From positions 31,682,001 through 31,746,000 of the forward strand of contig OZ024746.1 in the NCBI GenBank assembly GCA_964016885.1: DNA of 64,000 bases. Direction: 5' to 3'. A program made the position numbers and the translations under genes. This DNA is from Eledone cirrhosa (Eukaryota). This document shows positions 1-64,000 of this stretch, piece after piece (the first letter of the stretch is position 1; each line of letters begins with the position of its first letter). A model generated the notes under the pieces. That model searched no databases and had not been told where the DNA came from. It saw only the letters and a list, made by a program, of their open reading frames with translations.

Positions 1-805
1 GGCTGGATGCCCTTCCTAACACCAACCACGTTTACAGTGTGGACTGGGAGGTTTTTACCGTGTTACCTACATGGCCACATTACAGTGTGGACTGTGTGAT
101 TTTTTGTCGTGACACCTACACGACCTCATTTATTTAGGACTGGAAGTTGTGGTACCAACATAACTTTACATCGAAAGGGGTGGGGGTAGGGGTAGTGGGA
201 CGGGGGTGTATTTTGGTTAAGAGGTGCCTACTGATTGTAGGTTTCACTTTGTACTTAGGCAAGGCGGCTCTTCTGAATTACTGCGTAGTGCCAAAGATCT
301 CGGTCCAGTGACATTGTCTTGGAGAGGTGTAAGTGTGTGAGGTCGGAATTTATCAAGTCGTCCCAGGTTTTTCTGGGTCTGCCTACTCCGTAGCTACCGT
401 CTATTTTTATCGCTCTGCACTTTTTTATACAGCTGTCGTCTTTCATGCGCATCACGTGACCATACCAACGTAGTCTTCTCTCGAGTAAACAGCATCTGAT
501 CCCTCTTATTCCTAATTTCTCACTTAGTTCATTTATGCTTTGTCGTTCACGTATATTACTATTACACATCCAACGGAGCATGCAAGCTTCATTCCTCTCC
601 AGTCTGCGTAGATCCTCTGCACACAATGTCCATGTCTCACTGCCATGTAACATAGCTGTTCGTATGCAGGCATCATTCAGCCTGCCTTTCATTTTTAGAG
701 AGAAATCTTTAGCGGCTAATAGTGGTATAAGCTCTCTGAACTTTTCCCATCCCGTTCTGACTCTGGCTACTGTACTTTCAGAACATCCTCCACCACTGCT
801 GATTT
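1..805 (-). mobile_element. RTE-clade LINE copy 1, 5'-truncated (C-terminal ORF part plus 3' UTR; 3' tail lies outside the window)
   Basis: ORF 255..692 (MLHGSETW...RRLRWYGHVMRM...GRPRKTW) is the typical RTE C-terminus. It is colinear with 16805-17610 and 27250-28070. Confidence 0.9.
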
Positions 806-935
806 TTTGCCTTTCATCCTTATGAGGGTCAATAAAATAAACTACCAGTCACACACTGGGGTCAATTTGATCGACTCTCCTCTCCCCCAAAATTGCTGGC
901 CTTGTGCCTATATAAGAAACCATTATAGTAGAGCT
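806..935 (+). mobile_element. SINE 3' half
   Basis: ttgcctttcatcc...aataaaataa.taccag...aaattgctggccttgtgcc body, also seen at 1038-1150 and inverted at 7341-7527. Confidence 0.75.
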
Positions 936-1153
936 GTGAAGGGCAGTGGATTGGCAGCATTGTTATAACATCAAACAACATAGTCTCTGGCATATAGTTA
1001 TGGTTAATTCTGAATTCAAATCCAGCCGAGGTTAGCTTTGCCTTTCATCTTTATGGGGATCAATAAAATAAAGTACCAGAGTTGCACTGAGATCGCTTTA
1101 ATCAAATTTCCCCTTCCCTTGAAATTGCTGGCTTTGTGCCAAATGTAGAAACA
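936..1153 (+). mobile_element. tRNA-head-type SINE with 14-bp target-site duplication
   Basis: A-box-like ggcagtggattggcag and B-box-like aattcaaatcc. Flanked by the direct repeat attatagtagagct at 922-935 and 1154-1167. Confidence 0.75.
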
Positions 1154-1169
1154 ATTATAGTAGAGCTAA

Positions 1170-1687
1170 CCTATTGAGAATTTTCCTATCAAAAGATAAG
1201 TTGGAGACTATCCTGATTATATTTGTTCCTAGGTTTCTAATTGTATCTGTAAAGTTATTGGGGTTCTTATTGATATATAATGGCTCTGTATTCAGTTTCC
1301 TATAAAAAGGGATGATAACATGTTATAATATTTAATTCAATGTCTACAAAATGAACTATTGTTAGTTTGGTGGAGATAATTATATTTAAGTCAAACTCTT
1401 GGAATATGCATAGCAGTCCCTTTCTGAATCTGTTCATTGTGTGGCATTTCATATTTTGTGAGACTGCCCACTGAGGAGATTTGGGATTTCCTAGGGCATG
1501 GTATATATATATAGGGTTATGGTTAGGGTTCCCTAACCTTAACCTTATATGGGGCTTACCACCTATGATTTCAAAGAATGGTATATCTGGAAAATATCCT
1601 GCAGAAATTACTGCCTATCTCAAGTTACATAACTTGATAGGGAGTCAATTAAATGATCCAGTGTTAATAAGATCATCACTGTGTTAA
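1170..1687 (-). pseudogene. Highly decayed Penelope-like retroelement RT fragment
   Basis: Manual minus-strand translation across frameshifts gives KGLLCIFQEFDLNIIISTKLTIVHFVDIELNI...RKLNTEPLYINKNP...TIRNLGTNIIRIVSNLS. This resembles the PLE RT 'VNFLDVTLNL...KPN..PLYIN..SNHP..I..RIS.LS' region. Confidence 0.55.
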
Positions 1688-1963
1688 TTAATAATAATAA
1701 TAATAATAATAATGATTTCTTTATTAACCACAAGGGTTTACATAAAGTAGACATTAAGGACAGTGCAGGACAATGCAGGACGGTACAAATGGGCATTTCT
1801 GCGTGTAAAAAACAAAAACAGAGGATGTAACAAAAAATAACAATGAAAAATTCCCCAATAGGGGGGAGACTTCGGAGGGACATTTGTGGAGAAAGCCCAG
1901 TAAAAAGCCACAATGACCCTGACCACCAAGGCAAGTGCCCTCTCCCAGTTTTCCACCTTTAAT

Positions 1964-4900
1964 TTACAGATATATACTCAGAGTAGGCCCATTCACTCGG
2001 GCCATTCTTGCTTCTCTCACCCATCTTTCAACAAAATGCTGGGAAGAGAGCACTTCCCTCTCTACTCTGATTTTCCTTTTCAAATGAAATTTGAAAAAGT
2101 CAATCAGAGCATCACCGAAGAGGTAAGTGCTCGTCTTCAGCCCTTTCAAATGTGTCCACCATACTATCTCTTTCGCCATGGCCACCAGACAGATAAAAAC
2201 TGCCTGCCCTTCCCGGCTAAAGGAAGAGGGCGGGGCAATCCTCACGATGGACTCAGATGATAGCCGGATCCGTCCTAAACGCGACAGCAGGTGTTCGACA
2301 TAAACCCACAAGTCAGCAATTTTCGGACACTGGATGAGTGCGTGCAGGACGGTTTCGTCGCCCTGCGCGCATCTCGGACATGCCCGGCTGACGGCACCTC
2401 CATGCCTGTAGAGTTTATCCCGAACTGGCAAGGCTCCTCGGTAGCACTGCCAGGCCAGAGATTTCTGGAAGTTGTCCATAGGCCCTGGCCCGAAAGTTCT
2501 TCCGAAGAGATTGGCTAGTTGATTTTCGTCGACGCCTAGAGTTTCCCCAAGTACGTCGTCGCTCTTCCCCTCCACTAATCCTCTATAGAACGCCGAGGTG
2601 GAGTTTCCACCGATCACATTGCCCGATTGGTCGAGGGCTGTGAGCGCCTGAAGACATTCCAGTCTCCAGGCGCTCCCTCTCGGTCTTCGCTTGATCCAGG
2701 ACTGCAGCTCCGTCAAGGAAACGAGCTGGGGAAATACGTGTCTAGCAAACGGCGACCACACCTGATCACCGTCGAGGAAGAGGTGGAGATGTCGTAGCCT
2801 GAGCGCGTTCCTGCGCATCATCAGCCACGGCATGCCCAGCCCTCCACGTAGCGGGTGTTGACAACAGATGAACCGCCTGACCATCGGAGTGCGTCCCTTC
2901 CACAAAAAGCGAAAGAGCAAACGCTCCAGCGCAGTCAGGCGAGGCTTAGGACAAGGTACGACGGTCAGGCGGTAGCAGATGACAGACGCGATGTACGCGT
3001 TAGCCACCTCCGCTCGACCTTTTAGGGATAGCTTCCTCTCCGCCCATTTCTGGGTGAGAGAAGCCACCCTGCTCGTCACCTCGTCCCAGTTTTTGTCCGT
3101 CTGGAGGTCCGGACCGAACCAGACCCCTAGCAATTTAACCGGTCCGTCCGTCCAGCGTCCGACGATGCTGTTGGACGGCATGGACCTGCCTCTCCAGGTG
3201 CCGAGCTGCAGGCCCACTGACTTTTTCTGGTTGATCATTGCTCCTGTCACCGCTTCGTATTCTCTTAGTGTAGTGCCGATCGCCTCGATGTGTTTGGCGT
3301 TCGACACCACTACGGTGACATCGTCCGCATATGCTGACACGGATCTTCCGCATCCTAGTTCGCGCGGGACGCCCCTCAACGTCTCCAGTTTGTGCAGTAA
3401 TGGCTCGAGAGTCAATACGTACAAGAGGGACGAGAGGGGACATCCTTGGCGGACCGAGCGCATGATGTTGAACGGTTCCGACAGGTGACCGTTCACTCTC
3501 ACCACAGAGCAGATGTCGCTGTGCATGGCAGCGATCCAGCCTCTGAAGACGGGCCCAAAGCCAGCCGCCCTCAGGACTGCCGCTAGGTAACGATGGTCGA
3601 CCCTATCGAAAGCTTTCGACTGATCTAAATTGATCAAGGACCCACCCGTGCCAGGTTCCCTAGCTACCCTCTCTACGATGTATCGCATGAGGTGGAGGTT
3701 GTCGTGGATGGATCTGTCGGGAATGGCGCATGTCTGCGCCTCTCCCACCAGACCACCAACGAACAGTTGAGCGAAGTGTCGCTGAAAAGCTTCACACATT
3801 TGCCCGGGATCGAGTAGCATGCGCCCGTCGTGGTCCACCAAAGACCGGATCGTGGCTTTGTTGCCACGACGCGCCTCCGCCACTCGGGCCCATTGAACGG
3901 CTTTCGTCCCCTCGTGTCTGAGAGCACGCACCCTAGCTCTGACAACGCAGCCTTCGTGCTTTCTATTGAAGAATTGGTCAAGGGCCAATTTCGCCGCAAG
4001 TACGTCGGTCGCGATGCCTTTGCTAAGCGCCTCGTCTAATTTTCTAACTAATTCTCCCTCTGCTCTATTTTTCTCTATTGCTAAAGCCTTACTAAACCTA
4101 ATGGACTCTATTCTAATTGCTCTTTTCAGAGCAAACCACCACTTGTTGTTGACGATGGCCCCCGTCAACGCCCGCTTAACTAGTTCGCTAATCCGGTCTC
4201 TGTAGGCCTTGCGCGCTGGTAAGGACGCGTTTAGCTTCCAGTAGCCGGGTCCTCGTCTATGAAGCCTATCTAAGTCAAGCACACAGATCACGAATTTGTG
4301 GTCCGTGTAGCTGACTATCTTGAATTGTGGACAGCCTATGCTAGACCTATCTATTTCCCTACAAAATACTCTATCTAGATATGATCTGGATGACCCTATG
4401 CGATTTGTCCAAGTCCACATTGGTACATTCGGGAAATCCATTCGGTACCGGTCAGACAGTTCAAAACGCCTGAGCAGGTTGGTGAGACTCTTGCACCCTC
4501 CTTCCCTATCCACTAATCCCACACAATCCCAGCGTGCATCTAAGATCCCGTTCCAGTCGCCCACTAACACTAAAGAGCGGGACATTCCAAGAAAGGTCTC
4601 CAGATGCCGGAAGAAATCAGGCCGCCCTGCTCCTGTCGGGGCATAGACGGCCACTAACCTGAAAGCTTGCCCGTCTCCGCTGGTCACGTCCAGCACCACC
4701 AACTTACCTTCTGGGTCCAGGAAGATGGCCCGTATGGCAAGATCCAAACCTCTCCGAAAAAGCACAGCAACTCCTCCCCCCCGATCCCGGACGGCTGGGA
4801 GATGCGTACACATCGTAGCCGCCGAAGATCGGTGCGAAGGCCCGTGCTTCGGAGATTCTGGTCTCGCTGATGGCCACTACATCTATGTTTAGTGACCTGA

Positions 4901-4979
4901 GGTCGTTGAGCAGGTGGCCCTGCTTCCATGACGACCCCAAGCCACGCGCATTTATGCTGCCTATTCTGAGTGAGGTCAT
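1964..4979 (-). pseudogene. Tx1-like ORF2 (APE endonuclease, reverse transcriptase, C-terminal CCHC finger); frameshift near 4780 and internal deletion near 3755
   Basis: SINARGL, AISET, VGDWN, SYLDR, YTDH (APE); DQSKAFDRVDH, VRQGCPLS, AYADD, KLLG (RT); CPRCAQGDETVLHALIQC. The N-terminus is in ORF 4704..4979 and the rest in 1964..4813. Confidence 0.92.
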
Positions 4980-5013
4980 GTTGAAAAGGAGTGGAAAAGA
5001 TGGGAAAGACCAC

Positions 5014-6906
5014 TTACCTTACTTCTCGTAGGGGAAGGACGGTTTTTCCACCCTTTTCACTGCTTGTGGCCTCCTCAGGAAGGATGTCCTTATAAATCCC
5101 CCTGGAGAGTGCTTGTCGGAAGTCTCCGATGTCTTTGGGGAATTTTTGTTTTAGTGTCATGTACGTTTTCTGTGTGATGCGAGTGATTTGTATATGTGGA
5201 GGTGGTGTGAATTTTTGGGTTGTTGTGTAGTCTTTTTCTGTGATGCTGGTGTTGTGTTGGATGTAGTGTAATAATTGCTTGTTGTTCAAATTTAATGCTG
5301 TGTAGTGTGTATCGTTTTGGTTGTTTTGTTTTGTTTTGTTTGCGTTTGTTGTGGGTTTGTTTCTGTTTCGCATTTTGGTGACTTTTGTGGTGTAGGTGAT
5401 GGTGGTGTTGGGGTTAATGATGGTGATGGTGTTGGTGTTTGGGTTGATGGGGTTGGTGATGCTGGTGTAGATGGTGGCATATCTGTCCTAACTTTTTTGT
5501 TTGTTAATTCATTTGTTTCCCTCTGTATTTTGTTTTTGGAGGGGGAAGGAAGAGAATTTTTTCTTTTTTTTTTTTTTTTTTTTTCCTGATACCGTTTCCC
5601 ACTCCTCGTCGTCACAATCTGTCTCCAGTTGTGATAGGCCGGGGAGTGGAAAATCCTCCACAGGCGTTAGTTTTGGTTGTGGCGTGGTGGATGGTGTAGG
5701 CGCTGGTGCTAGTTCTGAAGCGTTGGGTGGTGTTGGTGTTGGTTTTGCTACTGTTGTTGCTGCCATCTCTGCTACTGGTGGTGTTGATGGTTGTGTCACT
5801 GGGGTGGGTAGTAGAGGTGGCCTCAACCTTTTAGCCTGAGGGCAGAAAGCCCTTAGGTCGGTTCCTTCACCACAAACGACACACCTAGGCCTTCTGCCCT
5901 CGACAATTACGGTGAGGTGGCTGCCGTCAGTGAGGTCTATTACCTCTGGGATCTCCTTAATGCTTTTTTGGTCCGCTTGGATCAGGAGCTCCATCCCAGA
6001 TCCGGACCAGTTCTCCTGCTTTTCTTTTGCTATTGCTATTATCTTTGTGTTGGCTTCGATGCCGGCGAGGACGGCCGCTATTAGCCAGGGAATTTCGATG
6101 GCCGGTGGAACGTGGGTCACCCTGATCTTTACGAGTCTCTGGCCACAATAGCTTGGGACGAGTGTGAAGTCGTCACTTCTTAATGGGGCCATGGAGTGTT
6201 CTCTAGCCTCCCCTGGTGTTTCAAAGAACACGTCCACGGTTCCATACTTCTGCCCACGTCTGATGTGGGTTTTTCTTGCCCACACATGTCCCAAAGCTTT
6301 TTGGATTTGGGACTCGGATGCCCGTTCCACTCGGCGCGATTTTACATTTATTGTTCGATACGACACGGTGCATAGGCACCGATGCTCCATTTTATTAGGT
6401 GGGGGTGGGGGGGGGGGGGGGGGGGCTGACCCTGTACCCATCTTTCTTTACCATTTGTTTGGCATTTTCTAAATCCTCCTGAGTTACCGTAAATGCTTCG
6501 AACTGTTTTGCTACTCTGGCAAAACTCAGGCTGGTTTTTTTAATGTCATTGTTGTTGTTGTTGCTATCGTTATTTTTGTTTCAGTTGTGGTGGTGGTGAC
6601 GTCAGTCGTCTTTGGTGGGGAAGAGTCCATTTTGCTTGATTTCATTTCGACATCACGAGTTAATTTATTTTTTTCTTCTTTTGTTTCTGTTGTCGCGGCG
6701 GTGGTGGTGGTGGAGGCTTTAACACCTGCAGTCATTGGTAATGGCGGGAAATGAATGTCTGCCTGAGACAAATTTAAAATATTGCTACTGCTTATATTTT
6801 TTTTAGTGTTGGCAAATGTAGTAACATTTACAATGGTGGTGTCGGTGTGAGGTGTTAATTTGTGAGAAAGGCTTTCAGCTGCTTGGTGCAGTGGTGAATT
6901 AGCCAT
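5014..6906 (-). pseudogene. Tx1-like ORF1 (RRM-like region, degenerate zinc knuckle, Pro/Thr-rich tail), split at homopolymer runs
   Basis: Segments 6526..6906, an unlisted bridge (TSLSFARVAKQFEAF...), 5509..6441 with CVVCGEGTDLRAFC, then 5292..5615 and 5014..5373. Breaks coincide with T7 (~6535), the G-run (6398-6425) and T22 (5563-5584). Confidence 0.75.
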
Positions 6907-7116
6907 TTTTTTTTCAAAGAAATTTTTTGATAATCATAAAAGTTTAAATTTTGGGCACAAGGCCCCAATCTTTTTGGGTGTCCTTTTCGGAAAACAATGT
7001 ATGTGCGCTTATATATAGTTAACAATAAAAATTTTCCATAAATGGCAATTTTTAACAAACGGAAATAACAAACCTTTGCGGAGCTCACGATGATACGATT
7101 TACTACGTAGGTCGCC

Positions 7117-7166
<50 letters not shown>

Positions 7167-7270
7167 TTTCTTTATTGGCCACAAGGGCTGACATCAAGAA
7201 AAACATTACAGACGGCACAGGACAGTACAGGACGGTACGGTGTGGGTTTTGTGCGTGTAAAGATTTTTAT
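7117..7270 (-). mobile_element. (AAT)n plus ~100-bp 3'-terminal fragment of a related Tx1-like element
   Basis: gatttctttattggccacaaggg...caggacagtacaggacggtac...tgcgtgtaaa parallels 1713-1810. Confidence 0.8.
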
Positions 7271-7340
7271 TATTTATATAAAAAAAGAAAAAAAAGACAT
7301 AGAAACATATATATATATATAAACAATAATAATAATAATA

Positions 7341-7527
7341 ATTGTTTCTACTTTAGGCACAAAGCCAGCAATTACCCAGTGCATTACTGGTACTTTATTT
7401 ATCGACCCCGTAAGGATGAAAGGCAAAGACAACCTCGGCGGGATTTGAACTCAGATCGTAAAGGGACGTAACTATGCTGGAAAGCATGGCGTCCGACCCT
7501 CCACTGATACTGCCAATCCACCGCCCT
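7341..7527 (-). mobile_element. SINE (same family as 936-1153), internally deleted, embedded in (AAT)n
   Basis: Reverse complement of the SINE body, with B-box gagttcaaatcc on the minus strand and (AAT)n on both sides. Confidence 0.8.
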
Positions 7528-7889
7528 TAATAATAATAATAATAATAATAATAATGTCAAATCTAAACTATAATATAATAATAATAACAAGCAACAAGTC
7601 AAAAGATTATAGAACAGAACACAGACAAAAACAAATCCAACAACGAAAACAAATTTCAAAAGTTTTGAACGCAACAACCCCTACTTCCCACGTAGCTAAA
7701 ATAAAAAAACTGCAGCAGCAGCAACAACAACACTAGTAACCGATGTTACTGGCCTTGAAAAACGAAAAACGTAAAGGAAAAAAAAACAAACAAACAAAAA
7801 ATAAACTAAGTCAGACATTCAAACATTACAATGAAACTTATGTTTATTTTTTAAAGTTTTTATCTATTTATTTGTTTATTTATTTATGT

Positions 7890-10800
7890 TCGTCTACAGC
7901 GTGATAGTGCCACGCTAAAATCACCGGGAGTGATGAAATCACTGGGGGTGATGAATCATTGGTGGTTATGTAACCATACATTTACCAATCCTCGATATGA
8001 GTGTTTAAATGTCGAACCTAAACAGTTCAAATAACGGTGAAGAGGAGACTGGAACGTCATGTGACAGACTCTCACCCAGCAAGTGCCCCCTGGCCCAGCA
8101 GCAGGGACCTGGCTGTCATCCAAATACTGCTGGTGCTGGAGGAAGAAGAAGAAGGAAAGGGACAAGAACCAACTGGATGAAAGAATTGAATAGAACTGAA
8201 GAGTAACCCCAAGGAAAAAGGCTATAGGACACGGATGCATAACATCTGGAACGAGATTGTTAAATTAGATGAACAAAAATTGGCCGGGCAGGCCCGGGTA
8301 ATAAGAACTAATGGATGGGTAAGCGAGTTGGAACTGGAGGAACTGAGCAGAGAGATTAGGTTAGAAATGGAGAGTGGAGTATGCCAGACAAACGAGTCAG
8401 TGGGAAATGAAGGTGAAGAGGTTGAGAAAACGGAGGAAGCATCCGAAGTAGACAATGATCTGAATGCTGAAATAAATAACATCTGGAACAAAGATACGGC
8501 CATTGAAGAAATGAATGCTGACGGGCTAGGACAAGATTTGGTTGATATCCTAAACTTAGTGGTAGATGAAATGAACAATGATAGTGGGAAACCTATGAAC
8601 TTAAGATTTGTAGACAGGAAAAAGTTAAAAGAAACAACAGCTAAGGTAAACAAAGTCATCCCATACCTTGAGGCGAGGAACCTTCACCACTGCAACAATA
8701 TCCTCAAAGCAACAGCAAATGCGGTGAGGAAATTACTTGGCATAAAAACGAGAGGAAACAACAAACAAGAAAGATCAGAACCTTGGTGGAAAAAACGACT
8801 GAATGGTCACATCAAGGAAATGAGAAATGACATTGGAAAGCTTGAGTCCCTACTGAATGGGACACTACAAAACACTAGAAATACACTAAAAATAGACTGG
8901 AAATAAAGTACAAAACTAGGAGGAAAAGACTAAATATCATCATAGAGGAACTGAAGCAACGCATTGTAGCAAAGAGTGCAAAGATTAGGCGGTATGAGAG
9001 CAGAGTCAGTCAGTATAGACAGAACCGCATGTTCGACAACCAGAAGATGTTATTTGAACAGCTTGAAGGGAAAGAAAGAGGCAACGACTTGATCCCTGAG
9101 GCGGAACAGACTAAGACATTCTGGAGAGGAATATGGGAGCAGGATGTTGAACATAATGATCAGGCAGTGTGGATTGAGACAGTACAAACTGATTTGAGTA
9201 TCACAGTTGAAACTCTTATTAGGGCAGGCCAAAAAACTAACCAATTGGAAATCACCAGGCCCAGATGGCGTGCAGGGGTATTGGATAAAAAATATAACAT
9301 CCCTCCACCCGAAACTGACAACCATGTCGGGTGAGGTACCAGAGTACCACAGTTCTGGTAATGAAAGACTGAATCAAGGGTAATGATGTTACCAACTATA
9401 GACCTATCACATGTCTGTCCGTAATGTGGAAACTGTTAACAAGCATTGTGTCTGAGGAAATCTACCATCACCTCCACATAAACAACTTGTTATTGGACGA
9501 ACATAAAGGATGCCGAAAGAAGTCCCGTGGTACAAAAGACCAGTTACTTATTGATAAGATGGTAATGAGGAATTGCAAGAGGAGACACACTGGTCTTGCC
9601 ATGGGATGATGGATAGATTACAAAAAGGCATTCGACATGGTACCTCATTCTTGGATAACCAAAAGCCTAGAGATCTTCAACGTGGCAGATAACATTAGAC
9701 AGTTGTTGAGCAAAAGTATGAAGTCCTGGGAAACAGAGTTAACATCAGGTGGAGAATCCTTGGGAGGCGTGAAGATCAAGAGAGGTATCTTCCAGAGAGA
9801 TAGTTTGTTCCCTCTGTTGTTTGTCCTTGTCCTGATACCCCTGACCATTATACTGCGAAAAGTGAGAGCAGGATACAAATTGGGAAAAGGAGAGCTTACT
9901 ATCAACCACCTCCTCTTCATGGACGATCTTAAACTCTTTGGGAAGAGTGAGACGGAGTTGGATGTACTTGTTGACACTGTCCGTATTTTCAGCAATGATA
10001 TATGTATGCAATTTGGTATTGGTAAATGTGGAGTCCTAGTGATGAAGAGGGGTAAATTGAGCAGAAGCAACAGAATCCAGGTACCAACAGGTGAGATGAT
10101 AAAGGAAATTGACACTGAAGAAGGATACAAATATTTAGGTGTTCTGGAGGTAGATGACATCAAGAACAAAAAAATGAAGGAATTGATAAGATCTGAGTAC
10201 ATTAGGAGAGTAAGGAGCTTGTTAAAATCACATCTAAATAGTAGGAATGTCATAAGTGCAGTGAATTCCCGAGCTGTGTCTATTATTAGGTACAGTGCGG
10301 GAATTCTGAAATGGAATGTTGCTGGACAAAAAGAAATGGATAGGAAGACTAGGAGGCTATTGATTATCTACAACATGTTCCACAAGAGGAGTGATGTCGA
10401 TAGACTCTACTTAAAGAGATCTGAAGGTGGAAGAGGTCTTATCAGCATAGAGGACTGTGTTCAGATGGAGAAAAACAACCTGCACAAATACATGACTGAC
10501 AGTAGGGAGCCAATGCTCATAATTGTACTGAAGGAGAGGACAATAGACCATGGGATGTCCAAGGAGGAAATAACAACAAGGAAGAAGAGCAACCTTCATG
10601 AAAAATCCCTTCATAGTACCTTCTTTGAGAAAACTGAATTTAGAGATCCACAGACATGGGACTGGTTAAAAAGAGGAGACCTTAAAAAGGCTACAGAAGG
10701 AATGCTAATGGCTGCGCAAGAGCAGGCCCTCAGAATGAAGTGGGTGAAACACCATATTTACAAGGAGGAGGCTAGCCCACTGTGTAGGAGCTGTGGAGAG

Positions 10801-11099
10801 AGAGAGAGGAGACTGTGGCTCACATTGTATCCGAGTGTAAACACCTAGCCCAGACTCACTATAAAGGCTGGAGACATGATGTGATGGGCAGGGTGATCCA
10901 CTGGCACCTATGCAGAGTTTCCAAGGATGGTTAAAGAACATTAGTCCAGCCCCACTTTTTGGAACACTTCAAAAGGCATGCTTGCTGGGAACAGCAAGAA
11001 CCCTCCAATACGTCCTGAATATCTGAGGCTGCAGGTAGCGGCTTGATATTCATTTCAACAAACTTTCCAGTTAAATAACATCAATGACTGAGACTCAAA

Positions 11100-11140
<41 letters not shown>
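7890..11140 (+). mobile_element. Decayed R4/Dong-like (RLE-type) non-LTR retrotransposon with (AAT)n 3' end
   Basis: One broken ORF from 8009 to ~11026: [121 protein letters not shown]. No APE domain. The 5' boundary is approximate. Confidence 0.85.
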
Positions 11141-11220
11141 GGCCTATCACTTGTCTGTCCTCGATATGGAGATTGCTTACAAGCATTATGTCTAACGAAA
11201 TCTACCACCACCTCGAAGAT
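11140..11220 (+). pseudogene. Short RT fragment of a second R4/Dong-like element
   Basis: Translates RPITCLSSIWRLLTSIMSNEIYHHLED, a diverged parallel of 9400-9478. Confidence 0.8.
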
Positions 11221-11559
11221 GTTTGTTTGCTTAATATGCTTGTAAACCTGTGTTATAATTATGTGATACCTTTGCCATACTGTAATATATATGCCTAGTA
11301 CCGTTGCTTGTTTCCTACCTAGCTGTCCTGTATATGCCTAACACATTTACACTCTTATACGCTAATGTACTGCTAATGTCCTCGTTTTGTGAGTAACTTT
11401 CTGCCTTAATGCCTCTTTAATTGTTATACTATTCTCTTGTAATCTCTGTCACATCCACTCCTCTCTGTAAATACGAAACTGTTGATGACATCATTAATAT
11501 CCATGTATCTATATAACTGTTCTGTTGAATAGGAAGTTAATTATATGTCCAAACTTTGC

Positions 11560-11612
11560 TAGTGCTCCGATGATACCAAACGAAAGTTTGGAAGAAACGA
11601 TTGTCAGCAATA
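11560..11612 (+). ncRNA. Type I hammerhead ribozyme motif (U4C variant), probably in a Penelope-like terminal repeat remnant
   Basis: tagtgct-CCGATGA-taccaaac[gaaa]gtttggaa-GAAA-c[gatt]GTC-agcaata gives stems I, II and III and a GUC cleavage triplet. Confidence 0.7.
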
Positions 11613-11958
11613 CAATCTTTTGAACATAGTTTTGATTATTGTGTAATTTATAAATATATATATGTATTTATACACACAAATATGCATGTGTGAGAGTGTG
11701 TATGTCTACATGTATGTATATATCAAGTATTTATTTAAGAATATGTAACAGCTCATTAATTGTTATCTATTGATCTATCTGCTCATCCAGTTGTGTTTAT
11801 AAGGCTGTTCTATTCAATTTATGTCATCACCGAATAAATTCCAGTTGGCAGGCATATTCAAACAACAAAATGAATGAATAGAAACAACAACAACAAAGTG
11901 CACACAAAAAGGACAAAAGCAAATCAAAGTTATCTATTAAAATTATCATTTCCTTCAG

Positions 11959-12044
11959 CCTTCCCCCATCCACACCTTTCAAGATATAACTGAAGGTAGA
12001 CCAAACACTGTCAGTCACTCATTGTCAGTCAGGCCAAGATCCAG
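11959..12044 (+). other. Candidate isolated host exon (86 nt)
   Basis: Acceptor-like atttccttcag and donor-like CAG/gtatta enclose an open frame, PSPIHTFQDITEGRPNTVSHSLSVRPRS. No recognisable domain. Confidence 0.25.
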
Positions 12045-12059
12045 GTATTATATATATAT

Positions 12060-12250
12060 ATTCTTTTATTCTTTCGTTCTTTTACTGGTTTCAGTCATTA
12101 GACTGTGGCCATGCTGGGCTATCTTTTGGTAGCATTTAGTTGATTATATCAATCCCAGTACAATTTTATTTTTCCGAGTCTGGGATTTATTTTATTGTTT
12201 TTTTTTCTTTTTATGTTAAATCTCCAAGTTATAGGACATAAGCACTGATG
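12060..12250. mobile_element. Degenerate SINE-like interspersed repeat
   Basis: tactggtttcagtcattagactgtggccatgctggg recurs in diverged form at ~21180-21225 and ~25995-26040. Confidence 0.55.
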
Positions 12251-12299
12251 CATACACACACACACACACACACACACAATTACAAATAAATAAATAAAT

Positions 12300-13110
12300 C
12301 CTCCTCCTCATCATCATCATCATCGTTTAACGTCCATCTTCCACGCTAGCATGGGTTAGATGGGTCCCATTTAGAAGCAAGTTGTGTTGGGTGACCGTGT
12401 CTTGCTCATATTGGGGTGTTTCTATATATATATATATTAAGATTAAATGAGAAAAAACTCTAATTCTGGGAGTATAAACAAGGCAGACAAAAACATTTTT
12501 CTATCTAACTTTGCTTCTGATATATTTCTTTCATTAAGATGTTTGGGTATTAGAGACTAATTAACCTTTAATTAATATATATACACACACACATGTGTAT
12601 CCTCTTCATCTTCTGCCTCCTCATCATCATCATTAACGTCTGTTTTCCTCATATATCATTGTTTTATGTCTACTTTTGTATTGCGTGGGTTGGATGGGTC
12701 TTTTCCAGTACAGATTCCCTCCACTTGTGTTCCTGTGTGATCTCTTCTGTGAGGTTCAGTGATTTGAGATCAGCTCTCACAACTTCGGTCTAGGTCATAT
12801 TTGGTATTCTTCTCTTACAGCTTCCTTTCCACTGGGATTTCTTGGCACTTCTTCGCCCAAATATCATCATCCATATACATCACATGTCCATACCAGTGCA
12901 ATATTCTCTTTTGTACATTATCTCAGATCCTTCTTATACCTAATTTCTCTCTCAGCTTATTCATGCTTTGTTGCTCACACATATAAATATTATATATCCA
13001 TTGGGGCATGCTCGTTTCATTTTTCTCCAATGTTTGCATACCCTTAGCTTTTACTGTCCATGTTACACTACCATTCAACATCATACATATATAAATATAT
13101 ATCATCATCA
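12300..13110 (-). mobile_element. Old RTE 3' fragments with (CAT)n tails
   Basis: catcatcgtttaacgtcc...gctagcatgggtt tail at 12309-12365 and a second tail at ~12620. ORF 12923..13114 (GSVTW...LEKNETSM...LREKLGIR) is a decayed RTE C-terminus. Confidence 0.8.
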
Positions 13111-13490
13111 CCATTTTTCCATGCTAGCATGGTTTAAAGTTTAAACCATTCGTTTAAACTTTAAACGAATTGTCCCGTTGTGAGACAAGTCAGATCAGAT
13201 GACCATGTCTTGCTCATACAGGACTGTCTCTGGCTTGGTTTTTACAGCTGGATGCCTTTCCTGATGCCAACCACATTTACAGCATGGACTAGGTGCATTT
13301 CATTGTGGCACCAAGACGACCACTTTACAGTGTGGACATGGCACTCTTTGTCATGGCACCAAAATGACCACTTAACATTGAGGACTGGTAAAGATTGGAG
13401 AGGTACGTCTAGGGTGAGGCACTTAGCTGGTTAAGGGTGGCATGATAGGAAGTGGGAACTGTATAGAAGAAGGAAGGGGAAGTACAGGGC
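13101..13490 (-). mobile_element. RTE/SINE-type 3' module with (CAT)n tail
   Basis: tttacagctggatgcctttcctgatgccaaccacatttacag matches the 3' UTR module of RTE copies 1-3. Confidence 0.7.
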
Positions 13491-13494
13491 TGTC

Positions 13495-13642
13495 TAGTTT
13501 CTGCTTACCAAATTGCACTCACAAAGCATTGGTCGATCTAAAACTATAGTAGAGCTTGCCCATGGTACCACACAGTGGGGCTGAAACTCAAACTATTTGG
13601 TTGTGAAACAAACTACTTAACCACACAGCCATGCCTTTGCCT
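13495..13642 (-). mobile_element. SINE 5' (tRNA-like) fragment
   Basis: Minus strand reads ggcatggctgtgtggttaagtagtttg...gagtttcagccccactg (A/B-box-like). A related fragment lies at ~20770-20890. Confidence 0.6.
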
Positions 13643-14186
13643 ATATATCTACAAATGTGTTCTATTAAGATTCCCACAATGAAAATCTCTCACTCTACTG
13701 AAGTTAAGGATTATATTATATTCTCTTATGACCTTTGCAAAATGTCTGAATGATGTTGTCGCATGATTCCAATGGACAGAATTACAAATGTGTTACCTCT
13801 GAAGATAGCAAGGGAGATTTATTGGAAGAAGATTTACTCTACCATGCAGGGGTTGTTCTTGCAGAAAATTGGGCCACAAGTGACAGGACTGGATGCTTCA
13901 ATTAGTTATTTCTTTAAATAACCTTTTTCTGTTATGGCTAGCCATGCTCATGCAACACAAATGAAAGATGTTTAGATCACATGATGCCTGTGCTGGAAGT
14001 TTTTAAGTGAAAAAAGGCGTTGCACTGAACCAGTTCCATTCTTTGAACAATGGTAACAGGTATCCAAAAGGAACAGGTCAACATTATTTGGTGCCAGCAT
14101 CGTGTAAATTTTACATCAGAATTCTCATTCTCCTAACAAGAACTAGGGGTCTCTCACTTCCAGTGGGCTAACTGCATGCTCTAAAC

Positions 14187-14927
14187 CACAGGTTCTCAAC
14201 CCATTTAGGCCAAAGCCCCCTTTTGTCCCTCGAAATAACGAAATTCCCCCTATCCTATTTTTCCATTTTTCAATATACTACTGATTTTGATATCCTTATG
14301 TGTTGCATGTGGTCCTAGATGTGTGTATTACCTGCTCATATGTTGTATGTGGTCGTATATGTGTGTATTACCTGCTTATGTGTTGTATGTGGTCCTAGAT
14401 GTGTGTATTATCTGATTATGTGTTGTATGTGGTCCTAGATGTGTGTGCTACCCGCTTCTGGGATTTTTTTTGATATTTTTTATTTGTAATATTATTTATA
14501 CAATAGGAAATAAAATAGATCTACATAGTGTTAAGTCGTTACGGTTGAGTCAATAATTTCAGATATGAAATACATTGTTATCAGTGAAGGAAAGACAAGA
14601 TTCTAACTGGCTGCGCTTGAAGTGTCCTTGACCCAGTTGACTGTGGGTTTTTCCATTGTTAGGATCTCAATTGCCGGGTAATGTCTAAACACGCCTGCAC
14701 ACCTGCAGTCAGACTATAGTTATGCTGTCTGCATGCTCATTCAAGTGCATTCACACTGGCTGTCTCAAAGACATACAAATATGGTTTATAAAACTTACTA
14801 AAGTAAAGAGCCTTCCAGTGCACTCCAAAGCTCCAAACGCCCCCCTAATGACCCCTTGCTCCCAAACGCCCCCCTGGAGTTCCAAAACGCCCCTGGGGGT
14901 GCATATGCCCCCCGTTGAGAACCTTTG
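14187..14927. mobile_element. Non-autonomous hAT (Charlie-like) DNA transposon / MITE
   Basis: TIRs CACAGGTTCTCAAC and GTTGAGAACCTTTG (13/14 match). Perfect 8-bp TSD ctctaaac at 14179-14186 and 14928-14935. Confidence 0.88.
14296..14456. repeat. ~40-bp tandem minisatellite (4 copies) inside the MITE
   Basis: Unit ttatgtgttgtatgtggtcctagatgtgtgtattacctgc. Confidence 0.85.
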
Positions 14928-14971
14928 CTCTAAACCAAATATTTCAATGTACCTGTGCATTCGTATATATT

Positions 14972-14973
<2 letters not shown>

Positions 14974-15027
<54 letters not shown>
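14974..15027. repeat. (TA)n microsatellite
   Basis: Direct reading. Confidence 0.95.
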
Positions 15028-15030
<3 letters not shown>

Positions 15031-15401
15031 AAGCAGAAAATTGCTTTTTGTGATCCAGTTCGTGGTTAAGAAAGCCAGTTTCATGGATGGTTTCAACGTA
15101 CGGTTTGTCACTCTACTTCCTAACTCTTCCCCTTTCCTCTCTCTCTCTATACTATTCCGTTTGTCCCCTCACCTTCTGATTCCTCCCTCTCTATACTAGT
15201 AAATACAATTCCAAATAAATGTTTTTCTCTATATATTAAGAATTATTTCAAGAGTAACTTACTCACTATTTTGAAAATTTGGACTGTGAACAACAATTAT
15301 AATTGAGTGGGTGCTATTTGCAGTATAGCAATATAAGGTTGCACTTACCAATGAAACGGTTGTAAATACCTGGATAAAATCCTTCTCTTAATGCTTACCT
15401 G

Positions 15402-16677
15402 TGTTTTCTCTTTTATACTATATATATATATATAGTATAAAAGAGAAAACAGTGTTGAACAAAAAAGTGACGTGGTTGCCTAAACACTGTACGGCGTAAT
15501 TCGGGCTGTTTGTTTGTTTACAAACAAACAAACCGAGCATTATAATAAATGTTCGGTAAACCAATACATGCATATATATGTGTGTGCATGTATGTATATA
15601 TATACATACTACTGTACGTCTGTATACATATATTTATGTACGTATACATACATACTTGCATTTAAGTAAGTGCCGTACTAAGAGTGAGAAATGAAATTTC
15701 GTTTCATTTCTCATACTTAAATGCAAGTATGTATGTATACGTACATACATATATGTATACAGACGTACAGTAGTATGTATATATACACATACATGCACAC
15801 ACATTTATATGCACATATCGTTTTACCGAACATTTATTATAATTGCTCGGTTTGTTTGTTTGTAAACAAACCGAGCAATTATAATAAATGTAAACAAACA
15901 AACAGCCCGAATTACGCTGTACAGTGTTTAGGCAACCACGTCACCTTTTTGTTCAACACTGACACAGGAACGATGTACTAGTTTCAAGCTTATTAGCTAT
16001 CGTCAGCATCGTATACCTTCCTGCCAGATGGTTGAACTTTCCTTATGCATATTAACGGCTGAGCAGCCCAATTTGCATATCGAGTGAGTTCAGTCGGCCG
16101 GGCACACCGAAAACTATAAATGGAATAGAATGAAACGAAATTTCATTTCTCACTCTTAAATGCATGTATGTATGTATACGTACATACATATATGTATACA
16201 GACGTACAGTAGTATGTATATATATACATACATGCACACACATATATATATGCACGTATCGGTTTACCGAACATTTATTATAATGCTCGGTTTGTTTGTT
16301 TGTAAACAAACAAACAGCCCGAATTACGCTGTACAGTGTTTAGGCAACCATGTCACTCGATATGCAAATTAGGCTGCTCAGCCGTTAATATACATAAGGA
16401 AAGTATATACTTTCAGACGGTCAACCATCTGGCAGGAAGGTATACGATGCTGACGATAGCTAATAAGCTTCGTTCCTGTGTCAGTGTTGAACAAAAAGGT
16501 GACGTGGTTGCCTAAACACTGTACGGCCTAATTCGGGCTGTTTGTTTGTTTACAAACAAACAAACCGAGCATTATAATAAATGTTCGGTAAACCGATACG
16601 TGCATATATATATGTGTGTGCATGTATGTATATATATATATACATACTACTGTACGTCTGTATACATATATGTATGT
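15402..16677. repeat. Fold-back / inverted-duplication complex
   Basis: A 50-bp perfect palindrome at 15402-15451, then a ~250-bp block A in the order A, A', A', A and a ~130-bp block B as B', B. Confidence 0.9.
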
Positions 16678-19600
16678 CATCATCATCATCATCATCAACG
16701 TTTAACGTCCGTGTTCCACGCTTGCATGGGTTTGGACGGGGGTTTTCCCACTTGAGGCAAGAGTAATTGTCTTGGTCGCATAGGACTGTCTGGCAGGTTT
16801 TCTACAGTTGGATGCCCTTCCTAACACCAACCACATTTACAGTGTGGGTCTGGGAGGTTTTTACCGTGTTGCCTACACGGCCACATTACAGCGTGGACTG
16901 TGTGTTTTTTGTCGTGACACCTACACGATCTCATTTGTTTCGGCCTGGATGGTGTGGCACCAACATAACTTTACATAGAAGGGGGCGGTGTGGATGGGGT
17001 GGGACGGGGGTGTATTTTGTTAGTGATGCCTACTGACTAGTAGGTTTTACTTTGTATTTAGGTAAGGCGGGTCTTCTCTGTTACTGAGTACCGCCAAAGG
17101 TCTCGGTCCAGTGACATTGTCTTGGAGAGGTGTAAGTGTGTGAGGTCGGAATTTATCAGCTCGTCCCAGGTTTTCCTGGGTCTGCCTACTCCGTGGCTAC
17201 CATCTATCTCTATTGCCCTGCACTTTGTTATACAGCTGTCATCTTTCATGCGCATCACGTGACCATACCAACGTAGCCTTTTCTCGAGTAAACAACATCT
17301 GATCCCTCTTATTTCTAATTTTTTCCTTAGTTCGTTTATGCTTTGCCGTTCACGTATATTACTATTACACATCCAGCGGAGCATGCAAGCTTCGTTCCTC
17401 TCTAGTCTGCGTATATCCTCTGCACACAATGCCCAGGTCTAACTGCCATGCAACATTGCTGTTCGTATGCAGGCATCATACAACCTGCCTTTCATTTTTA
17501 GGGACAACCCTTTAGCGGCTTATAGTGGTATAAGCTCTCTGAACTTTTTCCATCCAGTTCTGACTCTAGCTACTGTACTTTCAGAGCACCTTCCCCCACT
17601 GCTGATTTTGTCACCCAGGTAACGGAAGCTGTCCACTATTTCTATAGAGCCCTCTGCGCAGTTGAAAGAGCTAGTATTCTGTGGGCACTTGCTGCTACTT
17701 ATTGCACCAGAGCACCGGCCACATGTAAAATCTATGTTCTTAGTTAGCTTACCTGTGATCCCACTACATCTTTTATGCACCCATACTTTGCATTTCTGAC
17801 ACAAAATGGAGTTTCTACCTACGCCTTTCCTACACACTGAGCATGGCCACTTCCCGGAAGGGACCGCCGCCTTATTTTCTTTCCTACAAACTAGAACTTT
17901 AGTCTTAGCCAGGTTAATTTTAAGGCCTTTTGATTCTAGGCCGTGCTTCCATGTTTGGAATTTCTTCTCTAGTTCGGTCATTGATTCAGCTATGAGCGTT
18001 AGATCATCTGCGTATAGGAGTTCCCATGGGCAGCCGGTCTTGAACTCCTCTGTTATAGCCTGAAGGGCAATAATAAATAGTAGGGGGCTAAGAACAGAGC
18101 CCTGATGGACACCAACTTTTACGCTAAACTCTTCACTATATTCGTTGTTAATTCTAACCTTGCTGACTGTTTCTTTATACATGGCTTGTATAGCTCTCAC
18201 AAGCCATTCGTCAACACCTAGTTTTCTAAGAGCCCACCAGATAATGGAACGGGGGACTCTGTCGAAGGCTTTCTCCAAGTCGACAAAAGCTAAGTATAGG
18301 GGTTTACTTTTAGCTAGGTACTGCTCCTGTAGTTGTCGTACAATGGAAAGAGCGTCTGTGGTACTTTTGCCTGACACAAACCCGAACTGCATTTCATCGA
18401 GGTCAATTCTCTCTCTGATTAGTTGCGCTATTACTTTTTCCGTGACCTTCATGACCTGGTCGATTAATTTAATGCCTCTATAGTTACTCCTATCTAGGGC
18501 ATCTCCTTTACCCTTATAACAGTTAACGATGATGCTGCTACGCCAGTCCTTCGGAACAACCCCATTCTGTACGACTTGGTTAACTATCCAGGTGACCATG
18601 GTGTGTCCCACCGTGCCAGATGCCTTCAGCATCTCAGCAACTATTTCCGAAGGCCCAGCTGCCTTACCCGTCTTCATATCCTTGATTGCCTTACTTATTA
18701 TACTACCCTCGACTAACACTGCTGGTCCCTCTATTGGGTCGATGTGGGGGAGACTGTCTTTCTCCCATTTATTCTCCTTATTTAGTAGCCTTTCATAGTG
18801 ACACTTCCAAGCTACCTTCTTATCAGTGTCGGTGATGGCAAGTACGCCGTCATCATTAAGTACACACTTCTCCCCGACAATATCACGGTTTTCCTTGACA
18901 CATTGCCTAGCAATCCTGAACACCTCACGTTTTTGGTCCTCGCATTGTAGAACATGCTTGAACTTTCTTTCCTCTGCTTCTCTTCTTGCGAAGTACACTT
19001 GTCTCCTAGCTTCCCATCCCGCCATACTTTCCAAGCCTGCTTTTTGGCCTTAATTGACCCCTCCACCTTACTGTTCCACCACCATGTTACTCTCCTCCTG
19101 CCTACAGGCCTGCTCCAGCCACAGACTTCGTCTGCCGTCATCAGCAGGTTTGCTTTCAGGAATTCCCACTGCACCTCTATATTGTACGACTCTAATTGCT
19201 CTTCCTTACTGTCGAAAGCATCAAGTAGTATGCTTTGAAATTTATTTCTGGTTGTGGGGTCCTTTAGCTTCCATATTTTTCTCCTGAGGATAGTCCTCTT
19301 CTGTTGTCTAGTACGTCTCGTCCTGACTATTAGGTCGCTAATTATCAGTTTATGTTGGGAGGTGCATTCTTCATGGGGGAGGGATTTAGTGTTTACAACA
19401 GACACTCTGTCACGTCTTCTGGTAAGGATATAATCTACCTGGCTTGTGTGTTCCCCGGATCTATAGGTGATCAGGTGATTGTCACGTTTTTTGAAGTTAG
19501 TGTTACAGATAGTTAGGTTATTTGCGTCACAGAATTCCAGGATTCTGGAGCCTTCCTCATTTCTAGTACCAAACCCATAGCCTCCATGGATTTCGTCGTA

Positions 19601-20398
19601 GCCGTCACAATGTTGTCCAACGTGACCATTTAGGTCGCCTGCAATAATTATATAGTCACTGTCGGTTATTTGGGAGGTAGTGAGCATCAGTGTCTCATAG
19701 AATCTGTCTTTTATAGTGCCGGGCAGTCCGGATTGGGGTGCGTACGCAGATATTATTGGCACCGTAGTTCTATTGAGGACAAGTCTTATTTTAATTATTC
19801 TGTCGTTCACTCTATTTACGTCTATTATCTTATCTGCCCACTTTTCTGCTACCATGATTCCTACTCCACCCAGCCCATCGTCATTTCCCACCCAGAAAAG
19901 CTTATAGCATCGTTTTTTACCCTCAATGAATCTAGCAGACCCACCCATCCACCTGGTCTCTTGAATACAACAAACATCGACCTCCTTACGTTCGAGCATT
20001 TCTACAACTTCGTTAGAGCGACCCTTTAAGGTGCCTACATTCATGGTACCAACTCTGAAGTTTTGGATTGCGTTTGGAGGGTGGGAGCGGTGGGGAGCGG
20101 GGGGAGATGGGGTTATGTTAGCCATCCGCGGCCGAAACAAAGAGGAGTGCTCGCATTCTCGTCCACGAGGTGAATTTGTCTTTATCTTTGTCATTGTCGC
20201 TGAGCGTCCAGATTTTTCTCTCTTCCACTCTCCAGAATTCCGTAGTCCATCCATCATATATCGAAAGGCAACCAGGTAAGCGATAGTATAGGCCTCTGGC
20301 TTATGATTGGTCCACGTAATAATAATGGTGGTGCGTGGGGGCGGGAGGGAGGGGTGTTGGGTAGTTAGCGAGAAGGTAAGGTTTGAATGAGGACGTAT
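16678..20398 (-). mobile_element. RTE-clade LINE copy 2, near full length
   Basis: (CAT)n tail at 16678-16696, ~360-nt 3' UTR, and a single APE-RT ORF at ~17058-20257. Confidence 0.95.
17058..20257 (-). pseudogene. RTE ORF (APE + RT with embedded PHD finger), disrupted by a 34-bp deletion (~19014) and stops (~17520, ~17440)
   Basis: MNVGTL, CIQETRW, SAYAPQ, GDLNGHVG, QVDYIL, SQHKL (APE); NYRGIKL, QFGF, DLEKAFDRVP, GVHQGSVLSP, YADD, FRYLG (RT). Confidence 0.93.
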
Positions 20399-20429
20399 AT
20401 ATACTATATATATATATATATATATATAT

Positions 20430-20640
20430 ATGACTCTCCAAGATGGCTTAGTGAATACACACGTGTGTTTTTTTCTCCCCTTGTTCTTTCCTCTAATCAC
20501 TCTACTTTCTATTTAGTTTCTATTTCTAACTCCATCTTCTGATGAAGGACTAGCGTCTGAAATATTAAGACTCTCTTCCTGCTGTTTCAAGCATTAAATT
20601 AATATATTTCATCCTTGTACTATGGCGTTTATTTTCTTAT
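20430..20640 (+). mobile_element. Probable Penelope-like terminal repeat remnant with degenerate minimal hammerhead (20535-20570)
   Basis: tctt-CTGATGA-aggac[tagc]gtct-GAAA-tatt-aaga in pyrimidine-rich context. Confidence 0.5.
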
Positions 20641-20664
20641 TTTAAAAATTTCTGTTTGCCTTTT

Positions 20665-20729
20665 ACACACATACATGCACACGCGCACGCGCGCGCGCAC
20701 ACACACACGCGCGCGCACACACACACACG

Positions 20730-20760
<31 letters not shown>

Positions 20761-20762
20761 CA
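20665..20762. repeat. (CA)n/(CG)n alternating purine-pyrimidine microsatellite
   Basis: Direct reading. Confidence 0.9.
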
Positions 20763-21269
20763 TATTTTACTTGCAAGTTGTCGGTTGATCAGAAGCTATA
20801 GTAAAAGACTGAAGGTGGCACACCGGGTGTATTGGAGTATTGAACCTACAAACTACAAGGCTGCAGCAACAGACATGTTCAACAGCCACTCATGGACAAC
20901 AGATGCCATCTAAAATTTCATCTAAATTGAAGTTATTTCCCCGGGCTAATAATACCCCAGTTAATTGTAATGTTGGCCAACCACATCATTAATTTAACAT
21001 TAATGTTAGAATAGTAAACACGATACTCTATTATCTATTATCACTGGAATAATTTTTCAAAGAAATGATATATCCAGTTCTAGAATAATGAGAACAGATA
21101 TCATAACTGCTAACATTTACCTGTAGATTATAATGTCTTATGCAATCACAAACAATTTATTGGGATTTATTCATTCTGCTACTGGTTTTAGTTATTAGAC
21201 TGTTGCCTTACTGGGCACCTTGAAGAGATTTAGATAATCATACAGACCACAGGAGCAAGTTTTTATCAA

Positions 21270-21595
21270 AAACAATCAAGAATTTGGGGGGATTCAGTAG
21301 TAAAACTAACTTTCTCATTCTTAAATTAGTGTTTGGAACATAAGATTATGATTGAATGTCTTTAAATAAGTATAAACTCATTTACAGTTTTGTCATCATA
21401 TCTATAATGAAATACACTGCCTATGATTTTCAACTAATTTAGAAAATAATCTAGTTGTAGGAATATAACTTAACAAAGGTTCTTACATAAAATTACGATG
21501 GGAGACTTTTAGATAAAAACAAGCACTTTAAAATAAATAGTTTTGTATTGTAGAATCTCGGGCAGTCGCAGGTGGTTTGTTAAGTAAAGGGTTAA
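21270..21595. mobile_element. Possible piggyBac-like MITE terminal fragment
   Basis: Ends in aaagggTTAA (CCC terminus plus TTAA). The partner end was not found. Confidence 0.3.
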
Positions 21596-21779
21596 AAGGA
21601 ATGATCAACAGAAAAAGTACATAGCTAATATTAGCCCAACATTCAACTTATTCAACTATTTCTCTGTCTTCCCTCTCTAGTCTAGGAAAGTCATACTATT
21701 TCTTTCTATTTCTCTGGGAAACTGATCCTACTTTTCACTATCTTCTCTCACTAGTCTAGAAAATGTTCTTATTTCTAGG

Positions 21780-22230
21780 TTAGAGATAACTCTCCTGTCT
21801 GGCTGAGTATATGACAATCTATGCATTGCTAGTTCTACAATAAAATGCACCCAGTACACCCTATAAAGTGTCAATGCTAGAGCCACAATAAAATGCATCC
21901 AGTGCACTCTGTAAAGTGGTAGTGTTGGTGCCACAATAAATTGTACTCAGTCCACCCTGAAAAGTGTTTGTGGCACCCTGCAAATGCACCCAATATACTG
22001 TATAAGGTGAATGGCATTAGGAAGGACATCTAGCCATAGAATCATTCCAAATATGGAATGTATGAGCTAGATAAGATCTCTCTAACCTTCCTGGTCTCAA
22101 ACGGTGACAACCTCTCCATCAAAAACCAACATCGAAAGGGGATGTAAAATAATGATGGTAGTGTTGACGATGGTGAGGATGATGGTGATAATGATAATGA
22201 TGATGATGATGATGATGATGATAATGATTA
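21780..22230 (+). mobile_element. Degenerate SINE with internal ~50-bp tandem repeats and (GAT)n tail
   Basis: About four copies of cacaataaaatgcacccagtacac.ct.taaagtg (21835-22010), then ggcattaggaaggacatctagcc, then (GAT)n at 22150-22230. Confidence 0.7.
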
Positions 22231-22709
22231 TTTGGTGTCTCTATTGCTTTGCCTAAAAAATATTTCTTTTTTTCTCTATGTCCATCTATTCCCAAAGAAA
22301 ATGTCTCTTTTCCCTCGTTATTTTCACAAATTTGCCTAAGAAATCATTCTCTTTTCTCTCTTTCCCCACCTTCCCAGATTTTAATTACATGTCTTCTACT
22401 AATGATCATATCTCAAACCATTTAGCATGTGCTTAAATCGTTTAGCTAAGTTAGAAAATTACAAGTTTAGATACAAAGTCCAGATTATATTATAATGTAG
22501 TAATATATACTGATTTTTATTGCAATTATCCGAATAAAGTATAATGAAAGAATAAAATTATGGTTTTCTCACAAGTTTTTCAATTGTTTGGCTTCACTGC
22601 TGTCCATGTCAAACTTGCTGTAATTATATATTTTGTCTCAGTAGCCATTGCTAGTAGTGCCATTGCTAGTGGTGCCATTGTTATTATATATATATATATA
22701 TAATAGCAA

Positions 22710-25550
22710 TAGGCACTGGTGTTAGGAAGGGCATCCAACCAGTGTATTAATGCCAAAACAATTATGAGCACAGCAGCAAATATATATCACAATAACTGCG
22801 GAAACAGCAATAACACTAACCATGTTAGGGCTGCTCATGGTAGTGGGGTGGCTGGTGCGGTCATGTGCGAGAACCCCCCGACCGTCTTCAAGCAATTGCA
22901 CTACATGAAAAGGAACAAAAATATGAAGACGTCACATCTCAGAGTTGCAACACTTAATGTTGGCACTCTCACAGGTAGATCTGGTGAAATAGCAGAGATG
23001 CTGGAGAGAAGGCATGTGAATGTGTGTGTTGCATGCAAGAGGTGAGATGGAGAGGTGCATCTGTGAGACTAATCACAGGCAAACATCTTAGTTATAAGCT
23101 TTTTGGGGTAGGTAAGGATGATGGGTTAGGGGGAGTAGGCATTTTCCTGGCTGAGAGATGGATCGATAAGATAATAGAGGTAGTTCGAGTTAATAATAGA
23201 ATAATTAAGCTTAGATTAGTTGTAGGCAGGAGACTACTGACAATCATCTCTGCCTATGCTCCTTACGAGCAACTTTTACAAACAGCTGCAATGACAGAGG
23301 ACGGAGACATCATTATGCTAGCAGGGGACTTCAATGGTCATGTTGGATAGCTCCAGGATGGTTACCATGGGGTACATGGTGGGCATGGTTACGACTCAAG
23401 AAATGAAGAAGGAGTGAGACTTCTTGAATTTTGTGATGCAAGTACACTAACCATTTGCAACACTAACTTCCAGAAACCTGCCAACCACCTAATAACCTAC
23501 AAATCAGGCGAGCACATAAGCCAGATTGACTTCTTACTAATTAGGCAGTGGGACAGGTAGATGGTGTCAAATATCAAGGCATACCCTGGGGAAGAATGTA
23601 CCTCACAACATAGGTTAGTCATTAGTGATATCTCAGTAAGCAAGAGACGGAAGGAGACATACAGGAAGGTGTGGAGAAGAAAGGTCTAGAAGCTAAAAGA
23701 CCTTTCACTAAAATACAAATTTAGGAAAGCCCTTCAAGATGTGTATGACGAAAAAGGAGACGATTTAGAGTTGTATGACATAGATGATAACTGGAATTTC
23801 TCACGTGACTACTTACTGCAGGCTACTGATGAAACTTGTGGCTGGAGCAGAGCTCCAACTAGACAGAGAGTGACCTGGTGGTGGAACAGCACGGTAGATA
23901 GGGCCATTAGGACCATCGAGGATAGTTGCTGAGATGCTAAAGGCATCAGGGGACGTAGGCACTGAACTGGTTCCACGCATCATCAATTAGGCTATATATG
24001 GTGGTGTCATACCCAAAGACTGGTGTATCAGTATTCTCATAAATTGCTACAAAGGTAAAGGGGATGCTCTGGAGAGGAACAATTATAGGGGTATAAAACT
24101 GATGGATCAGGTTATGAAAGTAGCAGAAAGGATATTAGCACAACTAATTAGAGAAAGGGTCAAACTAGATGAGATGCAGTTTGGTTTTGTGCCTGGGAAA
24201 AGTACAACAGATGCCTTCTTCTTGGTGAGACAATTACAAGAGAGGTTCTTAGAGAAGAATAAGCCACTATGCTTAGCTTTTGTTGACCTAGAGAAGGCCT
24301 TTGATAGGGTACCTTGATCTGTCATATGGTGGTCCCTAAGGAAACTAGGTGTTGAGGAATGGCTTGTGAGGACAGTGCAAACTTTGTACAGAGGTGTTGT
24401 CAGTAAAGTGAGGGTAGGAATGGAGTTTAGTGAGGAATTCCAGATACAAGTAGGAGTACATCAGGGTTCGGTCCTCAGCCCGCTCTTGTTCATTATAGTC
24501 CTCCAAGCCATAACAGAGGAGTTTAAGACTGGCTGTCCATGGGAACTTCTCTATGCTGACGATCTGGTTCTTATAGCAGAATCAGTAGAGGAGCTAGAGA
24601 ATAAATTCTGGCTATGGAAACAGCAGTTGGAAGCAAGAGGACTGAGAGTGAACCTAGCTAAGACAAAAGTGTTGATGAGTAGAAAAGAGGACAAAACTCT
24701 GATTCCATCAGGGAAATGGCCTTGTTCGATATGCAGAAAAGGAACTGGCATAAATTCTATAAAATGCACACAATGCAGATCTTGGGTACACAAGTAGTGG
24801 GATAGCAGGCAAACTAACAGGTAGGGAGAAATATGTATGCAGTAGATGTACAGGGAAATTACAAAGTAGAAGTCGCATTGATAGACACATTTTTCAAATG
24901 CAGGTGGGTGCTATAGAAGTGGTTGATAGCTTCCGGTACCTAGGAGATCAGATTAGCATGGGAGGGGGGTGTTTCAAGGCCATAGTATCTAGAATAAGGA
25001 CGGGTTGGAAGAAGTTTAGGGAACTGCTTCCTCTGCTGATGAAGAAGGGTTTCTCCCTGCATATGAAAGGCCGGTTATATGATGCCTGTGTGAGGAGCGC
25101 GATGCTGTATGGTATCGAGACATGGGCAGCAACTGCAGAGGATATGCGACGGCTGGAGAGAAATGAGGCAAACGTGCTCCGTTGGATGTGTAATGTCAAT
25201 GTGCGTGAACGACTGAGCATTGATGTGTTGAGAGAGAAACTGTGTCTGAGAGGGATAAATTTTAGTGTGCAAGAGAGGAGACTGCGATGGTATGGACATG
25301 AGATGCGCATGGAGGATGACCGATGGGTGAAGAAGTGCCAGGAAATGCCAGTTGAAGGAAGACGTGGTAGAGGTAGACTACAAAAAACATGGGCGGAGGT
25401 GGTGAGAGCAGACCTCAGATTGCTGAAGCTCACAGTGGAGATGACGAAGGACCGTGACAAGTGGAGAGATGTTGTGCTAAATAGGACCTGTTCCACCCTT
25501 GCAAGCAGGGAAAAGCGGACGTAAAAATGATGATGATGATGATAATGATA
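22710..25550 (+). mobile_element. RTE-clade LINE copy 4 (different, older subfamily), internally deleted near 23910
   Basis: LRVATLNVGTL, QEVRW, GDFNGHVG (APE); QFGFVPG, DLEKAFDRVP, GVHQGSVLSP, YADD, PHD-like Cys cluster, FRYLG, RRLRWYGH. The ORF runs into a (GAT)n tail at 25527-25550. Confidence 0.92.
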
Positions 25551-26045
25551 TCAGTTGCAAGCCATGTGTATCCAGTTTAGAATAGGTACACTGTATTCCC
25601 GTGTGTCGTGAGAAGTGACTACAATGGTTGGTGTAAGGAAGGGCATCTGGCTGATACATATATATGAGTTGCTATGTCTCTAGTGCCAAGCTGTATCAGC
25701 CTTTGTCTTTCCCTTGGTCACCATCAAGGTCATAGAGAGGGGAGACCCATATATGCATGGGTGACTACTGGTCTTTCGCAAAACATGTTGCCAAGAGAAC
25801 CCAACACATAGTTAGACTGTAAGGGGTACAAACCCTGTGGTCAGTCATGGCCGAAGATGGTCCTTTCCAGTGATTACTACAACTGTGGCAATGATTAATA
25901 AGAGCTGTTTCCAAATACAATCCACTACAACTGACTGCAGGCCTCATAGCACCAGTTACACAGGCACATGTACTCTTACTGCTACCACTCACTACACTAG
26001 ACTACGGTCATGCTGGGGCACCAGCCTACAGGAACTTAGTCAAAC
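25550..26045. mobile_element. Decayed SINE-like / unclassified interspersed repeat fragments
   Basis: ggttggtgtaaggaagggcatctggctg at ~25626 and gactacggtcatgctggggcacc at ~26000. Confidence 0.4.
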
Positions 26046-27004
26046 ATATTTATTTCTAATTTTGACACAAGGCCAGAAAAGTTACTGTCTATATTGTTAT
26101 TGTGTTGGAAATACACTCTCAGAAACATGGGCTTTCACCAAAATCTGATGTGAAACTCTCTTCTTTCAACATTGTACACCTGACACCATCAGAGCTGATG
26201 CTACCTTTAAGATCAACCAGGCAACCACCTAGGGTGAAGACCTTAGTGGGGTATATTACTGAACCTTAAAGAACCATAGTTTCATACACATTTCTATGAT
26301 TAAATTAACTACATAATAACTTTTTGCGATCAATAAATAAAACACTAAACATCTTTGCTACATAGCAGTATTGTAGAAATATCTAAAGTGGTGGACAGGG
26401 TCATATGCTGTTATGACCTGTCATATGATTTGTCTTGGGTGAGTGTGGAATGTGTTTTGTAATTCTTACTTTACTCTAATTCCACTATTATATTTCCTAT
26501 TCACAATGCACCAGCTTTACCAATACAATTTTGACATATCTCACAAAGCTTCATATAAACTATACCACAAACTTAATAATTTTCTCAGAGTAACCAGAGC
26601 AAAAACTAGGTTCCTTAACATACCATACTGTAAATTAAAATTATTTTATTTGAGAGAATGTGGTGCATAACTGGTAGAAAATGGGCCCACATTATAAATG
26701 TTAGCCTAGGGGAGTAAATATCCACTTGTTGCCTCTACTTAGAAACAAGGGGTTACTAACAATCTATTATAACACAATCCAATTAATAATGTTTTGGTTT
26801 TGGGTTTAAATTTGTTCAAAGTCTGATGAATCTTTGATAGTTAATCAATTATTGATTAGTAATTAATTATAGTTAATCAGTTATTGATCTGTAACAGATG
26901 GTCTACATCTGTTACTGTCTGGAGTCAGAGGTTCAATCACTCTTTGAACTCCCAGAATCACTTTTTCACTGTTATGTATGTGTGAATACACATATCTAAG
27001 TATA

Positions 27005-30000
27005 TCATCATCATCATCATCATCATCATCAGGTTTAGCGTCCGTGTTCCACGCTTGCATGGGTTTGGACGGGGGTTTTCCCACTTGAGGCAAGAGTGGT
27101 TGTCTTGCTCGCATAGGACTGTCTGGCGGGTTTTCTACAGTTGGATGCCCTTCCTAACACCAACCACATTTACAGTGTGGGGCTGGGAGGTTTTTACCGT
27201 GTTGCCTACATGGCCACATTACAGCGTGGACTGTCTGGCGGGTTTTCTACAGCTGGATGCCCTTCCTAACACCAACCACATTTACAGTGTGGGGCTGGGA
27301 GGTTTTTACCGTGTTGCCTACACGGCCACATTTACAGCGTGGACTGTGTGTTTTTTTGTCGTGACACCTACACGATCTCATTTGTTTCTGCCTGGATGTT
27401 GTGGGACCAACATAACTTTACATTGAAAGGGGCGGTGTGGATGGGGTGGAGGTGGTGTGACGGGGGGGTGTTTTGATAGAGATGCCTACTGACTGTAGTA
27501 GATTTTTACTTTGTATTTAGGTAAGGCGGGTCTTCTCTATTACTGAGTACCGCCAAAGGTCTCGGTCCAGTGACATTGTCTTGGAGAGGTGTAAGCGTGT
27601 GAGGTCGGAATTTATCAGCTCGTCCCATGTTTTTCTGGGTTTGCCTACTCCGTGGCTACCATCTATCTTTATTGCCCTGCACTTTGTTATACAGCTGTCG
27701 TCTTTCATGCGCATCACGTGACCGTACCAATGTAGCCTTCTCTCGAGTAAACAACATCGGATCCCTCTTATTTCTAATTTTTTCCTTAGTTCGTTTATGC
27801 TTTGCCGTTCACGTATATTACTATTACACATCCAGCGGAGCATGCAAGCTTCGTTCCTATCTAGTCTGCGTATATCCTCTGCACACAATGCCCAGGTCTC
27901 ACTGCCATGCAACATTGCTGTTCGTATGCAGGCATCATACAACCTGCCTTTCATTTTTAGGGAGAACCCTTTAGTGGCTTATAGTGGTATAAGCTCTCTG
28001 AACTTTTTCCATCCAGTTCTGACTCTAGCTACTGTACTTTCAGAGCACCTTCCCCCACTGCTGATTTTGTCACCCAGGTAACGGAAGCTGTCCACTATTT
28101 CTATAGAGCCCTCTGCGCAGTTGAAAGAGCTAGTATTCTGTGGGCACTTGCTGCTACTTATTGCACCAGAGCACCGGCCACATGTAAAATCTATGTTCTT
28201 AGTTAGCTTACCTGTGATCCCACTACATCTTTTATGCACCCATACTTTGCATTTGGGACATAAAATGGAGTTTCTACCTACGCCTTTCCTACACACTGAG
28301 CATGGCCATTTCCCAGATAGGACTGCCGCCTTATTTTCTTTCCTACAAACTAGAACTTTAGTCTTAGCCAGGTTAATTTTAAGGCCTTTTGATTCTAGGC
28401 CGTGCTTCCATGTTTGGAATTTCTTCTCTAGTTCGGTCATTGATTCAGCTATGAGCGTTAGATCATCTGCGTATAGGAGTTCCCATGGGCAGCCGGTCTT
28501 GAACTCCTCTGTTATAGCCTGAAGGGCAATAATAAATAGTAGGGGGCTAAGAACAGAGCCCTGATGGACACCAACTTTTACGCTAAACTCTTCACTATAT
28601 TTGTTGTTAATTCTAACCTTACTGACTGTTTCTTTATACATGGCTTGTATAGCTCTCACAAGCCATTCGTCAACACCTAGTTTTCTAAGAGACCACCAGA
28701 TAATGGAACGGGGGACTCTGTCGAAGGCTTTCTCCAAGTCGACGAAGGCTAAGTATAGGGGTTTACTTTTAGCTAGGTACTTCTCCTGTAGTTGTCGTAC
28801 AATGAAAAGAGCGTCTGTGGTACTTTTGCCTGACACAAACCCGAACTGCATTTCATCTAGATCAATTCTCTCTCTGATTAGTTGCGCTATTACTTTTTCC
28901 GTGACCTTCATGACCTGGTCGATTAATTTAATGCCTCTATAGTTACTCCTATCTAGGGCATCTCCTTTTCCCTTATAGCAGTTAACGATGATGCTGCTAC
29001 GCCAGTCCTTCGGAACAACCCCATTCTGTACGACTTGGTTAACTATCCGGGTGACCATGGTGTGTCCCACCGAACCAGATGCCTTCAGCATCTCAGCAAC
29101 TATTTCCGAAGGATCAGCTGCCTTACCCGTCTTCATATCCTTGATTGCCTTACTTATTATACTACCCTCGACTAACACTGCTGGTCCCTCTATTGGGTCG
29201 ATGTGGGGGAGACTGTCTTTCTCCCATTTATTCTCCTCATTTAGTAGCCTTTCATAGTGACACTTCCAAGCTACCTTCTTATCAGCGTCGGTGATGGCAA
29301 GTACGCCGTCATCATTAAGTACACACTTCTCCCCGATATTATCACGGTTTTCCTTGACACATTGCCTGGTAATCCTGAACACCTCACGTTTTTGGTCCTC
29401 ACGTTGTAGAACATGCTTGAACTTTCTTTCCTCTGCTTCCCTTCTTGCGAAGTACACTTGTCTCCTAGCTTCCCTCCTGGCCACTTAATAGTCTTCTCTA
29501 CTTCCCCCATCCCGCCATGCTTTCCAAGCCTGCTTTTTGGCCTTAATTGACTCCTCCACCTTACTGTTCCACCACCATGTTACTCTCCTCCTACCTACAG
29601 GCCTGCTCCAGCCACAGACTTCGTCTGCCGCCGTCAGTAGGTTTGCTGTCAGGAATTTCCACTGTTCCTCTATATTATACGACTCTAATTGCTCTTCCTT
29701 ACTGTCGAAAGCGTCAAGTAATATGCTTTGAAATTTATTTCTGGCTATGGGGTCCTTTAGCTTCCATATTTTTCTCCTGAGGAGAGTCCTCTTCCGCTGT
29801 CTAGTACGTCTCGTCCTGACTATGAGGTCGCTAATTATCAGTCTATGTTGGGAGGTGAATTCTTCATGGGGGAGGGATTTAGTGTTAACAACAGACGCTC
29901 TGTCACGTCTTCTGGTAAGGATATAATCTACCTGGCTTGTGTGTTCCCCCGATCTATAGGTGATCAAGTGATTGTCTCGTTTTTTGAAGTTAGTGTTACA

Positions 30001-30870
30001 GATAGTTAAGTTATTTGCGTCGCAGAATTCCAGGATTCTGGAGCCTTCCTCATTTCTAGTACCGAAAGCCTCCATGGATTCCGTCATAGCCGTCACAATG
30101 TTGTCCAACGTGACCATTTAGGTCGCCTGCAATAACTATATAGTCACTGTCGGTTATTTGGGAGGTAGCGAGCATCAGTGTCTCGTAGAATCTGTCTTTT
30201 ATAGCGCCGGGCAGTCCGGATTGTGGTGCGTACGCAGATATTACAGTCACCGTAGTTTTATTGAGGACAAGTCTTATTTTAATTATTCTGTCGTTCACTC
30301 TATTTACGTCTATTATCTTATCTGCCCACTTTTCTGCTACCATGATTCCTACCCCACCCAACCCATTGTCATTTCCCACCCAGAAAAGCTTATAGCATTG
30401 AATCGATGAATCTAGCCGACCCTCCCCTCCCCCTGGTCTCTTGAATACAACAAACATCGACCTCCTTACGTTCAAGCATTTCTACAACCTCGTTAGAGCG
30501 ACCCTTTAAGGTGCCTACATTCATGGTACCAACTCTGAAGTTTTGGATTGCGTTTGGAGGGTGGGAGCGGTGGGGAGCGGTGGGGGAACGGGGGGGTTAT
30601 ATTAGCCATCCTGGGCCGAAACAAGGAGGAGTGCTTGCATTCTCGTCCACGAGGTGAATTTGGCTTTATCTTTGGCATTGTCGCTGAGCGTCCACATTTT
30701 TCTCTCTTCAACTCTCCAGAATTCCGTAGTCCATCCATCATATCGAAAAGTAACCAGTTAAGCGATAGTATGGGCCTCTGACTTATGATTGGTCCACGTA
30801 ATAATGGTGGTGCGTGGGGACGGTTGGGAGGGATGATGGGTTGTTAGCGAGAATGTAAGGTTTAAGATAA
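27005..30870 (-). mobile_element. RTE-clade LINE copy 3, near full length, 5' end fused to the tandem array
   Basis: Colinear and highly similar to 16678-20398. (CAT)n tail at 27005-27031. ORF ~27517-30741 is broken by stops (27979, 29485) and small indels (~30065, ~30405). Confidence 0.95.
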
Positions 30871-33800
30871 GATCGCCGTATTTTGGGCATAATTTAACAA
30901 TAAACGAAAATACAAGATTTGTTTTGTTTAATAAAATACGATAGAGAAAATGCGGTGATAGGGAAAATATGATTTTTAGAGAAAAAAATATGATATAGAA
31001 TGGTGAAAATATGATATAGTGTGAAATTAGGACATAGAATAGTGATTGAATGAATGGATTCGAATGGAGAGAAGAGTCGAGAAAAAAAATACGATATATA
31101 ATGGTGAACATATGATATAGTGTGAAATTAGGACATAGAATAGTGATTGAATGAATGGATTCGAATGGAGAGAAGAGTCGAGAAAAAAAAAATACGATAT
31201 AGAATGGTGAAAATATGATATAGTGTGAAATTAGGACATAGAATAGTGATTGAATGAATGGATTCGAATGGAGAGAAGAGTCGAGAAAAAAAATACGATA
31301 TATAATGGTGAACATATGATATAGTGTGAAATTAGGACATAGAATAGTGATTGAATGAATGGATTCGAATGGAGAGAAGAGTCGAGAAAAAAAAAATACG
31401 ATATAGAATGGTTAAAATATGATATAGTGTGAAATTAGGACATAGAATAGTGATTGAATGAATGGATTCGAATGGAGAGAAGAATCGAGAAAAATATTTG
31501 AACGTTACTTTATACCGCAGGAACAGCCATCCCAGAAATAGCGAGTTGGCGATTTTGACTAATTTTGGTAGGGTTTATCTTATATGTATAGAGAGGGGGG
31601 GGGGGGGGGGCAGATCAGCATGATGTATGGGTAGGGGGTAGAAGATGGGATGGAGCAGAGGTTAAGAGTTTAAATAGGTACTCGAAGTTTTGCGTAAAAC
31701 TTAGCAAGTTTAACAAAATATACTTAAGGAATATATAATAGTGATTTGTTTTGTTATGAAAATACGACAGAATATGAAAATATGACAGAATTAAACGAGA
31801 ATGTAAGGTTTAAGATAAGATCGCCGTATTTTGGGCATAATTTAACAATAAACGAAAATACAAGATTTGTTTTGTTTAAGAAAATACGATAGAGAAAATG
31901 CGGTGATAGGGAAAATATGATTTTTAGAGAAAAAAATATGATATAGAATGGTGAAAATATGATATATTGTGAAATTAGGACATAGAATAGTGATTGAATG
32001 AATGGATTCGAATGGAGAGAAGAGTCGAGAAAAAAAAATACGATATAGAATGGTGAAAATATGATATAGTGTGAAATTAGGACATAGAATAGTGATTGAA
32101 TGAATGGATTCGAATGGAGAGAAGAATCGAGAAAAATATTTGAACGTTACTTTATACCGCAGGAACAGCCATCCCAGAAATAGCGAGTTGGCGATTTTGA
32201 CTAATTTTGGTAGGGTTTATCTTATATGTATAGAGAGGGGGTGGGGGGCAGACCAGCATGATGTATGGGTAGGGGGTAGCAGATGGGATGGAGCTTAGGT
32301 TAAGAGTTTAAATAGGTACTCGAAGTTTTGCGTAAAACTTAGCAAGTTTAACAAAATATATTTAAGGAATATATAATAGTGATTTGTTTTGTTATGAAAA
32401 TACGACAGAATATGAAAATATGACAGAATTAAACGAGAATGTAAGGTTTAAGATAAGATCGCCGTATTTTGGGCATAATTTAACAATAAACGAAAATACA
32501 AGATTTGTTTTGTTTAAGAAAATACGATAGAGAAAATGCGGTGATAGGGAAAATATGATTTTTAGAGAAAAAAATATGATATAGAATGGTGAAAATATGA
32601 TATAGTGTGAAATTAGGACATAGAATAGTGATTGAATGAATGGATTCGAATGGAGAGAAGAGTCGAGAAAAAAAAAAATACGATATAGAATGGTGAAAAT
32701 ATGATATAGTGTGAAATTAGGACATAGAATAGTGATTGAATGAATGGATTCGAATGGAGAGAAGAATCGAGAAAAATATTTGAACGTTACTTTATACCGC
32801 AGGAACAGCCATCCCAGAAATAGCGAGTTGGCGATTTTGACTAATTTTGGTAGGGTTTATCTTATATGTATAGAGAGGGGGTGGGGGGCAGACCAGCATG
32901 ATGTATGGGTAGGGGGTAGCAGATGGGATGGAGCTTAGGTTAAGAGTTTAAATAGGTACTCGAAGTTTTGCGTAAAACTTAGCAAGTTTAACAAAATATA
33001 TTTAAGGAATATATAATAGTGATTTGTTTTGTTATGAAAATACGACAGAATATGAAAATATGACAGAATTAAACGAGAATGTAAGGTTTAAGATAAGATC
33101 GCCGTATTTTGGGCATAATTTAACAATAAACGAAAATACAAGATTTGTTTTGTTTAAGAAAATACGATAGAGAAAATGCGGTGATAGGGAAAATATGATT
33201 TTTAGAGAAAAAAATATGATATAGAATGGTGAAAATATGATATAGTGTGAAATTAGGACATAGAATAGTGATTGAATGAATGGATTCGAATGGAGAGAAG
33301 AGTCGAGAAAAAAAAAAATACGATATAGAATGGTGAAAATATGATATAGTGTGAAATTAGGACATAGAATAGTGATTGAATGAATGGATTCGAATGGAGA
33401 GAAGAATCGAGAAAAATATTTGAACGTTACTTTATACCGCAGGAACAGCCATCCCAGAAATAGCGAGTTGGCGATTTTGACTAATTTTGGTAGGGTTTAT
33501 CTTATATGTATAGAGAGGGGAGGGGGGACAGACCAGCATGATGTATGGGTAGGGGGTAGAAGATGGGATGGAGCAGAGGTTAAGAGTTTAAATAGGTACT
33601 CGATGTTTTGCGTAAAACTTAGCAAGTTTAACAAAATATATTTAAGGAATATATAATAGTGATTTGTTTTGTTATGAAAATACGACAGAATATGAAAATA
33701 TGACAGAATTAAACGAGAATGTAAGGTTTAAGATAAGATCGCCGTATTTTGGGCATAATTTAACAATAAACGAAAATACAAGATTTGTTTTGTTTAAGAA

Positions 33801-36800
33801 AATACGATAGAGAAAATGCGGTGATAGGGAAAATATGATTTTTAGAGAAAAAAATATGATATAGAATGGTGAAAATATGATATAGTGTGAAATTAGGACA
33901 TAGAATAGTGATTGAATGAATGGATTCGAATGGAGAGAAGAGTCGAGAAAAAAAAAATACGATATAGAATGGTGAAAATATGATATAGTGTGAAATTAGG
34001 ACATAGAATAGTGATTGAATGAATGGATTCGAATGGAGAGAAGAATCGAGAAAAATATTTGAACGTTACTTTATACCGCAGGAACAGCCATCCCAGAAAT
34101 AGCGAGTTGGCGATTTTTTCTAATTTTGGTAGGGTTTATCTTATATGTATAGAGAGGGGGTGGGGGGCAGACCAGCATGATGTATGGGTAGGGGGTAGCA
34201 GATGGGATGGAGCAGAGGTTAAGAGTTTAAATAGGTACTCGAAGTTTTGCGTAAAACTTAGCAAGTTTAACAAAATATACTTAAGGAATATATAATAGTG
34301 ATTTGTTTTGTTATGAAAATACGACAGAATATGAAAATATGACAGAATTAAACGAGAATGTAAGGTTTAAGATAAGATCGCCGTATTTTGGGCATAATTT
34401 AACAATAAACGAAAATACAAGATTTGTTTTGTTTAAGAAAATACGATAGAGAAAATGCGGTGATAGGGAAAATATGATTTTTAGAGAAAAAAATATGATA
34501 TAGAATGGTGAAAATATGATATATTGTGAAATTAGGACATAGAATAGTGATTGAATGAATGGATTCGAATGGAGAGAAGAGTCGAGAAAAAAAAATACGA
34601 TATAGAATGGTGAAAATATGATATAGTGTGAAATTAGGACATAGAATAGTGATTGAATGAATGGATTCGAATGGAGAGAAGAATCGAGAAAAATATTTGA
34701 ACGTTACTTTATACCGCAGGAACAGCCATCCCAGAAATAGCGAGTTGGCGATTTTTTCTAATTTTGGTAGGGTTTATCTTATATGTATAGAGAGGGGGTG
34801 GGGGGCAGACCAGCATGATGTATGGGTAGGGGGTAGCAGATGGGATGGAGCTTAGGTTAAGAGTTTAAATAGGTACTCGAAGTTTTGCGTAAAACTTAGC
34901 AAGTTTAACAAAATATATTTAAGGAATATATAATAGTGATTTGTTTTGTTATGAAAATACGACAGAATATGAAAATATGACAGAATTAAACGAGAATGTA
35001 AGGTTTAAGATAAGATCGCCGTATTTTGGGCATAATTTAACAATAAACGAAAATACAAGATTTGTTTTGTTTAAGAAAATACGATAGAGAAAATGCGGTG
35101 ATAGGGAAAATATGATTTTTAGAGAAAAAAATATGATATAGAATGGTGAAAATATGATATAGTGTGAAATTAGGACATAGAATAGTGATTGAATGAATGG
35201 ATTCGAATGGAGAGAAGAATCGAGAAAAATATTTGAACGTTACTTTATACCGCAGGAACAGCCATCCCAGAAATAGCGAGTTGGCGATTTTGACTAATTT
35301 TGGTAGGGTTTATCTTATATGTATAGAGAGGGGGGGGGGGACAGACCAGCATGATGTATGGGTAGGGGGTAGAAGATGGGATGGAGCAGAGGTTAAGAGT
35401 TTAAATAGGTACTCGATGTTTTGCGTAAAACTTAGCAAGTTTAACAAAATATATTTAAGGAATATATAATAGTGATTTGTTTTGTTATGAAAATACGACA
35501 GAATATGAAAATATGACAGAATTAAACGAGAATGTAAGGTTTAAGATAAGATCGCCGTATTTTGGGCATAATTTAACAATAAACGAAAATACAAGATTTG
35601 TTTTGTTTAAGAAAATACGATAGAGAAAATGCGGTGATAGGGAAAATATGATTTTTAGAGAAAAAAATATGATATAGAATGGTGAAAATATGATATAGTG
35701 TGAAATTAGGACATAGAATAGTGATTGAATGAATGGATTCGAATGGAGAGAAGAGTCGAGAAAAAAAAAATACGATATAGAATGGTGAAAATATGATATA
35801 GTGTGAAATTAGGACATAGAATAGTGATTGAATGAATGGATTCGAATGGAGAGAAGAATCGAGAAAAATATTTGAACGTTACTTTATACCGCAGGAACAG
35901 CCATCCCAGAAATAGCGAGTTGGCGATTTTGACTAATTTTGGTAGGGTTTATCTTATATGTATAGAGAGGGGGGGGGGGGGCAGACCAGCATGATGTATG
36001 GGTAGGGGGTAGAAGATGGGATGGAGCAGAGGTTAAGAGTTTAAATAGGTACTCGAAGTTTTGCGTAAAACTTAGCAAGTTTCACAAAATATATTTAAGG
36101 AATATATAATAGTGATTTGTTTTGTTATGAAAATACGACAGAATATGAAAATATGACAGAATTAAACGAGAATGTAAGGTTTAAGATAAGATCGCCGTAT
36201 TTTGGGCATAATTTAACAATAAACGAAAATACAAGATTTGTTTTGTTTAAGAAAATACGATAGAGAAAATGCGGTGATAGGGAAAATATGATTTTTAGAG
36301 AAAAAAATATGATATAGAATGGTGAAAATATGATATAGTGTGAAATTAGGACATAGAATAGTGATTGAATGAATGGATTCGAATGGAGAGAAGAGTCGAG
36401 AAAAAAAAAAAAATACGATATAGAATGGTGAAAATATGATATAGTGTGAAATTAGGACATAGAATAGTGATTGAATGAATGGATTCGAATGGAGAGAAGA
36501 ATCGAGAAAAATATTTGAACGTTACTTTATACCGCAGGAACAGCCATCCCAGAAATAGCGAGTTGGCGATTTTGACTAATTTTGGTAGGGTTTATCTTAT
36601 ATGTATAGAGAGGGGAGGGGGGACAGACCAGCATGATGTATGGGTAGGGGGTAGAAGATGGGATGGAGCAGAGGTTAAGAGTTTAAATAGGTACTCGATG
36701 TTTTGCGTAAAACTTAGCAAGTTTAACAAAATATATTTAAGGAATATATAATAGTGATTTGTTTTGTTATGAAAATACGACAGAATATGAAAATATGACA

Positions 36801-39800
36801 GAATTAAACGAGAATGTAAGGTTTAAGATAAGATCGCCGTATTTTGGGCATAATTTAACAATAAACGAAAATACAAGATTTGTTTTGTTTAAGAAAATAC
36901 GATAGAGAAAATGCGGTGATAGGGAAAATATGATTTTTAGAGAAAAAAATATGATATAGAATGGTGAAAATATGATATAGTGTGAAATTAGGACATAGAA
37001 TAGTGATTGAATGAATGGATTCGAATGGAGAGAAGAGTCGAGAAAAAAAATACGATATATAATGGTGAACATATGATATAGTGTGAAATTAGGACATAGA
37101 ATAGTGATTGAATGAATGGATTCGAATGGAGAGAAGAATCGAGAAAAATATTTGAACGTTACTTTATACCGCAGGAACAGCCATCCCAGAAATAGCGAGT
37201 TGGCGATTTTTTCTAATTTTGGTAGGGTTTATCTTATATGTATAGAGAGGGGGTGGGGGGCAGACCAGCATGATGTATGGGTAGGGGGTAGCAGATGGGA
37301 TGGAGCAGAGGTTAAGAGTTTAAATAGGTACTCGAAGTTTTGCGTAAAACTTAGCAAGTTTAACAAAATATATTTAAGGAATATATAATAGTGATTTGTT
37401 GTGTTATGAAAATACGACAGAATATGAAAATATAACAGAATTAAACGAGAATGTAAGGTTTAAGATAAGATCGCCGTATTTTGGGCATAATTTAACAATA
37501 AACGAAAATACAAGATTTGTTTTGTTTAAGAAAATACGATAGAGAAAATGCGGTGATAGGGAAAATATGACTTTTAGAGAAAAAAATATGATATAGAATG
37601 GTGAAAATATGATATAGTGTGAAATTAGGACATAGAATAGTGATTGAATGAATGGATTCGAATGGAGAGAAGAGTCGAGAAAAAAAAAATACGATATAGA
37701 ATGGTGAAAATATGATATAGTGTGAAATTAGGACATAGAATAGTGATTGAATGAATGGATTCGAATGGAGAGAAGAGTCGAGAAAAAAAATACGATATAT
37801 AATGGTGAACATATGATATAGTGTGAAATTAGGACATAGAATAGTGATTGAATGAATGGATTCGAATGGAGAGAAGAGTCGAGAAAAAAAAAATACGATA
37901 TAGAATGGTGAAAATATGATATAGTGTGAAATTAGGACATAGAATAGTGATTGAATGAATGGATTCGAATGGAGAGAAGAATCGAGAAAAATATTTGAAC
38001 GTTACTTTATACCGCAGGAACAGCCATCCCAGAAATAGCGAGTTGGCGATTTTGACTAATTTTGGTAGGGTTTATCTTATATGTATAGAGAGGGGGGGGG
38101 GGCAGACCAGCATGATGTATGGGTAGGGGGTAGAAGATGGGATGGAGCAGAGGTTAAGAGTTTAAATAGGTACTCGAAGTTTTGCGTAAAACTTAGCAAG
38201 TTTCACAAAATATATTTAAGGAATATATAATAGTGATTTGTTTTGTTATGAAAATACGACAGAATATGAAAATATGACAGAATTAAACGAGAATGTAAGG
38301 TTTAAGATAAGATCGCCGTATTTTGGGCATAATTTAACAATAAACGAAAATACAAGATTTGTTTTGTTTAAGAAAATACGATAGAGAAAATGCGGTGATA
38401 GGGAAAATATGATTTTTAGAGAAAAAAATATGATATAGAATGGTGAAAATATGATATAGTGTGAAATTAGGACATAGAATAGTGATTGAATGAATGGATT
38501 CGAATGGAGAGAAGAGTCGAGAAAAAAAAAAAATACGATATAGAATGGTGAAAATATGATATAGTGTGAAATTAGGACATAGAATAGTGATTGAATGAAT
38601 GGATTCGAATGGAGAGAAGAATCGAGAAAAATATTTGAACGTTACTTTATACCGCAGGAACAGCCATCCCAGAAATAGCGAGTTGGCGATTTTGACTAAT
38701 TTTGGTAGGGTTTATCTTATATGTATAGAGAGGGGAGGGGGGACAGACCAGCATGATGTATGGGTAGGGGGTAGAAGATGGGATGGAGCAGAGGTTAAGA
38801 GTTTAAATAGGTACTCGATGTTTTGCGTAAAACTTAGCAAGTTTAACAAAATATATTTAAGGAATATATAATAGTGATTTGTTTTGTTATGAAAATACGA
38901 CAGAATATGAAAATATGACAGAATTAAACGAGAATGTAAGGTTTAAGATAAGATCGCCGTATTTTGGGCATAATTTAACAATAAACGAAAATACAAGATT
39001 TGTTTTGTTTAAGAAAATACGATAGAGAAAATGCGGTGATAGGGAAAATATGATTTTTAGAGAAAAAAATATGATATAGAATGGTGAAAATATGATATAG
39101 TGTGAAATTAGGACATAGAATAGTGATTGAATGAATGGATTCGAATGGAGAGAAGAGTCGAGAAAAAAAATACGATATATAATGGTGAACATATGATATA
39201 GTGTGAAATTAGGACATAGAATAGTGATTGAATGAATGGATTCGAATGGAGAGAAGAATCGAGAAAAATATTTGAACGTTACTTTATACCGCAGGAACAG
39301 CCATCCCAGAAATAGCGAGTTGGCGATTTTGACTAATTTTGGTAGGGTTTATCTTATATGTATAGAGAGGGGGGGGGGGGGGGCAGACCAGCATGATGTA
39401 TGGGTAGGGGGTAGAAGATGGGATGGAGCAGAGGTTAAGAGTTTAAATAGGTACTCGATGTTTTGCGTAAAACTTAGCAAGTTTAACAAAATATATTTAA
39501 GGAATATATAATAGTGATTTGTTTTGTTATGAAAATACGACAGAATATGAAAATATGACAGAATTAAACGAGAATGTAAGGTTTAAGATAAGATCGCCGT
39601 ATTTTGGGCATAATTTAACAATAAACGAAAATACAAGATTTGTTTTGTTTAAGAAAATACGATAGAGAAAATGCGGTGATAGGGAAAATATGATTTTTAG
39701 AGAAAAAAATATGATATAGAATGGTGAAAATATGATATAGTGTGAAATTAGGACATAGAATAGTGATTGAATGAATGGATTCGAATGGAGAGAAGAGTCG

Positions 39801-42800
39801 AGAAAAAAAAAATACGATATAGAATGGTGAAAATATGATATAGTGTGAAATTAGGACATAGAATAGTGATTGAATGAATGGATTCGAATGGAGAGAAGAA
39901 TCGAGAAAAATATTTGAACGTTACTTTATACCGCAGGAACAGCCATCCCAGAAATAGCGAGTTGGCGATTTTTTCTAATTTTGGTAGGGTTTATCTTATA
40001 TGTATAGAGAGGGGGTGGGGGGCAGACCAGCATGATGTATGGGTAGGGGGTAGCAGATGGGATGGAGCAGAGGTTAAGAGTTTAAATAGGTACTCGAAGT
40101 TTTGCGTAAAACTTAGCAAGTTTAACAAAATATATTTAAGGAATATATAATAGTGATTTGTTGTGTTATGAAAATACGACAGAATATGAAAATATAACAG
40201 AATTAAACGAGAATGTAAGGTTTAAGATAAGATCGCCGTATTTTGGGCATAATTTAACAATAAACGAAAATACAAGATTTGTTTTGTTTAAGAAAATACG
40301 ATAGAGAAAATGCGGTGATAGGGAAAATATGACTTTTAGAGAAAAAAATATGATATAGAATGGTGAAAATATGATATAGTGTGAAATTAGGACATAGAAT
40401 AGTGATTGAATGAATGGATTCGAATGGAGAGAAGAGTCGAGAAAAAAAAAATACGATATAGAATGGTGAAAATATGATATAGTGTGAAATTAGGACATAG
40501 AATAGTGATTGAATGAATGGATTCGAATGGAGAGAAGAGTCGAGAAAAAAAATACGATATATAATGGTGAACATATGATATAGTGTGAAATTAGGACATA
40601 GAATAGTGATTGAATGAATGGATTCGAATGGAGAGAAGAGTCGAGAAAAAAAAAATACGATATAGAATGGTTAAAATATGATATAGTGTGAAATTAGGAC
40701 ATAGAATAGTGATTGAATGAATGGATTCGAATGGAGAGAAGAATCGAGAAAAATATTTGAACGTTACTTTATACCGCAGGAACAGCCATCCCAGAAATAG
40801 CGAGTTGGCGATTTTGACTAATTTTGGTAGGGTTTATCTTATATGTATAGAGAGGGGGGGGGGCAGATCAGCATGATGTATGGGTAGGGGGTAGAAGATG
40901 GGATGGAGCAGAGGTTAAGAGTTTAAATAGGTACTCGAAGTTTTGCGTAAAACTTAGCAAGTTTAACAAAATATACTTAAGGAATATATAATAGTGATTT
41001 GTTTTGTTATGAAAATACGACAGAATATGAAAATATGACAGAATTAAACGAGAATGTAAGGTTTAAGATAAGATCGCCGTATTTTGGGCATAATTTAACA
41101 ATAAACGAAAATACAAGATTTGTTTTGTTTAAGAAAATACGATAGAGAAAATGCGGTGATAGGGAAAATATGATTTTTAGAGAAAAAAATATGATATAGA
41201 ATGGTGAAAATATGATATAGTGTGAAATTAGGACATAGAATAGTGATTGAATGAATGGATTCGAATGGAGAGAAGAGTCGAGAAAAAAAAAAATACGATA
41301 TAGAATGGTGAAAATATGATATAGTGTGAAATTAGGACATAGAATAGTGATTGAATGAATGGATTCGAATGGAGAGAAGAATCTAGAAAAATATTTGAAC
41401 GTTACTTTATACCGCAGGAACAGCCATCCCAGAAATAGCGAGTTGGCGATTTTGACTAATTTTGGTAGGGTTTATCTTATATGTATAGAGAGGGGGGGGG
41501 GGGACAGACCAGCATGATGTATGGGTAGGGGGTAGAAGATGGGATGGAGCAGAGGTTAAGAGTTTAAATAGGTACTCGATGTTTTGCGTAAAACTTAGCA
41601 AGTTTAACAAAATATATTTAAGGAATATATAATAGTGATTTGTTTTGTTATGAAAATACGACAGAATATGAAAATATGACAGAATTAAACGAGAATGTAA
41701 GGTTTAAGATAAGATCGCCGTATTTTGGGCATAATTTAACAATAAACGAAAATACAAGATTTGTTTTGTTTAAGAAAATACGATAGAGAAAATGCGGTGA
41801 TAGGGAAAATATGATTTTTAGAGAAAAAAATATGATATAGAATGGTGAAAATATGATATAGTGTGAAATTAGGACATAGAATAGTGATTGAATGAATGGA
41901 TTCGAATGGAGAGAAGAGTCGAGAAAAAAAATACGATATATAATGGTGAACATATGATATAGTGTGAAATTAGGACATAGAATAGTGATTGAATGAATGG
42001 ATTCGAATGGAGAGAAGAATCGAGAAAAATATTTGAACGTTACTTTATACCGCAGGAACAGCCATCCCAGAAATAGCGAGTTGGCGATTTTGACTAATTT
42101 TGGTAGGGTTTATCTTATATGTATAGAGAGGGGGGGGGGGGGGGGGCAGACCAGCATGATGTATGGGTAGGGGGTAGAAGATGGGATGGAGCAGAGGTTA
42201 AGAGTTTAAATAGGTACTCGAAGTTTTGCGTAAAACTTAGCAAGTTTCACAAAATATATTTAAGGAATATATAATAGTGATTTGTTTTGTTATGAAAATA
42301 CGACAGAATATGAAAATATGACAGAATTAAACGAGAATGTAAGGTTTAAGATAAGATCGCCGTATTTTGGGCATAATTTAACAATAAACGAAAATACAAG
42401 ATTTGTTTTGTTTAAGAAAATACGATAGAGAAAATGCGGTGATAGGGAAAATATGATTTTTAGAGAAAAAAATATGATATAGAATGGTGAAAATATGATA
42501 TAGTGTGAAATTAGGACATAGAATAGTGATTGAATGAATGGATTCGTATGGAGAGAAGAGTCGAGAAAAAAAAAATACGATATAGAATGGTGAAAATATG
42601 ATATAGTGTGAAATTAGGACATAGAATAGTGATTGAATGAATGGATTCGAATGGAGAGAAGAATCGAGAAAAATATTTGAACGTTACTTTATACCGCAGG
42701 AACAGCCATCCCAGAAATAGCGAGTTGGCGATTTTGACTAATTTTGGTAGGGTTTATCTTATATGTATAGAGAAGGGGGGGGGGGCAGACCAGCATGATG

Positions 42801-45800
42801 TATGGGTAGGGGGTAGAAGATAGGATGGAGCAGAGGTTAAGAGTTTAAATAGGTACTCGAAGTTTTGCGTAAAACTTAGCAAGTTTCACAAAATATATTT
42901 AAGGAATATATAATAGTGATTTGTTTTGTTATGAAAATAGGACAGAATATGAAAATATGACAGAATTAAACGAGAATGTAAGGTTTAAGATAAGATCGCC
43001 GTATTTTGGGCATAATTTAACAATAAACGAAAATACAAGATTTGTTTTGTTTAAGAAAATACGATAGAGAAAATGCGGTGATAGGGAAAATATGATTTTT
43101 AGAGAAAAAAATATGATATAGAATGGTGAAAATATGATATAGTGTGAAATTAGGACATAGAATAGTGATTGAATGAATGGATTCGTATGGAGAGAAGAGT
43201 CGAGAAAAAAAAAATACGATATAGAATGGTGAAAATATGATATAGTGTGAAATTAGGACATAGAATAGTGATTGAATGAATGGATTCGAATGGAGAGAAG
43301 AATCGAGAAAAATATTTGAACGTTACTTTATACCGCAGGAACAGCCATCCCAGAAATAGCGAGTTGGCGATTTTGACTAATTTTGGTAGGGTTTATCTTA
43401 TATGTATAGAGAGGGGGGGGGGGGGCAGACCAGCATGATGTATGGGTAGGGGGTAGAAGATAGGATGGAGCAGAGGTTAAGAGTTTAAATAGGTACTCGA
43501 AGTTTTGCGTAAAACTTAGCAAGTTTCACAAAATATATTTAAGGAATATATAATAGTGATTTGTTTTGTTATGAAAATACGACAGAATATGAAAATATGA
43601 CAGAATTAAACGAGAATGTAAGGTTTAAGATAAGATCGCCGTATTTTGGGCATAATTTAACAATAAACGAAAATACAAGATTTGTTTTGTTTAAGAAAAT
43701 ACGATAGAGAAAATGCGGTGATAGGGAAAATATGATTTTTAGAGAAAAAAATATGATATAGAATGGTGAAAATATGATATAGTGTGAAATTAGGACATAG
43801 AATAGTGATTGAATGAATGGATTCGAATGGAGAGAAGAGTCGAGAAAAAAAAAATACGATATAGAATGGTGAAAATATGATATAGTGTGAAATTAGGACA
43901 TAGAATAGTGATTGAATGAATGGATTCGAATGGAGAGAAGAGTCGAGAAAAAAAATACGATATATAATGGTGAACATATGATATAGTGTGAAATTAGGAC
44001 ATAGAATAGTGATTGAATGAATGGATTCGAATGGAGAGAAGAGTCGAGAAAAAAAAAATACGATATAGAATGGTTAAAATATGATATAGTGTGAAATTAG
44101 GACATAGAATAGTGATTGAATGAATGGATTCGAATGGAGAGAAGAATCGAGAAAAATATTTGAACGTTACTTTATACCGCAGGAACAGCCATCCCAGAAA
44201 TAGCGAGTTGGCGATTTTGACTAATTTTGGTAGGGTTTATCTTATATGTATAGAGAGGGGGGGGGGGGCAGATCAGCATGATGTATGGGTAGGGGGTAGA
44301 AGATGGGATGGAGCAGAGGTTAAGAGTTTAAATAGGTACTCGAAGTTTTGCGTAAAACTTAGCAAGTTTAACAAAATATACTTAAGGAATATATAATAGT
44401 GATTTGTTTTGTTATGAAAATACGACAGAATATGAAAATATGACAGAATTAAACGAGAATGTAAGGTTTAAGATAAGATCGCCGTATTTTGGGCATAATT
44501 TAACAATAAACGAAAATACAAGATTTGTTTTGTTTAAGAAAATACGATAGAGAAAATGCGGTGATAGGGAAAATATGATTTTTAGAGAAAAAAATATGAT
44601 ATAGAATGGTGAAAATATGATATAGTGTGAAATTAGGACATAGAATAGTGATTGAATGAATGGATTCGAATGGAGAGAAGAGTCGAGAAAAAAAAAATAC
44701 GATATAGAATGGTGAAAATATGATATAGTGTGAAATTAGGACATAGAATAGTGATTGAATGAATGGATTCGAATGGAGAGAAGAATCTAGAAAAATATTT
44801 GAACGTTACTTTATACCGCAGGAACAGCCATCCCAGAAATAGCGAGTTGGCGATTTTGACTAATTTTGGTAGGGTTTATCTTATATGTATAGAGAGGGGG
44901 GGGGGACAGACCAGCATGATGTATGGGTAGGGGGTAGAAGATGGGATGGAGCAGAGGTTAAGAGTTTAAATAGGTACTCGATGTTTTGCGTAAAACTTAG
45001 CAAGTTTAACAAAATATATTTAAGGAATATATAATAGTGATTTGTTTTGTTATGAAAATACGACAGAATATGAAAATATGACAGAATTAAACGAGAATGT
45101 AAGGTTTAAGATAAGATCGCCGTATTTTGGGCATAATTTAACAATAAACGAAAATACAAGATTTGTTTTGTTTAAGAAAATACGATAGAGAAAATGCGGT
45201 GATAGGGAAAATATGATTTTTAGAGAAAAAAATATGATATAGAATGGTGAAAATATGATATAGTGTGAAATTAGGACATAGAATAGTGATTGAATGAATG
45301 GATTCGAATGGAGAGAAGAGTCGAGAAAAAAAATACGATATATAATGGTGAACATATGATATAGTGTGAAATTAGGACATAGAATAGTGATTGAATGAAT
45401 GGATTCGAATGGAGAGAAGAATCGAGAAAAATATTTGAACGTTACTTTATACCGCAGGAACAGCCATCCCAGAAATAGCGAGTTGGCGATTTTGACTAAT
45501 TTTGGTAGGGTTTATCTTATATGTATAGAGAGGGGGGGGGGGCAGACCAGCATGATGTATGGGTAGGGGGTAGAAGATGGGATGGAGCAGAGGTTAAGAG
45601 TTTAAATAGGTACTCGAAGTTTTGCGTAAAACTTAGCAAGTTTCACAAAATATATTTAAGGAATATATAATAGTGATTTGTTTTGTTATGAAAATACGAC
45701 AGAATATGAAAATATGACAGAATTAAACGAGAATGTAAGGTTTAAGATAAGATCGCCGTATTTTGGGCATAATTTAACAATAAACGAAAATACAAGATTT

Positions 45801-48800
45801 GTTTTGTTTAAGAAAATACGATAGAGAAAATGCGGTGATAGGGAAAATATGATTTTTAGAGAAAAAAATATGATATAGAATGGTGAAAATATGATATAGT
45901 GTGAAATTAGGACATAGAATAGTGATTGAATGAATGGATTCGTATGGAGAGAAGAGTCGAGAAAAAAAAAATACGATATAGAATGGTGAAAATATGATAT
46001 AGTGTGAAATTAGGACATAGAATAGTGATTGAATGAATGGATTCGAATGGAGAGAAGAATCGAGAAAAATATTTGAACGTTACTTTATACCGCAGGAACA
46101 GCCATCCCAGAAATAGCGAGTTGGCGATTTTGACTAATTTTGGTAGGGTTTATCTTATATGTATAGAGAGGGGGGGGGGGGGCAGACCAGCATGATGTAT
46201 GGGTAGGGGGTAGAAGATAGGATGGAGCAGAGGTTAAGAGTTTAAATAGGTACTCGAAGTTTTGCGTAAAACTTAGCAAGTTTCACAAAATATATTTAAG
46301 GAATATATAATAGTGATTTGTTTTGTTATGAAAATACGACAGAATATGAAAATATGACAGAATTAAACGAGAATGTAAGGTTTAAGATAAGATCGCCGTA
46401 TTTTGGGCATAATTTAACAATAAACGAAAATACAAGATTTGTTTTGTTTAAGAAAATACGATAGAGAAAATGCGGTGATAGGGAAAATATGATTTTTAGA
46501 GAAAAAAATATGATATAGAATGGTGAAAATATGATATAGTGTGAAATTAGGACATAGAATAGTGATTGAATGAATGGATTCGTATGGAGAGAAGAGTCGA
46601 GAAAAAAAAAATACGATATAGAATGGTGAAAATATGATATAGTGTGAAATTAGGACATAGAATAGTGATTGAATGAATGGATTCGAATGGAGAGAAGAAT
46701 CGAGAAAAATATTTGAACGTTACTTTATACCGCAGGAACAGCCATCCCAGAAATAGCGAGTTGGCGATTTTGACTAATTTTGGTAGGGTTTATCTTATAT
46801 GTATAGAGAGGGGGGGGGGGGCAGACCAGCATGATGTATGGGTAGGGGGTAGAAGATAGGATGGAGCAGAGGTTAAGAGTTTAAATAGGTACTCGAAGTT
46901 TTGCGTAAAACTTAGCAAGTTTCACAAAATATATTTAAGGAATATATAATAGTGATTTGTTTTGTTATGAAAATACGACAGAATATGAAAATATGACAGA
47001 ATTAAACGAGAATGTAAGGTTTAAGATAAGATCGCCGTATTTTGGGCATAATTTAACAATAAACGAAAATACAAGATTTGTTTTGTTTAAGAAAATACGA
47101 TAGAGAAAATGCGGTGATAGGGAAAATATGATTTTTAGAGAAAAAAATATGATATAGAATGGTGAAAATATGATATAGTGTGAAATTAGGACATAGAATA
47201 GTGATTGAATGAATGGATTCGAATGGAGAGAAGAGTCGAGAAAAAAAAAAAAATACGATATAGAATGGTGAAAATATGATATAGTGTGAAATTAGGACAT
47301 AGAATAGTGATTGAATGAATGGATTCGAATGGAGAGAAGAATCGAGAAAAATATTTGAACGTTACTTTATACCGCAGGAACAGCCATCCCAGAAATAGCG
47401 AGTTGGCGATTTTGACTAATTTTGGTAGGGTTTATCTTATATGTATAGAGAGGGGGGGGGGGGGGGGCAGACCAGCATGATGTATGGGTAGGGGGTAGAA
47501 GATGGGATGGAGCAGAGGTTAAGAGTTTAAATAGGTACTCGAAGTTTTGCGTAAAACTTAGCAAGTTTCACAAAATATATTTAAGGAATATATAATAGTG
47601 ATTTGTTTTGTTATGAAAATACGACAGAATATGAAAATATGACAGAATTAAACGAGAATGTAAGGTTTAAGATAAGATCGCCGTATTTTGGGCATAATTT
47701 AACAATAAACGAAAATACAAGATTTGTTTTGTTTAAGAAAATACGATAGAGAAAATGCGGTGATAGGGAAAATATGATTTTTAGAGAAAAAAATATGATA
47801 TAGAATGGTGAAAATATGATATAGTGTGAAATTAGGACATAGAATAGTGATTGAATGAATGGATTCGAATGGAGAGAAGAGTCGAGAAAAAAAAAAAATA
47901 CGATATAGAATGGTGAAAATATGATATAGTGTGAAATTAGGACATAGAATAGTGATTGAATGAATGGATTCGAATGGAGAGAAGAGTCGAGAAAAATATT
48001 TGAACGTTACTTTATACCGCAGGAACAGCCATCCCAGAAATAGCGAGTTGGCGATTTTGACTAATTTTGGTAGGGTTTATCTTATATGTATAGAGAGGGG
48101 GGGGGCAGACCAGCATGATGTATGGGTAGGGGGTAGAAGATGGGATGGAGCAGAGGTTAAGAGTTTAAATAGGTACTCGAAGTTTTGCGTAAAACTTAGC
48201 AAGTTTCACAAAATATATTTAAGGAATATATAATAGTGATTTGTTTTGTTATGAAAATACGACAGAATATGAAAATATGACAGAATTAAACGAGAATGTA
48301 AGGTTTAAGATAAGATCGCCGTATTTTGGGCATAATTTAACAATAAACGAAAATACAAGATTTGTTTTGTTTAAGAAAATACGATAGAGAAAATGCGGTG
48401 ATAGGGAAAATATGATTTTTAGAGAAAAAAATATGATATAGAATGGTGAAAATATGATATAGTGTGAAATTAGGACATAGAATAGTGATTGAATGAATGG
48501 ATTCGAATGGAGAGAAGAGTCGAGAAAAAAAAAATACGATATAGAATGGTGAAAATATGATATAGTGTGAAATTAGGACATAGAATAGTGATTGAATGAA
48601 TGGATTCGAATGGAGAGAAGAATCGAGAAAAATATTTGAACGTTACTTTATACCGCAGGAACAGCCATCCCAGAAATAGCGAGTTGGCGATTTTGACTAA
48701 TTTTGGTAGGGTTTATCTTATATGTATAGAGAGGGGAGGGGGGACAGACCAGCATGATGTATGGGTAGGGGGTAGAAGATGGGATGGAGCAGAGGTTAAG

Positions 48801-51800
48801 AGTTTAAATAGGTACTCGATGTTTTGCGTAAAACTTAGCAAGTTTAACAAAATATATTTAAGGAATATATAATAGTGATTTGTTTTGTTATGAAAATACG
48901 ACAGAATATGAAAATATGACAGAATTAAACGAGAATGTAAGGTTTAAGATAAGATCGCCGTATTTTGGGCATAATTTAACAATAAACGAAAATACAAGAT
49001 TTGTTTTGTTTAAGAAAATACGATAGAGAAAATGCGGTGATAGGGAAAATATGATTTTTAGAGAAAAAAATATGATATAGAATGGTGAAAATATGATATA
49101 GTGTGAAATTAGGACATAGAATAGTGATTGAATGAATGGATTCGAATGGAGAGAAGAGTCGAGAAAAAAAATACGATATATAATGGTGAACATATGATAT
49201 AGTGTGAAATTAGGACATAGAATAGTGATTGAATGAATGGATTCGAATGGAGAGAAGAATCGAGAAAAATATTTGAACGTTACTTTATACCGCAGGAACA
49301 GCCATCCCAGAAATAGCGAGTTGGCGATTTTGACTAATTTTGGTAGGGTTTATCTTATATGTATAGAGAGGGGGGGGGGGCAGACCAGCATGATGTATGG
49401 GTAGGGGGTAGAAGATGGGATGGAGCAGAGGTTAAGAGTTTAAATAGGTACTCGATGTTTTGCGTAAAACTTAGCAAGTTTAACAAAATATATTTAAGGA
49501 ATATATAATAGTGATTTGTTTTGTTATGAAAATACGACAGAATATGAAAATATGACAGAATTAAACGAGAATGTAAGGTTTAAGATAAGATCGCCGTATT
49601 TTGGGCATAATTTAACAATAAACGAAAATACAAGATTTGTTTTGTTTAAGAAAATACGATAGAGAAAATGCGGTGATAGGGAAAATATGATTTTTAGAGA
49701 AAAAAATATGATATAGAATGGTGAAAATATGATATAGTGTGAAATTAGGACATAGAATAGTGATTGAATGAATGGATTCGAATGGAGAGAAGAGTCGAGA
49801 AAAAAAAAATACGATATAGAATGGTGAAAATATGATATAGTGTGAAATTAGGACATAGAATAGTGATTGAATGAATGGATTCGAATGGAGAGAAGAATCG
49901 AGAAAAATATTTGAACGTTACTTTATACCGCAGGAACAGCCATCCCAGAAATAGCGAGTTGGCGATTTTTTCTAATTTTGGTAGGGTTTATCTTATATGT
50001 ATAGAGAGGGGGTGGGGGGCAGACCAGCATGATGTATGGGTAGGGGGTAGCAGATGGGATGGAGCAGAGGTTAAGAGTTTAAATAGGTACTCGAAGTTTT
50101 GCGTAAAACTTAGCAAGTTTAACAAAATATATTTAAGGAATATATAATAGTGATTTGTTGTGTTATGAAAATACGACAGAATATGAAAATATAACAGAAT
50201 TAAACGAGAATGTAAGGTTTAAGATAAGATCGCCGTATTTTGGGCATAATTTAACAATAAACGAAAATACAAGATTTGTTTTGTTTAAGAAAATACGATA
50301 GAGAAAATGCGGTGATAGGGAAAATATGACTTTTAGAGAAAAAAATATGATATAGAATGGTGAAAATATGATATAGTGTGAAATTAGGACATAGAATAGT
50401 GATTGAATGAATGGATTCGAATGGAGAGAAGAGTCGAGAAAAAAAAAATACGATATAGAATGGTGAAAATATGATATAGTGTGAAATTAGGACATAGAAT
50501 AGTGATTGAATGAATGGATTCGAATGGAGAGAAGAGTCGAGAAAAAAAATACGATATATAATGGTGAACATATGATATAGTGTGAAATTAGGACATAGAA
50601 TAGTGATTGAATGAATGGATTCGAATGGAGAGAAGAGTCGAGAAAAAAAAAATACGATATAGAATGGTTAAAATATGATATAGTGTGAAATTAGGACATA
50701 GAATAGTGATTGAATGAATGGATTCGAATGGAGAGAAGAATCGAGAAAAATATTTGAACGTTACTTTATACCGCAGGAACAGCCATCCCAGAAATAGCGA
50801 GTTGGCGATTTTGACTAATTTTGGTAGGGTTTATCTTATATGTATAGAGAGGGGGGGGGGGCAGATCAGCATGATGTATGGGTAGGGGGTAGAAGATGGG
50901 ATGGAGCAGAGGTTAAGAGTTTAAATAGGTACTCGAAGTTTTGCGTAAAACTTAGCAAGTTTAACAAAATATACTTAAGGAATATATAATAGTGATTTGT
51001 TTTGTTATGAAAATACGACAGAATATGAAAATATGACAGAATTAAACGAGAATGTAAGGTTTAAGATAAGATCGCCGTATTTTGGGCATAATTTAACAAT
51101 AAACGAAAATACAAGATTTGTTTTGTTTAAGAAAATACGATAGAGAAAATGCGGTGATAGGGAAAATATGATTTTTAGAGAAAAAAATATGATATAGAAT
51201 GGTGAAAATATGATATAGTGTGAAATTAGGACATAGAATAGTGATTGAATGAATGGATTCGAATGGAGAGAAGAGTCGAGAAAAAAAAAATACGATATAG
51301 AATGGTGAAAATATGATATAGTGTGAAATTAGGACATAGAATAGTGATTGAATGAATGGATTCGAATGGAGAGAAGAATCGAGAAAAATATTTGAACGTT
51401 ACTTTATACCGCAGGAACAGCCATCCCAGAAATAGCGAGTTGGCGATTTTTTCTAATTTTGGTAGGGTTTATCTTATATGTATAGAGAGGGGGTGGGGGG
51501 CAGACCAGCATGATGTATGGGTAGGGGGTAGCAGATGGGATGGAGCAGAGGTTAAGAGTTTAAATAGGTACTCGAAGTTTTGCGTAAAACTTAGCAAGTT
51601 TAACAAAATATATTTAAGGAATATATAATAGTGATTTGTTGTGTTATGAAAATACGACAGAATATGAAAATATAACAGAATTAAACGAGAATGTAAGGTT
51701 TAAGATAAGATCGCCGTATTTTGGGCATAATTTAACAATAAACGAAAATACAAGATTTGTTTTGTTTAAGAAAATACGATAGAGAAAATGCGGTGATAGG

Positions 51801-54800
51801 GAAAATATGACTTTTAGAGAAAAAAATATGATATAGAATGGTGAAAATATGATATAGTGTGAAATTAGGACATAGAATAGTGATTGAATGAATGGATTCG
51901 AATGGAGAGAAGAGTCGAGAAAAAAAAAATACGATATAGAATGGTGAAAATATGATATAGTGTGAAATTAGGACATAGAATAGTGATTGAATGAATGGAT
52001 TCGAATGGAGAGAAGAGTCGAGAAAAAAAATACGATATATAATGGTGAACATATGATATAGTGTGAAATTAGGACATAGAATAGTGATTGAATGAATGGA
52101 TTCGAATGGAGAGAAGAGTCGAGAAAAAAAAAATACGATATAGAATGGTTAAAATATGATATAGTGTGAAATTAGGACATAGAATAGTGATTGAATGAAT
52201 GGATTCGAATGGAGAGAAGAATCGAGAAAAATATTTGAACGTTACTTTATACCGCAGGAACAGCCATCCCAGAAATAGCGAGTTGGCGATTTTGACTAAT
52301 TTTGGTAGGGTTTATCTTATATGTATAGAGAGGGGGGGGGGGGGGGGCAGATCAGCATGATGTATGGGTAGGGGGTAGAAGATGGGATGGAGCAGAGGTT
52401 AAGAGTTTAAATAGGTACTCGAAGTTTTGCGTAAAACTTAGCAAGTTTAACAAAATATACTTAAGGAATATATAATAGTGATTTGTTTTGTTATGAAAAT
52501 ACGACAGAATATGAAAATATGACAGAATTAAACGAGAATGTAAGGTTTAAGATAAGATCGCCGTATTTTGGGCATAATTTAACAATAAACGAAAATACAA
52601 GATTTGTTTTGTTTAAGAAAATACGATAGAGAAAATGCGGTGATAGGGAAAATATGATTTTTAGAGAAAAAAATATGATATAGTATGGTGAAAATATGAT
52701 ATAGTGTGAAATTAGGACATAGAATAGTGATTGAATGAATGGATTCGAATGGAGAGAAGAGTCGAGAAAAAAAAAATACGATATAGAATGGTGAAAATAT
52801 GATATAGTGTGAAATTAGGACATAGAATAGTGATTGAATGAATGGATTCGAATGGAGAGAAGAATCGAGAAAAATATTTGAACGTTACTTTATACCGCAG
52901 GAACAGCCATCCCAGAAATAGCGAGTTGGCGATTTTGACTAATTTTGGTAGGGTTTATCTTATATGTATAGAGAGGGGGGGGGGGGGGCAGACCAGCATG
53001 ATGTATGGGTAGGGGGTAGAAGATGGGATGGAGCAGAGGTTAAGAGTTTAAATAGGTACTCGAAGTTTTGCGTAAAACTTAGCAAGTTTCACAAAATATA
53101 TTTAAGGAATATATAATAGTGATTTGTTTTGTTATGAAAATACGACAGAATATGAAAATATGACAGAATTAAACGAGAATGTAAGGTTTAAGATAAGATC
53201 GCCGTATTTTGGGCATAATTTAACAATAAACGAAAATACAAGATTTGTTTTGTTTAAGAAAATACGATAGAGAAAATGCGGTGATAGGGAAAATATGATT
53301 TTTAGAGAAAAAAATATGATATAGAATGGTGAAAATATGATATAGTGTGAAATTAGGACATAGAATAGTGATTGAATGAATGGATTCGAATGGAGAGAAG
53401 AGTCGAGAAAAAAAAAAAATACGATATAGAATGGTGAAAATATGATATAGTGTGAAATTAGGACATAGAATAGTGATTGAATGAATGGATTCGAATGGAG
53501 AGAAGAATCGAGAAAAATATTTGAACGTTACTTTATACCGCAGGAACAGCCATCCCAGAAATAGCGAGTTGGCGATTTTGACTAATTTTGGTAGGGTTTA
53601 TCTTATATGTATAGAGAGGGGGGGGGGGCAGACCAGCATGATGTATGGGTAGGGGGTAGAAGATGGGATGGAGCAGAGGTTAAGAGTTTAAATAGGTACT
53701 CGAAGTTTTGCGTAAAACTTAGCAAGTTTCACAAAATATATTTAAGGAATATATAATAGTGATTTGTTTTGTTATGAAAATACGACAGAATATGAAAATA
53801 TGACAGAATTAAACGAGAATGTAAGGTTTAAGATAAGATCGCCGTATTTTGGGCATAATTTAACAATAAACGAAAATACAAGATTTGTTTTGTTTAAGAA
53901 AATACGATAGAGAAAATGCGGTGATAGGGAAAATATGATTTTTAGAGAAAAAAATATGATATAGAATGGTGAAAATATGATATAGTGTGAAATTAGGACA
54001 TAGAATAGTGATTGAATGAATGGATTCGTATGGAGAGAAGAGTCGAGAAAAAAAAAATACGATATAGAATGGTGAAAATATGATATAGTGTGAAATTAGG
54101 ACATAGAATAGTGATTGAATGAATGGATTCGAATGGAGAGAAGAATCGAGAAAAATATTTGAACGTTACTTTATACCGCAGGAACAGCCATCCCAGAAAT
54201 AGCGAGTTGGCGATTTTGACTAATTTTGGTAGGGTTTATCTTATATGTATAGAGAGGGGGGGGGGGGCAGACCAGCATGATGTATGGGTAGGGGGTAGAA
54301 GATAGGATGGAGCAGAGGTTAAGAGTTTAAATAGGTACTCGAAGTTTTGCGTAAAACTTAGCAAGTTTCACAAAATATATTTAAGGAATATATAATAGTG
54401 ATTTGTTTTGTTATGAAAATACGACAGAATATGAAAATATGACAGAATTAAACGAGAATGTAAGGTTTAAGATAAGATCGCCGTATTTTGGGCATAATTT
54501 AACAATAAACGAAAATACAAGATTTGTTTTGTTTAAGAAAATACGATAGAGAAAATGCGGTGATAGGGAAAATATGATTTTTAGAGAAAAAAATATGATA
54601 TAGAATGGTGAAAATATGATATAGTGTGAAATTAGGACATAGAATAGTGATTGAATGAATGGATTCGTATGGAGAGAAGAGTCGAGAAAAAAAAAATACG
54701 ATATAGAATGGTGAAAATATGATATAGTGTGAAATTAGGACATAGAATAGTGATTGAATGAATGGATTCGAATGGAGAGAAGAATCGAGAAAAATATTTG

Positions 54801-57800
54801 AACGTTACTTTATACCGCAGGAACAGCCATCCCAGAAATAGCGAGTTGGCGATTTTGACTAATTTTGGTAGGGTTTATCTTATATGTATAGAGAGGGGGG
54901 GGGGGCAGACCAGCATGATGTATGGGTAGGGGGTAGAAGATAGGATGGAGCAGAGGTTAAGAGTTTAAATAGGTACTCGAAGTTTTGCGTAAAACTTAGC
55001 AAGTTTCACAAAATATATTTAAGGAATATATAATAGTGATTTGTTTTGTTATGAAAATACGACAGAATATGAAAATATGACAGAATTAAACGAGAATGTA
55101 AGGTTTAAGATAAGATCGCCGTATTTTGGGCATAATTTAACAATAAACGAAAATACAAGATTTGTTTTGTTTAAGAAAATACGATAGAGAAAATGCGGTG
55201 ATAGGGAAAATATGATTTTTAGAGAAAAAAATATGATATAGAATGGTGAAAATATGATATAGTGTGAAATTAGGACATAGAATAGTGATTGAATGAATGG
55301 ATTCGAATGGAGAGAAGAGTCGAGAAAAAAAAAAAAATACGATATAGAATGGTGAAAATATGATATAGTGTGAAATTAGGACATAGAATAGTGATTGAAT
55401 GAATGGATTCGAATGGAGAGAAGAATCGAGAAAAATATTTGAACGTTACTTTATACCGCAGGAACAGCCATCCCAGAAATAGCGAGTTGGCGATTTTGAC
55501 TAATTTTGGTAGGGTTTATCTTATATGTATAGAGAGGGGGGGGGGGCAGACCAGCATGATGTATGGGTAGGGGGTAGAAGATGGGATGGAGCAGAGGTTA
55601 AGAGTTTAAATAGGTACTCGAAGTTTTGCGTAAAACTTAGCAAGTTTCACAAAATATATTTAAGGAATATATAATAGTGATTTGTTTTGTTATGAAAATA
55701 CGACAGAATATGAAAATATGACAGAATTAAACGAGAATGTAAGGTTTAAGATAAGATCGCCGTATTTTGGGCATAATTTAACAATAAACGAAAATACAAG
55801 ATTTGTTTTGTTTAAGAAAATACGATAGAGAAAATGCGGTGATAGGGAAAATATGATTTTTAGAGAAAAAAATATGATATAGAATGGTGAAAATATGATA
55901 TAGTGTGAAATTAGGACATAGAATAGTGATTGAATGAATGTATTCGTATGGAGAGAAGAGTCGAGAAAAAAAAAATACGATATAGAATGGTGAAAATATG
56001 ATATAGTGTGAAATTAGGACATAGAATAGTGATTGAATGAATGGATTCGAATGGAGAGAAGAATCGAGAAAAATATTTGAACGTTACTTTATACCGCAGG
56101 AACAGCCATCCCAGAAATAGCGAGTTGGCGATTTTGACTAATTTTGGTAGGGTTTATCTTATATGTATAGAGAGGGGGGGGGGCGGACCAGCATGATGTA
56201 TGGGTAGGGGGTAGAAGATAGGATGGAGCAGAGGTTAAGAGTTTAAATAGGTACTCGAAGTTTTGCGTAAAACTTAGCAAGTTTCACAAAATATATTTAA
56301 GGAATATATAATAGTGATTTGTTTTGTTATGAAAATACGACAGAATATGAAAATATGACAGAATTAAACGAGAATGTAAGGTTTAAGATAAGATCGCCGT
56401 ATTTTGGGCATAATTTAACAATAAACGAAAATACAAGATTTGTTTTGTTTAAGAAAATACGATAGAGAAAATGCGGTGATAGGGAAAATATGATTTTTAG
56501 AGAAAAAAATATGATATAGAATGGTGAAAATATGATATAGTGTGAAATTAGGACATAGAATAGTGATTGAATGAATGGATTCGAATGGAGAGAAGAGTCG
56601 AGAAAAAAAAAAAAATACGATATAGAATGGTGAAAATATGATATAGTGTGAAATTAGGACATAGAATAGTGATTGAATGAATGGATTCGAATGGAGAGAA
56701 GAATCGAGAAAAATATTTGAACGTTACTTTATACCGCAGGAACAGCCATCCCAGAAATAGCGAGTTGGCGATTTTGACTAATTTTGGTAGGGTTTATCTT
56801 ATATGTATAGAGAGGGGGGGGGCAGACCAGCATGATGTATGGGTAGGGGGTAGAAGATGGGATGGAGCAGAGGTTAAGAGTTTAAATAGGTACTCGAAGT
56901 TTTGCGTAAAACTTAGCAAGTTTCACAAAATATATTTAAGGAATATATAATAGTGATTTGTTTTGTTATGAAAATACGACAGAATATGAAAATATGACAG
57001 AATTAAACGAGAATGTAAGGTTTAAGATAAGATCGCCGTATTTTGGGCATAATTTAACAATAAACGAAAATACAAGATTTGTTTTGTTTAAGAAAATACG
57101 ATAGAGAAAATGCGGTGATAGGGAAAATATGACTTTTAGAGAAAAAAATATGATATAGAATGGTGAAAATATGATATAGTGTGAAATTAGGACATAGAAT
57201 AGTGATTGAATGAATGGATTCGAATGGAGAGAAGAGTCGAGAAAAAAAAAATACGATATAGAATGGTGAAAATATGATATAGTGTGAAATTAGGACATAG
57301 AATAGTGATTGAATGAATGGATTCGAATGGAGAGAAGAGTCGAGAAAAAAAATACGATATATAATGGTGAACATATGATATAGTGTGAAATTAGGACATA
57401 GAATAGTGATTGAATGAATGGATTCGAATGGAGAGAAGAGTCGAGAAAAAAAAAATACGATATAGAATGGTTAAAATATGATATAGTGTGAAATTAGGAC
57501 ATAGAATAGTGATTGAATGAATGGATTCGAATGGAGAGAAGAATCGAGAAAAATATTTGAACGTTACTTTATACCGCAGGAACAGCCATCCCAGAAATAG
57601 CGAGTTGGCGATTTTGACTAATTTTGGTAGGGTTTATCTTATATGTATAGAGAGGGGGGGGGGCAGATCAGCATGATGTATGGGTAGGGGGTAGAAGATG
57701 GGATGGAGCAGAGGTTAAGAGTTTAAATAGGTACTCGAAGTTTTGCGTAAAACTTAGCAAGTTTAACAAAATATACTTAAGGAATATATAATAGTGATTT

Positions 57801-60800
57801 GTTTTGTTATGAAAATACGACAGAATATGAAAATATGACAGAATTAAACGAGAATGTAAGGTTTAAGATAAGATCGCCGTATTTTGGGCATAATTTAACA
57901 ATAAACGAAAATACAAGATTTGTTTTGTTTAAGAAAATACGATAGAGAAAATGCGGTGATAGGGAAAATATGATTTTTAGAGAAAAAAATATGATATAGA
58001 ATGGTGAAAATATGATATATTGTGAAATTAGGACATAGAATAGTGATTGAATGAATGGATTCGAATGGAGAGAAGAGTCGAGAAAAAAAAATACGATATA
58101 GAATGGTGAAAATATGATATAGTGTGAAATTAGGACATAGAATAGTGATTGAATGAATGGATTCGAATGGAGAGAAGAATCGAGAAAAATATTTGAACGT
58201 TACTTTATACCGCAGGAACAGCCATCCCAGAAATAGCGAGTTGGCGATTTTTTCTAATTTTGGTAGGGTTTATCTTATATGTATAGAGAGGGGGTGGGGG
58301 GCAGACCAGCATGATGTATGGGTAGGGGGTAGCAGATGGGATGGAGCTTAGGTTAAGAGTTTAAATAGGTACTCGAAGTTTTGCGTAAAACTTAGCAAGT
58401 TTAACAAAATATATTTAAGGAATATATAATAGTGATTTGTTTTGTTATGAAAATACGACAGAATATGAAAATATGACAGAATTAAACGAGAATGTAAGGT
58501 TTAAGATAAGATCGCCGTATTTTGGGCATAATTTAACAATAAACGAAAATACAAGATTTGTTTTGTTTAAGAAAATACGATAGAGAAAATGCGGTGATAG
58601 GGAAAATATGATTTTTAGAGAAAAAAATATGATATAGAATGGTGAAAATATGATATAGTGTGAAATTAGGACATAGAATAGTGATTGAATGAATGGATTC
58701 GAATGGAGAGAAGAGTCGAGAAAAAAAAAATACGATATAGAATGGTGAAAATATGATATAGTGTGAAATTAGGACATAGAATAGTGATTGAATGAATGGA
58801 TTCGAATGGAGAGAAGAATCGAGAAAAATATTTGAACGTTACTTTATACCGCAGGAACAGCCATCCCAGAAATAGCGAGTTGGCGATTTTGACTAATTTT
58901 GGTAGGGTTTATCTTATATGTATAGAGGGGGGGGGGGGGCAGACCAGCATGATGTATGGGTAGGGGGTAGAAGATGGGATGGAGCAGAGGTTAAGAGTTT
59001 AAATAGGTACTCGAAGTTTTGCGTAAAACTTAGCAAGTTTCACAAAATATATTTAAGGAATATATAATAGTGATTTGTTTTGTTATGAAAATACGACAGA
59101 ATATGAAAATATGACAGAATTAAACGAGAATGTAAGGTTTAAGATAAGATCGCCGTATTTTGGGCATAATTTAACAATAAACGAAAATACAAGATTTGTT
59201 TTGTTTAAGAAAATACGATAGAGAAAATGCGGTGATAGGGAAAATATGATTTTTAGAGAAAAAAATATGATATAGAATGGTGAAAATATGATATAGTGTG
59301 AAATTAGGACATAGAATAGTGATTGAATGAATGGATTCGTATGGAGAGAAGAGTCGAGAAAAAAAAAATACGATATAGAATGGTGAAAATATGATATAGT
59401 GTGAAATTAGGACATAGAATAGTGATTGAATGAATGGATTCGAATGGAGAGAAGAATCGAGAAAAATATTTGAACGTTACTTTATACCGCAGGAACAGCC
59501 ATCCCAGAAATAGCGAGTTGGCGATTTTGACTAATTTTGGTAGGGTTTATCTTATATGTATAGAGAGGGGGGGGGGGGGGCAGACCAGCATGATGTATGG
59601 GTAGGGGGTAGAAGATAGGATGGAGCAGAGGTTAAGAGTTTAAATAGGTACTCGAAGTTTTGCGTAAAACTTAGCAAGTTTCACAAAATATATTTAAGGA
59701 ATATATAATAGTGATTTGTTTTGTTATGAAAATACGACAGAATATGAAAATATGACAGAATTAAACGAGAATGTAAGGTTTAAGATAAGATCGCCGTATT
59801 TTGGGCATAATTTAACAATAAACGAAAATACAAGATTTGTTTTGTTTAAGAAAATACGATAGAGAAAATGCGGTGATAGGGAAAATATGATTTTTAGAGA
59901 AAAAAATATGATATAGAATGGTGAAAATATGATATAGTGTGAAATTAGGACATAGAATAGTGATTGAATGAATGGATTCGAATGGAGAGAAGAGTCGAGA
60001 AAAAAAAAAAAATACGATATAGAATGGTGAAAATATGATATAGTGTGAAATTAGGACATAGAATAGTGATTGAATGAATGGATTCGAATGGAGAGAAGAA
60101 TCGAGAAAAATATTTGAACGTTACTTTATACCGCAGGAACAGCCATCCCAGAAATAGCGAGTTGGCGATTTTGACTAATTTTGGTAGGGTTTATCTTATA
60201 TGTATAGAGAGGGGGGGGGGCAGACCAGCATGATGTATGGGTAGGGGGTAGAAGATGGGATGGAGCAGAGGTTAAGAGTTTAAATAGGTACTCGAAGTTT
60301 TGCGTAAAACTTAGCAAGTTTCACAAAATATATTTAAGGAATATATAATAGTGATTTGTTTTGTTATGAAAATACGACAGAATATGAAAATATGACAGAA
60401 TTAAACGAGAATGTAAGGTTTAAGATAAGATCGCCGTATTTTGGGCATAATTTAACAATAAACGAAAATACAAGATTTGTTTTGTTTAAGAAAATACGAT
60501 AGAGAAAATGCGGTGATAGGGAAAATATGATTTTTAGAGAAAAAAATATGATATAGAATGGTGAAAATATGATATAGTGTGAAATTAGGACATAGAATAG
60601 TGATTGAATGAATGGATTCGAATGGAGAGAAGAGTCGAGAAAAAAAAAAAATACGATATAGAATGGTGAAAATATGATATAGTGTGAAATTAGGACATAG
60701 AATAGTGATTGAATGAATGGATTCGAATGGAGAGAAGAATCTAGAAAAATATTTGAACGTTACTTTATACCGCAGGAACAGCCATCCCAGAAATAGCGAG

Positions 60801-63800
60801 TTGGCGATTTTGACTAATTTTGGTAGGGTTTATCTTATATGTATAGAGAGGGGGGGGGACAGACCAGCATGATGTATGGGTAGGGGGTAGAAGATGGGAT
60901 GGAGCAGAGGTTAAGAGTTTAAATAGGTACTCGATGTTTTGCGTAAAACTTAGCAAGTTTAACAAAATATATTTAAGGAATATATAATAGTGATTTGTTT
61001 TGTTATGAAAATACGACAGAATATGAAAATATGACAGAATTAAACGAGAATGTAAGGTTTAAGATAAGATCGCCGTATTTTGGGCATAATTTAACAATAA
61101 ACGAAAATACAAGATTTGTTTTGTTTAAGAAAATACGATAGAGAAAATGCGGTGATAGGGAAAATATGATTTTTAGAGAAAAAAATATGATATAGAATGG
61201 TGAAAATATGATATAGTGTGAAATTAGGACATAGAATAGTGATTGAATGAATGGATTCGAATGGAGAGAAGAGTCGAGAAAAAAAATACGATATATAATG
61301 GTGAACATATGATATAGTGTGAAATTAGGACATAGAATAGTGATTGAATGAATGGATTCGAATGGAGAGAAGAATCGAGAAAAATATTTGAACGTTACTT
61401 TATACCGCAGGAACAGCCATCCCAGAAATAGCGAGTTGGCGATTTTGACTAATTTTGGTAGGGTTTATCTTATATGTATAGAGAGAGGGGGGGGGGGGGC
61501 AGACCAGCATGATGTATGGGTAGGGGGTAGAAGATGGGATGGAGCAGAGGTTAAGAGTTTAAATAGGTACTCGAAGTTTTGCGTAAAACTTAGCAAGTTT
61601 CACAAAATATATTTAAGGAATATATAATAGTGATTTGTTTTGTTATGAAAATACGACAGAATATGAAAATATGACAGAATTAAACGAGAATGTAAGGTTT
61701 AAGATAAGATCGCCGTATTTTGGGCATAATTTAACAATAAACGAAAATACAAGATTTGTTTTGTTTAAGAAAATACGATAGAGAAAATGCGGTGATAGGG
61801 AAAATATGATTTTTAGAGAAAAAAATATGATATAGAATGGTGAAAATATGATATAGTGTGAAATTAGGACATAGAATAGTGATTGAATGAATGGATTCGA
61901 ATGGAGAGAAGAGTCGAGAAAAAAAAAATACGATATAGAATGGTGAAAATATGATATAGTGTGAAATTAGGACATAGAATAGTGATTGAATGAATGGATT
62001 CGAATGGAGAGAAGAATCGAGAAAAATATTTGAACGTTACTTTATACCGCAGGAACAGCCATCCCAGAAATAGCGAGTTGGCGATTTTGACTAATTTTGG
62101 TAGGGTTTATCTTATATGTATAGAGGGGGGGGGGGGGCAGACCAGCATGATGTATGGGTAGGGGGTAGAAGATGGGATGGAGCAGAGGTTAAGAGTTTAA
62201 ATAGGTACTCGAAGTTTTGCGTAAAACTTAGCAAGTTTCACAAAATATATTTAAGGAATATATAATAGTGATTTGTTTTGTTATGAAAATACGACAGAAT
62301 ATGAAAATATGACAGAATTAAACGAGAATGTAAGGTTTAAGATAAGATCGCCGTATTTTGGGCATAATTTAACAATAAACGAAAATACAAGATTTGTTTT
62401 GTTTAAGAAAATACGATAGAGAAAATGCGGTGATAGGGAAAATATGATTTTTAGAGAAAAAAATATGATATAGAATGGTGAAAATATGATATAGTGTGAA
62501 ATTAGGACATAGAATAGTGATTGAATGAATGGATTCGAATGGAGAGAAGAGTCGAGAAAAAAAAAAATACGATATAGAATGGTGAAAATATGATATAGTG
62601 TGAAATTAGGACATAGAATAGTGATTGAATGAATGGATTCGAATGGAGAGAAGAATCGAGAAAAATATTTGAACGTTACTTTATACCGCAGGAACAGCCA
62701 TCCCAGAAATAGCGAGTTGGCGATTTTGACTAATTTTGGTAGGGTTTATCTTATATGTATAGAGGGGGGGGGGGGGGGCAGACCAGCATGATGTATGGGT
62801 AGGGGGTAGAAGATGGGATGGAGCAGAGGTTAAGAGTTTAAATAGGTACTCGAAGTTTTGCGTAAAACTTAGCAAGTTTCACAAAATATATTTAAGGAAT
62901 ATATAATAGTGATTTGTTTTGTTATGAAAATACGACAGAATATGAAAATATGACAGAATTAAACGAGAATGTAAGGTTTAAGATAAGATCGCCGTATTTT
63001 GGGCATAATTTAACAATAAACGAAAATACAAGATTTGTTTTGTTTAAGAAAATACGATAGAGAAAATGCGGTGATAGGGAAAATATGATTTTTAGAGAAA
63101 AAAATATGATATAGAATGGTGAAAATATGATATAGTGTGAAATTAGGACATAGAATAGTGATTGAATGAATGGATTCGTATGGAGAGAAGAGTCGAGAAA
63201 AAAAAAATACGATATAGAATGGTGAAAATATGATATAGTGTGAAATTAGGACATAGAATAGTGATTGAATGAATGGATTCGAATGGAGAGAAGAATCGAG
63301 AAAAATATTTGAACGTTACTTTATACCGCAGGAACAGCCATCCCAGAAATAGCGAGTTGGCGATTTTGACTAATTTTGGTAGGGTTTATCTTATATGTAT
63401 AGAGAGGGGGGGGGGCAGACCAGCATGATGTATGGGTAGGGGGTAGAAGATAGGATGGAGCAGAGGTTAAGAGTTTAAATAGGTACTCGAAGTTTTGCGT
63501 AAAACTTAGCAAGTTTCACAAAATATATTTAAGGAATATATAATAGTGATTTGTTTTGTTATGAAAATACGACAGAATATGAAAATATGACAGAATTAAA
63601 CGAGAATGTAAGGTTTAAGATAAGATCGCCGTATTTTGGGCATAATTTAACAATAAACGAAAATACAAGATTTGTTTTGTTTAAGAAAATACGATAGAGA
63701 AAATGCGGTGATAGGGAAAATATGATTTTTAGAGAAAAAAATATGATATAGAATGGTGAAAATATGATATAGTGTGAAATTAGGACATAGAATAGTGATT

Positions 63801-64000
63801 GAATGAATGGATTCGAATGGAGAGAAGAGTCGAGAAAAAAAAAAAAATACGATATAGAATGGTGAAAATATGATATAGTGTGAAATTAGGACATAGAATA
63901 GTGATTGAATGAATGGATTCGAATGGAGAGAAGAATCGAGAAAAATATTTGAACGTTACTTTATACCGCAGGAACAGCCATCCCAGAAATAGCGAGTTGG
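30848..64000. repeat. Tandem (satellite) array, about 50 units of ~640 bp (variants ~536 and ~843 bp) with nested ~102-bp subrepeat; continues past the window end
   Basis: The core gaacgttactttataccgcaggaacagccatccc recurs at ~640-bp spacing (ORF-track starts 32104, 32744, 33384, 34023, 34661...). Units differ by a few SNPs, homopolymer lengths and subrepeat number. Confidence 0.99.

Follow-up and report, generated by a model that had tools for sequence, protein, structure and literature searches.

The window analysed (64,000 nucleotides; G000:C6:31,682,001-31,746,000, in a genome of 3.0 Gb) contained a minus-strand LINE, copy 3 (27004-30847), and a tandem array that abuts the end of its body at 30848 with zero spacer, as a preliminary description of this DNA had reported. 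That description had also noted non-satellite sequence on the 3' side of copy 3, and this was borne out. The main features of the locus are the following:

27004..27031, minus strand: tail at the 3' end of copy 3, reading (GAT)n in sense orientation and (ATC)n on the plus strand
27032..27516, minus strand: 3' UTR of copy 3, containing a 112-bp tandem duplication (27116-27347) absent from copy 2, a related LINE in the window
27517..30741, minus strand: single ORF region of copy 3, with endonuclease, reverse transcriptase and PHD-like Cys finger
30742..30847, minus strand: tether of copy 3, 106 nt, non-repeated, from the ATG to the first unit
30848..31795, minus strand: unit 1, the type A unit nearest the body, 948 bp long and containing five ~102-bp subrepeats
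30848..64000, minus strand: portion of the array lying in the window, with 50 of its 105 unit starts

The array had been described as 33 kb long, a size that corresponds only to the part inside the window (50 unit starts). The full array measured 71.3 kb with 105 unit starts, and extended beyond the window to G000:C6:31,784,168 in the single assembly used, where a partial unit was followed by ordinary TA/CA-rich flank. Neither the array nor the 144 kb examined around it contained any N. The proposed unit length of 640 bp held for most copies (636-642 bp) but not for the remainder, which were 532-540, 840-847, 941-948 or ~1,050 bp long. These steps came from the number of copies of an internal ~102-bp subrepeat, usually two, with one, four, five or six in the variants. 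Open frames of ~153 codons within the array varied with subrepeat number and were taken as chance. Although the plus strand is G-rich, a regular expression for the strict four-run G-quadruplex pattern found none in the unit.

The ORF of copy 3 was disrupted by three frameshifts as well as in-frame stops. Three of the sibling copies examined possessed an intact ORF (1,070-1,078 aa) with the frame starting 106 nt from the unit; the single ORF of sibling L115, 1,078 aa long, has its start at this distance. The LINE ORF matched the Pfam domains Exo_endo_phos and RVT_1 and included a PHD-like finger; it was the only ORF, without an ORF1. With ~3.7-3.8 kb and a (GAT)n tail, the body is in line with the short length (about 3.2-3.6 kb) and 3' microsatellite tail of RTE elements. 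A mean length of 3,583 bp is given for RTE-BovB in the accessible text of PMC10294476, and 3' microsatellite tails in RTE elements are described in that of PMC13295347. The architecture (length, single ORF, (GAT)n tail) therefore fits an RTE-like LINE, and the assignment rests on it. Among 1,022 homologs of the LINE protein, the best 120 were mostly unnamed EN-RT-PHD proteins with 54-65% identity, and none of the 120 listed was named RTE.

Other LINEs were present in the window. On the minus strand, a 970-codon open frame (1967-4876) encoding endonuclease, RT and zf-RVT belonged to an L1/Tx1-type LINE unrelated to the array. On the plus strand were a broken LINE with an RT match (8190-10845) and a distant-family LINE (~22700-25550); the latter had ~68% identity to copy 3, and no unit sequence could be seen on its 5' side. 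Copy 2 comprised the following parts:

16677-20398: copy 2 as a whole, 94.3% identical to copy 3 over 3,654 columns
16677..20368, minus strand: body of copy 2, of a sister subfamily
20369..20392, minus strand: opening 24 nt of a type B unit, at the point where copy 2 is 5'-truncated

The junction of copy 2 corresponded to that of copy 3, with 15 of 16 bases matching (20369-20384) and (TA)n next, so that the shared stretch first noticed at its 5' end was found again. The weaker similarity reported past these 16 nt was also present and is explained by a different unit type, since copy 2 carries the first 24 nt of type B, a unit of 583 bp that is homologous to type A and occurs in tandem at loci L131/L132. 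Two related ~500-bp inverted-repeat (MITE-like) elements were located at 15450-15961 and 16182-16677, the second adjoining the tail of copy 2.

The same junction was found throughout the genome. A 28-mer spanning body and unit had 187 exact matches genome-wide, and its reversed control had 0. All of the 29 other loci among the top matches ran into the unit in phase (30 of 40 matches retrieved; 18 nt of this query were unit sequence). When the query was restricted to the body, 27 of 30 loci, one of which was the window itself, ran into the unit in phase and three had no unit at the expected place. A 20-mer of the body near the junction had 996 matches in the genome, and the first 30 by position all ran into unit-family sequence (30/30; one with a 173-nt offset and two being identical duplicates); reference sequences for unit types C-F were drawn from these position-ordered loci. 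The body-unit junction is thus the normal anatomy of the family and not a chance fusion, and the suggestion that the unit is a family-wide 5' tandem monomer of this LINE was upheld by these in-phase junctions. The preliminary description had proposed as an alternative that the LINE was joined to an older array through 16 nt of microhomology, and had regarded an absence of unit sequence past those 16 nt in other copies as evidence against the monomer; the outcome was the opposite. The microhomology fusion was rejected because hundreds of dispersed copies carry the junction in phase together with tens to thousands of nucleotides of unit.

Unit types A, B, C and F were homologous, with alignment scores of 81-509 against at most 7 for 10 shuffles each, and types B, C and F were also found in tandem. 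They were 69-86% identical, compared to 92.7-97.5% for the adjacent 1.3 kb of body, so that subfamily-specific unit types diverge faster than the body, a trait expected of L1Md-type monomer promoters. In every subfamily sampled, the 106-nt tether was followed by head-to-tail units of ~0.5-0.6 kb in variable number. The 111 completed type A tracts had a median length of 481 nt and a maximum of 3.4 kb; 49 exceeded one 536-bp unit and 13 exceeded two (1,072 nt). New copies were 5'-truncated somewhere in the unit tract, mostly into (TA)n targets, and some retained more than one unit.

Long arrays were traced from the first 100 of 344 and the first 100 of 177 pattern matches, and more are possible. 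At least four further copies had arrays of 8-38 kb attached at the body junction, one of them belonging to another subfamily:

C2:362.3 Mb: attached array, 38.1 kb, starting at the body junction
C3:196.09 Mb: attached type C array, ~19.7 kb, on a full-length body
C21:31.53 Mb: attached array, at least 15.5 kb, mostly of a 204-bp subunit
C1:366.54 Mb: attached array, 8.2 kb, on a copy with an intact ORF of 1,078 aa
C1:365.68 Mb: array of 26.5 kb, with an assembly gap at its proximal end that hides any LINE attachment

Tract lengths thus formed a continuum, from short tracts with a median of 481 nt to arrays of 8, 15+, 20, 26+, 38 and 71 kb. Sub-units of ~100-200 bp also expanded independently (L125, C2:355.17 Mb; L129+L190, C21:31.53 Mb; L144), and unit length was therefore reset repeatedly. 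In the C21 array, 63 of 68 spacings were near 200 bp, and the 122-bp repeats of L144 took in tether sequence.

Five of the six long arrays examined (copy 3's and five traced from the matches listed) started exactly at the body junction and in the right orientation. This bears on a satellite-first origin, a broad form of the microhomology alternative, in which a pre-existing satellite supplied an ancestral LINE with its 5' end and the long arrays would be former satellite loci that LINEs were joined into or beside. The array at C1:365.68 Mb, which shows no LINE at its gapped proximal end, would suit such an origin, and the share of matches traced leaves room for free-standing arrays. Against this, the units of every array are fixed for the haplotype and type found in the LINE subfamily that carries it, and the arrays are internally less diverged than the copy 3 body is from its relatives. 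Together with the five exact junctions, these observations make a satellite-first origin very improbable.

Within the copy 3 array, 104 of 104 junctions read AGAATTAAA, whereas all 97 same-class junctions of the other loci compared read AGAATTAAG. A second allele was present in 105 of 105 cores of the array compared to two of 30 dispersed cores, one of these two being the locus whose body is nearest to copy 3. Core differences amounted to 0.3-1.8% within arrays and 3.7-4.8% between most arrays, with 0.4% between the two C1 arrays. The copy 3 body had 1.30% private substitutions among 12 bodies, and its array showed 16 singleton columns across 104 units, a mean pairwise difference of 0.9% and recurring multi-unit blocks. 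In the C2 array, four identical copies of a 185-bp insertion were spaced 8.46, 8.46 and 5.8 kb apart within blocks that were 99.8% identical. The private junction base of the copy 3 array and the copied insertion of the C2 array indicate that the arrays likely grew in place after insertion of the LINE; private alleles and copied insertion alike point to growth at the DNA level. The earlier suggestion that the unit had expanded into a macrosatellite at the copy 3 locus agrees with the locus-private junction base and the multi-unit blocks. Tandem arrays are generally known to grow by unequal exchange or break-induced replication.

Alternatively, an RNA copy of a master locus could have brought in the whole long array at a single insertion. 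Multi-unit tracts do move, and a 694-bp unit form occurred at three loci (C1:361.26, C1:365.68 and C5:1.36 Mb). However, the longest completed dispersed tract among 111 was 3.4 kb, the private junction base was seen at none of the other loci compared, and 105 units with ~1.3% private changes each would be expected to show several hundred singletons, whereas 16 columns were seen. One-step insertion accordingly has a probability of only a few percent at most in our assessment, and multiplication in place after insertion is the reading retained.

Comparison of both flanks revealed no exact target-site duplication around copy 3 and its array. One stretch of the left flank resembled the sequence at the other side:

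26994..27005, plus strand: stretch of the left flank of copy 3 resembling the first 10 nt past the far end of the array, with a 2-nt gap

This stretch is possibly a degraded target-site duplication. The two flanks were also considered as halves of one interrupted repeat; each was searched against the genome, which gave only short common-repeat matches, and this origin was rejected. The missing exact duplication, together with the dependence of length and contiguity on one assembly, could be taken to mean that the array is real but its length or the link between its flanks is an assembly artefact, either because the repeat was over-expanded or because the shared unit led to the joining of two loci. 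Such an artefact is improbable, as no N occurred in the 144 kb examined, locus-private alleles were found at both ends of the array, and the units showed shared, ordered variants with few singletons, as true tandem duplication gives. As a weaker point, the two sides of the insertion share a stretch of 225 bp with 77% identity and equal orientation (25878-26083, and ~390-615 nt past the far end of the array), which was the sole other match listed for that part of the query.

The 5' ends of dispersed type A copies were unevenly distributed within the unit. The corresponding features in the first unit of copy 3 are:

31542..31561, minus strand: counterpart in unit 1 of the 5'-end hot spot that dispersed type A copies show at unit positions 287-306
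31576..31611, minus strand: TATA-like motif ATATAAGATAAA (sense strand), at about -28 from the hot spot, with a C/CT run before the motif

Eighteen of 111 type A ends fell in unit positions 287-306, compared to 2.07 expected, and 0 of 5,000 simulated scans were as extreme; the hot-spot window was chosen in the same data with scan correction, and seven of 15 censored tracts duplicated complete ones, slightly inflating exposure. A stricter baseline gave 18 against 3.8 expected. Within the 55 position-ordered loci, a subset of the type A set, 10 ends lay in the hot spot against 0.93 expected. Hot-spot ends came from tracts of 274 to 1,875 nt and hence not from one parent. The hot spot was located in the block best conserved among the five unit types; the TATA-like motif was kept in all types, as was TCGCCAA, which lies within the hot-spot site and was invariant. 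The spacing between a TATA motif and its transcription start is the basis for reading motif and hot spot as a core promoter. With these two elements as evidence, the type A unit probably holds a promoter, a proposal held with somewhat less confidence than array growth in place.

The remaining 93 type A ends were outside the hot spot, and the hot spot did not recur in type C: one of 23 copies reaching the homologous site ended there, compared to 18 of 97 for type A (Fisher p = 0.12). The type C set comprised 40 loci, of which two duplicates were dropped; among the 38 left, 15 ended before the site, 22 passed it and one ended within it. Several type C ends lay in the unit's own (TA)n, where end position is ambiguous.

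The scatter of most type A ends and the lack of a type C hot spot would suit a unit that lacks promoter function and behaves as a neutral, hypervariable VNTR at the 5' end. RNA would then start elsewhere, by host read-through or from an internal promoter in tether or body, and the type A hot spot would reflect RNA cleavage, a hairpin or an end-joining preference; in-place expansion would still hold. Two further observations are in line with such a unit: among local hairpins in the sense RNA, the strongest one (-11.3 kcal/mol) has its start at the type A hot spot, and the units have diverged at about three to five times the rate of the body. However, a stall of the reverse transcriptase would be expected at the 3' foot of the hairpin (unit 258-262; two ends) and not at its 5' foot, and AT/TA is sparse at the hot spot (3 per 20 nt). 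An HDV-like or hammerhead ribozyme in the unit was rejected after 0 Rfam matches up to E = 5 over 30300-33200, and no fold was common to the five unit types (0 consensus base pairs, in a staggered, imperfectly registered alignment). The presence of the TATA-like motif and TCGCCAA in all unit types also speaks against neutrality. A neutral unit is thus possible but considerably less probable than one holding a promoter.

Overall, the best explanation, given a probability of about 75%, is that the array consists of the tandem 5' unit, likely a promoter, of an RTE-like LINE family; it came in with copy 3 and then probably expanded on site to 71 kb. Copies having one unit junction or more would lengthen by repeated local duplication of blocks of units, through unequal exchange or break-induced replication, giving rise to locus-specific arrays. 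At the copy 3 locus, one founder junction would have been amplified post-insertion while the ORF decayed. More tentatively, the C/CT-run and TATA-like promoter of each type A unit would start RNA ~28 nt downstream, in mid-unit, so that a daughter copy would lose that promoter and retain the promoters of units further downstream. Tandem units may in this way keep the family transcribable, and macrosatellites may be the runaway tail of unit-number variation.

A broader and more speculative proposal, which we consider rather unlikely as a whole, is that array growth is part of the element's life cycle. With the promoter upstream of the start site inside each unit, each retrotransposition would discard a promoter, and only copies whose units grow again in place would remain long-term sources. 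Where an intact copy bears a long array, as at C1:366.54 Mb (8.2 kb of array, 1,078-aa ORF), the locus would act as a multi-promoter master. An RTE lineage would then have independently evolved the mouse L1 monomer solution, and would seed macrosatellites genome-wide.

The organization of the family resembles that of mouse L1Md elements, as described in the accessible text of Zhou and Smith (2019, PMC6454616). In both, tandem 5' units in variable number are joined to the ORF by a short tether, subfamilies have different unit types, and very long tracts are rare. The longest reported tract of L1Md monomers (A, Gf, Tf) comprises 50 monomers (11.3 kb), and 99% have at most 10, whereas arrays reach 38 and 71 kb here. 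The enrichment of L1Md 5' ends at one site inside the unit was found here for type A but not for type C (1/23). Promoter activity has been shown for L1Md, while here it is predicted, and how 5' monomer tracts lengthen is stated in the same text to be unresolved for mouse L1. The present LINE belongs to another clade with one ORF, and its units are 0.5-0.6 kb with nested 102/204-bp subrepeats, compared to ~0.2 kb in mouse. Membership in the L1 clade was rejected, as a single ORF and a (GAT)n tail differ from the ORF1 and poly(A) tail of L1; the two systems are analogous.

A second parallel is offered by satellites of Ogre/Tat LTR-retrotransposons in Lathyrus sativus, which derive from 3' UTR repeats and whose expansions gather in primary constrictions, according to the accessible text of Vondrak et al. 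(PMC7004042). There also, short arrays are normal within the mobile element and expand to long satellites repeatedly and from several variants. Here, however, the repeats form the 5' end of a non-LTR element and each array is anchored to one body, whereas Ogre is a plant LTR element and the repeats lie in its 3' UTR. By analogy, the LINE array appears to work like L1Md monomers and Ogre-derived satellites, and is a member of neither.

Among cephalopod elements, RTE-2_OV of Octopus vulgaris (Petrosino et al. 2022, PMC9115989, accessible text) is similar in its single ORF (1,109 aa, compared to 1,078 aa here), its endonuclease, RT, zinc finger and 3' microsatellite, and its ~600-nt 5' UTR. Microsatellite makes up most of its 3' UTR, whereas that of the present LINE has ~0.5 kb before the tail, the two elements being compared by description only. 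The word "tandem" occurs 0 times in the main text of that paper, and "monomer" and "satellite" are absent from the main text of an octopus repeat annotation (PMC13282606). In the openly readable literature, consulted mostly as abstracts, no RTE element was found to be reported with arrays of 5' monomers or with macrosatellites derived from its 5' end.

The family offers one way for satellite DNA to arise from a retrotransposon, with the birth of a satellite apparently caught while the parent element is still attached (five loci, two subfamilies), so that founder unit, insertion age and array age are directly comparable at the attached arrays. Other LINE-derived satellites include the cetacean common satellite (L1), CR1-derived centromeric repeats in chicken and the rat L1 5' repeats. 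The cetacean and chicken repeats consist of internal or 3' fragments that were amplified, and are not known to retain a link to the 5' end of an element. Should the unit be a promoter, a second LINE clade would have acquired tandem promoters independently. Repeat pipelines would split such an element into "LINE" and "satellite" and miss the 5' end of the family.

Concerning insertion sites, 70 of 94 5' flanks of family copies began with TA repeats. At L272, L281 and L272-like loci on C1, a second copy of the family was inserted tail-first into the 5' unit of another; the L272 insertion sits at the unit's own (TA)n tract, and units can therefore be targets of the family. In addition, nine copies (L146-L153, L257; G000:C1 7.3-9.4 Mb) were located inside a long 18-bp minisatellite of ~2 Mb, perhaps a satellite-rich or centromere-like region.
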